A DNA stretch of 64,000 nt, taken from NCBI GenBank assembly GCA_963667725.2, contig CAXXHO010000003.1, positions 608,001 to 672,000 of the forward strand. Reading direction: 5' to 3'. This document shows, piece after piece, positions 1 to 64,000 of the stretch. The position numbers were made by a program, and so were the translations under genes. The notes under the pieces were generated by a model. That model worked only from the letters and a program-made list of their open reading frames with translations, did no database searches and had not been told where the DNA came from. Every line of letters begins with the position of its first letter. The first letter of the stretch is position 1. This stretch comes from Treponemataceae bacterium. GTDB taxonomy: Bacteria > Spirochaetota > Spirochaetia > Treponematales > Rectinemataceae.

Positions 1-2168
1 AGCTTGGTGATGACGACCATCGAAAGCGTCTCCCCTGGCGCGTCGACGCCTTCCCAGAAGGAATCGGTGGCGAAGAGGACCGACGAGATGTCGTTCCTGA
101 ACATGGTGAGGAGCCGAGAGCGGTCGTCCATGCCCTGCCTGAAGCAGGTGATGCCGGCCTTCTCCATGACGGGCTTGGCCTTCTCGAAGGTGGCCGAAAG
201 GATGTCGTAGCTCGTGAAGAGGACCAGGGCTCGCCCCCTGGATGCCGTGAGGAGGCGGACGACGGCGTCGCCCACGTAGCTCTTGAAAGCCTCCTTGGCC
301 TTCTGCGGGCTGGGCGCCTGAGCGTCTACGGCCAGGATGGCGTTCGAGGAAAAGGGGAAAGGCGAGGGGTAGTGCTTCGTCTCCACGTCCTCGCGCTGCT
401 TGGAAATGCCGATCCGCTTCATCCAGAAATCGAAGCTGCCGCCCACCGACAAGGTGGCCGAGGTGCAGACGACTGTCCTCACCTTCTCGAAGACCGAGCG
501 CTCGAGGATGGCCGCCACCTCGAGGGGCGTGGCGTTGAACGATATGAAGATGTCCTTCTGCGAGGTGCGCGATTTTTCGAGCCAGAAGATCGTGTCCGGA
601 TTCGCGTCGAAATCCTTGAGCCTCGCGATGAGATCGGCCAACTCGTTGAGGCCCCTGGCTATGATCCGCGCCTCGAAGGCGGAAGGGTCCTGGGCGCGCG
701 ACTCAGGCAAGGCTTCCAGAATGTCGGCGATGATCTTCGTGAGGGCGAGAATGGAGCGCTGGAGCCTGCCCGCCGGTTCGCAGACCGAGGAGACGATCTC
801 CTGGTTTTTCTCCATGAGCCGCAGGGTCGTCTCGGTCGATAAAAGGCGGATGGCGGCGGCTTCTAGGTCCGACATCGAGGCCTGGATTTCCTTCACGGCC
901 GGCTCGAAGGACTTGAGGAGGGATTTACCGATCGCGGGGATGACGGAGAGCTTCGCGAGGGCGCCGAACTGTCCCGTCCTGTTCTTGCGCCAGAGCCGGG
1001 AGAGTTTCTTGACGACGGAAAAGCGCGTGAAACTCTCGGTGAAGAGACTCGTCGCGCTCGCTTCTATCGAGTGGGCTTCGTCCAGGATCAAGGATGAATA
1101 GGCCGGGAGGATGGAGGTCTGCTCGAGGCCGGAACCCCGCTGGCGGGAGGCCAGGTCGGCGAAAAGCAGGTGGTGGTTGACGACGATGATCTGGGCGTCA
1201 GCCGCGTTTTTCCTGACCGAGATCACGTGGCAGCGCTCCCTGCTCGGACAGCGTATCGAAATGCAGGCGTCCGCCTCGGAACAGACCTTGTTCCACACCT
1301 GGTCCTCGACGCGGAAGGGCAGGTCTGCCCTGTCGCCGGAGCCGCCCGATTCGTCCCAGGCGAGAATTCGCTTTAGAGGGCTTTCGTCGTCCAGGAGAAG
1401 GCCTTCCTCCTCGATGGCTTCGCCCAATCTTCGCTTGCAGACATAGTTGGACCTGCCCTTGACGAGGACGGCCTTCAGCTTCTTCTTGAAAATGGAGGCG
1501 ACGAGGGGTATGTCCTTGGAGAAGAGCTGGTCCTGGAGGTTTATCGTGGCGGTGGAGATGACGACTCTTTCCTCGTTGCCCTGAGCCCAGGCCATGGCCG
1601 GCACGAGGTAGGCGAAGGATTTTCCGACGCCGGTGCCGGCTTCGGCGGCGAGGATGCCCCCCTGGTTGAAGAGGGAGGCCACGTCTGAGGTCATGGCGAT
1701 CTGCGAGGCGCGGGGTTCGAAGGCGGGCATTTTCTGGGAAAGTTTGCCGCCCTGGTCGAGGGCGCCGGAGAGGCCTTCCTCGTCCAGCATTCGGTAGGAT
1801 TTCCTGCGCGCCGGCTCGGCCACGATGTAGAGTTCCGTGACCGCGTTGTTGACGATATAGCTGCCGACTCCGTAGGTGCCCGCGTCGGCCGCTATGGCGA
1901 CGTCGGCCTCGGAGGGCTGGAGGTAGCCCGAAGGATGATTATGGATGAGGACGGAGCCTTTCTCGAAGTAGGGGCCGAGGGCGGGAACGGTATCGATGGT
2001 CCCGCGGGCGACGATTTCCACTTCGCGGACGAGGCCGGCCTCGTCGAGGCTGCCGATGGCGAATACTTCGATGCCGCCGGCCGACTCGATGGCTTGCACG
2101 AGTTCTGTGCAGATTTGCGGCGTCAGTCTTTGGCCGGCCTCGACGAGGGCGCTGTGCTGCGTGGACAT
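1..2168 (-). CDS. dinG: DinG/Rad3-family Fe-S ATP-dependent helicase with N-terminal JAB/RadC-like domain (3' end runs off window)
   Basis: Not in the ORF track (no stop in window). Manual translation from ATG 2168 gives HNHPSG..PSEAD (JAB), AEAGTGVGKS (Walker A), KGRSNYVC plus Cys cluster, ILDEAH, TSATL and FWEGVDAPG. The start overlaps the upstream stop (TGATG). Confidence 0.9.
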   Translation of the reverse strand, partial: MSTQHSALVEAGQRLTPQICTELVQAIESAGGIEVFAIGSLDEAGLVREVEIVARGTIDTVPALGPYFEKGSVLIHNHPSGYLQPSEADVAIAADAGTYGVGSYIVNNAVTELYIVAEPARRKSYRMLDEEGLSGALDQGGKLSQKMPAFEPRASQIAMTSDVASLFNQGGILAAEAGTGVGKSFAYLVPAMAWAQGNEERVVISTATINLQDQLFSKDIPLVASIFKKKLKAVLVKGRSNYVCKRRLGEAIEEEGLLLDDESPLKRILAWDESGGSGDRADLPFRVEDQVWNKVCSEADACISIRCPSRERCHVISVRKNAADAQIIVVNHHLLFADLASRQRGSGLEQTSILPAYSSLILDEAHSIEASATSLFTESFTRFSVVKKLSRLWRKNRTGQFGALAKLSVIPAIGKSLLKSFEPAVKEIQASMSDLEAAAIRLLSTETTLRLMEKNQEIVSSVCEPAGRLQRSILALTKIIADILEALPESRAQDPSAFEARIIARGLNELADLIARLKDFDANPDTIFWLEKSRTSQKDIFISFNATPLEVAAILERSVFEKVRTVVCTSATLSVGGSFDFWMKRIGISKQREDVETKHYPSPFPFSSNAILAVDAQAPSPQKAKEAFKSYVGDAVVRLLTASRGRALVLFTSYDILSATFEKAKPVMEKAGITCFRQGMDDRSRLLTMFRNDISSVLFATDSFWEGVDAPGETLSMVVITK

Positions 2169-5152
2169 CAGTAGGTCACTCCCATGCCAAAATCCAGGTG
2201 CAGGGTCTGTCCCCCCGACAGCGTGGAGGAGAAGGCCCAGGAAGCTTCAATGTTTAACGCAATGTGCGCTTCCGCCGCAAGTCCCGCCAGGACCGCTATG
2301 TCGGTTTCCATGCGCGCGAAGGCCGAATAGGGCAGGACGGGGAGGCCGGCCTGTTCGAGGAGAGCCGCGCGCAGTCCGCCCCAGAAGGAAACGCGGCGGA
2401 TGGCCCAGGAGGGGAGGAAGGGCATTGGAATGGGGCCTATGGCTTCCCATAGCTCGAAGGTGGCAATGCGCGCGGCGAGCTCGCCGAAGCCGTACCAGGA
2501 CGAGCCTGCGCCCATGAGGGCATATTCCTTATAGTCGGGGTAGGGAGCCGAGAGCGCCGACGAATAGTAGGCCCCGCCGACCGCGTAGTAGCGTCCCATG
2601 GGATGGAAGAGCAGTTCGTTCGAGGGTGTCCAGGCGCCGTAGAGCGAGAGCTTGGCGGCGGGCCGGGGGATGGCGAAGGACAGGGCGCCCGAGAAGGAAA
2701 AGGCCGAAACCGTGCCCGGAAGGACTTCGTAATCGCCGCTGCCTGAGAGGGCGATGCCCTGGCGATCGAAGGGGGCGAAAGGAAGGGAGCGCATCGAGGA
2801 GTATCCGGCCGCGACGGAGCCGCCCGCCGAACGGTAGTCAAAATCGGGGAAGATGTAATCGGCGACGGTGTAGCCTTCGTCGAGGCCGGCGAAGCTCGCG
2901 GTGGCGCTCGTCCAGAACCTTCGGTTGACGGGCAAAAGGTAGTGATTGTAGCGGTAGCCCATGGCGGCGCCTATCATGCGGGTTGGGGTGATGATGCCCG
3001 CCGAGCTGGAGTCGGTGGAATCGATCGCCGCGATGGCCAGGTAATGTTCATCGACGGCAAGTCCCATCGTGAATGATGTTTCGGGCACGTTCGCTACATA
3101 ATCCCATCCCGCCGAGGCTTCCCAGGACAGCCTTTCGGTGAGGTCGGAGCCTATGAAGGTCAGGCCGGCCGATTCGCTGTCCACGAAGGGGTAGAGGCTC
3201 GCTGAAAGGAGGCGGGGAAAGAGGGTGGGCTTGAGCCGCTCATGGATCTTCTCTGTCGTCTCCGTGGAAGCGGAAGCCGGGGCCGATCGCGCCGAGAGCG
3301 AGGCTCTTGTTGTCTCGAGCGGCTTCCAGGCGACGTCGGAGGGCCCGGCGTATGAAGCGATGGTCGATTCGTCGAATCGCGCGACGCGCAATTCCTGTTC
3401 GCCGTCCCCGAGCGCGGCTTTGTATATCAGCCGCTTCCTGCCCGCGAAAACCGGGGAAAAAGCGCCGCCTTCGGGCGCCGTTTTCTGCAGATAAAGCTTC
3501 CATCCCTCGGCCGTTTCCGCGAGGACAGCGATTCGGGAAAGCCCGCCTTCGGAAGCCGCGCTCATGGCGATGAGCTGCCCGAAGCCGTCGCTTTGTCCCA
3601 GAGAAGGGCTGCCCGCCAAAGCCAGGGAGCGGACGAAAAGGAGGGGGCTGTCCAGGATTTCCATGGCGCCGTCGGCTGATTGGCGCGCGGGCATTACGCG
3701 GGTGCCCATCCTGACGAGTCCGTATCGATAGCCCGTAGATGAATCGAGCCTTGGCTTGTGCAGGAAGGGAAGCGGGGCTCCCGGCTCCTGGTTGGCCATG
3801 GCGGCGCCGGATTTTTCGACTTCGCGCTCCTGGGGCTGGCTCATGGTTTTGTCGTTTAAGTTATAGAAATACCTGGCGGGCTCTATTCGGCCGCCAGTTC
3901 CTATCCTTATCCAATCTATGCCTAGCGAGCCGCCGTCGGCCGAAATCCACAAATCCTCGATGTAGCCGTCGCCCGGAAATAGCTTGAGCGGTTTAGCCTG
4001 CCCGGATTCCAGGTCCAGCGCGAAGACGTTCCGTCTTTCCTGGTCGAGGTAATAGAAGCGTTTTTCGTCGGCTTGGAAGGCGCCTATGCGCCTGCCCGCC
4101 GCGGCGATCGCGGTGTCCTGCGGGCCTGCCGTTTCCTCTGCCCGGCTCCCGAGCCAATCCAGGAACTCGTTCCAGAGCGCGGCGGGCTGCCGTCCGCTGT
4201 ACTTCCCCAGGAGGCCTCGCGTGCCGAAAGTGCCGTCGAAGCCCGTGAAAAGGTTGCCCCGCGCGGCCAGGCGCCAGAGGTCCCGGATGCTTTCGCCGCC
4301 ATAGCGCTCTTCCATGAAACTCGCGAAGAGGGCGCCGTAATAGTAGGGCATGCCTCCTGAGCCCGGATAGTCGGCTACGCCCGACACGTCCCATAAGCCC
4401 CGCCGCCTGCCCTGCAGAATATCCAGGTAAACGGGCTCGAGGGCGGCGGGGTCATGCAGCCTTCCCGTCCGCGGCAGCGCCGACTCCGGCGCCGCCGACT
4501 TTGGCGCCGAGCCTTCCCGAAGCGCCTCAGGCACCCCATACCTGCTCTCCACCCATACGGCCGTCCCTTCGACGAGAGCCTCGGGCATGATCCAGGAGAC
4601 GGGCGCCACGAAATCGCCGCCGATCGCGGCCAGCGCCGCCCAGAAGTGAGAGCGCATATTGACGGTTATCGTATGGGTAAGTTCGTGGATGAAAACCGAA
4701 CGCAGTTCGTCCTCCAGCGAGGCCAGTTCGCCAGAGGGGCCGGCCGACGAAACGTAGAGGACGATCCTGTTGGATGGATAGGCCGTCGAGTAGCCGTTCA
4801 GGTCGGGTTCGACATCGCTCAAAAGGACAGCGATCCTGCCGCTGGGAAAGGAAATCCCGGAGGCGGCGGAATTTTTGCCCCCGGCGGTCGCGCCGAAGAA
4901 TCCCAGGAGATCCGCCATTGTTTCGTCCGCGAAAGCGGCAAGTCTCTGCCCCTGGGCCTCGAGGGAAGGAGGGAAATATATATCGAAGGAATCCGTGCGG
5001 ATATGCTCCATGAGGGAGAAAGATCGTACGGCTTGGCCCTCCGCGCGGCCGGGCAGGGCGAAAAGGAAAAGGATCAGGGCGGAAAAAGCTGCTTTTATAA
5101 AAAAATCCCGGAATTGGCGGGATGGTCTGATGATCGCGTCATGTTTCACCAT
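2168..5152 (-). CDS. Large exported protein: zinc-peptidase-like (HELTH) domain, probable beta-propeller, and C-terminal outer-membrane beta-barrel
   Basis: 994 aa ORF with signal peptide, HExxH plus downstream EG motif, amphipathic beta-strands and a C-terminal aromatic residue (…FGMGVTY). Confidence 0.7.
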   Translation of the reverse strand: MVKHDAIIRPSRQFRDFFIKAAFSALILFLFALPGRAEGQAVRSFSLMEHIRTDSFDIYFPPSLEAQGQRLAAFADETMADLLGFFGATAGGKNSAASGISFPSGRIAVLLSDVEPDLNGYSTAYPSNRIVLYVSSAGPSGELASLEDELRSVFIHELTHTITVNMRSHFWAALAAIGGDFVAPVSWIMPEALVEGTAVWVESRYGVPEALREGSAPKSAAPESALPRTGRLHDPAALEPVYLDILQGRRRGLWDVSGVADYPGSGGMPYYYGALFASFMEERYGGESIRDLWRLAARGNLFTGFDGTFGTRGLLGKYSGRQPAALWNEFLDWLGSRAEETAGPQDTAIAAAGRRIGAFQADEKRFYYLDQERRNVFALDLESGQAKPLKLFPGDGYIEDLWISADGGSLGIDWIRIGTGGRIEPARYFYNLNDKTMSQPQEREVEKSGAAMANQEPGAPLPFLHKPRLDSSTGYRYGLVRMGTRVMPARQSADGAMEILDSPLLFVRSLALAGSPSLGQSDGFGQLIAMSAASEGGLSRIAVLAETAEGWKLYLQKTAPEGGAFSPVFAGRKRLIYKAALGDGEQELRVARFDESTIASYAGPSDVAWKPLETTRASLSARSAPASASTETTEKIHERLKPTLFPRLLSASLYPFVDSESAGLTFIGSDLTERLSWEASAGWDYVANVPETSFTMGLAVDEHYLAIAAIDSTDSSSAGIITPTRMIGAAMGYRYNHYLLPVNRRFWTSATASFAGLDEGYTVADYIFPDFDYRSAGGSVAAGYSSMRSLPFAPFDRQGIALSGSGDYEVLPGTVSAFSFSGALSFAIPRPAAKLSLYGAWTPSNELLFHPMGRYYAVGGAYYSSALSAPYPDYKEYALMGAGSSWYGFGELAARIATFELWEAIGPIPMPFLPSWAIRRVSFWGGLRAALLEQAGLPVLPYSAFARMETDIAVLAGLAAEAHIALNIEASWAFSSTLSGGQTLHLDFGMGVTY

Positions 5153-5257
5153 TTCAATGTACCACTTTTACGGCGAATACGAAACCGCGCCGGCTCTGTG
5201 AAGCTCTCCGGGGTATGGCGCTCGATACGAATTCGCGGTATCTTATCTCCCATAGTC

Positions 5258-5563
5258 ATGAAATCAGAACCAGAAACCATCCAGGGCGCTTTTTCCCCCG
5301 GCGCGCGGCGATATGCCGCGGCGGCGCTCAGGGAAACGAAGGCTTCGGGCTTTTTCGGCGCCGCGAAGCAGTCGCCCCGGGAGAGCTTCGCCCGCGCGAT
5401 CCGCGAGCTGTCGACCGAAGACGAAGAATTGCCCCTCCCCGACGAACAGAGCCCCATCGTCTTCAAGGATGGAATATTCCAGATTGATGTTACCAACGCG
5501 GGAGCTCCCTCCACTATTGATCCAGCCTTGAAGGGACTCATCGATTCAATTCTGGGAACCTGA
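5258..5563 (+). CDS. Hypothetical protein (~101 aa)
   Basis: C-terminal part of ORF 4454..5563 taken from ATG 5258. It fills the gap before xth and has a plausible protein composition. Confidence 0.55.
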   Translation: MKSEPETIQGAFSPGARRYAAAALRETKASGFFGAAKQSPRESFARAIRELSTEDEELPLPDEQSPIVFKDGIFQIDVTNAGAPSTIDPALKGLIDSILGT

Positions 5564-5577
5564 ACGAAGGAAAACGC

Positions 5578-6360
5578 ATGAAGAAGCTTTTATCGTGGAA
5601 CGTGAACGGAATACGCTCCTGCTCGGGCAAGGGTTTTCTCGATTGGCTCAAGGCTGAGGACGCCGATTTCGTCTGTCTTCAGGAGACCAAAGCCCATCCC
5701 GACCAGCTTACCCTCGAACTCCAGAACCCCCTCAGGGGAGACGGCAAACCATATGCCGTCTACTGGTCCAGCTCCAAACGCAGAGGCTATTCCGGCACCG
5801 CCATCTTCTCCAAGAGGGAAGCCAGTTCCGTCTCCACCCTGGGCATCCCCGAATTCGACGACGAAGGCCGCGCCGTCATCGCCGATTACGACGATTTCGT
5901 CCTCGTCTCCGCCTATTTTCCCAACAGCCAGGATGCGGGAGTCAGGATCGACTACAAGCTGCGCTTCTGCGACGCTATCCTCGCCTATTGCGATGGACTG
6001 CGGGCCAAGGGACGCCATGTCGTCGTCGCGGGCGACTACAACATAGCCCACAGGCCCATCGATCTCGCGAGGCCCGACCAGAACGTGGGCAATCCCGGCT
6101 ACTTGCCCGAAGAGCGGGCCTGGATGGACAAATACACGAGCGCCGGCTATATAGACACGTTCCGCCATCTCTGTCCCGAGCCCAGGCATTACAGTTGGTG
6201 GACCTATAGGGTTCCCCAGGCCAGGGTCAACAACGTGGGCTGGCGCCTGGACTACCACTGCATCGATCCGGAATTCCTCCCGGCGCTCGCGGGCGCCGGC
6301 ATCCAGTCGGAGGTCATGGGTTCGGATCACTGCCCCGTTTCGCTTGCCCTCGATATTTGA
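5578..6360 (+). CDS. xth: Exodeoxyribonuclease III
   Basis: SWNVNGIR, CLQETK, YFPN, GDYNIAH, GWRLDY and GSDHCP motifs. Confidence 0.95.
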   Translation: MKKLLSWNVNGIRSCSGKGFLDWLKAEDADFVCLQETKAHPDQLTLELQNPLRGDGKPYAVYWSSSKRRGYSGTAIFSKREASSVSTLGIPEFDDEGRAVIADYDDFVLVSAYFPNSQDAGVRIDYKLRFCDAILAYCDGLRAKGRHVVVAGDYNIAHRPIDLARPDQNVGNPGYLPEERAWMDKYTSAGYIDTFRHLCPEPRHYSWWTYRVPQARVNNVGWRLDYHCIDPEFLPALAGAGIQSEVMGSDHCPVSLALDI

Positions 6361-6417
6361 GGTCATCGCTTCCATCGCCACGATAACCGGATCGAAATTC
6401 CGGAGAGGAGGATCGCT

Positions 6418-6981
6418 ATGAGGATTCGCTACAACGCGCCAGTGACGCTCACCTTCACCTTTCTTTCGGCCATCGTCCTCATCCTTTCCATTACCATATT
6501 GCCCTCGCTTACGTCCAATTGGTTTTCCACGCCGGCCCCCTTCAGGACCAATGTTTTCACGGACTATCTGAAGCTTTTTACCTATATTTTCGGCCACGGT
6601 TCGGTTCAGCACTACATGGGCAATTTCACGATGATCCTCCTCCTGGGTCCCATTCTGGAGATGGCCTATGGATCGGGATTCATCCTCCTCAGCATCATAG
6701 TCGCGGCGGCGACCACGGGGCTCTTGAACGTGCTTATTTTCCCGAACACGGTGCTTCTGGGCGCCTCGGGCATCGTCTTCATGATGATCATCCTCGCCTC
6801 CATAACGAACTTCAACAAGGGCGAAATACCGCTCACCTTCATTCTCGTCATGATCGTCTACCTGGGCGGCCAGGTATGGGACGCTCTCGCGAAGCAGGAC
6901 AATATCTCGCAGTTCGCCCACATAGCGGGCGGGCTCGCGGGAAGTCTCATGGGCTTTTTCCGCGCGCGGCCGCGGTCCTGA
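6418..6981 (+). CDS. Rhomboid-family intramembrane serine protease
   Basis: Multiple TM segments, GASG catalytic Ser motif, AHIAGG His motif; RBS GAGGAGG. Confidence 0.88.
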
Positions 6982-7049
6982 AAGGCGAATCCCTAGAAGG
7001 CGGGCCAGGAAGGCCGCGAAGCCGCGGTCCTGAAATTTGGGAGGAATCG

Positions 7050-8285
7050 ATGTACGGTTTGATCAAGGAAGAGCTTAGGCAGAAGCTTTCGGCCATCAGG
7101 ACGGAAGGTCTCTACAAGGATGAACGCGTCATAGCGACGCCTCAGGACGCGGCGATCAGGGTCGTAGGCGGCAAGGAAGTCCTCAATTTCTGCGCCAACA
7201 ACTATCTCGGCCTCGCGAACAACGCCGAAATCCGGGCGGCGGCCAAAGCGGCCATGGAGGAATGGGGTTACGGAATGGCTTCCGTCCGCTTCATCTGCGG
7301 CACCCAGAGTCCCCATAAGCTTCTTGAACGCAGGGTCGCGGAGTTCCTCGGCACCGAGGACGCCATTCTCTTCTCATCCTGCTTCGACTCCAATGGCGCC
7401 GTCTTCGAGCCTCTGCTGGACGAGAACTGCGCTATCATAACCGACAGCCTCAACCATGCCTCCATCATCGACGGCGTCAGGCTCTGCAAGGCCAAACGTT
7501 TTGTTTTCAAGCATGCCGACATGCGCGATATCGAAGAAACCGACCCCGACACCGGCAAGGTAGCCAAGGGTCTCGAGCACTGTCTGAAAGAGGCGTCCGA
7601 CGCGAGGATCCGCATGATCGCCACGGACGGCGTCTTCTCCATGGACGGCGACATAGCCGATCTCAAATCCATCTGCGCGCTCGCCGAGAAATATGACGCC
7701 CTCGTCATGGTGGACGATTCTCACGCTACCGGATTCACCGGGGCGACGGGGCGCGGCACCTGGGAACATTGCGGCGTGAAGGGAAGGGTGGACATCATCA
7801 CCACCACCTTCGGCAAGGCGCTGGGCGGGGCTTCCGGCGGCGTGATCGCCTCCAGGAAGGAAATTGTCGAGTACATGAGGCAGAAGGCCAGGCCCTATCT
7901 CTTCTCCAACACCGTGGCGCCCTCCATCGTGGGAGGCACGCTGAAGGCTCTCGAGCTTCTCAGCGCGTCAACCGCCCTGAGGGACAAGCTCGAGGCGAAT
8001 ACCAGGCGGTTCAGGGAGAAGATGACGGCGGCGGGCTTCGACATCAGGCCTGGCGTCCATCCTATTTGCCCTGTCATGCTTTACAACGAAAAACTGGCCC
8101 ACGACATGGCCGATGCCCTTCTCGAGGAAGGCATCTATGTCATCGGATTCTCTTTCCCCGTCGTGCCGAGGGGCAAGGCCCGCATCAGGGTGCAGATTTC
8201 CGCCGCCCATGAACCGGGGCAGATCGACTTCGCCGTGGAGGCGTTTACCAAGGTGGGAAGAGGGCTGGGCGTGATCAAGGCATGA
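7050..8285 (+). CDS. kbl: Glycine C-acetyltransferase (2-amino-3-ketobutyrate CoA ligase)
   Basis: [34 protein letters not shown] and [11 protein letters not shown] motifs; ATG 7050 follows GGGAGG RBS. Confidence 0.93.
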
Positions 8286-8384
8286 GGGAACTTTCCCGCG
8301 CCTACTTTACGTTCCGGAAGGTTTTCGCTATATTTTCTATTCGAACCAACATTTCATCATTTCGCAAGACCGAGGTTAATTCTA

Positions 8385-8645
8385 ATGCCTACGTATGAGT
8401 ATGAATGCCGAGAGTGCAAGCTTACTTTCGAAAAGTTCCAGTCCATGTCAGAGGATCCTGTCAAGGTCTGCCCCAAGTGCGGCGGAGCCGTCAGGCGTCT
8501 GATCGGCGGCGGAACCGGCGTCATCTTCAAGGGCAGTGGTTTCTATATCACCGACTCCAAGAAGGCGGGCAGCGCGTCCACGAAGAGCGCCGCCAAGAGC
8601 TGCGAGACCTGTCCGGCGAGCACTACCAAGAAGGAGAGCGCCTAG
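8385..8645 (+). CDS. FmdB-family zinc-ribbon protein
   Basis: MPTYEYEC..C…CPKCGG…FKGSGFYITD signature. Confidence 0.88.
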   Translation: MPTYEYECRECKLTFEKFQSMSEDPVKVCPKCGGAVRRLIGGGTGVIFKGSGFYITDSKKAGSASTKSAAKSCETCPASTTKKESA

Positions 8646-8648
8646 AGC

Positions 8649-9539
8649 CTATACGCCTTTCTCCAGCTGGGTTTTGGCCTCTTCCAGGGGCATGTCGAGC
8701 AGTTCGGGATTGGCGATGAGTCTGTAGAAGACCGAGGCCGAGCGTGCGAAGTAGAGGCCGTCGGAAATCCTTTCGTCCACCGTTACCTTGAAATTTATGA
8801 AGTGGTGTTTCGTGCCGAAGGGGCCGTGGTGGCTGTCCTTCTGCGTGAGTTTGCCCATTACCACGAAGAAGCTGATGGTGCCCCATTCGTAGAGATGGTG
8901 GAAGGGCGCATCGAGTCCGATGCTACCCAGATTCGCGAAGAAGAGGGTGGCGTAGAAGGGGTCCACCTCGATGAGGCCTTTCGGGGCAAGATTGATGCGG
9001 TCGAGAATCCTGTAGAGGCCGATAAGCAGAGCCTTGGCGCCGGGAATGCTGTGGGCGAGCTTGGCTATCTTCTCGCCGTCCCCGCCTTCCCCAACCTCCC
9101 GCACATAGTTGATAGCCTTGTTAACCTTCAGCGTCACCTCGTCGAGATCGTCCTCGGGCTTGAAAACAACCTTGGCGCTTCCTTCCGGGGCTTCTTCCGT
9201 CATTTTCTGCTTCACGATGAAGGACATGGTTATGTCGTTGTGCTCGTAGAGGGCCTTGCCGTGTATGAAACGGTTTAGTTCAGGCCTGATCGCCACGGTC
9301 CGCACCATAGCAGCCAGGACGAGGGAAAACAATGAATATCGATCCTGGCCCGAATTCTCGCTCTGATTCTTCAGTCCCGAGTTTCTCGCCCTCACGAAGC
9401 GCAGGATATTCTCGACATCCACGTCCTTCTCATAGTACACGGCCGATTGATTGCGTCCGCGCATCATGTAGGGCATAAGCGCGTTGAGCGCATGGGCTTG
9501 TCGGACTTTTTTGCCGTCTGGTCTGTCGATGAAAAGCAT
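8649..9539 (-). CDS. Stand-alone 2-oxo-acid dehydrogenase E2-like acyltransferase catalytic domain protein
   Basis: PELNRFI, NLGSIG and VDERISDG (variant of DHRxxDG); no lipoyl domain. Confidence 0.7.
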   Translation of the reverse strand: MLFIDRPDGKKVRQAHALNALMPYMMRGRNQSAVYYEKDVDVENILRFVRARNSGLKNQSENSGQDRYSLFSLVLAAMVRTVAIRPELNRFIHGKALYEHNDITMSFIVKQKMTEEAPEGSAKVVFKPEDDLDEVTLKVNKAINYVREVGEGGDGEKIAKLAHSIPGAKALLIGLYRILDRINLAPKGLIEVDPFYATLFFANLGSIGLDAPFHHLYEWGTISFFVVMGKLTQKDSHHGPFGTKHHFINFKVTVDERISDGLYFARSASVFYRLIANPELLDMPLEEAKTQLEKGV

Positions 9540-9695
9540 GGAATGAACTATATAGCAGCGATACGCTTAGGTAAAGTATCGAAAGGCGCCGCGTCCCCGG
9601 GCTGGAAAATTTGGTTTTTTTCGCTCGCGCGGGGATTTTTTTCGGTTTTCCTGTGTTAAACTCAATATATCTCTTTTTTCAGGAGGCACCACGTT

Positions 9696-10754
9696 TTGGA
9701 TGATGCGCCGAAAAACGCTAGATCCTTAAGAGTATTGATTCTTTATTCCCGTTCTTCCAATCCCACAGTGGCCATGGCCGATGATCGGCGCTTCGGCCGG
9801 TTCGCCTCGATCCTTGCCGACGGCGGATTCACCGCCAGGCTGGCATCCCCCGACTCCATCGCTATGCTTGACGCCCTCATCGCCGAATTCGGCCCCGACC
9901 TTGTTTTCAGCGCTCCCGATCATTTGCCCGAGTCCTCCCCGATGCCCGCCGGCGTCACCTTCCCGGCGAACGCCAGGATAAACGTGCACGGATGGCTGGA
10001 GGGAAGGGGAATCCCCTATGTGGGCTCTCCTCCCGATATCATCGAGCTCGCTCTTTCCAAGACGGCGCTCAAGGAAAAGTGGGTAAAGAACGGGATTTCC
10101 ACGCCCGAGTTCCTTTCCTTGAATTCGGGTTCCGATCTTTCCGCCGTGGACAGATCCTCGATTCCCCCCTTTCCCTGCATCGTGAAGCCGTCGGACGCGG
10201 GCAATTCCCGCGGCATCACGAAGGATTCTGTCGTTTTCGACATGAAAGGCTTGGCCTCCCTCGTCGCCAGCCTGGGCAGGGATTTCAGGCATATCCTCAT
10301 TGAGCATTACCTGGGGCTCTACCCCGATTTCCGCGAAATCACCTGCGCCTGCATAGGCAACGGCGAGGAGAGGCTTCTCCTGCCCGTGGAAATTGTCTTT
10401 ATCAACCCCCCCGGCATTCATGTGGTCACGACAGAGGACAAGGACGGCAGCAGGACGGAAGCCCGGCCGATAGCTGACGGCTCCTTGCGCGAGGCGGCCC
10501 AAGCCTTCGCGGCCGCGGCTTTTTCTTCGGCGGGCGATATCAGGGATTATTCCCGCTGCGACATGATTTTCGCCGGCGGGAAATTCTGGGCCATCGAAAT
10601 AAACGGCCAGCCCATGATTCCCGACGCGTGGTTCGAAGCCTGCGCGCGGCAGGCTCATCTCTCGGAGAAGCAATATATCCTGGCTATCATCGAGGCTGCC
10701 CTCAGCCGTTCGATCCGGGCTTATCAGCCTTTGAGGAGGCGATACGATGTTTAA
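9696..10754 (+). CDS. ATP-grasp ligase, D-Ala-D-Ala ligase-like
   Basis: GIPYVGS, IVKPSDAGNSRGI, LIEHYL, SRCD and EINGQP ATP-grasp motifs; TTG start after AGGAGG. Confidence 0.8.
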   Translation: MDDAPKNARSLRVLILYSRSSNPTVAMADDRRFGRFASILADGGFTARLASPDSIAMLDALIAEFGPDLVFSAPDHLPESSPMPAGVTFPANARINVHGWLEGRGIPYVGSPPDIIELALSKTALKEKWVKNGISTPEFLSLNSGSDLSAVDRSSIPPFPCIVKPSDAGNSRGITKDSVVFDMKGLASLVASLGRDFRHILIEHYLGLYPDFREITCACIGNGEERLLLPVEIVFINPPGIHVVTTEDKDGSRTEARPIADGSLREAAQAFAAAAFSSAGDIRDYSRCDMIFAGGKFWAIEINGQPMIPDAWFEACARQAHLSEKQYILAIIEAALSRSIRAYQPLRRRYDV

Positions 10755-12636
10755 AATTTCCAGCCATGACGTTTTCGGCCTCATTCATCCTTCCATAGAC
10801 GTGCATACCCTCGGGATGCTTTCCTTCTCCCAGGTTCTGGAGGACTGCGGCATAGAATCCTGCATCGCCGACGCCGACGTAGGCGGCGATATCGAGTCCC
10901 TTTCCAGGCATGAGGGCGGCACCGTGCTTCGCGCCTGGCTTCGCAACAGGAGGATTTCGGTGCTCGGCTTCAGCTACAGGCTGGACCCTGCCGATGCCCT
11001 CCATCTTTTCGAAGTCCTGTATGAATTCCTCCACCGCGAGAAGATGCTTCTTTCGGACGGCGGTCCTGTCAGAGGGCTGTTTTTCGCCGGGCTTCCGGAG
11101 GCCTGCGAGGCGGTTCTCGCCAGGCACCACGATCTGACGGGCGTCTTCCGGGGCGATGAAGCGCCCCACGAGACCATGCGTATTCTCGGCATCGATGAGG
11201 ACATGATGCCTCAAACCCTCTCCGAAGGGCTTAAGTACGATGCCGCGAGGATGGCCTTCGGCGAGTCTCTCGTGAAGGAAGGCAGCTACAACGCGGTGAA
11301 GCCCGTCAACAGATCAGACTCTCCGGGATTCGGCTCATGGGGCGACAGGCTGACGGCGAGGATTGCCCACGGTACGGCACGAAAGCTTCCGCCCCTCATG
11401 CGCGTCCATGCCGGCCCCTACCTGCCCGACAGGAAGGAAGCGGTCAGGCTTTTTACCGAGTGGGTGAAGCGGCTGGCCTCGGGCGGCTATCTGGATATTC
11501 TCTCGATAGGCACTTCCCAGCTCAGCCAATCCAATTTCGGGGAAGACTGGGAAGGCAAGATCAATGGCGGCGGCGTTCCCATCGCCAGCGCCGCCGAGTT
11601 CGCGGCCGTATGGAAGGTGGCGCGCCCCATGCTGGTGCGTACCTACGCGGGCACCAAGGATGTGCCTGCCCTCGCCAGGATGTACGAGGAAACGATCGAT
11701 ATTGCCTGGCACGCGCTTTCCCTGTGGTGGTTCTGCAAGCTGGACGGAAGAGGCCCCAATTCGGTGCTCGATAACCTGGGCGAGCATTTTCAGGCCATGC
11801 GCTATATAGCCTCGACGGGCAAACCGCTCGAGATGAACGTGCCGCATCACTTCGCTTTCAGGGGCACCGACGACCTTGGCTATATCGTATCGGGCTATAT
11901 CGCGGCCAAGGCCGCCAAGCTTCAGGGCATACAGAATCTCGTGCTGCAGATAATGTTCAATACGCCTAAATACCTCTGGGGCATCCAGGACCTCGCCAAG
12001 GCCAGGGTTCTTCTCAGGCTGGTAAAGGGGCTCGAGGACGGGAATTTTAGGGTCTTCCTCCAGCCGCGGGGGGGCTTGGATTATTTCTCGCCCGAACCCG
12101 AGCGGGCCAAGGCCCAGCTGGCCGCGGTGACCGCCATGATGGACGACATCGAGCCTTACGACGAGACCAGCCCTCAGATCATCCATGTGGTGAGCTATTC
12201 TGAAGCCTATAAGCTGGCCGATCCGCCTGTCATCGAGGAGAGCATCAGGATAACGCGCCATGCGCTGCGGGAGTACCGGCGCCTCAGGCGCGAAGGCGGC
12301 GTGGACGACATGGCGTCGAGCGCCGAGGTGGCCGCGCGAGAGAAGATTCTCCTGGACGATGCCTTGCGGATGATACGGGCCGCGGAAAGGCTCATTCCCG
12401 ACACCTATTCTCCTTATGGGCTCTACACGATGCTTTCTTCAGGTTTCTTCGCCCTTCCGTGGCTGACTTCCTGCCGCGAGGAATTCCCGGCCGCGAATAT
12501 TGGAACCCGACTCTTGAACGGGGGAATGCATGCCGTCGACGTGGAAGGATCGCCTCTTTCCGTGGAAGCGAGGATCGAGATGGCGAGAACCCATCTGGCA
12601 AAAACCAGCGGCGGAGGAGATCGTTATGGCGCCTGA
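10747..12636 (+). CDS. Cobalamin-binding protein (N-terminal DxHxxG B12 domain plus large uncharacterised C-terminal domain)
   Basis: SIDVHTLG (DxHxxG), GFSYRL (SxL-type) and FFAG, typical of base-off/His-on B12 domains; 629 aa; no radical-SAM CxxxCxxC. Confidence 0.75.
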   Translation: MFKISSHDVFGLIHPSIDVHTLGMLSFSQVLEDCGIESCIADADVGGDIESLSRHEGGTVLRAWLRNRRISVLGFSYRLDPADALHLFEVLYEFLHREKMLLSDGGPVRGLFFAGLPEACEAVLARHHDLTGVFRGDEAPHETMRILGIDEDMMPQTLSEGLKYDAARMAFGESLVKEGSYNAVKPVNRSDSPGFGSWGDRLTARIAHGTARKLPPLMRVHAGPYLPDRKEAVRLFTEWVKRLASGGYLDILSIGTSQLSQSNFGEDWEGKINGGGVPIASAAEFAAVWKVARPMLVRTYAGTKDVPALARMYEETIDIAWHALSLWWFCKLDGRGPNSVLDNLGEHFQAMRYIASTGKPLEMNVPHHFAFRGTDDLGYIVSGYIAAKAAKLQGIQNLVLQIMFNTPKYLWGIQDLAKARVLLRLVKGLEDGNFRVFLQPRGGLDYFSPEPERAKAQLAAVTAMMDDIEPYDETSPQIIHVVSYSEAYKLADPPVIEESIRITRHALREYRRLRREGGVDDMASSAEVAAREKILLDDALRMIRAAERLIPDTYSPYGLYTMLSSGFFALPWLTSCREEFPAANIGTRLLNGGMHAVDVEGSPLSVEARIEMARTHLAKTSGGGDRYGA

Positions 12637-13777
12637 CAAAAGCTGGCAGCAAGTCTGCGATATCCTGAAGGATGTGAAGGCTAAGGGGAAAAAAGCCCTC
12701 TGGTGCGTGGTGGGCGCCGGCAACGGAGGAATTTCCATGGCCGGCCATCTGGGATTCATGGGCTTCCAGGTCCGTCTTTACAACAGGACGGACGAGCACC
12801 TCAACGCCGTGCGCTGGTATGGAGGCATAGAGCTCGAAGGCGCGGTGGAGGGATTCGGTCCAGTCAGTCTGGCCACCTCATCCATCCAGGCCGCGGTCGA
12901 GGGTGCCGACGTCGTAATGATCGTCACGCCTTCCACGGCCCATTATTCCCTGGCCGCTGCCATGGCTCCCTTCCTCCATGACGGGCAGGTTGTCGTCCTG
13001 AATCCCGGTAGGACGGGAGGGGCCCTGGAATTCCGCGCCGTGCTGAAGCAGTCGGAATCGCGTGCCAGGCCGATCATCGTGGAGGCGCAGACCTTCATCT
13101 ATGCATCGCGGGCCGTCAGCCGCCACAAAGGCCACATCTATAAGATCAAGAACGGCGTCCCCGCGAGCGCCCTGCCTTCGCACATGACGCCCGACGCTCT
13201 CGCCGTGCTGAATCAAGCCTTTCCCGAGTTCACCGCCGGATCCAACGTGCTGGCGACGAGTCTCGAGAATATAGGCGCTGTCTTCCATCCCGCCCTCACC
13301 CTGCTCAACGCGGGCTGGATAGAATCGACTGAGGGGAATTTCGAGTATTACATTCAGGGCATGTCGCCCGCGGTCGCGAAGGTTCTCGAGAAGATTGACG
13401 ACGAAAGGCTGGCGGTGGCGAGAGCCCTGGGCATACGCACCGTCTCGGCCAGGGAATGGCTTTACCTCACCTATGACTCGTCGGGCGACACCCTCTGCGC
13501 GGCGATAAAGGCCACCACGGGCTATTTCGGGATAAAGGCGCCGCCTACGATCAACCATCGCTATATATGGGAAGACGTGCCCATGAGCCTCGTGCCGATG
13601 TCATCCATAGGAGCGATGCTCGGGATACCGACACCCACCATAGACATGATCATCACGCTGGCCGAGCTGATGAACGGCAGCGACTACAGGGCCGTCGGAA
13701 GGACGGTCGAAACGCTGGGCATCAAGGGAATGAGCGTCGAGCAGATACACCGACTCGTCACCGAAGGCGACGAGTGA
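12626..13777 (+). CDS. NAD/NADP opine (octopine/nopaline) dehydrogenase family protein
   Basis: VVGAGNGG Rossmann motif, LNPGRTGGA, FHPALTLLN and HRYIWEDVPMSLVP; ATG 12626 follows GGAGGAG. Confidence 0.88.
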   Translation: MAPDKSWQQVCDILKDVKAKGKKALWCVVGAGNGGISMAGHLGFMGFQVRLYNRTDEHLNAVRWYGGIELEGAVEGFGPVSLATSSIQAAVEGADVVMIVTPSTAHYSLAAAMAPFLHDGQVVVLNPGRTGGALEFRAVLKQSESRARPIIVEAQTFIYASRAVSRHKGHIYKIKNGVPASALPSHMTPDALAVLNQAFPEFTAGSNVLATSLENIGAVFHPALTLLNAGWIESTEGNFEYYIQGMSPAVAKVLEKIDDERLAVARALGIRTVSAREWLYLTYDSSGDTLCAAIKATTGYFGIKAPPTINHRYIWEDVPMSLVPMSSIGAMLGIPTPTIDMIITLAELMNGSDYRAVGRTVETLGIKGMSVEQIHRLVTEGDE

Positions 13778-13787
13778 GGAGGAGCCT

Positions 13788-14480
13788 ATGAATTTTACCG
13801 ATATTTCCAATTCCATCGCATCGTTTTTCAATACGCTGCCGCCCATAGCCGGCGCCTTTCTGACCTTTCTCTTGGGCTGGCTCGTCGCCCGATTCGCCCG
13901 CTTCTTCACGCCTAAACTGATGACGCTCCTGCGCTTCGACCGCTTCAGCGAAAAGACGGGGATCAACGGTTTCCTGAAAAAGGGGAATGTCCACTATACG
14001 CCGTCGAAGCTGCTGGGGATTCTCGTCTATTGGTTTTTGATGATCCTGACGCTTTCGAACACGGTGGCGAGACTCGACAAGGGGGCGGCTTCGTCCATAC
14101 AGGTATGGATCAGCTCTGCCCTGCCCATACTGATAGCCACGGGCATAATCGTGGTGATAGGCATGGTCGTCGTCACCTTCCTGTCGAATTTCTTCATCAC
14201 GATAGCCAAGAACGGCGCCGTCCACAATCCCGTCCTGATAGGCAAGGCGATCAAGTATATAGGATTCATCGTCGTGGCGACGATGGCCCTCGACCAGCTC
14301 GGCTTCGGTCAGACCATCGTGAGCACCATCTTCATACTCCTGTTCGCCGCGATAGCTCTCGGCCTGGCCCTTGCCTTCGGCCTTGGCTGCAAGGACATGG
14401 CGAGAAAACTGATGGAAGACTTCATAAGAAATATCCAGGAGAAGGAGAGGATCAAGCACGGCACGGATCTGGAAGGCTAG
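13788..14480 (+). CDS. Membrane protein with TM-helix repeats (mechanosensitive-channel/CmpX-like)
   Basis: Five to six TM segments and ALAFGLGCKD motif; strong RBS GAGGAGGAG. Confidence 0.7.
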   Translation: MNFTDISNSIASFFNTLPPIAGAFLTFLLGWLVARFARFFTPKLMTLLRFDRFSEKTGINGFLKKGNVHYTPSKLLGILVYWFLMILTLSNTVARLDKGAASSIQVWISSALPILIATGIIVVIGMVVVTFLSNFFITIAKNGAVHNPVLIGKAIKYIGFIVVATMALDQLGFGQTIVSTIFILLFAAIALGLALAFGLGCKDMARKLMEDFIRNIQEKERIKHGTDLEG

Positions 14481-15175
14481 GCTCTCGCTTCGGCGATGAG
14501 GGCCTTGGCCAGCAAGGTCATGGGATCGACGAGGGGGACCTTGAGAAGTTCCTGCGAGAGGACGAGGGGCACTTCGGTGCAGCCGGCCACGATGGCGTCG
14601 GCGCCTGCCCGCACGAGCTTTTCGGCCGCCTGGATGAGAAGGGAGCGCGGATAGTCTCCCCTGTTTCCCGCTTTTATGCCGTTTTTCCCGTAAATGGCTT
14701 CCATGACGAGATTGGTCTGGGCTTCGTCGTCGGGCCATAGGATCGAATACTCGGCAAGGGAAGTCTCATAGAGCCTGGCGGCCTTCGATCCCGCCGTAGC
14801 GAGGATTCCCAGCCTGCGCGCCTCGGGGTAACTGGCCCGCATCGCCGCGGCCGTGGTCTCGAGGGCCGAGATGAATCGGAGACCTGAGAGCTGCCTCAAT
14901 CGCGGAAGGAAGTTGTGCGCCGTCATGCAGGTTATGCCGACGATGTCGGCTCCGGCCGCCTCGAGCCTCCTGAGCGAAGCGAGCATGGCGGGGACGGGAT
15001 CGGGACCCTTGCCCAGTATGTTCGCCGTTCTGTCGGGGATGGAAGGATCGCATTCGATGATGATATGCGCGTGATCCTGATCCCTCTCGGCCTTGTCGAA
15101 AGAGAGCAGTTTTACGAAAAAGTCCGATGTGGCTTCGGGGCCCATGCCGCCGAGAATCCCGATGGTTTTCATCAT
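14477..15175 (-). CDS. Aspartate/glutamate (amino-acid) racemase, PLP-independent
   Basis: IGILGGMGPEAT, IPDRT, TCMTAH and GCTEVP two-Cys motifs; start at 15175 or 15172 after AAGGAAGG. Confidence 0.9.
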   Translation of the reverse strand: MMKTIGILGGMGPEATSDFFVKLLSFDKAERDQDHAHIIIECDPSIPDRTANILGKGPDPVPAMLASLRRLEAAGADIVGITCMTAHNFLPRLRQLSGLRFISALETTAAAMRASYPEARRLGILATAGSKAARLYETSLAEYSILWPDDEAQTNLVMEAIYGKNGIKAGNRGDYPRSLLIQAAEKLVRAGADAIVAGCTEVPLVLSQELLKVPLVDPMTLLAKALIAEARA

Positions 15176-15365
15176 TCCTTCCTTATTTTGCTCAATGAAA
15201 ATGATTTTCATGCCCGCGCGTTCCCGAAGTGTACAGCATTCGCTGGCTCATGGGCAATAAATAATATTTGCGTTATTCGGCTTTTCAGTTTACCATTCAC
15301 TTTGGCGTTCGTCCCCGTTTCGCCGTCGGGCGAGCGCCTGTTCTAAACAACCAAGGAGGATTTTC

Positions 15366-16676
15366 ATGGCAGAAAAGAAGGAAAAGAAGGGCATTTTCGA
15401 TTGGTATTTCAAGACCAATCTTCTCGCCCGCATTCTTGTTGGCCTCATACTTGGTGCCGTCGTGGGCATCGTCCTGGGATTTTTCCCCGATTCGGTAAAG
15501 CCCTTTGTCGATAATTCGAAATTCTTCGGCGACCTCTTCATCCGACTGCTGAAGATGATCGTGGTGCCAGTCATCCTCTTCTCCCTGATCGCGGGAGCGG
15601 CAAGCATCGATCCCGGCCGCCTCGGCCGCGTCGGCGTCAAGATCATGGCCTATTATCTGTTCACGAGCGCCCTCGCTGTCGCCATCGGCCTGGTATTTGC
15701 CAATATCCTCCAGCCCGGAGCCGGCTTCAATATCGTCGGAGCGGCCGGAGTCCAGGGAAAGGCGGCCGCCTCGCTGCCGATCTCGCAGATACTCCTCAAT
15801 ATCGTCCCGACCAACCCCATCGATTCCCTCGCCAAGGGTGACGTTCTCCCGATCATCTTCTTCGCCGTGGTCTTCGGGATCGCCCTCTCCTATATCAAGG
15901 GCGCCGAGAACAAGAGCCTGGCCAAGGCGGGCGCGACCCTCCTGGACGTGGTGAACGCAGCCGCCGAAACCATGTATAAAGTGGTTTCCGGCATCATGCA
16001 GTACGCGCCGATCGGCGTATTCGTCCTCATCGCCCAGGTGTTCGCCCAGCAGGGACCCAAGGCCATCGGACCCCTTCTCATCGTCACCCTGACCGTTTAC
16101 ATCGGACTTCTCGTTCACCTCGTGGGCGTCTACGGCGGATTCCTGTCCATCTACAAGCTGGGCTTTCTCAAATTCCTCAAGGGAGCCAATGAGGCGATGA
16201 TTACGGCCTTTGTTACCCGATCCTCGGGCGGAACCCTTCCCATCACGATGCGCTGCGCGGAAGAAAAATTGGGCATCAACCGTTCGATCTGTTCCTTCAC
16301 CCTGCCCCTGGGCGCCACGATCAATATGGATGGAACGGCGATTTATCTGGGCGTCTGCGCCATCTTCATCGGCAACGCCATCGGTCAGCCGCTTACCATG
16401 AGCCAACAGGGCATGGTCGTACTGACCGCGACCCTCGCTTCCATCGGCACGGCGGGCGTACCGGGCGCCGGAGCCATCATGCTCCTCATGGTCCTTGAAT
16501 CGATCGGCCTGAAGGTCACCGAAGGCTCGGCGGTAGCCGCGGCTTATGCGATGATCCTCGGCATCGATGCCCTCCTCGACATGGGACGCACGAGCCTCAA
16601 CGTCACGGGCGACATCGCGGGTTCAGCCATTGTGGCCAAGACTGAAAAAGAACTGGACATGACAAACTGGAAATAA
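15366..16676 (+). CDS. Dicarboxylate/amino acid:cation symporter (DAACS, GltP/GltPh-like)
   Basis: [34 protein letters not shown] and [12 protein letters not shown] motifs. Confidence 0.93.
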
Positions 16677-16703
16677 GGGCCAGTCCCTGTTCCCATGATT
16701 GCC

Positions 16704-16748
16704 GGCCGGGCCGCCTCCGCGAGAGGTTGCCTGGCCTTTTTATTATTT
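16704..16748 (+). terminator. Intrinsic terminator after the DAACS gene
   Basis: GC-rich stem GGCCGGGC.GCCTC / GAGGT.GCCTGGCC followed by TTTTTATTATTT. Confidence 0.7.
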
Positions 16749-16749
16749 C

Positions 16750-16829
16750 TGCATATATTATGCAAAAAATATGCATAATATGACGAAAACCCCTTGATTT
16801 ATTCTAAATATATGCATAATATGCTTTTC
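16750..16829 (+). promoter_or_regulatory. argG promoter (TTGATT-17-TAATAT) with ARG-box-like TGCAT/ATGCA repeats
   Basis: -35 at 16794-16799 and -10 at 16817-16822; palindrome TGCATATATTATGCA at 16750-16764 and further ATGCA half-sites. Confidence 0.6.
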
Positions 16830-16901
16830 ATGATGTTTAGATTCGAGTATTCTTCCTTTCTTCCTCAAACCCGCCTCGAGGCCCGCCTCCGTCGTCGCTG
16901 A
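16830..16901 (+). CDS. Putative leader peptide MMFRFEYSSFLPQTRLEARLRRR (23 aa)
   Basis: Open frame starting 7 nt after the predicted -10 and ending CGC CTC CGT CGT CGC TGA, 67 nt before argG. Confidence 0.55.
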   Translation: MMFRFEYSSFLPQTRLEARLRRR

Positions 16902-16968
16902 GCATTCATTTGGCCGACAGGGCGTTCAGCCGGAAAATCACTAGAAAATGTATTGCAAGGAGTAAGCC

Positions 16969-18246
16969 ATGAAAAAGAAAATCGTGCTCGCATATTCGGG
17001 CGGCCTCGACACTACCGTCATCGTTCCCTGGCTCAAGGAAAATTATGACTGCGACGTGGTCGCCGCCTGCGGGGATGTAGGACAGGAAGCCGACTGGGCG
17101 ACCATGGAAAAACGCGCCCTCGCTTCCGGCGCGATCAAGTTCATCAAGCTGGACCAGAAAGACGAATTCGTGAAAGACTACCTCTGGGCTCTCGTGAAGT
17201 CGGGAAGTCCCTACGAGAAGAAATATCTGCTTGGCACCTCGGCGGCGCGGCCCCTCCTCGCCAAGGGTCTAGCGCAGATCGCCATCGCCGAGAAAGCCGA
17301 CGCGATCGCCCATGGCTGCACGGGCAAGGGCAACGACCAGGTCCGCTTCGAGCTGGGCATTAAGGCTTTCGCGCCTGAGATGGAAGTGATAGCTCCCTGG
17401 AGAATATGGGACATCCAGAGCAGGGAAGAGGAGATCGAATACCTCGAGAAGCGGAATATCCCCGTGCCCATGAAGAAGTCCGACTCCTATTCCCGCGACG
17501 ACAATGTCTGGCACATCAGCCATGAGGGCCTCGATCTCGAGAATCCGGCCAACGAACCCAAGTTCGAAGGCATGCTTAAAATGTGCGTTCCCCCCGAACA
17601 GGCGCCCGACAAGGCCGAATACGTGACCATAGGCTTCGAGAAGGGCGTGCCAGTCTCGGTGAACGGCGAGAAGCTCGATCCCCTCTCCATCGTCAAGAAA
17701 CTCAACGTCATCGGCGGCAAGAACGGCGTGGGCGTCATCGATATGGTGGAAAACCGCGTGGTGGGCATGAAGTCCCGCGGCGTCTACGAGACCCCGGGCG
17801 GCACCATCATCATGGAAGCCCACGACAAGCTCGAACAGCTCTGCCTCGATAAGAAAACGCTCTCCTTCAAGCTCACGGTGGCCCAGCGCTTCGCCGAGAT
17901 ACTCTACGAAGGCGAGTGGTTCTCGCCCCTCTGCGCGGCTCTCAACGCCTTCATCGATTCAACCCAGGAAGTGGTGACGGGCAGCGTGACCGTAAAGCTC
18001 TACAAGGGTTCCATACTTTCGGCCGGCGCGACCTCGCCCTATTCGCTCTACGACGCGAGCCTCGCGAGCTTCACGACGGGACCGCTCTTCTCCCACAAGG
18101 ATTCCAGCGGCTTCATCAACCTCTTCGGCCTGCCCACCAAGGTGAGGGCGCGGCTCAACGCGCGCATCGCCGCCCACGGCACGGCTTCCGGCCCCGATGT
18201 GGTGAAACCGGGCTGTTCGGGCTATACTGCTCCAGCGGGCGACTGA
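16969..18246 (+). CDS. argG: Argininosuccinate synthase
   Basis: LAYSGGLDT, HGCTGKGNDQVRFE and ENRVVGMKSRGVYETPG motifs. Confidence 0.97.
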   Translation: MKKKIVLAYSGGLDTTVIVPWLKENYDCDVVAACGDVGQEADWATMEKRALASGAIKFIKLDQKDEFVKDYLWALVKSGSPYEKKYLLGTSAARPLLAKGLAQIAIAEKADAIAHGCTGKGNDQVRFELGIKAFAPEMEVIAPWRIWDIQSREEEIEYLEKRNIPVPMKKSDSYSRDDNVWHISHEGLDLENPANEPKFEGMLKMCVPPEQAPDKAEYVTIGFEKGVPVSVNGEKLDPLSIVKKLNVIGGKNGVGVIDMVENRVVGMKSRGVYETPGGTIIMEAHDKLEQLCLDKKTLSFKLTVAQRFAEILYEGEWFSPLCAALNAFIDSTQEVVTGSVTVKLYKGSILSAGATSPYSLYDASLASFTTGPLFSHKDSSGFINLFGLPTKVRARLNARIAAHGTASGPDVVKPGCSGYTAPAGD

Positions 18247-18306
18247 TGTGACGATAAGCGCCGAACGTCGACGCGCCAAGGGCGCGGGAGGTTTGGCAAG
18301 GGTGAT

Positions 18307-18336
18307 AGGGGAGGCGCCGCGCCTCCCCTCATTTTT
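18307..18336 (+). terminator. Terminator-like hairpin between argG and argH
   Basis: AGGGGAGGCG-ccg-CGCCTCCCCT followed by CATTTTT. Confidence 0.6.
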
Positions 18337-18353
18337 ATAAGGATGGTGCTGAA

Positions 18354-19847
18354 GTGGCTAAACTGTGGCAGGCCGCCGCGGGCGGCGTGGGGCTCCACCC
18401 CGACGTGGAGGCCTTTCTTTCTTCTCTTTCGGTGGATTCGAGGCTTCTGGGCGAGGACATCGAGTGCTCGATAGCCCACGCGGCGATGCTGGGGAGGCAG
18501 GGCATTCTTCCGCCCGAGGAGTCGGCGTCGATATGCGCGGCTCTCGAGCTTATGCTGGCCGAGGCAGGAGAGGGAAAGCTCGCCGTAGATCCGGAGAGCG
18601 AGGACATCCATTCCTTTATCGAGGCCGAGCTGACGAAGAGGCTCGGCGAGGCGGGGAAGGCTGTCCATGCCGGGAGAAGCAGGAACGACCAGGTGGCTGT
18701 CGCCTTCAGGATGCATATTCTGCGGGCTTTCGACGCGACCGAGGGGGCGGCCTTGGGCGCGCTGAGAGCCTTGCTCGATCTGGCCGCGAATCACAGAGAA
18801 ACGATCATGCCGGGGTATACGCACTTGCAGCGCGCCCAGCCGGTGACGCTCGCGCACCACCTGCTTGCCTGGTGCGCCGCCCTCGAGCGCGACTGCGGCA
18901 GGTTGCGGGACGGACGCGCGCGGGCTGACGAATGTCCGCTGGGCTCAGGCGCCCTCGCGGGATCGGGTCTGCCCACCGACAGGGAATTCACGGCGGCCGC
19001 CTTAGGCTTCGCGCGTCCGTCCCGCAACACCATGGACGCCGTGGCCGATAGGGACGCATGTTTGGACTACGGGGCGGTCTGCTCCAGCATCATGGTCCAC
19101 CTCTCGCGCGCCTGCGAGGATATCGCCCTCTGGGTATCCACCGAATATTCATTCATGAGCCTGAGCGACGCTGCGAGCACCGGTTCGAGCATCATGCCCC
19201 AGAAGAGGAATCCCGATCCCGCCGAGCTCATCCGCGGAAAGACCGCGAGGGTTTTCGGGGCGCTCCAGGCCCTCCTCGTCATGCAGAAAGGCCTGCCCTA
19301 CGCCTACAACCGCGATCTCCAGGAAGACAAGGAAATGTTCTTCGACATCGAAGACACCGTGACTGGAGCCCTGCGCGCCTTTGCCGTCCTCGTCTCCTCG
19401 CTCCAGCCCAATGTCGAAAAGATGAGGAAAGCGGTGGACGAGGGTTTCCTCGAGGCTACCGACATAGCCGAATATCTCGTGCTGGAAGGCCTGCCTTTCA
19501 GGACCGCGTACCAGGCGGCCAAAGCCCTCGTGAAACTCAGTCTCTCCACCGGCAAGCGTTTCGCCGCGCTCTCCCTCGAGGAAATCCAGGCCAGCCATGA
19601 GGCTTTCGCTCGACCCGGCTTCGATAGGAAGGCCTTCATTGACTATCTTGAGCCCGCTTCCTGCGTGGCGAGGCGGAGGCAGACCGGCGGCCCCGCGCCC
19701 GAACGCACCGGCGAGGAGGTCCAGCGTCTGTCGGCCCTTGTCGCCGCGAGACAGGCAGCCTTGGCCGCTCAAACTGACGCTCAGATGGCTGCCCGGTTGA
19801 CCGCTCGGCGGGTTGCGAGGCAACCCGCCCGGAGCGCAGCCCCTTGA
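18354..19847 (+). CDS. argH: Argininosuccinate lyase
   Basis: HAGRSRNDQ, PGYTHLQRAQP, GSSIMPQKRNPD and YNRDLQEDKE motifs; GTG start. Confidence 0.96.
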   Translation: MAKLWQAAAGGVGLHPDVEAFLSSLSVDSRLLGEDIECSIAHAAMLGRQGILPPEESASICAALELMLAEAGEGKLAVDPESEDIHSFIEAELTKRLGEAGKAVHAGRSRNDQVAVAFRMHILRAFDATEGAALGALRALLDLAANHRETIMPGYTHLQRAQPVTLAHHLLAWCAALERDCGRLRDGRARADECPLGSGALAGSGLPTDREFTAAALGFARPSRNTMDAVADRDACLDYGAVCSSIMVHLSRACEDIALWVSTEYSFMSLSDAASTGSSIMPQKRNPDPAELIRGKTARVFGALQALLVMQKGLPYAYNRDLQEDKEMFFDIEDTVTGALRAFAVLVSSLQPNVEKMRKAVDEGFLEATDIAEYLVLEGLPFRTAYQAAKALVKLSLSTGKRFAALSLEEIQASHEAFARPGFDRKAFIDYLEPASCVARRRQTGGPAPERTGEEVQRLSALVAARQAALAAQTDAQMAARLTARRVARQPARSAAP

Positions 19848-20641
19848 AGCCGGCCGAATCGGCGGCGCCCGCCGCGCTCGCAGAAACTGCCGCGCTCGCA
19901 GAGACTGCCGCGCTGCCCTGCATCCTCCTCGCCGCGGGCGCTAGCTCGCGGATGGGGCGGCCCAAACTGCTGCTGCCTATGGACGGCGAGCCCGTCGTTC
20001 GGAGGACAACCCGAATCGCCCTCGCTCATTGCCGACCGCTCATCATCGTCACCGGGTTCGGGCGCGAGAACATCGAGGCGGCCTTGGCCGGTCTCGACAA
20101 TATCGTCTTCGTCCACAATCCTGACTGGAAAGAGGGAAGGGTGACTTCAGTCCTCGCCGGCATAAAAGCCCTTCCTTCTGGCTGTCCCGGCTTCTTCCTC
20201 CACCACGCCGACATGCCCTTTGTCGACAAAACGGTTTTCGCCGCCCTGGGCCGCGCCGCATCGCTGCAGCTAGCCGACGCGGGACATCCCGGAGCCCCGG
20301 AGCATCCTGCCACCGCCGCGGGGCGCCCCAATGCCCCCGTCGCCCTCGTCGCGGGACGAAACGGGAAGGCTGGCCATCCCGTCTATTTCCCCGCTTCGTA
20401 TATTCCCGCCATCCAGGCCCAGCGGACCGGCGAAAGACTCATGGACATACTTTTAGCCTTGGGTTCCCTCATCGTCGAAACCGGATGCGACGGCGTCCTG
20501 GAGGACATGGACAGCCCCGAGGAATACGCCGCCCTGGCCGCGAAATATGGCCTGAGGCCGGAAGCGGACGCCACCCTGGGATCGGTTGCCGGCTCGGAGC
20601 CGCGCCCCAGCCCTGGGGATGTGGCCAAGATTAAAACATGA
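19844..20641 (+). CDS. MobA/MocA-like nucleotidyltransferase (YgfJ-like molybdenum cofactor cytidylyltransferase)
   Basis: LLAAGASSRMGRPK, NPDWKEG, DMPFV, GHPVYF and DMDSPEEY motifs; start uncertain. Confidence 0.8.
   Translation: MKPAESAAPAALAETAALAETAALPCILLAAGASSRMGRPKLLLPMDGEPVVRRTTRIALAHCRPLIIVTGFGRENIEAALAGLDNIVFVHNPDWKEGRVTSVLAGIKALPSGCPGFFLHHADMPFVDKTVFAALGRAASLQLADAGHPGAPEHPATAAGRPNAPVALVAGRNGKAGHPVYFPASYIPAIQAQRTGERLMDILLALGSLIVETGCDGVLEDMDSPEEYAALAAKYGLRPEADATLGSVAGSEPRPSPGDVAKIKT
19871..19915 (+). repeat. 18-bp tandem repeat (about 2.5 copies, encodes AALAET)
   Basis: GCCGCGCTCGCAGAAACT / GCCGCGCTCGCAGAGACT / GCCGCGCTG. Confidence 0.75.
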
Positions 20642-20657
20642 AGCTATAATGGCGGCC

Positions 20658-21149
20658 ATGACGCGGCAGGACGAAAAAAGCGGCGAAAAGACCAATGTGA
20701 TTCGGCTTCTTGAAGCCGCGAACCTCCCTTTCGAAATCCTTCATTATGAAGTGGATGAAGACCTCTCGGCGACCCACGCGGCGGAAAAGCTCGGGCTCGA
20801 TCCGGACCAGGTTTTCAAGACGATCGTCCTGTCGGGCGAACGGATGGGTCATTTCGTCTGTGTCATCCCCGGATCCTGCGAGATAGACCTGAAAAAAGCG
20901 GCCAAAGCCCTGGGCGACAAGAGCTGCTCCCTCCTCCCTCTCAAGGAGCTAGAACCCCTCACGGGCTATGTGAGGGGAGGCTGTTCGCCCATAGGCATGA
21001 AGAAGCGCTTCCCCACCTTCCTGGACGAGACAGCCTTCCTCTTCGAGAAGATTTCCGTGAGCGCGGGCAGGAGGGGCATGCAGGCGCTGATCAGCCCCCG
21101 GCTTCTGCTCGACATCGTGGGAGCCGCCACCGCCGATCTCATCGCCTGA
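20658..21149 (+). CDS. ybaK: YbaK/EbsC Cys-tRNA(Pro) deacylase
   Basis: KTNVIRLL, VFKTIV, TGYVRGGCSPIG and SAGRRG motifs; TATAAT lies 7 nt before ATG 20658. Confidence 0.92.
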   Translation: MTRQDEKSGEKTNVIRLLEAANLPFEILHYEVDEDLSATHAAEKLGLDPDQVFKTIVLSGERMGHFVCVIPGSCEIDLKKAAKALGDKSCSLLPLKELEPLTGYVRGGCSPIGMKKRFPTFLDETAFLFEKISVSAGRRGMQALISPRLLLDIVGAATADLIA

Positions 21150-21188
21150 TCCGCCCAAGCCGGAAGCTTCCAGGCGATCTTGCCGTAT

Positions 21189-21271
21189 TGGATAAATATG
21201 CAAAAAAATTACATAAATACGTAAAATTCTCGTAAAACCCCTTGATGCGACCCCTTCATCCCCGCTATTTT
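21189..21271 (+). promoter_or_regulatory. carA promoter with tandem ARG-box-like sites
   Basis: TGGATAAATATGCA and TACATAAATACGTA boxes; TTGATG (21242) -18- TATTTT (21266); shares AAAACCCCTTGAT with the argG promoter. Confidence 0.6.
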
Positions 21272-21275
21272 AAAC

Positions 21276-21396
21276 CGACACCGCCGCACCTGCCAAAGGA
21301 CCTTCCAAAGGTTTACCCCGCGCACGGTATCCCTAGCATGGCGGTGTCGTACCGCCGCTGTTTTCGGAAGCCAGAAAGGAAAGCCGGCGGAAGGAG
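21276..21396 (+). ncRNA. Candidate cis-regulatory structured leader RNA upstream of carA
   Basis: Perfect 10-bp stem CGACACCGCC/GGCGGTGTCG enclosing three small hairpins, plus mutually exclusive downstream stems. Confidence 0.5.
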
Positions 21397-21402
21397 ACAG
21401 TC

Positions 21403-22515
21403 ATGCATTCCCGGAAAAAATCCGCTCGCCTCGTCCTCGAAGACGGCACCGAGTTCGCCGGAACGGCCTTTGGGGCCACACGTTCCCTGCGCGGCGAAGT
21501 CGTTTTTTCCACGGGCATGGTCGGCTATCCGCAATCCCTCACCGATCCCTCCTACAAAGGACAGATTCTCACGCTTACCTATCCGCTCGCCGGCAATTAC
21601 GGCGTTCCCGCGAGTTCGCTGGATCGCCACGGCATTCCGCGCGAGTTCGAATCCGAAAAAATACAAGTATCGGGGCTCGTCGTCGCCGAGCTCTGCGAAG
21701 AGCCGAGTCATTTCAGCTCGAGGCGCACCCTATCCGCGTGGATGGAAGGCGAGGGCATCCCCGGAATCTCCGGCATCGATACGCGCGCCCTCACCCAACT
21801 CCTGCGGGAGGAAGGCGTCATGAAGGGGCGCATCGTCGTGGACGGAAAGGAACCCGAGGCATCCAACGGAAGGGAGGACGAGAACCCCGTCGCCGAAGTG
21901 TCCTGCGGCGAATCGCGGACCTACAAGGGCGAGGCCGGGGGGCCGACGATAGCCGTCGTGGACTGCGGCGTGAAGGCCAACATCCTCAGGATCATCCTCG
22001 ATACGGGGGCGACTGTCGTGCGCATTCCCTGGGACAGCGACTTCCGCAAGATCGCCTGCGACGGCATATTCCTCTCCAACGGCCCCGGCGACCCCAAGGC
22101 CTGCACGAAGACCATAGCCTCGGTGCGGCGAGCCCTCGCCGACGAAAAGCCCATCTTCGGCATCTGCCTCGGCAACCAGATCCTCGCCCTCGCGGCCGGC
22201 GCCGACACCTATAAACTGCCTTACGGCCACCGGGGCCAGAACCAGCCGGCCCTGGAGGTCGGCACACGCCGCTGCTATATGACGAGCCAGAACCACGGCT
22301 ACGCGGTGCGAGCGGACAGCCTGCCCCACGGCTGGGAACCCTGGTTTGTCAACGTCAACGACGGGACGATCGAGGGCATACGCTCGACGCGAAAGCCCTT
22401 CCGCGCCGTGCAGTTCCATCCCGAAGGCTGCCCGGGACCGAGGGACACCCAGTTCCTTCTCGAACAGTTCATCGCCGACGCGAAGCTCTATGGAGAAAGC
22501 CATGAAAAAGCCTGA
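21403..22515 (+). CDS. carA: Carbamoyl-phosphate synthase small subunit
   Basis: [35 protein letters not shown] and VQFHPE motifs. Confidence 0.96.
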
Positions 22516-25500
22516 AAAAGTCCTCGTCCTCGGATCCGGCGGCCTCAAGATCGGGCAGGCCGGGGAGTTCGACTATTCCGGTTCGCAGGCGCTCAAGGCC
22601 CTGCGCGAGGAAGGCATCTCCACCGTCCTCATCAATCCGAACATCGCCACTATTCAGACGAGCGAAGGCATGGCCGATGCCACCTACTTCCTCCCCGTGA
22701 CGCCCGAGTTCGTGAAGAAGGTCATCGAGAAGGAGAGGCCCGACGGTATCCTACTCTCATTCGGCGGCCAGACAGCGCTGAACTGCGGCATCGCCCTCCA
22801 CGACGAAGGCATCCTCTACAAGTACGGCGTGGACGTCCTCGGGACGCCGGTCGAGGCGATCCGCCTCACCGAGGACAGGGACCTCTTCGCCCGCAGGCTC
22901 CACGAGATAGGGGCGGGAACGCCTCGCAGCTCGGCCGCTCTCTCCATAGAGGAAGCGATGGCCGCCGCCGCCGAGATCGGCTATCCGGTGATGGTGCGCG
23001 CCGCCTTCGCCTTGGGCGGGGCCGGCTCGGGCATCTGCAGGAACGAAAAGCAGCTTAAGGCGCGCTGCGAGAAGGCTTTTTCCCTCTCGCCCCAGGTTCT
23101 CGTCGAGGAATGGCTCGGCGGCTGGAAGGAGGTGGAGTACGAGGTCGTGCGCGACAAGTACGACAACTGCATCACCGTCTGCAACATGGAGAACTTCGAT
23201 CCCCTCGGCATACACACGGGCGAGAGCATCGTCGTCGCGCCCTCCCAGACCCTGACGGACCGCGAGTACCATATGCTCCGCGCCGTGGCCCTCAAGGTCA
23301 TCCGCTCCATCGGCATCGTGGGCGAGTGCAACATCCAGTACGCCCTCGATCCGAAGTCGGAGGAGTACAGGATCATCGAAGTGAACGCCAGGCTCTCGCG
23401 CAGCTCGGCGCTCGCTTCCAAGGCCACCGGCTATCCCCTCGCGTACGTGGCCGCGAAGCTCGCCCTCGGGGCCTCCCTCACCGAGATCAGCAACAAGATC
23501 ACCAAGGCCACCATGTCCTGTTTCGAGCCCGCGCTGGACTACTGCGTGGTCAAGATTCCGCGCTGGGACCTCACGAAATTCAAGGAAGTGGACACTCACC
23601 TCGGCAGCGAGATGAAGTCCGTGGGCGAGGTTATGTCCATCGGCCGAAGCTTCGAGGAAGCCCTCCAGAAAGCCGTGCGCATGACGGGCACGGGCGCCAT
23701 GGGGCTCTCCGACGACCCGAAACTGATGGGAAGGGAATTCACCTCCACGAAGGAAGCCCTCAGGCAGCCGACGGACAGGAGGCTTTTCGCCGTCTACCGC
23801 GCCCTCAGCGAAGGCTGGACCATCGACGCCATCCACAAGGAGACGAAGATCGACCGCTGGTTCCTGGAGGGCATCGCCTCTGTGCATCGCGTGGAGAAGG
23901 AACTGCGGGCGGCGGCGGAAAAGTGCCGCCCGGGCAAGTTCCCGCCGACTGACCTCATCCTCGCGGCAAAGCGGAAGGGCTTTTCAGACGAGGCACTGGC
24001 GCGGATGCTGAACGTCAAGGAAAGCGACTTCCGCGCCTTCCGCGAAGGGAAGGGCATCGTGCCCGTCGTCAAGCAGATCGACACCTTGGCCGCCGAATAC
24101 CCCGCCGAGACGAACTATCTCTACATCACCTACTCAGGCCTGAAGAACGACGTGACTCCCCTGGGGACGGGCGTCATGGTGCCAGGCTCGGGGCCCTACC
24201 GCATCGGATCGAGCGTCGAGTTCGACTGGTGCTGCGTCAACGCCATCCAGACGGCGAGGAACGTGGGCAGGAAAACCATAATGGTCAACTGCAACCCCGA
24301 AACCGTGAGCACCGACTATGACGCCTGCGACAGGCTCTATTTCGAGGAACTGAGCCTCGAGCGCGTTCTCGATATCTACGAATTCGAGCGGCCTGAGGGG
24401 ATGATCCTCTCCATGGGTGGCCAGATCCCGAACAACCTGGCCCTCAAGCTTTACGACGCGGGCGCCGTCATCCTGGGTACCTCGCCTGAGAACATCGACA
24501 GGGCCGAGGACCGGAACAAGTTTTCAGCCCTCCTCGACACCCTCGACGTGGACCAGCCCGAATGGAAGGACCTGACGATGGTGGCCGAAGCCCTGATCTT
24601 CGCCGAGAAGGTGGGCTATCCCGTCCTCGTCCGCCCCAGCTACGTGCTCTCGGGCGCAGCCATGAACGTGGCCTGGGACAAGGACAGTCTGACGAAGTTC
24701 CTGGGCATGGCCGCCGACGTTTCCAGGGAACATCCCGTCGTCATTTCCAAGTTCATCGAGAATTCCAAGGAAATAGAGATAGACGCCGTGGCCAAGCGGG
24801 GAAGGGTGATCTATCACGCCATCACGGAGCATATCGAAAACGCCGGCGTCCACTCGGGCGACGCCACCGTGGTGCTGCCTGCCCAGCGCCTGTATATCGA
24901 AACGATTCGTAAGATCAGGAAGATCACCGAGAAGATCGCGGAAGCCCTCGAGATCACGGGGCCCTTCAACATCCAGTTCATCGCCCAGCGCAACAAGATC
25001 AAGGTGATCGAATGTAATCTTCGCGCGAGCCGCAGCTTTCCCTTCTGCTCCAAGGTTTCGAGGGTGAACATGATCGACCTCGCCACGAAGGCCATCCTCG
25101 ACGAGGATACGGGCGTGATATCATCCTCGGCCCTCGACCTGCCCTGGGTGGGCGTAAAGGCCGCGCAGTTCAGCTTCTCGCGCCTCCATGGCGCCGACCC
25201 CATTCTGGGCGTCGAAATGGCTTCGACCGGCGAAGTGGGATGCATCGGCACCGACCTCGACGACGCCTTCCTCAAGGCCCTTCTTTCGGTTGGCTACAGC
25301 GTTCCGAAGAAGAATATCCTTCTATCGACAGGGCCCCTTGAGAACAAGCTGGAGTTCCTCGCGAGCGCCAAGAAGCTTTCCGAGATGGGCTTCTCCCTCT
25401 TCGCGACGGGCGGCACGGCCAAGTTCTTGGCCGTCAACAACGTGCCCTGCGCGCGTCTGCACTGGCCGCTCGAGAAGACTGAGCCGAACATCGCCACCAT

Positions 25501-25711
25501 GCTGCGCAACAGGGACTTCGATCTCGTCATCAATATTCCTAAGAACAACAACGAGCGGGAGCTCAAGAACGACTATCTCATTCGCCGCGCGGCCATAGAC
25601 TTCAACATTCCGCTCTTCACGAACATAAAGGTGGCCAAGCAGTTCATCGACGCTATCGAATCCCAGCGCGAAAAGGGTCTGGAGATCAAGGCCTGGGAGG
25701 AATACCGCTGA
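22502..25711 (+). CDS. carB: Carbamoyl-phosphate synthase large subunit
   Basis: [11 protein letters not shown], two ATP-grasp halves, [12 protein letters not shown] and C-terminal MGS domain; ATG 22502 overlaps carA. Confidence 0.97.
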
Positions 25712-25758
25712 AGCGGCGGCCTGATTGTCGCTGACGGCGGCGGCCGCGGCCGCCGCCC

Positions 25759-26214
25759 TTATTCCGCGTCCTTCGCCAGGTCTATTTCAGCGCCGTTGAT
25801 GTAGGCGCGCGTCGTTATCGCGCAGAACTGCCGGTACATGATGGAAACGCAGCAGTATTTTTCCTTGGAAAGATGGATTGCCTTGAGGACCTGGGATTCG
25901 TGGCCCTCCAGTCCCTCGCCTTCGAGGCGGTAGTTGAGTTCTATGGACCTGAATATGTGGGGATCGTCGGGGGCGACGTCGGCGCTGGAATCCAGCGAAA
26001 TCCTGGCGACGGACACCCTCATTTTCTTGAGCAGGGAAGCGACATCCATGCCCGTGCAGCCCATTAGCCCCACGAGGAGCATGTGGGTCGGCTTCGGTCC
26101 GTGATTCTGTCCGCCGTACGCTTCAGGGGCGTCGGTCGTGACGAAATGATCTCCCGCGCGAATGCGGTATTCCATCCCGCCCTGCCATTCGGCGCTCGCT
26201 TCCAGTTTTCCCAT
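25759..26214 (-). CDS. OsmC/YhfA-family protein
   Basis: GPKP…GLMGCTGMD…KYCCV pattern; RBS GGAGGAG before ATG 26214. Confidence 0.85.
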   Translation of the reverse strand: MGKLEASAEWQGGMEYRIRAGDHFVTTDAPEAYGGQNHGPKPTHMLLVGLMGCTGMDVASLLKKMRVSVARISLDSSADVAPDDPHIFRSIELNYRLEGEGLEGHESQVLKAIHLSKEKYCCVSIMYRQFCAITTRAYINGAEIDLAKDAE

Positions 26215-26366
26215 GAGTCTCCTCCAAAACGCTATCAGAATGTCCATCGAGTCTTATATGAAAAAGGCATGATGTCAATGAATGCGCACTTGCTTTTATG
26301 CGAAGTTCTGTTATTATAATGGTGCCGGCGCTGAGCTTTGCCGCGATGCGCCTCACGAGGTATACA

Positions 26367-26411
26367 ATGAATATGTTTGCCGCTAGAGCCTTTCTTAGGT
26401 CTCGACCCTAA
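26367..26411 (+). CDS. Putative leader peptide (MN)MFAARAFLRSRP upstream of ABC exporter
   Basis: Short ORF immediately after promoter-like boxes and followed by hairpins. Confidence 0.35.
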   Translation: MNMFAARAFLRSRP

Positions 26412-26587
26412 ATCCATGACAAGGGAGACGAGCGTCTCCATGATCATCGATTGCCGGGTTTCTTCTTTGGAATAAAATCTGGGAAGAAAACTCCTTTACT
26501 GAATTCGCGCCGCCTTAAAAGGCATACGCGAGGTTTTCGCGCGCCGTCGCGTTATGCGAGGCCGCGCAAAATTCATGGGCAAACATT

Positions 26588-28330
26588 ATGGAATTCGGAA
26601 AAAACTATAAAAAGAAACTGGCTTCCTATATAGGACGCTATAAAAGCTACGCTATTCCCGGCCTTCTCGTCATGATTGTCATTTCCCTGGGAAGAGTCGT
26701 TCAACCTCTCATCCTGAAGGAAATCATCGACAAGGCCGTCCCGACGGGCGACAGCGCGCTCCTATTGCGTTATGCGCTCGCCTATCTCGCCGTCATCGTC
26801 GTCGTCGGCGGCCTTACGTATTTTGGCAATATCCTCATCTCGAAGTTAGGGCTCTCGATCGTCACCCGCATAAAAGAAGACCTGTTCGCCCATCTTCTCA
26901 CGCTGCCGGTAGCTTACTTCGACGCCCATCCCGTCGGCGAACTGATGTCGCGCACGGAAAACGACACGGAAAAGGTGAGGGATCTCTTCTCCAGCCTGGG
27001 CGTCACCTTCATCGTCAACATTCTCATGATGGGAGGAATGTTCGCCGTCACCTACTCCATAGCGCCGACCCTCGCCCTCATCATGCTCGCCGTCGTCGCC
27101 GTGATCCTTGCCCTCATGCTCGTCTTTTTCAGCAAGATTCTCGGTTTCTACGACCAGTCGAGAAATCTCTACGCGAAGGTACTCGCCAAGGTGACGGAAT
27201 TCATCCAGGGTATGGAAATCGTCAAGGTCTTCGACCGGAAAGCCTGGGCCGCCGCGTCCCTCGACGAGACCGCAAGGCAGCAGCAGCGCGTCAACGTGAA
27301 GGTCGCCCTGTTCGAGATCTCGGTTTTCTCAGCCCTCGAATCCATCGTGGGCCCCCTCTTCATCGTCGCCCTGATCCTGCTCTACGCGCCGCGCGTCATA
27401 GCCGGCGGTATGAGTCTGGGCACCCTCCTTCTCTTCTTCGAATACGGGGCCTCGCTCCTGCGCCCCGTGCTGGAGATAGCCGAGAGCATCAGGCGGATGC
27501 AGCAGGCGAAAGTATCGCTCAACCGCATACTGACGATCATGTCGCTGCCGGAAGAGCCGGGACGCGGGAACGCTATCGAGGCGCGCCTGGACAGGGAAAT
27601 CCGCTTCGAAAGCCTGTGGTTTGCCTATAAGGACGAAGAGTGGATCCTGAAAGACGTGAGCTTTTCGATTCCCAAGGGTTCTCTCACTGCCATCGTGGGT
27701 TCTTCCGGTTCGGGAAAATCCACGACCGTGAGCCTCCTCTGCGGATTCTACAGGCCGCAGAAAGGGCGCATAACCATCGACGGCGCGGACCTCGACAGCC
27801 TCAATCTCGCGAGCTGGAGAAAAAAGACCGGGCTCGTGCTGCAGGATGTCTACCTCTTTCCCGGTTCGGTGCTCGAAAATGTCCGCGTCTACAATGACGA
27901 TATTCCCGGCGAGCGCGTTGAGAAGGCTCTTGAAAATGTGTACGCGACCGACATGGTCAGCGGGCTGCCCTCGGGACTCCAGACCAACCTCTGGGAGCGC
28001 GGCGGCAACCTCTCGTCAGGGGAAAAGCAGCTTCTGGCCTTCGCCAGGGCGCTGGCGGCCAACCCTGAACTCGTCATCCTCGACGAGGCGACGAGCAACA
28101 TAGACATGGATACGGAGGAAAAGATCCGCTTGAGCCTCGATGTCCTTCTCGCCGGAAGGACGGCGCTCATCATCGCCCACCGGCTTTCGTCCATACTCCA
28201 CGCGGATCAGATTCTCTATTTCAGCGAGGGCAGGATAGTCGCCCGCGGCACGCACGCCGAACTCTTCGAAACCCTGCCCGAATACAGGCGCCTCGTGGAA
28301 CAGCAGTTCCTCGGCAAGGAGGCGAAATGA
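26588..28330 (+). CDS. ABC exporter, fused permease/ATPase (heterodimer subunit 1)
   Basis: Six TM segments plus GSSGSGKS, LSSGEKQ and LDEAT. Confidence 0.93.
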   Translation: MEFGKNYKKKLASYIGRYKSYAIPGLLVMIVISLGRVVQPLILKEIIDKAVPTGDSALLLRYALAYLAVIVVVGGLTYFGNILISKLGLSIVTRIKEDLFAHLLTLPVAYFDAHPVGELMSRTENDTEKVRDLFSSLGVTFIVNILMMGGMFAVTYSIAPTLALIMLAVVAVILALMLVFFSKILGFYDQSRNLYAKVLAKVTEFIQGMEIVKVFDRKAWAAASLDETARQQQRVNVKVALFEISVFSALESIVGPLFIVALILLYAPRVIAGGMSLGTLLLFFEYGASLLRPVLEIAESIRRMQQAKVSLNRILTIMSLPEEPGRGNAIEARLDREIRFESLWFAYKDEEWILKDVSFSIPKGSLTAIVGSSGSGKSTTVSLLCGFYRPQKGRITIDGADLDSLNLASWRKKTGLVLQDVYLFPGSVLENVRVYNDDIPGERVEKALENVYATDMVSGLPSGLQTNLWERGGNLSSGEKQLLAFARALAANPELVILDEATSNIDMDTEEKIRLSLDVLLAGRTALIIAHRLSSILHADQILYFSEGRIVARGTHAELFETLPEYRRLVEQQFLGKEAK

Positions 28331-30096
28331 AAAAGCCCAGAAACATACACCTAGCCTGGATATGGCATATCTGGAAGGAAAAGAAAGGGCTCATAGCCCT
28401 CCTTCTCTTCCTCACCCTGCTTTCGAGCCTCGTGGCCGTGGCCTTTCCCCTGCTCACGAAAGAGCTTTTCGATATGCTCGAGGGAATACTCTCCGGCAAA
28501 GGCGATTATCCCGACCCGCTGGCGGCGCTCAGGAAGGCGGCTCTCTTCTTTACCGCTCTCGGCGTGGCGGGCTTCATCTCGGGATTCTTCCCGGGCATAC
28601 GAGGAGCGCTCAACGTTGTTTTCGACTACATCATCCGCAAAAAGTATTTCGCCGAGCTGACGGAAAAGGATTATCGGTTCTTCGCCGAATTCTCGTCGGG
28701 AGACCTCGTAACGCGACTCACCTCGGATATCAATGATTTTCCCAAGCTCTCCTGGTTCCTCTGCTCGGGAATATTCAGGGCGGTCGAGTCGGCGAGCAAG
28801 GTAGTATTCTGCGCCATCGCGATGGTCGCTCTCGACTGGCGCCTCGCGCTCTTTTCCATCGCGTCCCTGCCTTTCATGCTCTATATCTTCTCGCGCACGC
28901 AGGACAGGATATACGACAAGGTGAAGAAGAACGAAGAGTCCATATCGCGCATAAACGAACAGCTCGAGCTGAGCTTCTCGGGCGCGAGAATCATCAAGGC
29001 CTTCGCCAGCGAGGCGAAGTACGAACGATTCTTCTCGGAAGCCCTCGAGCGGCGCTACAAGACAGAGATGGACGTAATAAAGCTCGATACGATTCTCAAC
29101 CTCATCTATCAGAATATCGATTATGTGGCCCAGATAGCCCTCATCTTCGCGGGCGGCCTCATGGTGGTGAAGGGAGAGATAACCATAGGGACGTTCTACG
29201 CCTTCTACAATTACCTGAACCTCCTCATCTATCCGATCCTCGACATCCCCCAGCTCTTCATCTTCGGCAAGCGGGCTTTCGTCAACATAGACCGGCTGGA
29301 GGAAATAGGCAGATTCCCGCGCGCACCGGAGACGGTGTCGCCCATCGCCATTTCTCGCTTCGAGAAACTTGAAGTCGAGCTGGCTTCCTTCGGGTACAAA
29401 GGAAGGGAGAAGCGCGCGGTTTTAGAGGTTTCCTTCGAGCTCGCGCGCGGCGAACGCCTCCTCGTCATAGGCCCGGTGGGCTGCGGCAAGACCAGCCTCG
29501 TGAAGATGATAGCCGGCCTCCTGCCCGCGCAGGAAGGCGGCATAGCGGTTAACGGGATTCCCCTTTCCGGACTCTCAAAGAGCGATTGGGCGGCGCTCGT
29601 CGGCTATGTCCCCCAGGAAGCCTTGCTTTTTTCGGGAACCATCGAGGAGAACGTGGCCTTCGGCGTCAGGCAGACTCCGCCTATACTCTCCTCCGAACGA
29701 TTCTGGGAGCTTGCGGAAACGGCCCAGATAGACGAAGAGATCCGTTCCTTCCCTCTCAGGGAAGAAACGCCGCTGGGCCAGCGCGGCGTGAGCGTCTCGG
29801 GAGGGCAGAAGCAGCGCATCGCGATAGCGAGGGCGCTCGCCCGCGAGCCCGAACTCCTTCTTCTGGACGATATGACGGCGAGTCTCGACACGAAAAACGA
29901 GGAGAGGCTCTGGAAGGCACTCGACAGGAGGGGCACGACGATCATCGCCGTTTCCCACCGGCTTTCGAGCATACAGTACGCGGACAAGGTGCTCTTCCTC
30001 AAGGAAGGTTCAGTGGCCGGATTCGGCAGCCACGAAGAGCTGATGGAGACGAACGGCGAATACAGGGCCTTCGTCGCCTCACATATTAGCGGATAG
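28327..30096 (+). CDS. ABC exporter, fused permease/ATPase (heterodimer subunit 2)
   Basis: GPVGCGKT, VSGGQKQR and degenerate Walker B LLDD, typical of heterodimeric multidrug exporters. Confidence 0.93.
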   Translation: MKKPRNIHLAWIWHIWKEKKGLIALLLFLTLLSSLVAVAFPLLTKELFDMLEGILSGKGDYPDPLAALRKAALFFTALGVAGFISGFFPGIRGALNVVFDYIIRKKYFAELTEKDYRFFAEFSSGDLVTRLTSDINDFPKLSWFLCSGIFRAVESASKVVFCAIAMVALDWRLALFSIASLPFMLYIFSRTQDRIYDKVKKNEESISRINEQLELSFSGARIIKAFASEAKYERFFSEALERRYKTEMDVIKLDTILNLIYQNIDYVAQIALIFAGGLMVVKGEITIGTFYAFYNYLNLLIYPILDIPQLFIFGKRAFVNIDRLEEIGRFPRAPETVSPIAISRFEKLEVELASFGYKGREKRAVLEVSFELARGERLLVIGPVGCGKTSLVKMIAGLLPAQEGGIAVNGIPLSGLSKSDWAALVGYVPQEALLFSGTIEENVAFGVRQTPPILSSERFWELAETAQIDEEIRSFPLREETPLGQRGVSVSGGQKQRIAIARALAREPELLLLDDMTASLDTKNEERLWKALDRRGTTIIAVSHRLSSIQYADKVLFLKEGSVAGFGSHEELMETNGEYRAFVASHISG

Positions 30097-30137
30097 TTCC
30101 ATTGACGTCAGGAAACGCGTGGAGTAGGCTGGAACGC

Positions 30138-31211
30138 ATGAAAACAAATAACTTTAAAAAGGCCGCCAGAGCGGCCATCGCGGCGTTTCTATTCTTTGTC
30201 GTGACGGCATCGCCTTTCGCCCAGCAGCGTCTCGTTCTCGGGGGAAAAGCGGTGATCATGGTTGCCGATGCCGTATATCTTTTCCCCGACGCCGGCAGGC
30301 GCGTCATCGCCGTGGCCGGAGCCGACCAGGGGCTCGGCGCCTTCCTTTCCGCCATCGACACCGATTTTTCTAAAAAACCGGTCATCGACAAGACCGCGGG
30401 CGTGGAGGTGTACGCCTCGCTAAAGCCCGACACGGTGATACTCAAAACCGCCATGAAGAAGAGCCTTGGGCCTTCGCTCGACGCGCTGGGTATCAAGCAG
30501 ATTTACCTGAACCTGGAAACGCCCGAGGACTACGAGGCCGATATCGCGAGGCTGGGCGATTTCCTGGGCCAGAAGGCGAGGGCCGACGAGATCGTTTCCT
30601 TCTATAAGAATGCGCTGGCCGAGGTTTCGAAGCGCGTGGCCGCGGCTCCGGGAGCCTCTGCAGCTCCGGGCGCCCCCGCGGCTCAGGGGGCCGGCAAGGC
30701 CGCGAAACCGAGGGTTCTTCTCGTCCAGGCGGCCAACCCGACCGAGGGCGTGTGGGAAGTGCCTCCCGCTTCGTGGATGCAGACAAGGCTCGTGGAGCTT
30801 GCCGGGGGCATCCCTGTCTGGATAGGCGCCAATCCCGGCTCGGGCTGGGGTAAGGTGAATCCCGAACAGATAGCGGCCTGGAATCCAGACGTTGTGTTCG
30901 TCGTCAACTACAGGGCGAACGCGGCTGGTTCGGCCAAGATTTTCTCATCCGACGCGAGGCTTTCCCGCATCGCCGCGGTGAAAAACGGTGCCGTCCACGG
31001 TTTCGCCCAGGATTTCTACTCCTGGGACCAGCCCGATACGCGCTGGATCCTCGGCCTCGAATGGATGGCGGGGAAGCTCTATCCAGCCCAGTTCGCCGAC
31101 AGGCCCATCCTCGCCGAAGCGAGGGCGTTTTTCTCGACCATGTACGGCATGGACAACGCTACCTTCGACGCCACGGTGGCGCCGAAACTCGCCGGCGACT
31201 TGGCCAAGTGA
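30138..31211 (+). CDS. ABC importer substrate-binding protein (iron-chelate/corrinoid class)
   Basis: Signal peptide, EQIAAWNPD, AVKNGAV and SWDQP motifs. Confidence 0.85.
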   Translation: MKTNNFKKAARAAIAAFLFFVVTASPFAQQRLVLGGKAVIMVADAVYLFPDAGRRVIAVAGADQGLGAFLSAIDTDFSKKPVIDKTAGVEVYASLKPDTVILKTAMKKSLGPSLDALGIKQIYLNLETPEDYEADIARLGDFLGQKARADEIVSFYKNALAEVSKRVAAAPGASAAPGAPAAQGAGKAAKPRVLLVQAANPTEGVWEVPPASWMQTRLVELAGGIPVWIGANPGSGWGKVNPEQIAAWNPDVVFVVNYRANAAGSAKIFSSDARLSRIAAVKNGAVHGFAQDFYSWDQPDTRWILGLEWMAGKLYPAQFADRPILAEARAFFSTMYGMDNATFDATVAPKLAGDLAK

Positions 31212-31231
31212 AACCGGGAAATCTTTAACCG

Positions 31232-32254
31232 ATGAAAAGCCTCCGGTCGGTCCGCTTCGCCTTCGCCGCCGTTTTCGCGGCGGCCCTTTTGCTCTACCTG
31301 TTCGCGGGGCGGTATCCCGGGCCGGGATTCATGAAACCGAGTCTGCTTTTCTCCGACGAGACGGCGAGGCGTATTTTCCTCTCCATCAGGCTGCCGCGCG
31401 CCCTGGGAGCCATTCTGCTAGGGGCCGTCCTGGGCGGGTCGGGGGCGGCTTTCCAGACGATCTTCGGCAATCCTCTCGTGGACGCTGGCTTTCTCGGCGT
31501 CTCCCAGGGCGCGGCTTTCGGGGCGGCCATGGCTCTCGTGGCCGGATCCTGGCAGCCACTCAAGACCCTTCTCTCCGGGTTCGCACTCAACGCCTTCGTT
31601 TCGCTCTCTTCTTTCGCCATGGCGCTCACTGCGCTCGGAGCGAGCCTTGCCCTCTCGAAACGCTTCAGATTCGGCGGACAGGTGCTGCGCCTTATACTGG
31701 CGGGCCTGGCCGTCTCCGCCTTCTTCTCTTCCCTCCTCGCGGCCGTGAAGTATGTCGCCGACCCTCTGTCCCAGCTGCCCGACATCGTTTTCTGGACGAT
31801 GGGCTCGCTTACCGCCATGGGCTGGCAGCGGTTCTGGACGATAGCGCCCGTCTCCATATTCTCTCTCGGGTTTCTTTACCTCATGCGCTGGCGGACGACG
31901 CTTCTGTCCCTCGACGACGAAGTGAGCCGCTCGATGGGTCTGAGGCCGGAGATCGAGCGGGCGGCCATCGCCATGGTCGCCGCCACGGGCGTCGCCGCGG
32001 TGACGGCCGCCTGCGGCATCGTCTCGTGGATCGGGCTCGTCGTGCCGCACGTGGCGAGGCTTTACGCCGGCGCCGACGGGCGAAACTCCATTCCCCTGTC
32101 GATGGCGGGAGGAGCGATATTCGCCCTCCTGGCCGACGGTCTCGCGCGGACGCTTTTCCCCGGCGAACTGCCCCTGGGCATCGTGACCGCCCTGCTTGGC
32201 GCCCTCGCATTCTCCGCCTTGCTGGCTTCCCGCTCGACGGAGTTGACCAAATGA
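31232..32254 (+). CDS. FecCD/BtuC-type permease
   Basis: IRLPR, FGNPLVDAGFLGVSQGA, WIGLVVPHVAR and ELPLGIVTALLG motifs. Confidence 0.92.
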   Translation: MKSLRSVRFAFAAVFAAALLLYLFAGRYPGPGFMKPSLLFSDETARRIFLSIRLPRALGAILLGAVLGGSGAAFQTIFGNPLVDAGFLGVSQGAAFGAAMALVAGSWQPLKTLLSGFALNAFVSLSSFAMALTALGASLALSKRFRFGGQVLRLILAGLAVSAFFSSLLAAVKYVADPLSQLPDIVFWTMGSLTAMGWQRFWTIAPVSIFSLGFLYLMRWRTTLLSLDDEVSRSMGLRPEIERAAIAMVAATGVAAVTAACGIVSWIGLVVPHVARLYAGADGRNSIPLSMAGGAIFALLADGLARTLFPGELPLGIVTALLGALAFSALLASRSTELTK

Positions 32255-33036
32255 AGCTACTCGAAGCCAGGAACCTCTCATTCGCCTGGGCGGCAAGAGG
32301 CTCAATGACAAGAGAACCGATCCTCGACGATATATCGTTCAGGATAGGCGAGGGGAAGAAGCTGGCGATTCTCGGCGCCAACGGCGCCGGCAAGACGACA
32401 CTCCTGTCGCTCCTGGGCGGGAGACTCGCCCCCAAGACCGGCGAGGTGCTTCTCGACGGCGGCTCCGTGCGCGGGTTTTCCCCGCGCGCCTTGGCCAGGA
32501 AAGTCGCTTTCCTTCCCCAGATAGAGCGGCTTTCCTTTAACTATAAGGTGCTGGAGTTCGTCCTCATGGGCAGGGCTCCCCATATCGAGGCGCTGGCCCA
32601 GCCCGACGCGGGCGACGAAGCGGCGGCCTTGGGCGCCCTCGCGGAACTGGGGCTAGAATCCCTCGCCGGACGCAGGGCGGGCGAACTATCGGGCGGCGAA
32701 TACCAGCTCGTCAGGATAGCGCGCTGCCTGGCCCAGGAAGCGGAAATCCTCCTCCTGGACGAACCGACATCCCTTCTCGATCCCGCTAATGCCCAGCGCG
32801 TCGCGCGCGAGCTCGCCTCCCTGGCATCCAAGGGCAAGACCATAATCTTCACCACCCACGACATGGCGCTCGCACGCTCCCTCGCCGACACCATTCTCAT
32901 GATCGGGCAGCGCCGGCTCCTGCGCATGGGCCCTCCCTCCGAAGTGCTTACCCCGGAATTCCTCGAGGAGGCCTTCGGCGTAGAGTTCGGCATAGGACAG
33001 GTGCCCACGGCATATCCGTCGGCTGCGTCGCGCTAG
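32251..33036 (+). CDS. ABC importer ATP-binding protein (FecE/BtuD-type)
   Basis: GANGAGKTT, LSGGE and LLDEPT motifs; ATGA overlap at 32251. Confidence 0.92.
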   Translation: MKLLEARNLSFAWAARGSMTREPILDDISFRIGEGKKLAILGANGAGKTTLLSLLGGRLAPKTGEVLLDGGSVRGFSPRALARKVAFLPQIERLSFNYKVLEFVLMGRAPHIEALAQPDAGDEAAALGALAELGLESLAGRRAGELSGGEYQLVRIARCLAQEAEILLLDEPTSLLDPANAQRVARELASLASKGKTIIFTTHDMALARSLADTILMIGQRRLLRMGPPSEVLTPEFLEEAFGVEFGIGQVPTAYPSAASR

Positions 33037-33077
33037 AACCCGTCTTTAAAAAATCATCATTTTCCGTTTTTTTCATC

Positions 33078-33140
33078 TTGACAATTTCAGAAAACAACAT
33101 ACAATACAACTTAATACATCATAAGATGTATTATAATGAC
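33078..33140 (+). promoter_or_regulatory. frl promoter and palindromic operator candidate
   Basis: TTGACA at 33078 and TACAAT at 33100; inverted repeat TAATACATC-ATAA-GATGTATTA at 33112-33133. Confidence 0.6.
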
Positions 33141-33158
33141 ATATGAGAGGAATTCCCG

Positions 33159-34133
33159 ATGACCATTGACCATGGAGCATTGCTAATCCAGGCTATTGAG
33201 GCTGTAAAGCGGAGAAATCCCAAAAATATTTACTTTGTCGCCTGCGGGGGCTCTCTCGCCTATATGTACAATCAGCAGTACCTGATCGACAGGGAAACGA
33301 CGATCCCTTCCTTCGTCCTATCCTCCAACGAATTCATCCATCGCGATCCCAAGGGGCTGGGGAAGGATTCCCTCGTCATAACCTGCAGTCACTCGGGCAA
33401 CACGCCCGAAACCGTCGAGGCAACGGCTTTCGCTCGCGGGAAAGGCGCCCTCACCGTCGCCTATTCCTTTAAGGTGGATTCTCCCCTCTGGCTGGCGGCC
33501 GAATACAACCTCCATTATGACTGGGGTCCCGACGCCGACGCCTATGACCACCGCGCGGGCATGGCGCTCCGCTTCATGTTCGGCATCCTCGACGCGATCC
33601 AGCCCAAGCCGCTTTACAAGACAGCCCTCGAGAACATCAAAGGCCTCCAGGACATCTTCGCCCGCAACAAGGCCAAGTTCGCCGCCGCAGCCGATGTATT
33701 CGGCTCGAGCCACAAGCGCGAGCCCATCATCTATACCATGGCCTCCGGCCCCGTCTACGGCGAGGCTTATTCCTTCGCCATCTGCCTTCTTCAGGAGATG
33801 CAGTGGGTCCACTCCGCCGCCATCCACTCGGGCGAATACTTCCATGGACCCTTCGAGATCACCGATTACGACGTGCCCTTCCTTCTCATGAAGACGGCAG
33901 GGGAGACGAGGCCGCTGGACGAGCGGGCGCTCGCCTTCGCGACGAAATTCTCGAAGAAGGTGACGGTGGTGGACGCCGAGGGGTTCGACTGGACCGGCAT
34001 CGACGCGAGCCTAAAGAGTTACCTTTCGGCGCCCATTTTCGGCGCCGTGCTCCGCGTCTACGCCGAGCGTCTGGCCGAACACCGCGGGCATCCTCTATCG
34101 GTGCGCCGCTATATGTGGAAAATGGAATACTGA
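33159..34133 (+). CDS. frlB: Fructosamine-6-phosphate deglycase (SIS domain)
   Basis: FVACGGS, SHSGNTPET, EMQW, HSGEYFHGPFE and HPLSVRRYM motifs. Confidence 0.92.
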   Translation: MTIDHGALLIQAIEAVKRRNPKNIYFVACGGSLAYMYNQQYLIDRETTIPSFVLSSNEFIHRDPKGLGKDSLVITCSHSGNTPETVEATAFARGKGALTVAYSFKVDSPLWLAAEYNLHYDWGPDADAYDHRAGMALRFMFGILDAIQPKPLYKTALENIKGLQDIFARNKAKFAAAADVFGSSHKREPIIYTMASGPVYGEAYSFAICLLQEMQWVHSAAIHSGEYFHGPFEITDYDVPFLLMKTAGETRPLDERALAFATKFSKKVTVVDAEGFDWTGIDASLKSYLSAPIFGAVLRVYAERLAEHRGHPLSVRRYMWKMEY

Positions 34134-34259
34134 TCGTCACGATGGCCTGAATGGCGTCGCGGTGGCCCGAACGCGGGCTTCCGCTCACGTTCGGGCATTT
34201 ACGGTAGGTAGCTACGCCTCGCGCCTGGCGCGGGGCAGCACGATACATAGGAGGCTTTC

Positions 34260-35531
34260 ATGTTCAAGAAACTATTAGCCGTATCCGTCCTGCTCGCCAT
34301 GACGGTGTCCTTCGCCGCGGCGCAGAGCGGCAAGGTGACGATCCGCTTCTTCCACCGCTGGCCGATGGAACCGCGATACAGCTACTTCAATCAGGTAGTG
34401 GCCGAATTCGAGAAGCAGAATCCCAACATCAAGATCGAAATGGACAGCGTCGTCAACGACGCCTACAAAGAGAAAATCCGCGTCCTCATCTCCTCGAACG
34501 ACGTCCCCGACGTCTTCCTGTCCTGGTCCGACAGCTTCGCGGCCAATCTCGTGAAGTCCGGCAAGGTTAAATCCCTCAACGACATGCTCGCCAAAGACAA
34601 GGCTTTCGCGAGTTCTTTCATACAGTCCCAGATCAAGCCCTTCAGCTTCGACGGCGTCACTTATGGCATGCCGCTGACCATCGACGGCAAGGTCTTCGTC
34701 TACAACAAGGAAATGTTCGCGAAGGCCGGAATCACGAAGGACCCCAAAACATGGGACGAGCTGCTCAAGGCCCTCGACACCCTGAAAGCCAAGGGATACG
34801 CCGTTCCCCTTCTCGAAGGTCTCTCCGACGCCTGGGCCATCTCTCACTACCAGGGCACGATGTTCCAGCGCTATCTCCCGGCCGAAGTCCTCGCCAAGGA
34901 CTATGCCGAAGCCACCGGCGAGTTCACCAATCCAGGCTACAAGGTCGTCCTCGAGCGCTTCCAGAAGCTCGTGAGCTACATGGGGCCGAACGCTACCTCC
35001 TTGAGCCACACCGAGGTGCGCAATCAGTTCATCGCCGGAAAGCTTCCGCTGATCTACCTCCAGCTGGCGGAGTTCTCCTACATCAACAACGCCAAGTCCA
35101 AGCCCGATTTCGGCTACTTCAACTTCCCTGCTTTCGCCGACGGAAAGGGCGACCCCGGGCTTCTCACCGGAGCTCCCGAGGGCTTCATGATGTCCAACAC
35201 CAGCAAGAATCCCGAAGCCGCCGAGAAATTCTACAAGTTCCTCCTTTCCAAGGAGAACATGATCAAGTTTGTGAAGGACGTGGGCGCTCCTGTGGCCGTC
35301 ATCGGCGCCGTCAATAAGGATAACTCCTACCCGGCTCTCATGGGCGCGATCGACCTCATCCTCAGCGTGAAGGGATCCATGCCCTGGTTCGACAACGCGG
35401 TCAACATCAAGGTCGCCGACGCCTTTATGCGCGGTTCACAGGCCATCGCGACGGGCGATAAGACCATCGACCAGGTAATGGCCGACGCTCAGGCCGCCGC
35501 CAAGGTTGTGAGAAGCGAAGCGAAAAAGTAA
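34260..35531 (+). CDS. Sugar (fructosamine) ABC substrate-binding protein, FrlO-like
   Basis: Signal peptide, CUT1 SBP features (FEKQNPNIKI, PKTWDEL), and operon context. Confidence 0.87.
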   Translation: MFKKLLAVSVLLAMTVSFAAAQSGKVTIRFFHRWPMEPRYSYFNQVVAEFEKQNPNIKIEMDSVVNDAYKEKIRVLISSNDVPDVFLSWSDSFAANLVKSGKVKSLNDMLAKDKAFASSFIQSQIKPFSFDGVTYGMPLTIDGKVFVYNKEMFAKAGITKDPKTWDELLKALDTLKAKGYAVPLLEGLSDAWAISHYQGTMFQRYLPAEVLAKDYAEATGEFTNPGYKVVLERFQKLVSYMGPNATSLSHTEVRNQFIAGKLPLIYLQLAEFSYINNAKSKPDFGYFNFPAFADGKGDPGLLTGAPEGFMMSNTSKNPEAAEKFYKFLLSKENMIKFVKDVGAPVAVIGAVNKDNSYPALMGAIDLILSVKGSMPWFDNAVNIKVADAFMRGSQAIATGDKTIDQVMADAQAAAKVVRSEAKK

Positions 35532-35548
35532 GCGCCGTGCTAGAATCG

Positions 35549-35576
35549 GGGGACGCGGGGCAAGCCCCGCGTCCCC
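35549..35576 (+). other. 12-bp stem-loop after SBP gene (mRNA stabiliser or partial terminator)
   Basis: GGGGACGCGGGG-CAAG-CCCCGCGTCCCC, without a long U-tract. Confidence 0.6.
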
Positions 35577-35605
35577 TTGCTTATAGATAGGGGAGGAGCC
35601 TTTAC

Positions 35606-36496
35606 ATGATCTCGAGAAGACTTCGGTCGACGGTGGAGCCCATCGGCTTCGTCCTGCCTTGCGTCCTCATGCTGGGGATATTTGTCTATTACCCTCTCGT
35701 GCAGAACGTGATTTACAGTTTTTTCAGGTTTTCGGCCTTCTCTCCCGAGAAGATTTTCATAGGCCTGGAGAATTACCGGATGCTGCTCAAGGACGGCGTC
35801 GTCCTCACGGCGCTGAGAAACAATGTGCGCTACGCCATCGTTTCCGTCATCGTCCAGGTGTGCTGGGGCCTCGTGCTCGCGGCCGTCCTCGAAGACAAAG
35901 CCTTGAGACGGGTCTCGCCCTTCTTCCGCACCACCTTCTTCCTCCCCGTGGTCATCTCCATTTCCGTAATCTGCCTGCTCTTCGGCTTCATCTATAGCCC
36001 GATAGACGGCATTCTCAACAACTTCCTCACCCTCGTCGGCCTCGGTTCCTGGGCCAGGCCATGGCTGGGTTCGGGAAAGACGGCGATCTGGGCGACGATA
36101 GCCGTCTCCCAGTGGCAGAGCGTCGGCTATGTCATGATGCTCTTCATCGTCGCGATCCAGAAGATTCCCGAGGAACTCTACGAGGCCGCCGAGATAGACG
36201 GGGCCGGCAAGCTCCGCAGGTTCTTCGTCATTACCCTTCCCCAGGTCAAGGAAATGTTCTTCGTCACCTCGGTCATAACGGTGACGGGATCCTTCCTCGT
36301 CTTCAACGAGCCCTACATCCTCACCAAGGGCGGCGGGCCGGGCACGAGTTCCATGACGCTGGCGGTGCACATGTACCAGTCGGGCTTTTTCAAGGACATG
36401 ATGGGCTACGCGTCCACGATCGCCGTCGTCATCTTCCTGATCTCGGCCGCTCTCTCGGTCGTGCAGCTCAAGGCTTTCAAGAGCGGGGAGGACTGA
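35606..36496 (+). CDS. Sugar ABC permease, FrlN-like
   Basis: EAA motif LYEAAEIDGA and TM segments. Confidence 0.9.
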   Translation: MISRRLRSTVEPIGFVLPCVLMLGIFVYYPLVQNVIYSFFRFSAFSPEKIFIGLENYRMLLKDGVVLTALRNNVRYAIVSVIVQVCWGLVLAAVLEDKALRRVSPFFRTTFFLPVVISISVICLLFGFIYSPIDGILNNFLTLVGLGSWARPWLGSGKTAIWATIAVSQWQSVGYVMMLFIVAIQKIPEELYEAAEIDGAGKLRRFFVITLPQVKEMFFVTSVITVTGSFLVFNEPYILTKGGGPGTSSMTLAVHMYQSGFFKDMMGYASTIAVVIFLISAALSVVQLKAFKSGED

Positions 36497-36499
36497 ACC

Positions 36500-37354
36500 A
36501 TGACCAACGCGAGTCTTTTCCGATATAAAAGGAATTCCATCGGACCGGCGCAGATACTCATCCTCATCGTCCTCTGCGTCGGCTTCGTGATGGTGGCGTA
36601 CCCGCTTTTCTGGGTCGTCATGTCCTCGCTCAAGACCACCGAGGACATCACCCTCAACATCTGGGCGCTTCCGACAGATCCCCAATGGCAGAACTATGCC
36701 AACGCGTGGAACAGAGGAATTTCGGGCTATTTCGTCAACAGCCTCATCGTGACCTTGAGCACCATAGCGGGCGTCCTCGCCCTCTCTTCGCTCTGCGCCT
36801 ATGGCCTCGCCAGGTACAAGGCTCCCTGGCTCAAGTACGTCCTCATCGCCATCATGGGCGGCATGATGCTGAATCCCCAGGTCTGCCTCGTCCCCCTCTA
36901 CGGCCTCCTCACGGCGCTGAAGATCAGGAACACCTATCTCGCCCTCATCATCCCCTATGTGGCTTTCAGGCTTCCCCTCAACACCCTCCTCATACGCACC
37001 TTTTTCCTGAGCGTGCCCAAGGAGATCGAGGAGTCGGCCACGCTGGACGGCTGCACGAGCGTCCAGACCTTCTCGAAGATTTTCCTTCCGATGTCCAGGC
37101 CCATCCTCCTCACGAGCGCTATCCTCACGGCTTACTATGCCTGGAACGAATTCCTCTTCGCCATCATCTTCATCGACTCGAACAAATACAGAACGATACC
37201 CGCGGGTCTCATGAGTTTCAGGGACGCATTGCAGATAGACTGGGGCCCCCTACTCTCCGGCATGGCAATTTCGGCGCTGCCTCTTATGGTGTTCTTCATC
37301 CTGGTGCAGAAATACTTCATCCGCGGCATGATGGCGGGCTCGGTCAAGGGTTGA
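36500..37354 (+). CDS. Sugar ABC permease, FrlM-like
   Basis: IEESATLDG, WNEF and QKYFIRG..AGSVKG motifs. Confidence 0.9.
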   Translation: MTNASLFRYKRNSIGPAQILILIVLCVGFVMVAYPLFWVVMSSLKTTEDITLNIWALPTDPQWQNYANAWNRGISGYFVNSLIVTLSTIAGVLALSSLCAYGLARYKAPWLKYVLIAIMGGMMLNPQVCLVPLYGLLTALKIRNTYLALIIPYVAFRLPLNTLLIRTFFLSVPKEIEESATLDGCTSVQTFSKIFLPMSRPILLTSAILTAYYAWNEFLFAIIFIDSNKYRTIPAGLMSFRDALQIDWGPLLSGMAISALPLMVFFILVQKYFIRGMMAGSVKG

Positions 37355-37416
37355 GCCGAGTATAGGTAGAGCGCTCGGCCGCTCGCCGCGATAGCCGCGA
37401 AAAAGGAAAGAAAGCG

Positions 37417-38241
37417 ATGAAAATGATAGGCGTGGGCGACAATGTCGTCGACTGTTATCTCGACCAGAAAATGTACTATCCGGGCGGAAACGCGGTGAAC
37501 GTGGCCGTCAACTGCCGCAGGAACGGGGCGAATCCCGTGGCCTACATGGGCGTCTTCGGTGACGATCCGGAAGCCGAGCACATCAAGCGCTGTCTGGAAA
37601 AGGAAGGCGTCGAATGGGGGCATTCCCGCAAGGTGTATGCCGCGTCGGGACATCCCGCCGTCAACCTCTCTCCCGATGGGGACAGGGTTTTCGTCGGGGG
37701 ACCGAAGGACACGGCCCAGCATATCCTTCGAATCAGGCTGACGCCTCCCGACCTGGAGTACATCGGCGCCTTCGACCTCTGCCATACTTCCTGCTATTCC
37801 GGCATAGAGCTCGAACTCGCGAGGCTGGCCTCGAAGACCGATGTCTCCTACGATTTTTCCACCAGGAACGAGGAAGACTATCTAGCTGAAGTATGTCCCT
37901 ACGCGCGATTCGCTTTCTTTTCCGGCGCCGCGTTGACAGAAACCAAGCTTGACTCTATCATCGAAAGTTGCCACGCCTTCGGCACCGAAACGGTGGGCAT
38001 CACCCTGGGATCGAAAGGCGCCCTCTTTTCGCGGCGCGGACAGCGTTTTTTCCAGCCAGTGAAAGCCGCCGAGAAGGTGGTGGACACCATGGGAGCGGGC
38101 GACAGTTTCATAGCAGGCTTCCTAACGCGTTTCTACGAAAGCGGCGACATGGCCGCTTCCCTCGATTTCGCGGCCGAGAGGGCCGCCATCACCTGCGGAT
38201 ATTTCGGAGGATTCGGTTATCCCCACGATTTCGAACGCTGA
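37417..38241 (+). CDS. frlD: PfkB-family fructosamine kinase
   Basis: GDNVVD, YPGGNAVNVA and VVDTMGAGDSF motifs; in frl operon. Confidence 0.87.
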   Translation: MKMIGVGDNVVDCYLDQKMYYPGGNAVNVAVNCRRNGANPVAYMGVFGDDPEAEHIKRCLEKEGVEWGHSRKVYAASGHPAVNLSPDGDRVFVGGPKDTAQHILRIRLTPPDLEYIGAFDLCHTSCYSGIELELARLASKTDVSYDFSTRNEEDYLAEVCPYARFAFFSGAALTETKLDSIIESCHAFGTETVGITLGSKGALFSRRGQRFFQPVKAAEKVVDTMGAGDSFIAGFLTRFYESGDMAASLDFAAERAAITCGYFGGFGYPHDFER

Positions 38242-39039
38242 TTGGAGATTGATCTGGAAATGTTGACGCAGACCAGCGCCCGGCCTCTGTACGAACAGCT
38301 CAAGCAGACGCTTATCGGGAAAATACTGGACGGATCCTATGCCTTCGGCGAGCGTCTTCCGGGGGAGCTGAGCCTTGTGGAAACCTACGGCATCAGCAGG
38401 ATAACGGTGCGCCGCGCCCTGTCCGAACTTGTCGAGGAAGGCTACCTTTCGTCGCAGCAGGGCAGGGGAACCTTCGTCAGCTACCGCCATGTGAAGCGCC
38501 AGCTGCGCTCCTTCGGGGGCTTCAGCGAATCCTCCAACGATGGGGTCAAGAACAAGTACAGCCGAGTGCTCTCAAAAGAAGTGGAAGGCGCCGAGATCGA
38601 AGTCGCCGACAAGCTCGGAATAGAGCCCGGGGCTAAGGTCATCCACCTGCGCCGCCTGATGTCGGACTCCCAGATTCCCTATATGATCGACGACGCCTAT
38701 TTCATCGAATCGATGTATCCGGGCTTGGGCGATCTGCTCGTGGACAACATCTCCACCTTCGGCATAATGCAGAAGAAATACGGCATCGTCTTCGCGAAGG
38801 CTTACAAGACGTTGGGCGTCATCCGCGCCGGCCCCGAGCACGCCGAATTCCTGAAATGCGTTCCGGGCGATCCGCTTTTTTCCATAACCAAAGTCATCTA
38901 CGACCCGCTGGACCTTCCTGTGCATTATTCCCACTATCTGGTGCTGGGCGATCGATGCGTCTATTCGCTCATGGTATCGGGCGACCAGAACGACATGGAA
39001 CTGCGCTACCAGAAAGCCCCGGACGCGGCGGCGACCTGA
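38242..39039 (+). CDS. GntR/HutC-family regulator with UTRA domain, FrlR-like
   Basis: PLYEQL…GISRITVRRAL…GRGTFV helix-turn-helix; start at 38242 (TTG) or 38260. Confidence 0.88.
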   Translation: MEIDLEMLTQTSARPLYEQLKQTLIGKILDGSYAFGERLPGELSLVETYGISRITVRRALSELVEEGYLSSQQGRGTFVSYRHVKRQLRSFGGFSESSNDGVKNKYSRVLSKEVEGAEIEVADKLGIEPGAKVIHLRRLMSDSQIPYMIDDAYFIESMYPGLGDLLVDNISTFGIMQKKYGIVFAKAYKTLGVIRAGPEHAEFLKCVPGDPLFSITKVIYDPLDLPVHYSHYLVLGDRCVYSLMVSGDQNDMELRYQKAPDAAAT

Positions 39040-39100
39040 AGCGCCCTGGCGCCGCTTTAGACGGGCGCGCTACCACTCACCCAGATCTTCTCGCAATTCA

Positions 39101-40567
39101 TCACTCGACGATCCGCCAGGCGACAGCCACCCAATAATCCTTTCCGTTTTTGGTGGTGGCGAGCTTTATGGTATCCGCCATGGGAATCTCCATCTCGAGA
39201 CGGAAGACGCCGTCGCTTCCTTTTTCCATGGGATAAAAAGCATCGTTGGCCAGGAGGGCTGCCTTGGCGGCTGCGGGCGAGCAATAGCTGAACCTGTGCT
39301 TCCCTCTCGATCGGAGATCGCCCGAGAGGGGCTCGATGAGGGAATCGCCAGGAGCGTTCTGGTATTGCGCGTAGAAAAGCGGAAAGCGTCCCTGTCTGGA
39401 TGCCGTGGCGTTATCCAGCTGGAAGGTCAGCACCTTGTGCAGCGGGCTTTCGGATTTCGATGCGGGTATCGGGGATTCAGGGCGCTTTTCCTCGCTGTCC
39501 TTGGCGAACAGTTCCAACGTAAAAAGGCCTGCGGAGGGCATGCGGACAAGGATTCTCCTCGAATCGGGCGAGAGTCTCTGGATCATAGTCCCCTGTTCGA
39601 TTTCCGACCCGTTGGGATCGCTGAGGACGGCGTCGATGACGATTCCGGGTTTGGCCAAGCCTATAGCGAAGGAAAAATCGCCTGCCGCCGCCGTTTTCCA
39701 GGATAAGGCGGCAAGGGGCAAGCGAAGGCCCAGGGAAAAGAAGGCGTTCTCGACATCGGGGGAATTGAGGAATTCTTCAGGAGAGATGGGGCGGGCGACG
39801 AGCTGCTGGTCCTCCTGTTTCGGGTAGCGCACATAGAGACTGACCTGGGGGTCGACGAAGAGGTTGTCGGTGGAATAGCGCCTGACGAAGGTCCAGTCCT
39901 TCACATGTCCCGCGTCGAAGGTGGTGTCGACGATATACCGGCCGCCGCTGATCTGGACAATATTCCACGCGTGCGAATTGCCCGGTGTGAGGCCTCGGGG
40001 ACCGGCCTGGTTTTTCGTGAAGCCGCTGACGGTGGCGCAAGAAAAACCGGCTTGCTCGGCCATGGCCTGGAAGACCCGCGAATAGCCGCTGCACACCGCC
40101 TTCCTGGAATTCATCACATGCTCGATATCCTGGTCAGCGGCGAACTGGCTTTTCAGCATGGCCACATCATAGGAAATGTTGACGCAGATCCAGTCGTGGA
40201 TGAGCTTGATCTTCATGAAGGGATCTTTTTCCTGGCCGACGAGGGCCGCGGTGAGATCCTTGAGCCCAGCCGCCGGGTTCCTGAAGGCCGCGGCCTGCAG
40301 CTTCTCGCTTAGGGCGTTGGCTCGGGGATCGATCTGGCCGTTCCTGTAGAGGGTTAGGTCGGGCCGCGGGGGCGGCGTCGGCTTCGCTGGAGGCTCCGGC
40401 GGCCGCGCGACGGACTCTGGCGGCCGCGCGACGGCGGCGATCTGCGCTGGCTTTTTCGCGGGAAGAAGGGAACAGGCCGGCAGGAACAGGCAGGCGGCGA
40501 GGATGAGAGTGATCAGAGCCGTCGGGGAAAAACCGGGACGGCTGTCTGCTGAATGGCGCATGATCAT
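39101..40567 (-). CDS. Transglutaminase-like domain lipoprotein
   Basis: Lipobox LPAC, Pro-rich linker, and Cys-His-Asp triad motifs VCSGYS, HAWN, VDTT. Confidence 0.82.
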   Translation of the reverse strand: MIMRHSADSRPGFSPTALITLILAACLFLPACSLLPAKKPAQIAAVARPPESVARPPEPPAKPTPPPRPDLTLYRNGQIDPRANALSEKLQAAAFRNPAAGLKDLTAALVGQEKDPFMKIKLIHDWICVNISYDVAMLKSQFAADQDIEHVMNSRKAVCSGYSRVFQAMAEQAGFSCATVSGFTKNQAGPRGLTPGNSHAWNIVQISGGRYIVDTTFDAGHVKDWTFVRRYSTDNLFVDPQVSLYVRYPKQEDQQLVARPISPEEFLNSPDVENAFFSLGLRLPLAALSWKTAAAGDFSFAIGLAKPGIVIDAVLSDPNGSEIEQGTMIQRLSPDSRRILVRMPSAGLFTLELFAKDSEEKRPESPIPASKSESPLHKVLTFQLDNATASRQGRFPLFYAQYQNAPGDSLIEPLSGDLRSRGKHRFSYCSPAAAKAALLANDAFYPMEKGSDGVFRLEMEIPMADTIKLATTKNGKDYWVAVAWRIVE

Positions 40568-40593
40568 CCTCGAAAGCCTGTCTGGAAGCGCCT

Positions 40594-41793
40594 TCAGAGC
40601 CCCAGTGCGCGTGACGCGCCGCGTTCCATGGCATTCTTAAGCATAGCCGCCGGATTCTTGAATTTTCCCAGGATGATCATCGCGGCGATTATGTAGGGCT
40701 TGTAGCTCGCTTCCCTGTAGGTGTCGTCGCGATAGCGGTCAAAGACGGAGGCGGCCACTTCGCCCGCCTTGCAGGATACGTCGGTGATGTCGGCTGGCAG
40801 GCAGTGCATGTACAGCGCCTTGCCGTCCTTCGTCAGCTTCATCTTCTCTTCCGTGCACTCCCAGTCCTTGAACTTCGCGTTGTTCGCGAGGCAGCTCTTC
40901 TCGAGATCCTTCAGGCCCGCCTGGTCGCCTGCGTGGAGGAGGGGAACGCGCTTCTGCATCACGTCGTAGGGAGCCCAGCTCTTCGGATAGACGATGTCGG
41001 CGCCGGCGAAGGCAGCGTCCATCGAGTGCCCGACGGTGAGGAGGCCGCCGGAAGCCTCGGCCTGGTCTCTCGAGAGCTGGACGACCTCGGGGATGAGCTC
41101 GTAGCCTTCAGGGTAGGCGAGGGCGATGTCCATGCCGAAGCGGCTCGCGAGGCCGATGATGCCCTGGGGCACGGAGAGGGGCTTGCCGTAGGAAGGCGAA
41201 TAGGCCCAGGACATGGCGATCTTCTTGCCCTTGAGCTTGTCGATCCCGCCGAAATAGTGGGCCAGATGGAGGAAATCGGCCATGGACTGGGTGGGATGGT
41301 CTATGTCGGACTGGAGGTTGACGACGGTGGGCCTGGAGGGAAGGACCCCCGCCGCGACGCCTTCGTCGAGGGCTTTCGCCACCTCGCGCTGGTACTTGTC
41401 ACCTTCGCCGAGGTACATATCGTCGCGTATGCCGATCGCCTCGGTGAGGAAGCTGATCATATTGGCTGTCTCGCGCACCGTCTCGCCGTGGGCGATCTGG
41501 CTCTTGCCCTCATCCAGGTCCTGGATGTAGAGGCCGAGAAGGTCGCAAGCCGACGCGTAGGAGAAGCGGGTGCGCGTCGAGTTGTCGCGGAAGTTGGAGA
41601 CGGCTATGCCCGAGTCCCAAATCCTGGGGCTGATGTTGTTGTCCCTCATCCCGCGCAGGATGTCGGCTACGAGAAAAGTGGCGTCCAGTTCATCCCTGGT
41701 TTTCTCCCAGGTGAGAAAGAAGTCCTTGCCAGCCATGTCGGTCCGCTTGGCGGCGAGATCCTTGATGGCCTTGACGATCGCGTTCTTGTCCAT
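40594..41793 (-). CDS. ygeW: Knotted carbamoyltransferase YgeW
   Basis: FRDNSTRT, DHPTQ, WAYSPSYGKPLSVPQG and YMHCLPADI motifs; ATG 41793. Confidence 0.93.
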   Translation of the reverse strand: MDKNAIVKAIKDLAAKRTDMAGKDFFLTWEKTRDELDATFLVADILRGMRDNNISPRIWDSGIAVSNFRDNSTRTRFSYASACDLLGLYIQDLDEGKSQIAHGETVRETANMISFLTEAIGIRDDMYLGEGDKYQREVAKALDEGVAAGVLPSRPTVVNLQSDIDHPTQSMADFLHLAHYFGGIDKLKGKKIAMSWAYSPSYGKPLSVPQGIIGLASRFGMDIALAYPEGYELIPEVVQLSRDQAEASGGLLTVGHSMDAAFAGADIVYPKSWAPYDVMQKRVPLLHAGDQAGLKDLEKSCLANNAKFKDWECTEEKMKLTKDGKALYMHCLPADITDVSCKAGEVAASVFDRYRDDTYREASYKPYIIAAMIILGKFKNPAAMLKNAMERGASRALGL

Positions 41794-41815
41794 AATTCCT
41801 CCGGATTGCGAGATT

Positions 41816-43102
41816 TTAAACGAAGCCGAGCAGTCTCGGTATGAAGAGCGAGATCTCGGGTATGTAGGCGACAATGAACAAGGCCAGCACCTCCATGATG
41901 ATGAAGGGTAAAATTGCCTTGGACAAGCGGGCCAGGCTGATTTTGGATATGGAACAGGCCACGAAGAGGCAGGCTCCAACGGGCGGCGTCATGAGGGCGA
42001 TGTTGAGCGACAGCACCATGATGATGCCGAAGTGTATGGGCGCAATGCCCATGCTTACGGCGATGGGATGAAGTATGGGGCCGAGAATGATGAGGGCGGC
42101 GGCTATGTCCATGAACATGCCGACGATAAGCATCAATATGATGATCATAAGGAGAATCAGTTTAGGATTCCCCGTGGTGGCGATGAGGAAGGCCGCTATC
42201 GCCTGGGGCACCTGATTGATGGCCAATACCCAGCTGAGAATCGACGCGGCGCCTATGATGAGGAATACCGAGCCTGTAATCTTGGCCGTCTTCAGGAGCA
42301 TCGGAAGGAGATCCCTGAAGGTGATGGATTTCAGGACGAAGAATCCGATCACGAGGGCATAGAGGACGGCGATCGAGGCAGCCTCCGTCGGCGTGAAGAG
42401 GCCTGAGAGTATGCCCCCGAGGATGATGATGGGCATAAGGAGGGGTATGATCGCATCCTTGGTGGCGAAGAGTTTCTGCCTGAAGGTCGTCTTCGGACCC
42501 TTGGGATATCCGCGTTTGTAGGACAGGTATGCCGACATGATCATGAGGAGGATGGCGAGGACGATGCCCGGCAGGAAGCCGGCGGCGAAAAGTCCCGCGA
42601 TCGATACGTTCATAAGCGAGCCGTAGATGACCATCATGTTGGAGGGTGGGATCGTGGGACCGATGATGGAAGAGGCCGCCGTGACCGCCGCAGAAAAATC
42701 GACATCGTAGCCGTCGTCGACCATCGCGGGAATCAGCATCGTGCCGATGGCCGCCGTATCCGACACGGCCGCTCCTGTCATCCCCGCGAAAAATACCGAG
42801 GCTATGATGTTGGCGTGGGCGAGTCCTCCCCTCCAGTGTCCGACGAGGACATTGGAGAAATTGACGAGGCGCTTCGTGATTCCGGCCTTGTTCATCAGCT
42901 CTCCGGCCAGGATGAAAAAGGGCATGGCCATGAGGGTGAACATGTCGAGGCCAGAAAAGTACTGGAGAGGCGCCATCGAGAGAAGCCCGACGCCCGAACC
43001 CATGAGAAGGAGCCCGACGACGCCCGCGATTCCGAGCGTGAAGCCGATGGGGATCCCTAGGACGAGGAGGGCAAAAAATACGACCGCGACCGATAGGAAC
43101 AT
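41816..43102 (-). CDS. TRAP transporter large permease (DctM)
   Basis: AMPFFILAGELM, IGPTIPPS, FTPTEA and TPPVG motifs. Confidence 0.93.
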   Translation of the reverse strand: MFLSVAVVFFALLVLGIPIGFTLGIAGVVGLLLMGSGVGLLSMAPLQYFSGLDMFTLMAMPFFILAGELMNKAGITKRLVNFSNVLVGHWRGGLAHANIIASVFFAGMTGAAVSDTAAIGTMLIPAMVDDGYDVDFSAAVTAASSIIGPTIPPSNMMVIYGSLMNVSIAGLFAAGFLPGIVLAILLMIMSAYLSYKRGYPKGPKTTFRQKLFATKDAIIPLLMPIIILGGILSGLFTPTEAASIAVLYALVIGFFVLKSITFRDLLPMLLKTAKITGSVFLIIGAASILSWVLAINQVPQAIAAFLIATTGNPKLILLMIIILMLIVGMFMDIAAALIILGPILHPIAVSMGIAPIHFGIIMVLSLNIALMTPPVGACLFVACSISKISLARLSKAILPFIIMEVLALFIVAYIPEISLFIPRLLGFV

Positions 43103-43113
43103 CTCTTCCCTCC

Positions 43114-43650
43114 TCAGATGTCGATGTAGCCGGCGGCCTGGATGCGCCTGCCGTCGGGGCTCTGGAGAACCATGATGGAAACGAAGATGATCTGCAGAGC
43201 GGAAATCCCCATGGCTACGGGAACGGCCAGTCTGGGGATGAACATGGAAATGCCGAGAGCCTGTGTCATCTGCGTTCGGGCTTCGAGCGTGGCGCTAAGC
43301 GAGTAGAAGAACATGAACAGAAGAAAGGCTAGCACAAAGGCGTTTATAAGCAGCGCCATGGCCTTCCGGGCGTTCGTCTTCTTAAGCCCGTCGAGTATGA
43401 CCGTGAGCCCCACATGCTCCCCTGCGCTGATCCCCAGGCTTATAGCGAGGGATGCGCCCCAGATCATGAGGTACCGCGAGGTTTCTTCCACCCAATTCAA
43501 GGGGGCGTTGAGGACATAGCGAAAGAAAACTCCCAGGATGACGATGACTGTCATGGCGCCGAAAAGAAGGGCGCAGGCAAACCCAGTTCCCTTATCGATG
43601 GCGGCCGAGAGCGATTCGGCAGTCGTGAAGCCTGGCTTGCTTTCTGTCAT
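43114..43650 (-). CDS. TRAP transporter small permease (DctQ)
   Basis: VFFRYVLN..WVEE..RYL motif and four TM segments. Confidence 0.9.
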   Translation of the reverse strand: MTESKPGFTTAESLSAAIDKGTGFACALLFGAMTVIVILGVFFRYVLNAPLNWVEETSRYLMIWGASLAISLGISAGEHVGLTVILDGLKKTNARKAMALLINAFVLAFLLFMFFYSLSATLEARTQMTQALGISMFIPRLAVPVAMGISALQIIFVSIMVLQSPDGRRIQAAGYIDI

Positions 43651-43754
43651 GGTTTTCCTCCCGCGAGCGGCGCAGCCGCCGAAGGGAGGGGCAGCCGCGC
43701 GAAGGCGGCAACCCCTCCTGATTGGATCGGCATTAAGTATTTTTAGGCTATGGA

Positions 43755-44789
43755 TCAGTAGCCGAGTTCTTTCTCGGCCTTTTCGATGGCCGCGAAGAAT
43801 TTGTCGACGAGAGCCTCGCCCTCTTTCTTGTACTGGGCGCTCATGAATTCCCTGGCAGCGGGGATGGCGACGTCGCGGAACTGCTTCATTTCGGCCTTGG
43901 TGGGAACGTAGACCTGCATCTTCTCGGCGAGGGTGGGAAGTCCTTTGTCCGAACCGTCGATAATCCTCGAGAGACCGCGTCCGGCGAGGAGGGCGGTTCT
44001 GGCCGCGTCATCGATGACGTTCTGGAGGTCGGCGGAGAGCCCGGCATAGAATTTGGGATTGATTACCCAGATATAGGGGGCATAGAGATGGTTGGTGAGG
44101 GTGATGTATTTCTGGACTTCCTGGAACTTGGCCATGGTGATGATGGAGATGGGGTTCATCTGTCCGTCGACCACGCCGGTCTGGAGGCTGGTGTATACTT
44201 CTGCCCACGCCACGGTGGTGGGAGAAGCGCCCAACGCCTTGACGATGGCCTGGTGGAGGGGGAGGGCCATGGTGCGGAGTTTTATGCCCTTCATGTCGGC
44301 TGGCGATTTTATGGGGCGCTTGCCGTTGGTGATGGCGAAGAAGCCGCCGGATTCGCCGAATCCAAGCACCTTGAATCCCGCTTTCTTCTCGATGTCGGCC
44401 GCGAGTTCCTTACCGAAATCCCCGTCGTACACTTTATAGCCGACATTATAGCTCGAGAAGGCGAAAGGCATGTTGGTGACGTCGATGAGGGGATAGAACT
44501 GGGCCATGCCGCCTGAGGAAGAGATGAAGGACTGGACGACGCCGGCCTTCACCTGGACCATGGTCTCGGCTTCCTTGCCGAGAACGCCGTTCGGGAAGAT
44601 ATCGACCTTGATCTGACCGTTGGAATTGGCTTCTACTTCGCTCTTGAACACGGCCGCCATGGCCGCCGACGCGACGTCGAAGGGCTGCTGGGGGTTGAGA
44701 TGGGCGAGCTTGAGGACGGTCTGTCCGAATACCGCAGCGGGCATAAGCGCCGCGATGACGAGAACGATCGCTAGAATCCTGCTTTTCAT
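43755..44789 (-). CDS. TRAP transporter substrate-binding protein (DctP)
   Basis: Signal peptide, DMKGIKLRT and EVYTSLQTGVVDGQ motifs; GGAGG RBS before ATG 44789. Confidence 0.92.
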   Translation of the reverse strand: MKSRILAIVLVIAALMPAAVFGQTVLKLAHLNPQQPFDVASAAMAAVFKSEVEANSNGQIKVDIFPNGVLGKEAETMVQVKAGVVQSFISSSGGMAQFYPLIDVTNMPFAFSSYNVGYKVYDGDFGKELAADIEKKAGFKVLGFGESGGFFAITNGKRPIKSPADMKGIKLRTMALPLHQAIVKALGASPTTVAWAEVYTSLQTGVVDGQMNPISIITMAKFQEVQKYITLTNHLYAPYIWVINPKFYAGLSADLQNVIDDAARTALLAGRGLSRIIDGSDKGLPTLAEKMQVYVPTKAEMKQFRDVAIPAAREFMSAQYKKEGEALVDKFFAAIEKAEKELGY

Positions 44790-44859
44790 TGGATACCTCC
44801 ATGCGCCGGGCGGGCCGGGTGCCTTCTGGGCACCCGGCTTTGTCCGCCTCGAGAGGCTA

Positions 44860-44888
44860 AGGATAGACGATGAATGTCTCTCCGTCAA
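44860..44888 (-). promoter_or_regulatory. Internal sigma70-like promoter for dctPQM-ygeW
   Basis: TTGACG-17-TATCCT on the minus strand. Confidence 0.55.
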
Positions 44889-44926
44889 CAAAGAACCGCC
44901 GCTCTATCCAGGAAGCGCCCTTCGTT

Positions 44927-47794
44927 CTATAAGCGGCCCAGAGCGTGAAGCACCCGCTCCGGCGAGAAGGGCCATTCCCTCACCCAGGCGCCGACGGCGT
45001 CGTGGATGGCGATCGATATCGCCGGGGCTGCGCCATTTACCGATATCTCCGAGACGCTCTTGGCGCCGAAAGGACCGATTTCATCCTCCACGGGCATGAG
45101 TTCGACGCGGAAATCAGGCGGCACCTCGGCGATGGTCGGTATCTTGTAGTCGAGGAAACGAGGATTGAGGCAGCGGCCTTCGCCGTCGTAGAGCATTTCC
45201 TCATAGAGCGAATGGCCTATGGCCTTGAGGATGGCTCCGTACACCTGCCCTGTCGCGAGGGCTGGGTTGATGGGGGTGCCGCAGTCCTGATAGGCGTGGT
45301 AGCGCTGGACCTTCAACTCGCCCGTGCGCTCGTTGACGGCGACCTGGACGAAATGCGCGCCGTAGGGAAAGGCCGAGTGGTCGGTCTTGAAGCTTCCGAA
45401 TCCCGATAGTTCGCCGTGGCCTTCGCCCTGGACGGAGCGGTGGCCGAGCTCGGCGAGGCTGATTTTGCCCTTCTTGCCGACTACCATGCCCTTGTATTCG
45501 ATATGGAGGTCTTCAGGGGCCTCTCCGAGGATGGGCGTGGCGGCTTCGAACACTCGCCGCCTCAGGTTCTCGGCGGCCTTAAGGGCAGCGTTGCCGGAGA
45601 AATAGGTGCCAGAGGAGGCGTAGGCGCCCTTGTCGAAGGGGGTGATGTCGGTGTCGCCGGAGACCACCGTGACGTCGGTCAGGTCGAGGCCGAGGATCTC
45701 GGCGGCGGCCTTGGCGGTGACGGTGTCGAGGCCCGTGCCGAGGTCGGCCCCGCCCGAGAGCATGAGGAGGGTGCCGTCGGAGAGAAGGCGCACTTCGGCG
45801 TTGGCGGCGTCGAGGCCGGGAAGGCCTGAGCCCTGCTGGATGATGACAGCCCCGCGGCCGATCTTCCAGTCAGATCCCGGGGCGGGCGGCTTGGGTTGGT
45901 CCCAGCCGAAGGCTTGGCGGCCGCGCGCCATCATGTCGCCCAGGCCGCATTTTCCCAGCGTGACGGCGGCGCCTTCACGGCCCTCGCCGAGGCTTTTCAG
46001 GATGTCGATGCGGCTGCCTGAACGCACGCGGTTCTTTTCGAGGAAATCGAGCTGGTCCATGCCGAGGGCGCAGGCCATCTCGGCGAGGGCCGTCTGCAGA
46101 GCGAAGGAACCTTTCGGGGCGCCATAGCCCTGGTAGGCTCCCGCCGGCGAGAGGTTCGTGTACCAGGATTTCACCTCGAAGCGCGCGTTGTCGCAGAGAA
46201 GGAGTGGCAGGCTCTTCGAGATCGCGTTCATGGGCACGGTGAGGCAGTGCTGGCCGTAGGGGCCGGTGTCGGCGTCGAGATTCATGAGGATGGCGGTGAG
46301 TTTGCCGTCGCGCCTGGCGCCCAGCTTCACCTTGATCTCCATGGCGTGACGTGTCCGGCTCGCGATGAATTCCTCTTCTCTTGTATAGCGGAAATAGACA
46401 GGCCGCCGCGTCGTCCAGGCGAGATAGCCCGCGATGTCCTCGACGACGATGTCCTGCTTGGCGCCGAAGCCGCCGCCGACCCTTTCCTTGATCACGCGCA
46501 CCTTATTCTCCGAGATGCCGACGGCCCGGGCGACGATGCGCCGCACATGCCAAGGCACCTGGGTCGAGGCGTGGAGGACGAGACGGCCCGCCTCGATCTT
46601 CGCGAAGACGACATGGGGCTCCATGGGCGTGCACTGCACCCTGTTGGTTTTATAGCTTCGTTCGATGACGATGTCGGCAGCGGCGAAACCCGCCTCCATG
46701 TCGCCAATGCCGCCCGAGGCCGAAGCCGCGAGGTTGCGGTGCGGGTCGGAGTGCAGGGGGAATTGGTAGACGACAGGATCGTCGCGGCCGTCGCCTCTCG
46801 TGTCCGTGCCTACAGGAGGCGAACCGGCGACATAGGATACTTCGCCCGAGTGGATGACGGGCGCTTCATTCGCCTTGGCCTGCGCTATCGAGAAGACGGG
46901 CGGAAGGACCTCGTAGGTCACCTTTATAGCCGCGAGGGCGGCCGCGGCGATTTCAGGCGTTTCGGCGAGAACGGCGGCGACTCTGTCGCCGACATGGCGC
47001 ATCTTGCGCGGGAACATGCGCTGATCGTAGGGGGAGGGTTCGGGGAAGCCCTGGCCAGCTGTGGTGTACACCCGCTCTGGTGTATTCTTGTGAGTGAGGA
47101 CGGCAACGACGCCGGGCATGGCTTCGGCTTCCGCCGTGTCGATGGAAGCGATCCAGGCATGGGCATAGGGGCTTCCGAGGACTTTCAGGACGCAGGCGTC
47201 GCCCGTGACCCTATCCTCGACGAAGGCGCGCTCGCCCCGGCTCAAGGTTTCGGCGTCAACCTTCTCGCGATCCTTGCCCACATGGCGGAGGTCAGGCCTG
47301 AATTCGGGTCCGAGGGGCGGCGCGTAGCCTGGTTCAGAGAGACGCCGGGCGGCGAGGCGCACGGCCTCGAAATACTGCTTATAGCCGGTGCAGCGGCAGA
47401 GGGTGCCCGAAAGGGCGTCGGCGACTTCCGCGTCGGAAGGCTCGGGCGATCGAGCGAGGAGCTCACGTATGGAGAGGGCGACGGCCGGCGTGCAGTATCC
47501 GCACTGGACGCAAGCGCAATCGATGAGGGCGCGCTGGATGGTCCGAAGGGTCGCGTCCTTGTTGTAGTAGTCGATGGTGACGACCTCGCGGCCATCGGCC
47601 TCGAGGGCGAGAATGAGGCAGGAATTGACGAGCTTGCCGTCGAGGAGAAGGGCGCAGAGGCCGCAGGAGCCTTCGCCGTCGCAGCCGTTCCTCAGCGAGA
47701 CGATTCCCGCGCGGCGCAGCAGGGTTTTAAGGCTTTCGCCGGGTTCGCAGGCAAGGGCGACGGGACGGCCGTTGAGCGTGAATGTCGTGGTCAT
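44927..47794 (-). CDS. xdhD: Xanthine dehydrogenase-family Mo subunit fused to 2x[2Fe-2S] (XdhD/YgfN-like)
   Basis: GCDGEGSCGLC, QCGYCTP, LCRCTGY, STQVPW, GGGFGAK, QGYG and GPFGAKSVSE motifs. Confidence 0.88.
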   Translation of the reverse strand: MTTTFTLNGRPVALACEPGESLKTLLRRAGIVSLRNGCDGEGSCGLCALLLDGKLVNSCLILALEADGREVVTIDYYNKDATLRTIQRALIDCACVQCGYCTPAVALSIRELLARSPEPSDAEVADALSGTLCRCTGYKQYFEAVRLAARRLSEPGYAPPLGPEFRPDLRHVGKDREKVDAETLSRGERAFVEDRVTGDACVLKVLGSPYAHAWIASIDTAEAEAMPGVVAVLTHKNTPERVYTTAGQGFPEPSPYDQRMFPRKMRHVGDRVAAVLAETPEIAAAALAAIKVTYEVLPPVFSIAQAKANEAPVIHSGEVSYVAGSPPVGTDTRGDGRDDPVVYQFPLHSDPHRNLAASASGGIGDMEAGFAAADIVIERSYKTNRVQCTPMEPHVVFAKIEAGRLVLHASTQVPWHVRRIVARAVGISENKVRVIKERVGGGFGAKQDIVVEDIAGYLAWTTRRPVYFRYTREEEFIASRTRHAMEIKVKLGARRDGKLTAILMNLDADTGPYGQHCLTVPMNAISKSLPLLLCDNARFEVKSWYTNLSPAGAYQGYGAPKGSFALQTALAEMACALGMDQLDFLEKNRVRSGSRIDILKSLGEGREGAAVTLGKCGLGDMMARGRQAFGWDQPKPPAPGSDWKIGRGAVIIQQGSGLPGLDAANAEVRLLSDGTLLMLSGGADLGTGLDTVTAKAAAEILGLDLTDVTVVSGDTDITPFDKGAYASSGTYFSGNAALKAAENLRRRVFEAATPILGEAPEDLHIEYKGMVVGKKGKISLAELGHRSVQGEGHGELSGFGSFKTDHSAFPYGAHFVQVAVNERTGELKVQRYHAYQDCGTPINPALATGQVYGAILKAIGHSLYEEMLYDGEGRCLNPRFLDYKIPTIAEVPPDFRVELMPVEDEIGPFGAKSVSEISVNGAAPAISIAIHDAVGAWVREWPFSPERVLHALGRL

Positions 47795-48615
47795 AAGGAG
47801 GCCTCCAGCGAGAAAAGCACATCGGCGAGAAGGGCGGCCGCCCTGAGGCGCTTGAAAGCCGCGCTGCCCCTAACGTCGTCGACGGGAGCGAAGAGGGGAG
47901 CGGCGGCTGCTTCGATCACGGCCTTGTCCGCCAGCGGCCTGCCTTCGAAGAGGCTTTCCAGTTCGGGGAAGCGGCGCGCGTGGGGCGAAAGTCCGCCCAT
48001 GGCGATTCGCAGGCCGCGCAGGGCTGGCCTTCCGTGGCTTGCGCCACTCCCGTCACTCAGTTCGGCCGAGACCGCGCAGGTGAGAACGGCCACGTCGCAG
48101 GAGGTGCGGGAGTAGCGTCCGACGGCGAAGCGGCGCGACGCGGGCAGCTCGAATTCGATGCCGGCGATCAGTCCTTTTTCGGCAGGGGAGGCAGTCTGCC
48201 ATTCCGCCGCCGTTAGGGCAGGGGCCTGGGCGCGGCTGTAGCGCGCTTCGGCCACGAGGAGGAAGGGCAGGAGGCTGGAGCAGGATTTGTCGGCGCCTAT
48301 GTTGCCGCCTATCGTCGCTCTGTTGCGGATATTCCTGTCGGCCATGCTGAGGGCCGCCTCGCGCAGCGCGGCTGGAAGCAAGGCGGAATCGGCGATGGCC
48401 TGGAAGGTCGCGCCTGCGCCTATGATAATCCTGTCGCCATGACGCTCGATTCCCTTCGGGAGGAGGTCAGTGATCGCGATCGCGGTCATAGGGCGCCAGG
48501 CGAATTGGGATGTCAGGAGCCAGGTGCCGCCAGCCAGGAGGACGGCGCCATCTTCGTTCGAGAGGAGTTCGAGCGCTTCCCCGGCGGTTTTCGGCCTGAA
48601 ATATGCTTTTACCAT
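47791..48615 (-). CDS. FAD-binding subunit of Mo-hydroxylase (YgfM-like)
   Basis: LLAGGT, IRNRATIGGN and DDVRGSAAFK motifs; ATG 48615. Confidence 0.85.
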   Translation of the reverse strand: MVKAYFRPKTAGEALELLSNEDGAVLLAGGTWLLTSQFAWRPMTAIAITDLLPKGIERHGDRIIIGAGATFQAIADSALLPAALREAALSMADRNIRNRATIGGNIGADKSCSSLLPFLLVAEARYSRAQAPALTAAEWQTASPAEKGLIAGIEFELPASRRFAVGRYSRTSCDVAVLTCAVSAELSDGSGASHGRPALRGLRIAMGGLSPHARRFPELESLFEGRPLADKAVIEAAAAPLFAPVDDVRGSAAFKRLRAAALLADVLFSLEASL

Positions 48616-48699
48616 ACAATCATCCTCGGGGGCGGGCGCCGCGCGGATGCGGCTCGCTTCCGCGCGGCGCCCGCCCCCAATGCCCTCCAATATATTCGG

Positions 48700-50058
48700 T
48701 TACAGAATGCCCGCGGACGTATAGAGCCGGCGGGCCGCTTTTTCGGCATTGACGCGGATCAGTTCCTCGTCGACGCCGCGGAGCTTCCTTGAGCGCACCA
48801 CGAAACGGCCATTCACGATGAGGTGATCGACGCCGTGGTTATAGCCCGAGAAGAGAAGCGCGGCGACAGGGTCCGACAGGGCGCCAACGTATTCGAGCTT
48901 CATGACGTCGAAGAGGGCGAGGTCGGCCAGGGCGCCCTCGCGGATGACCCCAGCCTCTTCGTAGCCGAGGAGGCTGGCGCCGCCCTTTGTGGCGATGTTC
49001 AGCACTTCCTGGGCCGTGATGCCAGCCGAGCCGTAGCGGATGCGCTGCAGCAGTAGGGCTTGGCGCGCCTCGCCCAGCATGTCGGAGGAGTCATTCGAGG
49101 CCGAGCCGTCGACGGCGAGGCCGACGGGTATGCCACGGTCTATCATTTCGCGAACCCGGCAGATGCCCGAGCCCAGCCTCATGTTCGAGGAGGGGCAGTG
49201 GGCGACGCCTGTTTTCGTTTTCGCGAGGAGGTCGAGTTCCTCGTCGTTGAAGAAGATGCCGTGGGCGAACCAGACATCGGGGCCGACGAAGCCGCAGTCC
49301 TCCATGAGCCTGAGGGGCCGCCTGCCGTACATCCGTATGCAGTAGGCTTCCTCGTCGCTCGTCTCGGCGAGATGGGTGTGGAGGCGAGCGCCGAACTTGC
49401 GTGCAAGTTCGGCGCTGCGGCGCATCAAGTCTTCGGATACGGAAAAGGGCGAGCAGGGGGCGAGGGCTACCTTCCGCATCGAATCGGGGGCAGGGTCGTG
49501 GAAGCGCTTTATCGTCGCTTCGCAATGGGCGAGGATCTCATCCTCGTCCTGGACCGTGGAATCGGGAGGCAGTCCGCCATCCTTCTTCGAACGGCTCATC
49601 GAGCCCCTTGTCGGCGCGAAACGCAGGCCTAGGTCCGCCGCCGCCTTGAACTGCAGCGCCGGGATGTCGTCGCCGAAACCTTCCGGGTAGAGGTAATGGT
49701 GGTCGGTGGTGAGGGTGCAGCCCGTCTTGGCAAGCTCGGCCATCGCGAGCATCGAGGACCAATACACGGCTTCGGGATCGAGATGCTTCCAGATTTCATA
49801 GAGATAGAGAAGCCAGTCGAAGAGCTTCGCGTTCTGCACGGCGGGCAGGTTGCGCGTCAGCGTCTGGTAGAAATGGTGATGCGTGTTGACGAGACCCGGA
49901 AGGACGACATGGCGCGACGCGTCTATAATATCGGCTCCCGCGGGAGCGACGATGTTCGTTCCTATTCGCGTTATGCGATTTTTATCGACGAGGATATCGA
50001 CGCCCGATAGTTCGGCGTCGGCAGCGAGCACCCTGAAGCAGTTCCGGAGGAGTATCAC
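48700..50058 (-). CDS. Amidohydrolase, 8-oxoguanine deaminase/SsnA-like
   Basis: PGLVNTHHH, LHTHLAET, HCPSSNMRLGSG and AVDGSASND motifs. Confidence 0.87.
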   Translation of the reverse strand: MILLRNCFRVLAADAELSGVDILVDKNRITRIGTNIVAPAGADIIDASRHVVLPGLVNTHHHFYQTLTRNLPAVQNAKLFDWLLYLYEIWKHLDPEAVYWSSMLAMAELAKTGCTLTTDHHYLYPEGFGDDIPALQFKAAADLGLRFAPTRGSMSRSKKDGGLPPDSTVQDEDEILAHCEATIKRFHDPAPDSMRKVALAPCSPFSVSEDLMRRSAELARKFGARLHTHLAETSDEEAYCIRMYGRRPLRLMEDCGFVGPDVWFAHGIFFNDEELDLLAKTKTGVAHCPSSNMRLGSGICRVREMIDRGIPVGLAVDGSASNDSSDMLGEARQALLLQRIRYGSAGITAQEVLNIATKGGASLLGYEEAGVIREGALADLALFDVMKLEYVGALSDPVAALLFSGYNHGVDHLIVNGRFVVRSRKLRGVDEELIRVNAEKAARRLYTSAGIL

Positions 50059-51512
50059 CGCATAACCTCCGCGTTGAACTCGTCGATGAGATCGTCCAAC
50101 GCTTCAACCTGGGCGTGGAGGCCGCCCCAGTAGTTGCGATGGTCATCCCACTGGGCCCTGAGCTCGGCCAGATCCTTGCCCTGCTGCTCGATCCAGGTGA
50201 AGTACTTGAGATTGTGGATACGGCGCTTGTCCACCTGCGTGAGTTCGAAGACATGGTCCACGGAAATTCCGGCGAGCCTGTCCTGGTCCTTGTCGGACTG
50301 GCGCTGGCCGTAGGGACCGCGCTCCGCGTTGAGCTCGTCGAGCCTGGACTGGTACATGGTCATGGAGTCGGTGAACATGGTGAAGACGACGTCGTGCTCG
50401 TCCATTTCGTAGTATTTCGCCATCTTGATCGCGCCGATGAGGTTGCCGACGCCCGAGATGCCGAGGAGGCCCAGCTGGGCCACGGCCTCGGGATCGGCTC
50501 CCGCGGCGACGAGGGCATCCCGGCCCGCCTTCTCGTTGAAGAGGCGGATGAAGCGGATGGGCAGCTCGTCGTCGACGCCGATGGCGGCGTCGGTGTCACG
50601 CATATTGTGGATCCAGGGGATGTGCTTGTCGCCGATGCCCTCGATGCGATGATCGCCGTATCCGTTTTCGAGGATTGTGGGACATTGGAGAGCTTCAGCC
50701 ACGGCGATCTTGATGTCGGGGAAATGGTCGCGTAGGTAGGAGCCAGATCCGAGGGTGCCGGCCGAGCCCGAGGAGAGGAGAGTCCCAGCTACCCGGTCTC
50801 CAGGCTTGCCCACCTTCGCGAAGACTTCGGCCATAGCCGGCCCCGTGACCTGGTAGTGCCAGAGATTGTTGGGCAGCTGGTCGAACTGGTTGAAGATGAC
50901 GGCGTCGGGGCGCGTAGCTTCCAGCTCGATGCACTTGTCGAAGATTTCCTTGACGTTGGATTCGCAGCCCGGGGTGGCGATCACTTCCTCGGCCATGGTC
51001 TTCAGCCATTCGAAGCGCTCGCGGCTCATGCCAGCGGGAAGGATGGCGATCGAGGGGCAGGAGAGTAGGCGGGAGATATAGGCGCCGCCCCTGCAGTAGT
51101 TGCCGGTCGAAGGCCAAACGGCTTTCTTGGTGGTCGGGTCGAATCGGCCGGTGACAAGTTCGGGCACGAGGCAGGCATAGGCCGCGCCGACCTTGTGCGC
51201 TCCCGTGGGGAACCATTTTCCGACGAGGCCGATGATGCGGGCCTTCGTGCCCGTGATGGCGCGAGGAATCTCGAGAAAATTGACGCCGCCGAAGCCGCCG
51301 CCCTTTTCGACGGGCTCGTTATGCCAGTTGACGCGGAAAAGGTTGCGCGGATGGACGTCCCAGAGACCGATGCCAGATAGCTCTTTCTTCACCGAGGCGG
51401 GAATCTTGGCCGGATCCCTCATCTGGGCGTAGGTGGGAAGGAGAATGCCTTTTTCCCTGCATCGCTGGATATTTTTCTTTCTTTGGATTTCGTTGACGTT
51501 AAGATCGATCAT
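50055..51512 (-). CDS. PLP-dependent fold-type II enzyme (cysteine-synthase-like), function unknown
   Basis: FPTGAHKVGA (PLP Lys), PSTGNY, GSAGT and HRIEGIG motifs; AAGGAG RBS before ATG 51512. Confidence 0.82.
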   Translation of the reverse strand: MIDLNVNEIQRKKNIQRCREKGILLPTYAQMRDPAKIPASVKKELSGIGLWDVHPRNLFRVNWHNEPVEKGGGFGGVNFLEIPRAITGTKARIIGLVGKWFPTGAHKVGAAYACLVPELVTGRFDPTTKKAVWPSTGNYCRGGAYISRLLSCPSIAILPAGMSRERFEWLKTMAEEVIATPGCESNVKEIFDKCIELEATRPDAVIFNQFDQLPNNLWHYQVTGPAMAEVFAKVGKPGDRVAGTLLSSGSAGTLGSGSYLRDHFPDIKIAVAEALQCPTILENGYGDHRIEGIGDKHIPWIHNMRDTDAAIGVDDELPIRFIRLFNEKAGRDALVAAGADPEAVAQLGLLGISGVGNLIGAIKMAKYYEMDEHDVVFTMFTDSMTMYQSRLDELNAERGPYGQRQSDKDQDRLAGISVDHVFELTQVDKRRIHNLKYFTWIEQQGKDLAELRAQWDDHRNYWGGLHAQVEALDDLIDEFNAEVMR

Positions 51513-51741
51513 CGGCGGCTCCTTTGAAACGCATGATGGAAAACCGCAAGCGGTGAGAACTGCCCGCGGCTCGAATAGTATACGACGCATTCCGGAAATT
51601 TTACAGGGCAATTTCCTCGCTGTTGGAGCTGTGCCTTCCTAAGGTTCGACAGATACTTCCGAACCGTCGATATCGAAGTGGTAGCTTCTATACCCTGAGT
51701 TCTTTCTGGTCATGAGCATGGCTGGTGGCTATTTACATATA

Positions 51742-51759
51742 TATTGGCAAATGCTAATA
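51742..51759. promoter_or_regulatory. 18-bp palindromic operator copy (nifU promoter)
   Basis: TATTGGCAAATGCTAATA, overlapping TTTACA-17-TAATAT. Confidence 0.65.
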
Positions 51760-51786
51760 TCAATACAATTATTAAGAGGCTCTACA

Positions 51787-52224
51787 ATGGGAATTGAACA
51801 AGATAAGAACGACAACAATCAGACTACCTTTAGCGGCCCGATTCTCTATTATACGGATAGGGTAATCGATCATTTTACGCATCCACGTAATATCGGCGAA
51901 AAATCCGATGAGAAGGCTGATGGCTATGCCCAGATCGGTGATCCCGGATGCGGTGATCAGATGAAGCTATGGTTTTCCGTATCTGAAGGAAGAATCTGTC
52001 AAATCGCTTTCAAATCCTATGGCTGTCCCGGAGCCATTGCCACGAGCAGCATGCTGACCGTTCTCGCGCAAGGGAAGACAATCGAGGAGGCCATGAATAT
52101 CACCGATGATGATGTCGTGAACGCGCTTGGAGGGATCCCCGAAAACAAGAAGCACTGTTCTCTCCTCGGCGTCCAGGCGCTTCAGGCGGCTATTGCGCGT
52201 TACAAAAGTCGTCTGCAAATCTAA
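51787..52224 (+). CDS. IscU/NifU-type Fe-S scaffold protein
   Basis: HFTHPRNIG, GDPGCGD, FKSYGCPGAIA and KKHCSLLG motifs. Confidence 0.9.
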   Translation: MGIEQDKNDNNQTTFSGPILYYTDRVIDHFTHPRNIGEKSDEKADGYAQIGDPGCGDQMKLWFSVSEGRICQIAFKSYGCPGAIATSSMLTVLAQGKTIEEAMNITDDDVVNALGGIPENKKHCSLLGVQALQAAIARYKSRLQI

Positions 52225-52237
52225 TGGAAGAACCTGC

Positions 52238-52738
52238 TTATAATCGCAGGAAATCAACTGCCGACCAATCGATCTTGCCTTCGGCATCGACCAGGTTCGC
52301 GTCGGCATGGACATATTCGACTTTTCCTACGAACATTTCATGCGAGCCTGTGCATAGCGAGTCGACAACTGTACACTCAATTGATACCGGGCTGTCGAGG
52401 AGAACCGGCGCGTTGACCTTAATGCCATCTCCCAGCGGTATCCCAAGTTTTTCTAGCTTGTTCTCGTCGCGACCGCTGTGGGATCCAAGGTATTGGAATG
52501 TCCCCTTCATCGACGCGGAGACGAGATTCACCACGAAGACGCCTGTTTTTTTGATTATTGAGTAAGAATGGCGCGAAGGAACGATGCCCACCATCACCAT
52601 GGGCGGATCATAGCTGCAGTTGCAGCAGTAGACGACGGCGAGCGCGTTGTTCCTGCCGTCCGAATCCCGGCACGATACGAGAATGGGAGTCTTAGGATTG
52701 AGGACTGAACGGAACGCGGCTGGTTTTTTTTCTTTCAT
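52238..52738 (-). CDS. Flavin reductase-like (flavoredoxin) protein
   Basis: PPMVMVGI…RHSY…FVVNL…GSHSGRD…GSHEMFVG pattern. Confidence 0.87.
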   Translation of the reverse strand: MKEKKPAAFRSVLNPKTPILVSCRDSDGRNNALAVVYCCNCSYDPPMVMVGIVPSRHSYSIIKKTGVFVVNLVSASMKGTFQYLGSHSGRDENKLEKLGIPLGDGIKVNAPVLLDSPVSIECTVVDSLCTGSHEMFVGKVEYVHADANLVDAEGKIDWSAVDFLRL

Positions 52739-52774
52739 GACCAAGGCTCCTTTATGCGTCATCGATGATGCGGT

Positions 52775-53767
52775 TTACGAAGCGCGCCAAGATATTTTTC
52801 CATTATGAACAATTTCGATAATTTTGCCAGAGTCTCTGAGATTTTGGAGAACAGAGTCCAGATTGGTGACACCTCTATGGGCAAGAAGGTTTCGCAGCTC
52901 TCCATCGGTCATAGGATGACGCCGGAGTATGCATGCCGCTGCAAGGAGCGGATCGTTCTCTCCTTCCGCCGAAAAACCGCCATAGCCTTTGGATGGGTGG
53001 AGGACGGTCGCGCTGCTTCCCAGTATCTTCTGAGCCCGCGCGATTCCTTCCTCGTCGCTGGGGCGAACCCAGGGCTCCGCGGGCGGGCGTGTCGGCAAGA
53101 CAAGATGGATCTCATCGGGACCAATCCGCTTGATTACTTCCGACAGATTTTCAAGGGAAGCCTCATCATCGTTGATTCCGGCGATCAGCATAACTTCGAG
53201 CCATAATCTTCCCGTGAACTCGCTTCCGAACGCGACGAGTCCCTCGACATGTCGTTCGAAATCGAAATCAGGGAGAGGGCGGTTAATCCGCCGAAAGAGC
53301 GCTGCGCTTCCAGCGTCCAATGTCGGCAGCACAGCGTCCGCCGCGGAAAGATCTTCCCGTACCTCACTCAGGCTCAACAGGGAGCCATTCGTGATGACGG
53401 CGACAGGCAGCGAGGTCATAACCTTGACCACCCTGATCATCGTTCCAATATCGCGGTTGAGCGAAGGCTCGCCTGATCCGACGAAGGTTATCCAATCGAT
53501 GTCTTCTGCCGATTCCGAGTGTAAAGCTGCTCGCAATTCCTCATACATCATCTCTGGAGGAAAGTACGAGGAACGCGATTTCGTATAAGGCCTTGTCCGG
53601 CCCAGCTGACAATAGACGCAGTTCCAGTTGCAGAATTTGAGAATGGAAAGGTCGGAGCCACCGTAGATCCCTTGAGGGGGAGATGATGCTTCTTTCCTGG
53701 ATATCGGATCTATGCCAAGTGACCGACCAAGGCGACGAGAAGGGACGGGACCAAAAATGCAATGCAA
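52775..53767 (-). CDS. Radical SAM Fe-S oxidoreductase (COG0731-like)
   Basis: FGPVPSRRLGRSLGI, CNWNCVYC, GSGEPSL and ITNGSL motifs. Confidence 0.88.
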   Translation of the reverse strand: MHCIFGPVPSRRLGRSLGIDPISRKEASSPPQGIYGGSDLSILKFCNWNCVYCQLGRTRPYTKSRSSYFPPEMMYEELRAALHSESAEDIDWITFVGSGEPSLNRDIGTMIRVVKVMTSLPVAVITNGSLLSLSEVREDLSAADAVLPTLDAGSAALFRRINRPLPDFDFERHVEGLVAFGSEFTGRLWLEVMLIAGINDDEASLENLSEVIKRIGPDEIHLVLPTRPPAEPWVRPSDEEGIARAQKILGSSATVLHPSKGYGGFSAEGENDPLLAAACILRRHPMTDGELRNLLAHRGVTNLDSVLQNLRDSGKIIEIVHNGKISWRAS

Positions 53768-53779
53768 GTCCTGGCCTGT

Positions 53780-53995
53780 TTACGCTTGCTTTACTTCATC
53801 GCCATCAGAATTTTTACTGTCTTTCGATGATGGCGCTGCAGCGCTTTTATTCCCATGACCGTGACCAAGTCCATTTTTGGCACCGTGTCTTTGTCCACGA
53901 ACAAGAGCTTTCACGGGATCGCCAGCACAAGGTCCCAGCCCCTTGCCTGTTTTCTTTCCAGCACCAGCGGGACCACTCCCGTCAGAATTGGGCAT
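53780..53995 (-). CDS. Small Gly-rich DUF5320-like protein
   Basis: MPNSDGSGPAGAG..TGKGLGPC N-terminus; GGAGG RBS. Confidence 0.7.
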   Translation of the reverse strand: MPNSDGSGPAGAGKKTGKGLGPCAGDPVKALVRGQRHGAKNGLGHGHGNKSAAAPSSKDSKNSDGDEVKQA

Positions 53996-54071
53996 ATATA
54001 CCTCCGAGCGGCTAAAGATACTGAGCGCGTCAACGACGCACATCACACATGTTCGGCATCACCTAATACAA

Positions 54072-54089
54072 AATAAGCATATGCTAATA
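54072..54089. promoter_or_regulatory. 18-bp palindromic operator copy
   Basis: AATAAGCATATGCTAATA within minus-strand TTGATT-17-TATTTT. Confidence 0.65.
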
Positions 54090-54155
54090 ATAAATCAATG
54101 ATTCTCATCATTTCTCAGGGCAACAATTGATATGCTATGTATATGAAAACGAAAA

Positions 54156-54494
54156 TTAGTGCGTACAGAGATTTTTACCGGTGACAAGCGTGTTTTCAAG
54201 GAAGAGCTTTACGATTTTTTCCGCTGTCTCCCCCGGTGCCCCCGCAATGACTTCGATATTGTTCTGTACGAAGAGATTGATGGCGTTTTCGCCCATGCCT
54301 CCAGCAATGACATGAGTGATGCCAAGTTTTGCGAGCCAAGAGGGGTAGAGTCCCGGTTCGTGGGGAGGCGCGACGATCTCTTCTTGTGAGAGAATAGCCC
54401 TGGTGGCTGAGTCGACGGTGATAATTGCGAAGCGTTCACAATGGCCGAAATGAGGCGTAAGATTTCCATTTAGAAGAGGAATTGCTATCTTCAT
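54156..54494 (-). CDS. NifB/NifX-family (Fe-Mo cofactor-binding-like) protein
   Basis: MKIAIP…HFGHCERF…IAGGMG…NLCTH pattern; AAGGAG RBS. Confidence 0.87.
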   Translation of the reverse strand: MKIAIPLLNGNLTPHFGHCERFAIITVDSATRAILSQEEIVAPPHEPGLYPSWLAKLGITHVIAGGMGENAINLFVQNNIEVIAGAPGETAEKIVKLFLENTLVTGKNLCTH

Positions 54495-54504
54495 AGTGTC
54501 TCCT

Positions 54505-55089
54505 TTATAAAGCATAGGTAGAGAAGCGTACGATTGCGGCAGATAGTCCTGACGCCATACATACATCACTTCTCCCGTGGATAAGGCCTCCGCCCACCAT
54601 GACCGCTTTCTTTATCTTTCCCTCATCCCGGACTGAACGTAGGAAGTCAGCGTCCTTCATGGATTGGAGCGTTGTTATACCCTTGAGTCCGATCCCGGGC
54701 ACCGGAGGCATCTTTGCGATCGCGCCGGTGGCGAGTATGAGCTTGTCATAGCCAATCGTTGTGGTTTCTTCGGTTAGGAGGTTTTTATAGGTTACCGTAT
54801 GACTATGGGGGTCGATGCTCGTCGCTTCGCTGTTCGTTCGGGCGTCGATTGCCTTGGCGTTGAGATAGAATTTCGGATTCCTGACGACGCCCGCCGGCGT
54901 GCAGAGAAGCTGATCCCTGTCGTCGAAAGCGCCTCCAACGTAATATGGATAGCCACATGACGCCATCGAAAGATCAGCCCCTTTCTGAAGGACAATGATG
55001 TCGGCGCTTTCGTCCAGTCGCCTCGCCTTGGCCGCGGCCTTGGGGCCGGCCGCCGATCCGCCGATGACCACGATTTGTTTCTTGCTCAT
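54505..55089 (-). pseudogene. Truncated CoA-disulfide reductase/NADH oxidase-like flavoprotein
   Basis: VIGGSAAGPKAA, SCGYPY and LILATG motifs. Similarity ends inside the NADH-binding motif GGGLI (~54581) and the frame then runs into unrelated sequence. Confidence 0.8.
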
Positions 55090-55108
55090 TGTGTTCTCCC
55101 GCATGATT

Positions 55109-55423
55109 TTATTTCGAGGGGACGATGACATCCGCCATCGCCTCTCCAAGAGCTTTTCCCGCTTCCGTGATCTCGACGCGAATGCCCGCGGCGCTTAAAG
55201 CCGCCGCCGCCTTGGGGCCTACCTCGGGCGCGATGAGAATGCCGACTCCTTTCTCTGTGAGGAAAGCCGCGGCGCCCGTGCCGGCGCCATGTTCGGCGTT
55301 GACGCCCTCGTTCGCGGCGATCACGTAGCTCGAGTCAGCGTCATTGTAAAGCGCGAAACTTTTCGCTCGGCCGAAGACCTTCCCGACGGTCTTCCCGTCG
55401 TCTGTCGGTAATGCGTATTTCAT
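55109..55423 (-). CDS. NifB/NifX-family protein
   Basis: FGRAKSF…HGAGTGAA…VGPKA pattern. Confidence 0.85.
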   Translation of the reverse strand: MKYALPTDDGKTVGKVFGRAKSFALYNDADSSYVIAANEGVNAEHGAGTGAAAFLTEKGVGILIAPEVGPKAAAALSAAGIRVEITEAGKALGEAMADVIVPSK

Positions 55424-56352
55424 AATGTCTCCTTTGGGATTACGACATTCAGCTTTTTGCGTTGCATGGATAAAACAACTCCCTTGACAGCTTCGATTGT
55501 AGCTTTGACCTGATCGCCCGCCTCTCCTCCAATCGAAAGCCAGGTGTTCCCCGACTCCTCGGCAGCCCTCAGCGCCGGATCGAAGGGTAATTCGCCTGCG
55601 AGAGGGATGCCGGCTTCCGCGAGCATGATCCGGGCTTTGGAGTCCATATCGGCGCTGAGGCCAGTCTTGTTCATGATGGCGATGGCTTTTCTCTTCATGG
55701 AATGAACGAGGGCGACGAGCCGCCGCGCGTCCTTGATACCCGATACGCTGGCTTCCACCACGATGATGACGAGGTTAGCGCCGCTCAACGAGGCGATGAC
55801 GGGGCAGCCAATTCCGGGCGCGGAATCGACTACAATGACACTGGCCTCGCCGGCTAATTGCTCGGCGCGATCACGGACAACCCGGACGAGCTTGCCGCTC
55901 GTGTCCTCTCCCGGCTCAAGTTCGGCGAACACCAGGGTCGGTCCCCGCGCCGTGTCCGCTACATAGAACTCACCGGCTTGTTTTTCGTACATGGTGACGG
56001 CGCCTTTGGGGCAGGTGTCCAGACAAGCGCCGCAGCGCTCACAGAGTTGGGGCACTATGACATAGGATTGCCTATCGGCGGATTTTCGGATCGCGTCGAA
56101 GCGGCACGCCTGGACGCAACGCCCACAGGCAGTGCAGGCATTGGCTTTGATTGAGAACCCAGGTCCCGCAAAGTAGGGGAATCGTTCCCTTTCCTTCGCA
56201 TCCAGGGCGATCGCTCCATTGGCGGCATCCACGTCGCAGTCGGCAAAGATGCACTTTTCCCCCGGTATAGCCGCGATAGCCACGGCGAGCGCGGCCGCGA
56301 TCGAGGTCTTGCCGGCTCCGCCCTTTCCACTCGCCACACTCACCGTCGTCAT
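55420..56352 (-). CDS. MinD/ParA-superfamily ATPase with inserted 2x[4Fe-4S] ferredoxin domain
   Basis: SGKGGAGKT, DCDVDA, two CxxCxxCxxxC motifs and DSAPGIGCP. Confidence 0.88.
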   Translation of the reverse strand: MTTVSVASGKGGAGKTSIAAALAVAIAAIPGEKCIFADCDVDAANGAIALDAKERERFPYFAGPGFSIKANACTACGRCVQACRFDAIRKSADRQSYVIVPQLCERCGACLDTCPKGAVTMYEKQAGEFYVADTARGPTLVFAELEPGEDTSGKLVRVVRDRAEQLAGEASVIVVDSAPGIGCPVIASLSGANLVIIVVEASVSGIKDARRLVALVHSMKRKAIAIMNKTGLSADMDSKARIMLAEAGIPLAGELPFDPALRAAEESGNTWLSIGGEAGDQVKATIEAVKGVVLSMQRKKLNVVIPKETL

Positions 56353-57233
56353 GCTGGTGCCGTCCATGAAACACCATCCAGCACAGTGGCGACGATCTTG
56401 TCCATTTCGTTCATGAAGGAGGCGTCGTTGCTCCAGAGCGCGGCTGACGCCCCCGACTCCGCGCGCGAACGCAGAAAGGCGATTCGCCCGATCACGGGAA
56501 CGGATTTTTCGGCGCAGAACCCCGCGATATCGACGCTTCCGAAGCCATCCTTGTTTATGACGACCCCGGTTGGTATGTCGCGGCTTTTCGTCAGCTTTAT
56601 CGCAGCGCCGAGATCATGGAGGGAAAACTCGGTAGGTTCAGCGACGAGAATCACATAATCGGCGCCCTCGATCGAATGCGTAGCCGGACAGGAGACTCCA
56701 GGCGGGCAATCTCGTACCTGGATCGCCGCGTCGCATACGGGCGCTCGACGTTTTGCCGCCTCGATGACGGCCGTGGATCGTATGTCGCCTACCTCCATTC
56801 GCCCTTCGAGAATGTGGAGTCCTTCTGTCATAAAAAAGGAAGTGCGGCCGACGGTCGCTTTTATTTCACCCAGCGCCGACGCGGGACAAACCGAGACACA
56901 GCGTCCACAGCCTTTGCACAGTTCTCCGCTTATTGAAACTACGCCGCCTAGGACTACAATCGCCCCGAACCGACAGGACTTGGCGCAAAGTCCGCAGCCC
57001 GTACATCGCTCCGAGAGAAGAGAAGGAATGGGGACCTTAACCGGTTCAGCCTCTCCGAGAAGCTTGGCGGCCTGAAAATAGCCGATGACGTCAGGCGCCT
57101 CGACGTCGAGGTCGACGAGCAGCGTCTTGCGGGAGCGGGCGAACGCGAGGGCAAGGTGGGCAGCTACTGTTGTCTTGCCGGTGCCGCCCTTGCCACTCGC
57201 AATGGCAATCACCGTCGCCTGCGGTTTGCTCAC
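56349..57233 (-). CDS. MinD/ParA-superfamily ATPase with inserted 2x[4Fe-4S] domain (paralog)
   Basis: SGKGGTGKT, DLDVEAP, two ferredoxin motifs and DCPPGVSCP. Confidence 0.88.
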   Translation of the reverse strand: MSKPQATVIAIASGKGGTGKTTVAAHLALAFARSRKTLLVDLDVEAPDVIGYFQAAKLLGEAEPVKVPIPSLLSERCTGCGLCAKSCRFGAIVVLGGVVSISGELCKGCGRCVSVCPASALGEIKATVGRTSFFMTEGLHILEGRMEVGDIRSTAVIEAAKRRAPVCDAAIQVRDCPPGVSCPATHSIEGADYVILVAEPTEFSLHDLGAAIKLTKSRDIPTGVVINKDGFGSVDIAGFCAEKSVPVIGRIAFLRSRAESGASAALWSNDASFMNEMDKIVATVLDGVSWTAPA

Positions 57234-57613
57234 ATTTCCGCTTCTTTGTTTGTCTGAGCGGCTTCGCTTACGGGTTTGCCACCGAGGAGAGCCTCGGTTC
57301 TGCCTAGTTCGGCTAGGAGAAAAGCCCTCTTCTGTTCAAGGATATGGTTCATATCCGCGCCAGCAGTTATTCCGTCGTAGCCGACGGAAAACCAACCGGC
57401 TCCCCTGCCTAGACCGTGTCCATAGCCGGCCTTACAACCGCAGCCAGGACCGTTGCCGCGCCCCATGCCGCGTCTTGGGCCGTTGCCCATACCATTGCCG
57501 ATGCCACGCACATTGCGTGATCCCATCATAGCGGCGCCGCCGCCACAAAAACCAAGTCCTCTCCCTGTCATCGGTCCAGCTCCTTCGGGTCCTCTTCCAT
57601 TGTAATTAGGCAT
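57230..57613 (-). CDS. DUF5320-family Gly/Arg-rich protein
   Basis: MPNYNGRGPEGAGPMTGRGLGFC, GRG repeats and C-terminal coiled helix. Confidence 0.8.
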   Translation of the reverse strand: MPNYNGRGPEGAGPMTGRGLGFCGGGAAMMGSRNVRGIGNGMGNGPRRGMGRGNGPGCGCKAGYGHGLGRGAGWFSVGYDGITAGADMNHILEQKRAFLLAELGRTEALLGGKPVSEAAQTNKEAEM

Positions 57614-57666
57614 ATCAGCCTCCATATTGAAAAATTTAAATAGCGCCAACGGCGCATGCTTGTCAT

Positions 57667-57717
57667 AAATAGCCAATGCTAATTACCTTATATGACGATA
57701 ATAGGCATATGCTCATA
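57667..57717. promoter_or_regulatory. Two operator copies at the DUF5320-MinD operon promoter
   Basis: AATAGGCATATGCTCATA (57700-57717) inside minus-strand TTGACA-17-TATTAT; weaker AAATAGCCAATGCTAATT (57667-57684). Confidence 0.65.
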
Positions 57718-57794
57718 ATATGTCAAGTCCTTTTTGCTTTTTCTTGTGAGGCGGCGGAGGCCTTATACCCTAGTATGCGGAAAGAAATGATGAA

Positions 57795-58241
57795 TCAATC
57801 GTAGGCTGCTCGAGTCTTTTCATCGACTATAGTGGGCGCGAGGCGTGATTTCCACTCCGAAGCCCTCCATGTTCCAAGGCGTTCGTGGATAGTGAGATAT
57901 TTGGCGGGAATGGGGTGGGTACCGATAATGACTTTCAGCTTATAACGCTCTTCCATGAAATGAACAAAATGATCGATGCTGGGGCAGGGCGGGTACCCCA
58001 CGAGCAACCCCGTGGCGAGGTGAATAACAGAGATGCCGTTCTTCGCCATTTCCTCTCCGGCATATTCGATATTCCCTCCAGGGCAGCCCCCGCAGCTCGT
58101 ATAGCCGGCGATTTCCACATTCATGTCTTTATAGATGGAGAAAGCGCCTTCCCTGTTCTTAAATGCTCGGAAGCATTTCCCTCCCGCACAGTTTTTATAG
58201 CGATCACAGATGATGATGCCGATTTTCAATGTGTCTTCCAT
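57795..58241 (-). CDS. CGGC-domain protein
   Basis: IIIC…CAGGKC…TSCGGCPG…IHLATG…PCP…IGTH pattern. Confidence 0.87.
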   Translation of the reverse strand: MEDTLKIGIIICDRYKNCAGGKCFRAFKNREGAFSIYKDMNVEIAGYTSCGGCPGGNIEYAGEEMAKNGISVIHLATGLLVGYPPCPSIDHFVHFMEERYKLKVIIGTHPIPAKYLTIHERLGTWRASEWKSRLAPTIVDEKTRAAYD

Positions 58242-58260
58242 GTTTTTCTCCTGTTGTCGA

Positions 58261-58357
58261 AATTAGGGTATGCTCACCGTAGATAATTGTCAAATGCTTG
58301 AAATATATGAAGATTTGACAAAGAAAAAGGTATATTATATATTAGCATATGACTATA
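58261..58357. promoter_or_regulatory. Back-to-back divergent promoters (CGGC / peroxiredoxin), each overlapped by an operator copy
   Basis: TTGACA at 58315 (+) and 58288-58293 (-); operators TATTAGCATATGACTATA (58340-58357) and AATTAGGGTATGCTCACC (58261-58278). Confidence 0.6.
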
Positions 58358-58449
58358 ATATTTCTTCAATAAACGCTGTTTTAGGTGTAAAGCAGGATGG
58401 TTCTTCCTATCAGCAATCTAAATATTTTGCCATAAAAGGAGTTTATAGT

Positions 58450-59178
58450 ATGGAAAACACTGTAGAAACAAAAATCGAAGCTATGCCCCGCATCGGCGAG
58501 AGGGCGCCCTCTTTCACCGCGGTCACCACACAGGGCGAGATCAAGTTTCCCGAGCAGTATGAGGGAAATTGGGTGATCCTTTTCAGCCATCCGGCCGATT
58601 TCACCCCTGTCTGTACCTCGGAATTCATGACCTTCGCCACGCTCGAGCCGAAATTCGACGAACTTGGCTGCAAGCTCGTCGGCCTCTCTGTCGACGGCCT
58701 CTACAGCCACATAGCGTGGCTGAGAACCATCAAGGAAAAAATTGACTACAAGGGCATGAAGAACGTCGAGGTAAAGTTTCCTCTCATCGAGGACATCAGC
58801 ATGGAGGTGGCGAAGAAATACGGCATGATCCAGCCGGGGGAGGCGACTACGAAGGCTGTTCGGGCTGTCTTCGTCATCGATCCCAAGGGAATCATCAGGA
58901 CAATCATCTATTACCCGCTCTCGCTTGGAAGAAATTTCGACGAGCTCATCCGTGTCGTCCAGGCTTTGAAGACCGCCGATGCTTTCGGCGTGGCCACCCC
59001 CGCCGACTGGCGCCCGGGCGACGATGCCATCGTGCCGACAGCCGGATCCTGCGGCGTCGCCAAGGACAGGATGGAAGGAAAGCAGGAGGGAGTGACTTGC
59101 CATGACTGGTTCTTCTGCACGAAGAAGCTCGAGAAGGCCGCCGTGCTCTCCGCTATAGGAAAAGGTTATAAGAAGTAA
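58450..59178 (+). CDS. Peroxiredoxin (Prx6/TDXH type)
   Basis: FSHPADFTPVCTSEF, GRNFDE, TPADW and DWFFC motifs; AAGGAG RBS. Confidence 0.93.
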   Translation: MENTVETKIEAMPRIGERAPSFTAVTTQGEIKFPEQYEGNWVILFSHPADFTPVCTSEFMTFATLEPKFDELGCKLVGLSVDGLYSHIAWLRTIKEKIDYKGMKNVEVKFPLIEDISMEVAKKYGMIQPGEATTKAVRAVFVIDPKGIIRTIIYYPLSLGRNFDELIRVVQALKTADAFGVATPADWRPGDDAIVPTAGSCGVAKDRMEGKQEGVTCHDWFFCTKKLEKAAVLSAIGKGYKK

Positions 59179-59296
59179 AGAGATCGTCACCCTAGGCTGT
59201 TGATTGTGCATCGGGATTGACGCAACCTAGGTGTTTTATTCATGACAAAAGCTCTATCTGCTTGACTAATTTGTCAATTATCTTCATTATGAGCTT

Positions 59297-60115
59297 ATGA
59301 CAATAACATCACTCATGGATGACTATTGCCCGAAACGCGGCTTTCGTGGAGAACATGGACTGTCGCTCTATATGGAAACGGCTGACATGAAGCTGCTTCT
59401 CGATACGGGGCAAACCGATGCCTTTGTTTCCAACGCACAAGCCTTGGGGATCGACTTTTCTTCCTTGGACGCTGTCGTCCTGAGCCATGGTCACTATGAT
59501 CATGGGGGAGGGCTCAAAGCCCTCTACGAAAGGCTTGCCGCAACCCCTCCGCCTCTTTTTGCCGGCAGAGGCTTCAATGCGCCACGGCGAGCCAGAAATG
59601 GAGACAGACTGACGGACATTGGTCTTCCGTCAGTGTTTCTGCCTGAACATTCGCCAGCCCCTATACTTCTCGATACATCGGAAAAGTTGGGAAGTAGTAC
59701 CTATATTCTTACGTGCGTGGAAAAGATAGATGGGAGTGAGGTTTCTCCCCGTTTTCGGGTTATTCAAGGAGGGGGCGAAACGCTTGACAGTTTTAATGAT
59801 GAGCTTTCTCTTGTTTTTAATGAAAGTGATGGAATCGTGATCGTGACAGGCTGCGCCCATAGGGGAATTTTAAACATTGCCCACGCGGCCATCCGGGCTT
59901 TTCCCGGCAAGGTGATCAAGGCACTTGTCGGAGGTTTTCATCTCGTGGATATATCTGATGAAGAGCTTGTTGAAATCGCGAAGTCGATTGCTTCCCTTGA
60001 GCCTCAAGCGGTTTTTTGCGCGCATTGTACTGGCCCCAGGGGCTTTTCGGCGCTTCTGAATAGTCTGCCCGGCAAAGTCGCGTGGCTCTCGTGCGGCATG
60101 AGCATTTCTATCTGA
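59297..60115 (+). CDS. MBL-fold metallo-hydrolase (COG1237-like)
   Basis: EHGLS, LDTG, LSHGHYDHGGG, GCAHRG, GGFHL and HCTG motifs. Confidence 0.88.
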   Translation: MTITSLMDDYCPKRGFRGEHGLSLYMETADMKLLLDTGQTDAFVSNAQALGIDFSSLDAVVLSHGHYDHGGGLKALYERLAATPPPLFAGRGFNAPRRARNGDRLTDIGLPSVFLPEHSPAPILLDTSEKLGSSTYILTCVEKIDGSEVSPRFRVIQGGGETLDSFNDELSLVFNESDGIVIVTGCAHRGILNIAHAAIRAFPGKVIKALVGGFHLVDISDEELVEIAKSIASLEPQAVFCAHCTGPRGFSALLNSLPGKVAWLSCGMSISI

Positions 60116-60129
60116 CAAGGAGTAATTAT

Positions 60130-60948
60130 ATGGAATTGGTTCCGGAAAAAAAAGCGAACCCGAGGATCAAGCGAGTGATTGGCGTCATCAGCGGCAAGGG
60201 CGGGGTCGGCAAATCCACGGTAGCCGTATTGCTCGCCGAGTCGCTCGCGGCGCAGGGCCGAAGCGTCGGAGTCCTCGACGCGGATATTACAGGGCCCAGT
60301 CTTCCCAGGCTTCTGGGCGTCGACTCGTTCAGGGCCGAATCTGACGAGCATCTGCTGTATCCAATCATCAATGAAGAGGGCATCAAAGTGCTCTCGATCA
60401 ACCTTTTCAATGAACATGAGGATGAACCCGTCATCTGGAGGGGCCCTCTTCTCGCAAAAGCCCTCCAGCAGTTTTGGGAGGATACCGATTGGGGTGACCT
60501 GGATTATCTTATCGTCGATTTTCCTCCGGGAACTTCCGATATTGCGCTTACCGCATTTCAGACTATACCTTTCGCCGGGATCGTTGTCGTAGGAACGCCG
60601 CAGGACTATGTATCGATGATCGTGACAAAATCCATCAAGATGGCTACCATGATGAAGGCTCCTGTCCTCGGGATCATCGAGAACATGAGGACAATGATCT
60701 GTCCTTCCTGCGGCGAAGAGGTCACTCTTTTTGATGATGGAAGTTCGGTTGGCGGGAATCACTTTGGACTTCCCCTCATCGCGAGTCTTCCCTGGAGAAA
60801 AGAAGTGGCGCAGGCGCGTTCGATACGCTGGACCGACCTTCCGGAAGCGGCACGGAAAGAGGCCGACAGAATGGCCGTCGAGATGGAATTGGCACTCTCG
60901 AGCCATGCCTCGAATCCCGCAAAGGCTGTGGAGCACAAAGCAGTCTAG
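60130..60948 (+). CDS. Mrp/NBP35 (ApbC) Fe-S carrier ATPase
   Basis: SGKGGVGKST, DADITGPS, VIWRGP, DFPPGT and ENM…CPSC motifs. Confidence 0.92.
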   Translation: MELVPEKKANPRIKRVIGVISGKGGVGKSTVAVLLAESLAAQGRSVGVLDADITGPSLPRLLGVDSFRAESDEHLLYPIINEEGIKVLSINLFNEHEDEPVIWRGPLLAKALQQFWEDTDWGDLDYLIVDFPPGTSDIALTAFQTIPFAGIVVVGTPQDYVSMIVTKSIKMATMMKAPVLGIIENMRTMICPSCGEEVTLFDDGSSVGGNHFGLPLIASLPWRKEVAQARSIRWTDLPEAARKEADRMAVEMELALSSHASNPAKAVEHKAV

Positions 60949-60957
60949 GAGGCTCTA

Positions 60958-61632
60958 ATGCCACGACCGATAAGCGAGCGCCGTCTGGGCGCTCCCATAG
61001 CGCCGAGGGTCATGAAACCGGCGGGAATTCCCGCGCGAGTACTTGAGGAGGTGCTGCTTGGTTTCGATGAGGCCGAGGCATTGAGACTTGCCGACCTGGA
61101 AGGTTTATACCAGGAGGCCGCAGCGCGTTCCATGGGCGTATCGCGGCAGACATTCGGCCGGATTGTGGAAATTGCAAGGCACAAGGTCGCCGACGCGATA
61201 TTGAACGGAAAAGCCCTGCGGATTGAAGGGGGCGAGATTGTCATACGAGAGCAAGGAGAAACTGTCATGAAAATAGCGGTACCATCACTGGACGGTCTTG
61301 TGGATGAGCATTTCGGCCACTGTAAGGAATTTTTAATTTTCCGTGTTGAGAAGGATTCGCTCATCGAAGAACAGCCTATACCATCTCTTGCGGGTTGCGG
61401 ATGCAAATCAGGCGTGGCTTCAGTCCTCGCGAAATCGGGGGTCACCCACCTCGTGGCGGGCAATATGGGTGAGGGAGCCGTCCGCGTTTTAGGCTCTCAG
61501 GGAATCGTCGTGGTGCGCGGAGCTTCGGGCTCGGCCAAGGCGGCCGCCGAGGCTTTCGCGAAGGGTGCTCTCGCCGATTCAGGTGTCGGCTGTGCCGGAC
61601 ATGGCGGAGAAGGGCACGACTGTTCACATTGA
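60958..61632 (+). CDS. DUF134 (UPF0251) helix-turn-helix protein fused to a NifB/NifX domain
   Basis: MPRP…EALRLADLEGLYQEAAA.SMGVSRQTF…ARHKVADA, then MKIAVP…HFGHC…GCGCKS…GNMG. Confidence 0.87.
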   Translation: MPRPISERRLGAPIAPRVMKPAGIPARVLEEVLLGFDEAEALRLADLEGLYQEAAARSMGVSRQTFGRIVEIARHKVADAILNGKALRIEGGEIVIREQGETVMKIAVPSLDGLVDEHFGHCKEFLIFRVEKDSLIEEQPIPSLAGCGCKSGVASVLAKSGVTHLVAGNMGEGAVRVLGSQGIVVVRGASGSAKAAAEAFAKGALADSGVGCAGHGGEGHDCSH

Positions 61633-61646
61633 TTTTTCGATTCATG

Positions 61647-61683
61647 AAAAAAGCGGTCATCGGAAATCGATGACCGCTTTTTT
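61647..61683. terminator. Bidirectional intrinsic terminator
   Basis: AAAAAAGCGGTCATCG-GAAAT-CGATGACCGCTTTTTT between convergent genes. Confidence 0.85.
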
Positions 61684-61700
61684 ATGTCTATGCCGCCGCT

Positions 61701-62861
61701 TTACGAGAGCCGCGCGCCCACCGCTTTCGCGGCGCTTTTTATGTCCTTGAGACCCGATCCTGTGAGCATGACGACAACGGTCTCCTCGCGGGGGATCGTC
61801 GACAGGACTTTCAGGTAGGAGGCGAAGGCGCAGGCGCTCGAGGGTTCCGCGAAGAGGCCGGACATGGAGGAGAGCCGGCGCTGGGCGACGAGGATTTCCT
61901 CGTCGGTGACGGTTACGCCCTTGCCGCCGTACTTCCTCAATTTGGCGAGGACGAAGCCGCCGTTGCGCGGCACATCGACGGAGATCGAGTCGGCGAGGGT
62001 ATCGGAGGGGCGCTCATCGAAGCCGCCCGTCGCGAGGGCGCGCGCGATGGCGCTGGAGCCTTCGGCCTGGGCTGCCCAGAAGGTCGGCATTTTAGAGGTG
62101 AGGCCGAGCCTGAGGAGGTCTTCGAAGCCCTTGATGATACCGGCCAGGATGACGCCGTCGCCGGTGGGCACGAAGACGTGATCGGGAGCGGTTCCCAGGT
62201 CCCGGGCGATCTCGAAGCTGGCCGTCTTTTTGCCTTCGATGGTGAGGGGATTGTAGGCGGTGTTACGCGAGAGGACGCCGGTGGCCGCCGAATAGGCGAG
62301 GGATTCGTCGAAGGCCTGGTCGTAGGTGCCCTGGATCTCGCGAAGCTCGGCGCCGTACTGGAGGACCTGAACGCGCTTGGCCGCCGGCGCGGAGGCCGGC
62401 AGGAAGACGGTGATTTTGAGGCCGGCGGCCGCTCCCACGCAGGCCATGCTCGAGGCGGCGTTGCCGGTTGAAGCGAGGGCGATTTCCTTGAGCCCGAACT
62501 TGCGCGCGAAGGCCGCCACGAGCCAGCTCGCCCTGTCCTTATAAGAGCCCGAGGGGTTGCAGGTGTCGTCCTTGAGGTAAAGGTTGGGCGCGTCCAGGGC
62601 TTCGCGCAAGCGCTCAGGCTCCCATAGCGGCGTGTCCCCCACGGGCAGCGGCGGGAAAAATTCTTTCTCGATGGGGAGCGGAACGCTTCCGGCCTCCGCG
62701 ATCCTGAGCGCCTCGCCTTCGTCTTCCTCCCAGGCGCATTCGAGGACGCCTTCCAGGGGAATGCCCGGCTTGTTTTTCCTGCCGCATTCATCGCAGAGGT
62801 AGCGTCCGGGCTCGATCGGGTAGGTGGCGCCGCAGGAGGGGCAGCGGTAGAGCCATCTCAT
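61701..62861 (-). CDS. Threonine-synthase-like PLP enzyme with N-terminal zinc ribbon
   Basis: CPSC..CDEC, NPSGSYKDR, ASTGNA, EGKKT, PTGDG and TGSGLKD motifs; ATGA overlap with the ygeY stop. Confidence 0.85.
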   Translation of the reverse strand: MRWLYRCPSCGATYPIEPGRYLCDECGRKNKPGIPLEGVLECAWEEDEGEALRIAEAGSVPLPIEKEFFPPLPVGDTPLWEPERLREALDAPNLYLKDDTCNPSGSYKDRASWLVAAFARKFGLKEIALASTGNAASSMACVGAAAGLKITVFLPASAPAAKRVQVLQYGAELREIQGTYDQAFDESLAYSAATGVLSRNTAYNPLTIEGKKTASFEIARDLGTAPDHVFVPTGDGVILAGIIKGFEDLLRLGLTSKMPTFWAAQAEGSSAIARALATGGFDERPSDTLADSISVDVPRNGGFVLAKLRKYGGKGVTVTDEEILVAQRRLSSMSGLFAEPSSACAFASYLKVLSTIPREETVVVMLTGSGLKDIKSAAKAVGARLS

Positions 62862-64000
62862 GCGCGTTTCTCCAGCCTGCCGGGAAGGGCGGCGTAGAAG
62901 GCGGCGCAGATCTCGAGGTCGTCGATCCTGTTGATTTCGTTCGGCGCGTGGGCCTGGCTCTCGTCGCCGGGGCCGAAGCCTATGCAGGGGATCTGGTGAC
63001 GGCCACATATGGCGACGCAGTTCGTCGAAAAGGTCCATTTATCCACGACGGGAGGTTTACCGAAAAGGTCGCCGTAGGCTTCCACGCCCGAGCGGACGAG
63101 GGGATGATCGGCCTTGATTTTCCAGGTGGGGAAATAGAGTTCCTGTCTGTAGAGGGTTCCTGTGTATGCCGGCTGGGCGTATTCGGGCATTTTTACCGTG
63201 AAGTTGTTCACGCCAGCTTCCGTCAGGGCTTTTTCGACCTGGGCGATGGCGATCGCGTCGTTTTCGCCCCAGGTGAGGCGGCGGTCGCAGTAGAGCATAG
63301 CCTGGTCGGGTACGGCGCACTGGCTCGGTCCCTGTACCTTGATTTGCGATACCGTGATGGTGCCCTTGCCAAGGAATCCATCGTCGTCCGGTTTCAGCTC
63401 GGTGTTGAGCTTCTCGATGGCGAGGGCGGCGCGCGCCGCCTTGTAGGCAGCCGAATCGCCGCGCTCGGGCGCCGAGCCGTGGCAGGAGACGCCTTTGATG
63501 TCGATCTGGATTTCCATGCGTCCGCGGTGGCCGCGGTAGAGCCTGCAGGAGGTGGGTTCGGTGGAGACGGCGAAATCGGGGACGAATTTCTCTTCCTCGA
63601 TGAGGTATTTCCAGCAGAGCCCGTCGCAGTCTTCCTCGATGACGGTGAAGGCGAACCAGACGGTGAAGTCGCCGTCGTAGGCCAGTTCCTTCAGGATACG
63701 CGCCGCGGTGATCATGGAGGCGGCGCCTCCTAGCTGGTCGGAGGAGCCGCGTCCGTAGACGAGGCCGTCTTTGATAATTCCAGAGTGGGGCTGGGTTTTC
63801 CACTGGGCGGGGTCGCCGACGCCGACCGTGTCGATGTGGGCGTCGAAAACGAGCTTTTTTTTGCCTTTGCCGACGCGCCCGAGCAGAGAGCCGAGGCCGT
63901 CGATGTGGATATCTTCCATGCCCGCTTCGGCGCAGAGTTTCTTAAGCAGCAGGACGCGGTCTTTTTCAGTCGTGCTGAAGCCCGGCACCTTGATCATTTC
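62858..64000 (-). CDS. ygeY: YgeY-family M20 metallohydrolase (5' end outside window)
   Basis: FDAHIDTV, GRGSSDQ, EEDCDGLCW, YRGHRGRME, KWTFSTN and AHAPNE motifs. Confidence 0.9.
   Translation of the reverse strand, partial: EMIKVPGFSTTEKDRVLLLKKLCAEAGMEDIHIDGLGSLLGRVGKGKKKLVFDAHIDTVGVGDPAQWKTQPHSGIIKDGLVYGRGSSDQLGGAASMITAARILKELAYDGDFTVWFAFTVIEEDCDGLCWKYLIEEEKFVPDFAVSTEPTSCRLYRGHRGRMEIQIDIKGVSCHGSAPERGDSAAYKAARAALAIEKLNTELKPDDDGFLGKGTITVSQIKVQGPSQCAVPDQAMLYCDRRLTWGENDAIAIAQVEKALTEAGVNNFTVKMPEYAQPAYTGTLYRQELYFPTWKIKADHPLVRSGVEAYGDLFGKPPVVDKWTFSTNCVAICGRHQIPCIGFGPGDESQAHAPNEINRIDDLEICAAFYAALPGRLEKRA

Follow-up and report, generated by a model that had tools for sequence, protein, structure and literature searches.

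A predicted B12 radical mutase and an opine dehydrogenase in a candidate salt-stress solute operon of a Treponemataceae bacterium

Organisation of the operon

The analysed window is a 64,000-nucleotide stretch of a contig from a Treponemataceae bacterium (CAXXHO010000003.1). Four open reading frames on its + strand, between positions 9696 and 14480, form a coupled operon with overlaps of 8 and 11 bp followed by a 10-bp gap, exactly as given for the four same-strand genes in the original prediction. Each of the four starts is preceded by a ribosome-binding site of the GGAGG type, and the genes are presumably co-transcribed. A TGTGTTAAACT motif (9652..9662, + strand), resembling an extended -10 promoter, is located ~35 nt 5' of gene 1. 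The hexamer TGTGTT is found in 5/5 aligned upstream regions and the full motif in 3/5; a sigma-70 promoter scan did not call the site. Judged by its sequence and position, the motif may be the promoter of the operon, in which case no space would be left for a riboswitch leader. One terminator-like site lies within the operon, at 12050 (2 sites in the scan vs 6.4 in shuffles). In a sequencing run guessed to be RNA, contigs extend over 9693-10440 and 10445-15135; the strand and a single transcript are not visible in them, and they are given no weight here.

Gene 1 (9696..10754, + strand; TTG start, 352 aa) encodes a Ddl-like ATP-grasp carboxylate-amine ligase (PF07478, 47.6 bits). The residues K122, K164, E203, R287, D289, E301 and N303 are invariant in 26/26 sequences, and from the E. 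coli enzyme we take them to be the ATP, Mg and acyl-phosphate residues; together with the ATP-grasp fold they are common to the Ddl/Van family (profile alignment to Ddl, probability 99.3). The omega loop and the N-terminal region, in contrast, are unlike those of D-Ala-D-Ala ligases, and the omega loop also differs from that of the source genome's own Ddl. The possibility of an ordinary D-Ala-D-Ala ligase, considered in the original prediction, does not hold: with 62.9 bits for TIGR01205 (cut-off 245.65) and the true Ddl encoded elsewhere in the genome (350 bits), gene 1 is by sequence not the housekeeping Ddl.

Gene 4 (13788..14480, + strand) encodes a membrane protein of 230 aa with ~5 hydrophobic segments and two PF05552 repeats (46.6 bits; NF033912, 55 bits vs a cut-off of 100), as in the mechanosensitive-channel TM-helix proteins of the MscS/CmpX type. 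A complete MscS carries the PF00924 beta-domain, whereas a Pfam search found none here, and the earlier idea of export through a channel-like protein is left as unsupported speculation.

The mutase-like protein and the opine dehydrogenase

Gene 2 (10747..12636, + strand) encodes a single-chain, AdoCbl-dependent mutase-like protein of 629 aa, in which an N-terminal B12-binding domain and a barrel of the GlmE-like (beta/alpha)8 type (residues 197-612, 11335..12582, + strand, aligned to glutamate mutase E) are fused. The DxHxxG cobalamin motif is present as D18-V-H20-T-L-G23 (DVHTLG, residues 18-23; 10798..10815, + strand), with H20 kept in 77/78 and 34/38 aligned relatives (two sets). The protein itself has no Pfam match; its relatives match PF02310 and PF06368. 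The family profile matches B12 domains (2yxb, 4r3u_C and, weakly, 1be1), and the profile of the N-domain also matches methionine synthase and corrinoid proteins. PDB sequence searches with the mutase or with alignment A1 returned nothing relevant, and only the diverse alignment A2 reached the B12 domains. The N-domain folded alone gave a model too poor to be informative (pLDDT 54.5), with a best Z of 5.6 and no B12 domain among its fold matches.

The fold search with the model of the mutase (pLDDT 88) returned GlmE as the best match (1cb7_B, Z 28.6, rmsd 3.3, 376 aligned), only modestly ahead of lysine 5,6-aminomutase (26.8); Z lies within 24.6-26.8 for the lysine 5,6- and ornithine 4,5-aminomutases. 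The best 20 matches are all AdoCbl mutases, with no methyltransferase barrel among them. The original prediction had recognised the B12-binding motif and left the choice between mutase and methyltransferase undecided; the motif stands, and the fold now assigns the protein as glutamate-mutase-like.

The DxHxxG domain and the barrel are common to the 629-aa protein and glutamate mutase (GlmS/GlmE, EC 5.4.99.1; PDB 1CB7/1CCW/1I9C/6H9E). Glutamate mutase, however, consists of sigma and epsilon chains, whereas the protein studied here is one chain with 15% identity, is partnered with an opine dehydrogenase, and has no match to TIGR01503 (NCBIfam), for which the source genome likewise holds none. 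MutL/GlmL is the accessory protein of glutamate mutase. A MutL fusion occurs in 3/41 scanned relatives; MutL/GlmL was not found in the source genome (97% complete), which encodes adenosyltransferases of the PduO and CobA types.

The active site was mapped by a profile alignment to GlmE at 15% identity with an uncertain register in strand 4 (probability 94.8 with the profile, 6.3 with the single GlmE sequence). E486 corresponds to E330 of GlmE, which binds ribose (PMC3958899), and is kept in 78/78 and 35/38 relatives; G223 corresponds to G68, which lines the adenosine cavity (PMC10947579), and is kept in 78/78 and 36/38. The positions of R66, R100, R149 and E171 are, by the same 15%-identity alignment, occupied by H221, Q261, Y300 and Ala (A320 or A323). 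Glutamate mutase grips glutamate with an arginine claw, which is thus apparently lost here, so the substrate is probably other than glutamate. Conserved basic residues (R219, R/K298) are located two positions lower along the strands of the barrel, and the conserved R441 and D333/R335 could bind a small substrate.

The aminomutases (5,6-LAM, 4,5-OAM) have a similar DAHTxG motif and a PLP lysine following the cobalt histidine, 11 residues after it in the source genome's own LAM beta. A lysine at this position is found in 0/77 and 0/34 sequences, and anywhere between His+9 and His+13 in 1/77 and 10/34. The 629-aa protein is predicted from its modelled fold to be a fused, single-chain, glutamate-mutase-like AdoCbl radical enzyme.

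Gene 3 (12626..13777, + strand; 383 aa, counted from the ATG at 12626) encodes a CENDH-like opine dehydrogenase, an identity proposed from the start and borne out by PF02317 (165 bits vs a cut-off of 30) and PDB 1BG6 (E 4e-70). The homology to CENDH of Arthrobacter 1C (1BG6) and octopine dehydrogenase (3C7A) is full-length, with the Rossmann and Octopine_DH domains present and the His/Asp dyad and Arg (H221, R312, D317) conserved in 90/90 sequences. The coenzyme loop is Asp-Ile in CENDH and N53-R54 here (N53 in 79/90, R54 in 89/90), which, by analogy with 6-phosphogluconate dehydrogenase, is presumably of the NADP type; the enzyme is predicted to use NADPH. The cleft residues A111 and N198 of CENDH correspond to R129 and G217, of which R129 is family-specific (90/90). 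As R129 is invariant at this position of the active-site cleft, an acidic partner would be expected, and the NADP-type motif suggests the biosynthetic direction. No CntM chain is among the 4 PDB matches at E<=0.001, and scanning the neighbours of the module loci gave no nicotianamine-synthase-like partner; nothing was found in support of a metallophore, one of the products suggested at first.

Conservation and genomic context

The mutase and the opine dehydrogenase occur together in 117/126 loci, and all 9 loci lacking the pair end <=600 bases away on one side. Both genes are present in 34/34 distinct, well-covered loci and constitute the invariant core; neither the ATP-grasp ligase nor the membrane protein belongs to it, both being accessory. 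An amide ligase is found in 22/34 of these loci (ATP-grasp in 13, AsnB-type amidase in 10, both in only 1) and is missing in 12/34, and a TM-helix or MscS gene is found in 19/34. With the pairing conserved across loci, the arrangement is more than chance. The search for co-occurrence in other genomes called for at the outset confirms the operon as both coupled and conserved; from the three-enzyme combination, the mutase and the dehydrogenase are retained as invariant and the ATP-grasp enzyme becomes optional. Gene order differs between loci and therefore does not fix the order of the reactions. The identities of the mutase and the dehydrogenase correlate over 52 loci (Spearman 0.54), but kinship confounds this correlation, which was set aside.

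The mutase family is large (2,863 matches among 7,999 candidates scored) and was found here in Spirochaetota, Chloroflexota and Bacteroidota, in a sample of loci that leaves out Firmicutes; a search of plasmids gave no match. Next to the operon in the window are genes for a racemase and for a dicarboxylate/amino-acid symporter. These two genes (7/31 and 6-7/80 loci), like the 2-oxoacid-acyltransferase-like and glycine C-acetyltransferase-like genes, recur only in close relatives and were rejected as pathway members.

In 14/83 scanned relative loci, a raw count, a riboswitch is located directly upstream of the operon, 13 of the nhaA-I type (Li+/Na+) and 1 of the c-di-AMP type. RNAs of the nhaA-I class act as ON switches that respond to Li+ or, in variants, to Na+ (PMC9646797). 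SAM riboswitches in two loci (L143/L144), downstream and ahead of other genes, and TPP riboswitches in two others (L119/L131), two genes upstream, were left out of this count. An Rfam scan of positions 8000-16000 of the window gave chance-level matches only and no riboswitch, and 0/34 scanned genome-derived loci have one for salt or c-di-AMP; the link to salt is therefore taken over from relatives. Nearby genes include those for MscS, EIIA-fused dehydrogenases, TrkA-C transporters, a Na+/Ca2+ exchanger and Na+/H+ exchangers, one of which has a c-di-AMP receptor domain; genes for mechanosensitive channels and for Na+/K+ recur among them.

The original prediction knew of no characterised pathway that combines the three enzymes; the combination has been in print, Ddl-like neighbour included, since 2009. 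[quoted passage not shown] The Hore_09740/Hore_09750 operon, described in the 2009 genome paper of the thermohalophile H. orenii (Halothermothrix), is reported to comprise this gene pair (PMC2626281); Thermoanaerobacter and Roseiflexus are named there as further carriers. The passages of these papers on the family place it in Firmicutes and Thermotogae, and do not include the glutamate-mutase-like barrel, the active-site changes, the salt riboswitch link or the spirochaete member given here. No characterisation of the family was found in the open-access literature; subscription papers may exist.

Proposed pathway and alternatives

In our reading, to which we give an even chance, the operon makes a salt-stress solute, its product being a candidate, by means of the predicted B12 radical mutase, the opine dehydrogenase and an optional ligase. 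The dehydrogenase, predicted to be NADPH-dependent, would condense an amino acid with a 2-oxo acid, the resulting opine would have its carbon skeleton rearranged by the mutase, and the ligase, where present, would amidate one carboxylate at the expense of ATP. That a small molecule of the opine type is reached by a B12-dependent route, as first suggested, is still the best reading, and among the products then listed the osmolyte is favoured by the salt riboswitches and the channel and Na+/K+ neighbours in relatives. The direction, step order and product of the pathway are what we infer from these data.

A more specific version, rather unlikely on its own, has 2-oxoglutarate or glutamate as an acidic partner, so that the opine would carry an N-substituted glutamate arm, which fragmentation and recombination of the glutamate-mutase type would turn into an N-substituted 3-methylaspartate arm. 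This would take place in a pocket whose free-amine contact (E171) is apparently lost and in which R219 and R/K298 lie deeper in the barrel. Amidation, by the ATP-grasp enzyme here and the AsnB-type enzyme elsewhere, would lower the net charge, and the membrane protein may, speculatively, help release upon osmotic down-shock.

The same module could also run in the other order: the mutase would first rearrange a free acid, either a 2-oxo acid or a larger homologue of glutamate, and its branched product would afterwards be trapped as an opine by the dehydrogenase. The variable gene order leaves room for this, and R441 and D333/R335 could hold a small substrate, but the loss of R66, R100, R149 and E171, with the conserved residues placed deeper, would better fit a larger, N-substituted substrate, and we consider this order improbable. 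No more probable is that the module makes an unusual acidic derivative of an amino acid, which the ATP-grasp enzyme would couple to a polymer of the envelope, such as a surface polysaccharide. The pair does occur with a different ATP-grasp type in L019-L022, L025 (Bacteroidales), L043 and L130, mostly amid glycosyltransferase, Wzy, sugar-transferase or DegT genes, the Bacteroidales loci and one spirochaete locus sitting in capsule clusters; the ligase is Ddl-like, and an alanine racemase is next in 5/80 metagenome loci. This context is, however, limited to 7/126 loci, its distinct ligase suggests secondary recruitment, no glycan genes flank the operon in the window, and other loci are marked by salt riboswitches and channel genes.

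Catabolism, in which the dehydrogenase would oxidatively cleave an imported opine and the mutase rearrange one of the pieces, to be fermented in the way glutamate is, appears still more doubtful: opine dehydrogenases are reversible (PMC6033044), and the racemase and symporter adjoin the operon, but these recur in close relatives only, no substrate transporter or lyase recurs in the neighbour clusters, and the NADP-type motif and ATP-consuming ligases indicate synthesis. A PLP-dependent aminomutase or a corrinoid methyl carrier, as the aminomutase Z scores and the N-domain profile might suggest for the B12 protein, is very unlikely, with the PLP lysine missing in 77/77 and 34/34, no methyltransferase barrel among the best 20 fold matches, and the E330/G68 equivalents and MutL fusions favouring an adenosyl radical.

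Returning to the salt-stress solute, the known adenosylcobalamin mutase reactions, as enumerated in the 2009 survey, are few (MCM, ICM, MeaA, GM, MGM and 5,6-LAM; PMC2667541), and the B12 reaction of the module is likely not yet described. We tentatively suggest, as a possibility short of an even chance, a new class of B12 carbon-skeleton mutase acting on an opine (a secondary amine, without PLP or CoA) in a compatible-solute pathway that would be widespread among anaerobic bacteria and so far undescribed, turned on via Na+/Li+ or c-di-AMP riboswitches and recruited for capsule decoration in some lineages. The family has been an orphan since 2009; with its fold assigned, and with the changes in the pocket and the motifs of the dehydrogenase in view, a small, direct experiment with two soluble enzymes is now possible. 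If true, the proposal would bring to light a new radical reaction of B12 and probably also a new osmolyte of anaerobes.

Operon layout and gene neighbourhoods

The four ORFs of the operon (9696..14480, + strand) overlap by 8 and then 11 bp before a 10-bp gap, which reproduces the overlapping and abutting same-strand arrangement of the original prediction. A GGAGG-type site precedes every start codon, and we infer that the four genes are co-transcribed. The TGTGTTAAACT motif lies ~35 nt upstream of gene 1, is partially conserved among 5 aligned upstream regions, and may be the promoter. The nearest named records are Treponemataceae/Rectinemataceae spirochaetes.

Neighbourhoods were compared across 126 loci (the window, 45 genome loci, and the best 80 of 555 metagenome loci, a selection weighted towards close relatives). 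In 117 loci the mutase has the dehydrogenase on its own strand and no more than 2.5 kb away; the 9 loci without it each end on one side within 600 bases. After removal of mutases >70% identical and of loci with <3 kb on either side (n = 34), the dehydrogenase is present in 34/34, an ATP-grasp ligase in 13 (9 of the window's type), an AsnB-type ORF in 10, either ligase in 22, and both in 1; a TM-helix or MscS gene occurs in 19 and an EIIA-like domain in 6. The four-gene operon is real and conserved, but since the ligases do not match the constancy of the dehydrogenase, the core consists of two genes, with optional and interchangeable amide ligases. Of the combination in the original prediction, the mutase/dehydrogenase pair is constant and the ATP-grasp ligase accessory. 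Another ATP-grasp type is found in 7/126 loci, mostly alongside capsule genes.

Flanking the operon are an Asp/Glu-family racemase (14477-15211, -; above the cysteate racemase CuyB cut-off, 217.8 vs 190) and, divergent from it, a dicarboxylate/amino-acid symporter (15366-16676, +), a pair that adjoins the operon in close relatives only. Also confined to close relatives is a stand-alone protein (8649-9539, -), encoded divergently from the operon, whose 2-oxoacid dehydrogenase acyltransferase catalytic domain scores weakly (28 bits). A DUF5698/DUF2179 protein recurs within the operon in distant lineages (relatives' loci L082:1003-1593, L139:8782-9360, L141:7089-7670), and an alanine racemase lies 3' of it in 5 of the best 80 of 555 metagenome loci (L093, L094, L107, L108, L125). 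One contig (L071/L072) carries two mutase operon copies ~10.6 kb apart. The GC content at 51000-61000 of the window is 0.50-0.55 in most bins vs ~0.60.

The mutase-like product of gene 2

The Pfam search of the gene 2 product gave no match; the Atlas ties it to B12-binding and Met_asp_mut_E clusters. Among 41 relatives scanned, 8 match Met_asp_mut_E at E<=0.01 and four are fusions (P0186, P0230, P0213, P0164; three to MutL/GlmL, one to a glutathione-synthetase-like ATP-grasp). The family is large (2,863 matches in 7,999 candidates scored), with homologues in 22/41 related genomes and 7/301 phylum-wide. Matches containing the barrel occur in 14/201 and 2/301 genomes of the phyla of a Dehalococcoidales and a Bacteroidales record, respectively, not counting numerous matches that span the B12 domain alone.

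The N-domain is assigned as B12-binding, as predicted, from its DxHxxG motif and from the profile of the family, and the fold adds a glutamate-mutase-like barrel to that assignment. The AlphaFold model (pLDDT 88) is closest to glutamate mutase E (1cb7_B; Z 28.6, rmsd 3.3, 376 aligned), followed by lysine/ornithine aminomutases (Z 24.6-26.8) and methylmalonyl-CoA mutases (~19), in a re-ranking of the Foldseek top 1000 that barely tests the N-domain.

GlmE residue numbering transfers because a relative's natural GlmE is colinear with 1CB7. The active site was mapped by column counts and a profile alignment of 38 family members with 7 GlmE sequences (probability 94.8, just 6.3 with one GlmE sequence only). 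The family resembles glutamate mutase in keeping the equivalents of G68 (G223, 36/38) and E330 (E486, 35/38), which bind the adenosyl group according to passages in PMC10947579 and PMC3958899. It differs in the glutamate-binding claw described in part of PMC10947579: R66 is replaced by H221 (36/38), R100 by Q261 (35/38), R149 by Y300 (36/38), and E171 by Ala (A320 per hhalign, A323 by ungapped reading). Conserved instead are R219 (38/38), R/K298 (37), D333 (38), R335 (36), E362 (37), R441 (36) and H480 (37). R219 and R298, two residues ahead of lost-arginine positions, would sit deeper in the barrel than the arginines of GlmE. By these sequence criteria the mutase is of a glutamate-mutase-like class, outside glutamate mutase proper in its substrate-binding residues. 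Another divergent subfamily, judged likewise, is the GlmE relative at L057:1495-2937 (just at the TIGR01503 cut-off, sigma subunit downstream), reading MG at the R66 position and RYG at R149-H150.

The window's genome encodes two cobalamin adenosyltransferases, one lysine aminomutase and 3 cobalamin riboswitches; neither MutL nor GlmE was found in it.

Dehydrogenase, ligases and membrane protein

Gene 3 encodes a CENDH-type opine dehydrogenase (match to 1BG6, E 4e-70). Its coenzyme loop carries Asn in 79 and Arg in 89 of 90 distinct members, a pair that in 6-phosphogluconate dehydrogenase marks the use of NADP(H). H221, R312 and D317 (dehydrogenase numbering) are invariant, and a passage in PMC2924402 describes a His-Asp dyad and Arg in octopine dehydrogenase. 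R129, also invariant, aligns with CENDH A111, listed among the active-site cleft positions in part of PMC6033044. In 15 more distant loci the motifs are kept wherever readable. From the coenzyme-loop and R129 motifs, we infer that the enzyme is used reductively, in biosynthesis, with an acidic substrate.

Around a second opine dehydrogenase of the genome (G000:C5:1012356-1012787), possibly catabolic, lie regulator ORFs and others resembling tripartite transporters; the 12 kb listed there show no mutase. Some opine dehydrogenases carry a PTS EIIA domain at their N-terminus (L103:2384-4036, L121:5307-6995, L077:3760-5466, L152:168-1739), and these are often preceded by nhaA-I and a small ORF of ~115 aa (L103:2011-2352).

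The ATP-grasp catalytic set of gene 1 is intact in 26/26 relatives. Gene 1 is set apart from the housekeeping D-Ala-D-Ala ligase, in agreement with the original prediction, by a score far under the Ddl cut-off, an omega loop unlike that of Ddl, and a true Ddl elsewhere in the genome. Among AsnB-type ORFs >400 aa at metagenome loci, 18/22 are without the N-terminal Cys motif in a simple pattern test (e.g. L071:10737-12074), and the pattern suggests ammonia or another amine, not glutamine, as donor. Gene 4 has two PF05552 repeats; domain searches of it found no MscS beta-domain.

Salt context and proposed pathway

Rfam searches of 83 loci (49 metagenome, 34 genome) gave 13 nhaA-I and 1 c-di-AMP riboswitch, as raw counts without a background rate, two of the nhaA-I loci carrying an identical mutase. 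All 14 are among the metagenome loci, each directly upstream of the operon's first ORF; Rfam found neither class in the 34 genome loci or the window. By eye, a hairpin over the ribosome-binding site closes several nhaA-I leaders. As a class, c-di-AMP riboswitches turn expression off, and high osmolarity lifts this repression. PMC9646797 shows that nhaA-I RNAs turn expression on in response to Li+ and that variants respond to Na+. Several loci are flanked by Na+/H+ exchangers (one with a c-di-AMP receptor domain), a Na+/Ca2+ exchanger, TrkA-C transporters and MscS.

Zhang et al. 2009 (PMC2667541) made an untested prediction of the gene 2 family in 11 bacteria, where it always adjoins a PF02317 gene and has a Ddl or asparagine synthase gene close by, and the H. 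orenii genome paper (PMC2626281) reports the same two-gene operon, its role given as unknown. No characterisation of the family was found in the open-access literature; the pathway is uncharacterised, yet already flagged in print.

A reversed order of steps, with the mutase acting first, is unlikely, and envelope decoration as the purpose is equally so; a catabolic operon is slightly less probable still. That gene 2 encodes an aminomutase or methyl carrier is improbable, the aminomutase PLP lysine at His+11 being absent from the family (0/77 and 0/34). The best reading, to which we give about an even chance, is that NADPH-driven opine synthesis, a B12 radical rearrangement and optional amidation would together yield a salt-stress solute.

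Follow-up and report, generated by a model that had tools for sequence, protein, structure and literature searches.

The argG gene in the 64-kb stretch of DNA analysed here (the window) is preceded by an upstream open reading frame (uORF) of 23 codons that ends in arginine codons, and by comparison with related genomes this uORF is real and conserved. It is very likely regulatory, as an arginine-sensing leader of some kind, and the best reading, which we consider somewhat probable, is Rho-dependent attenuation that senses charged tRNA-Arg on top of ArgR. What the comparison shows is a frame, an end in Arg codons, a link to the start signals, a C-rich tract, a window in which no intrinsic terminator follows the leader, and predicted ArgR boxes over the promoter. 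The trp, his, leu, and thr operons are controlled by cognate-codon leader peptides, whereas arginine biosynthesis is the textbook amino-acid pathway under a repressor and not a leader peptide. An order-wide Arg-codon leader beside ArgR would give the arginine pathway a sensor of tRNA charging. Should Rho prove to be the effector, this would be a clear example of attenuation by cognate codons that needs no terminator hairpin, and terminator-based searches overlook designs of this kind. As the leaders are short and the predictions sharp, they can be tested in a laboratory host.

The argG locus and its leader

The leader ORF lies at 16830..16901 on the forward strand, with its stop codon at 16899-16901 and without an SD. 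Its 3' end, 67 nt upstream of argG, carries the conserved putative sensor codons CGC CTC CGT CGT CGC TGA (16884..16901, forward strand), which read R-L-R-R-R-stop; Arg makes up five of the last nine codons and three Arg codons stand directly before the stop. The argG gene itself, for argininosuccinate synthase (16969..18246, forward strand), matches PRK00509 and TIGR00032 of NCBIfam over cut-off, has the SD AAGGAG at 16957..16962 on the same strand, and is followed by argH (18354-19847, TIGR00838 of NCBIfam), and carA is also named by NCBIfam downstream of argG. Upstream there is a dicarboxylate/amino-acid symporter gene (15366-16676) whose NCBIfam match is below cut-off, and it ends in a predicted intrinsic terminator on the forward strand (16704..16745), a hairpin with a fold of -26 kcal/mol followed by a T-run (U5 in the transcript), which sets argG apart from the upstream gene; a simple scanner did not call this hairpin. 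No match to Rfam at gathering score, whether to a T-box or to other curated leaders, was found anywhere in the 64-kb window.

The predicted promoter consists of the -35 hexamer TTGATT (16794..16799), which has the same place relative to the ATG in relatives, and the -10 hexamer TAATAT (16817..16822), both on the forward strand; it is a weak match and a consensus scanner did not call it. The ATG of the uORF lies 36 nt past the start of the -35 hexamer, where transcription is expected to start, and the leader would thus be translated leaderless. The features named in a preliminary description of this region all hold: TTGATT at 16794, TAATAT after a 17-nt spacer, the ATG at 16830 seven nt later, a pyrimidine tract at 16848, GCTGAGC at 16897, and GTTCAGC at 16924. 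Most leaders of the order, 54 of 74, are SD-led, and of the 20 that are SD-less in 17 a TTG(A/C) hexamer precedes the ATG by 35-39 nt, and in 14 of these by 35-36 nt; of the remaining three, one is truncated where its contig ends and two show, by eye, what looks like an SD. This geometry supports the predicted promoter position and a probable start of transcription at the ATG. In five family genomes without the leader (L010, L011, L017, L046, and L047) the ATG of argG is itself at 36 nt, in the place of the uORF ATG of the window, and argG itself appears from its sequence to be leaderless there. In L005 and L006 there is a short SD-led leader without a uORF.

This genome carries an argR gene, as do 56 of 61 genomes of the family. 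A palindromic ArgR matrix trained on relatives (consensus TGCATAATTATGCA), whose four top matches in the genome lie before argR, carA, and two amino-acid ABC transporter operons, predicts two ARG boxes over the argG promoter, neither of them assigned to a strand: a distal one at 16760..16777 (score 9.4) and one between the -35 and the -10 hexamers at 16801..16818 (score 13.1). Because the genome has argR and the predicted boxes overlie the promoter, the leader would add to repression and not replace it. Strong ARG boxes were also seen at two near-duplicate amino-acid ABC transporter operons of this genome (C7:25959-26140 and C1:46160-46340), the leaders of which both have an Arg-rich frame with no ATG or GTG at its head. 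Upstream of carA (21187-21402) there is a strong ARG box, and the leader, long and GC-rich, has a fold of -53 kcal/mol over about 180 nt that reaches the SD; this leader neither matches Rfam nor contains a short ORF ending in Arg, and its structure is possibly a separate control, perhaps by pyrimidines.

Some further observations concern this locus. Contigs presumed to come from RNA, in two runs of one study, reach the symporter gene up to 16657-16658 and do not cover the leader. In run X3 a contig of depth 4.3 links the leader stop to the argG SD region (16901-16956) via a different spacer; with 21 letters on its short side the link is weak, and the contig is probably from a related organism. 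A 629-aa ORF without an NCBIfam match (10747-12636) heads a cluster with reductase-like and mechanosensitive-channel-like genes, and a cluster resembling it seems to lie directly upstream of argG in some relatives (L017 and L045).

Conservation of the leader and its probable sensor codon

The comparison used 111 upstream regions, with each operon of each genome represented once, and these were selected by the operon's first arg gene and not by leader presence. When argG was inside an operon its region was replaced by that of the operon's first gene, and loci with less than 150 nt upstream (L028 and L262), distant argG paralogues (L048 and L049), and repeat fetches of the same operon were left out. 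Curation by a rule that requires one CGT, with one leader added by hand and one dropped, gave 74 leaders, and their counts are not independent because the genomes are kin. In the family, an Arg-ending uORF was found before argG in 25 of 33 upstream regions, which bears out the conservation in relatives that the preliminary description had named as a check, and before argC in 36 of 38. In the other families of the order the leader was found in 1 of 1 (f2), 6 of 24 (f4), 4 of 5 (f5), and 2 of 2 (f6) regions, and in family f3 in none of 8. In the 28 family genomes for which both the argG and the argC loci were in view, a leader is always kept at one locus or more, and in 19 of them at both; the gene downstream of a leader is argG, argC, or argJ. 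The element goes beyond what had been described, being order-wide, SD-led in most relatives, and present in a second copy in the same genome. This second leader (C3:2138661-2138750) is SD-led, has 29 codons, ends in R-R-stop, and stands before argC-J-B-D.

An upstream ORF whose last four codons include two or more Arg occurs in 56 of 71 arg regions of the family, compared to 221 of the 1007 regions that precede other genes of this genome, and among the 20 amino acids tested at ORF ends Arg alone was enriched, the runner-up being Pro with 13 of 71. With a stricter rule, which asks for a CGT among the final four codons and for two or more Arg among the final five, the numbers were 54 of 71 family arg-operon regions and 71 of 1007 other regions of this genome, and from this excess the Arg-ending uORF is more than chance. 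Outside the order the searches were samples and not proof of absence: no leader was seen among the best 30 of 156 argG matches in a sample of the phylum, some of which are operon-internal, at 47 of 121 argC loci in a sample of the class, or by eye at 18 argR-led promoters. In this genome no leader before other amino-acid genes was found among the top 45 of 222 candidate short ORFs. A pattern scan of the genome contigs gave at least 117 matches, and among the matches listed seven were upstream of an arg gene; the remainder had no link to the arg or transporter queries used, with complete flanks for 80 matches only. Two variations of the leader end were also seen. In L032 (genome G049) the six-base unit has expanded and the end reads R-L-R-L-R-L-R-R-R-stop, and the argC leaders L181, L183, and L190 end in CGT AAA stop (Arg-Lys), so that the last Arg can be replaced by Lys.

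Among the Arg codons in the last five positions of the leaders 123 of 211 are CGT and none is CGG, compared to 19 CGT of 158 earlier in the same ORFs; these counts are partly circular because the curation rule needs one CGT, and with one CGT per leader set aside about 49 of 137 Arg codons are still CGT. In this genome CGT is the rarest Arg codon (7.9% of Arg codons) and CGC the commonest (35.5%). The tRNA-Arg anticodons found by ARAGORN are GCG, TCG, CCG, TCT, and CCT, and no tRNA-Arg with an ACG anticodon was found in this genome, which is 97% complete. CGT is therefore likely to be the sensor codon, being the rarest Arg codon and, with no ACG tRNA found, presumably read by wobble by the single tRNA-Arg(GCG) that it shares with CGC. 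In the available portion of PMC1183508, the theory of selective charging predicts that a tRNA of such a kind is the first to lose its charge, and we infer that this applies to CGT and tRNA-Arg(GCG) here.

Evidence for a translated frame, possible output, and alternative explanations

In a blind test every SD-led start in the arg upstream regions was chosen without looking at Arg, and 51 of 62 such starts lead in frame to a terminus that has CGT among its final four codons, compared to a background of 7 of 110 in the other upstream regions of this genome. The stop codons of the leaders interchange (TAA 46, TGA 23, and TAG 5), the Arg codons at their ends interchange between CGN and AGR, and the leader differs by a 12-nt in-frame indel between this genome (G000) and its nearest relative, G002 of the same genus. 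From these results the leader behaves as a translated frame. They also argue, together with the different nucleotide ends of the argC leaders, against the explanation that the ORF is untranslated and its conserved 18-mer is bound by a protein, as DNA or as RNA, or is a chance pattern, which we regard as most improbable even though CGC CTC CGT is nearly invariant at the nucleotide level in the argG leaders. If the frame is translated, the nascent peptide, through R-L-R or a conserved N-terminus, might itself arrest the ribosome on free arginine, ornithine, or a drug, as do TnaC, SpeFL, the fungal arginine attenuator peptide, and the macrolide leaders. R-[LF]-R is found in 25 of the 27 argG leaders listed and Arg-Leu-Arg is a known antibiotic stall motif (PMC8632094, in excerpt), and in one group of 29-codon argC leaders with 16 members several residues are conserved and three members end in R-K. 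However, R-[LF]-R is missing from most of this argC group, in which third positions differ only slightly more than first and second positions (0.52 vs 0.42), and across the 74 leaders the length varies from 11 to 47 codons and the N-termini are unalignable. Arrest by the peptide also sits badly with a preference for the codon CGT that goes beyond Arg as such, and with the genes downstream, which are argG, argC, or argJ and not a resistance gene, and we give it little chance.

What the leaders have in common is their composition. With the last five codons excluded the leader ORFs have 41% C and 17% G, and the 30 nt past the stop have 39% C and 18% G, compared to 25% and 26% in the background; this C-over-G skew has its centre at the stop codon and fades by about 50 nt downstream. 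Of the 74 leaders, 72 have more C than G inside the ORF and 65 after the stop. In the window this is so inside the ORF only, where the tract at 16846..16898 (forward strand; 23 C and 9 G in 53 nt), which belongs to a family-wide pattern, is a candidate Rho loading site. The variable spacer that follows (16902..16956, forward strand) has no U-tract terminator and is not C-rich, with 9 C and 11 G in its first 34 nt, and this counts against the Rho reading in the window; after the stop the skew is weakest in the 14 leaderless argG leaders (33% C and 25% G). The median of the best 60-nt C-minus-G was 17 in the leaders, 7 in the background, and 6 in 37 arg upstream regions without a leader, so that arg promoters without the leader are also without the skew. 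Among the 222 candidate short ORFs of this genome ranked by C-minus-G, the argC leader comes first and the argG leader is in the top 12. The leaders fold weakly, the median being -12.8 compared to -23.4 kcal/mol per 90 nt, and the window has a z of +2.18; the argG leader of the window folds more than the median, at -19.9 kcal/mol per 90 nt. The genome has a Rho gene (TIGR00767 over cut-off). Rut sites have been described as rich in C and poor in structure (PMC6386406, in excerpt), and ribosomes stalled on a uORF shield rut sites, including one inside the uORF cruR (excerpted text of PMC12360218). The C-rich tract is compositional evidence for Rho loading, and it could serve another purpose. 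Of the 16 leaders in the 29-codon argC group, 14 have a small GGCG-loop-CGCC hairpin with a variable loop directly 3' of the stop, followed by a C/A-rich tract; this hairpin is possibly a pause or a Rho-loading element, and because its stem is invariant it is without support from covariation.

Two other outputs were weighed against termination by Rho. One is translational attenuation, in which the argG SD is kept in a pairing with the leader RNA until a stalled ribosome releases it, as in the mycobacterial poly-Cys leaders; the preliminary description had proposed such control from the complementarity of the pyrimidine tract to the SD. A duplex of -5.6 kcal/mol between the tract and the SD is indeed possible, and the CTCC of the RLR codons is complementary to GGAG, but the pairing probability is 0.07 or less and a modelled stalled ribosome does not free the SD in the window, where the opening energy goes from 5.4 to 5.6 kcal/mol. 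Across the 74 leaders a modelled stalled ribosome cuts the opening energy of the SD by at least 2 kcal/mol in only 4 (5 with queued ribosomes), and a duplex of the SD with the uORF beats shuffles in only 2. This explanation is accordingly very unlikely. The pairing of GCTGAGC with GTTCAGC across the stop, which had also been suggested, can be drawn, but its probability is 0.13 and it is not kept in G002, and a pairing of the Arg codons with the spacer, which beats shuffles in only 4 of 74 leaders, was rejected. That no U-tract terminator follows the leader agrees with the scanner, which calls no terminator-like site in 16400-17100, and in all the leaders there are 8 of 74 with candidates for a hairpin and U-run, mostly weak, so that an intrinsic terminator was rejected as well. 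From these predictions, what stands of the preliminary proposal is a probably leaderless Arg-codon leader on top of ArgR, with Rho as the option for its output, and what does not is translational control via the anti-SD pairing and the stop hairpin. The other output is mRNA stability or some other Rho-independent effect: stalling on Arg would sense arginine all the same, and the ribosome would shield the transcript from nucleases. This fits all the conservation data, and in Salmonella tandem Arg codons of speF orf34 switch sensitivity to RNase G (PMC6386406, in the part available), but it leaves unexplained the position of the C-over-G skew, which has its centre at the stop and dies away some 50 nt on, and no conserved structure was found downstream of the 74 leaders. 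We consider it rather unlikely.

Proposed mechanism and known systems

Rho-dependent attenuation, the reading that we prefer, would work as follows. Transcription would start at the ATG at 16830 and the ribosome would initiate leaderless. When charged tRNA-Arg is plentiful, the ribosome would complete the 23 codons and depart, and the weakly folded C-rich stretch thus exposed would allow Rho to load and to terminate transcription in the spacer or early in argG. When charged tRNA-Arg is low, the CGT codons would hold up the ribosome where the C-rich stretch ends on its 3' side, and the ribosome would there block the loading or the translocation of Rho, so that RNA polymerase could read into argG-argH. 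There would then be a division of labour in which ArgR sets initiation by free arginine and the leader adds control by tRNA charging. The distance from the leader stop to the gene varies from 35 to 263 nt, and because spacers are as short as 35 nt there can be little room for termination before argG. Control by Rho was also predicted for the mycobacterial Cys leaders (PMC1262725, in excerpt), whereas reporters gave translational control (10.1101/834739, in excerpt), and this weakens the Rho reading here since a like prediction proved otherwise. More tentatively, with a chance that we put a little short of even, this spirochaete order may run arginine synthesis by a structure-free attenuator in which the Rho loading site is the reading frame, capped by wobble-read CGT, with no conserved peptide or hairpin. 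Such an attenuator would be leaderless or SD-led, would precede the first arg gene, be it argG, argC, or argJ, and would be lost by a deletion that leaves argG leaderless.

We found no Arg-codon leader for an arginine-biosynthesis operon in the literature, where closed-journal papers, older comparative-genomics surveys of attenuators, and supplements may carry such a prediction, and in the available part of PMC1262725 T-boxes are the sole RNA-level control named for arginine. From what the excerpts of the sources give, the leader shares features with several known systems. Like the attenuators trpL, hisL, leuL, thrL, and ilv (PMC1183508), it has cognate, starvation-sensitive codons before a biosynthesis operon, but these have a terminator/antiterminator pair, whereas the window has none and the regulatory codons abut the stop. 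Like tnaC, speFL/orf34, and cruR of Bordetella (PMC12360218 and PMC6386406), it is a short uORF without an intrinsic terminator, with a C-rich tract beside or inside the uORF that a stalled ribosome could shield. These three stall via a conserved ligand-sensing peptide and their targets are catabolic, polyamine, or uptake genes, whereas in the arg leader the peptide varies while the cognate codons are conserved, and the target is amino-acid biosynthesis. The macrolide-sensing leaders (R/K-X-R/K) have the R-L-R motif in common with it, but the resistance or ribosome-rescue gene that lies downstream of them is not found at the arg leaders.

The mycobacterial poly-Cys sORFs (10.1101/834739 and PMC1262725, as excerpted) share with the leader of the window cognate codons abutting the stop before a biosynthesis operon; they are leaderless, as the leader of the window probably is, and like the arg leaders they occur in several copies per genome. 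They differ in that an exceptionally stable duplex hides their SD, whereas no such duplex was found in the arg leaders, most of which are SD-led. In rbfL of Staphylococcus aureus (10.1101/2025.06.19.660503, in excerpt) a rare Arg codon in a uORF also senses arginine, but rbfL overlaps the SD of the gene downstream and its effect on starvation is to repress a biofilm regulator, whereas the arg leader has its stop 35-263 nt off and induction is predicted. Set beside these systems, and without the terminator of the classical attenuators, the arrest peptide of tnaC, or the SD duplex of the poly-Cys leaders, the arg leader would work like a leader-peptide attenuator that senses starvation.
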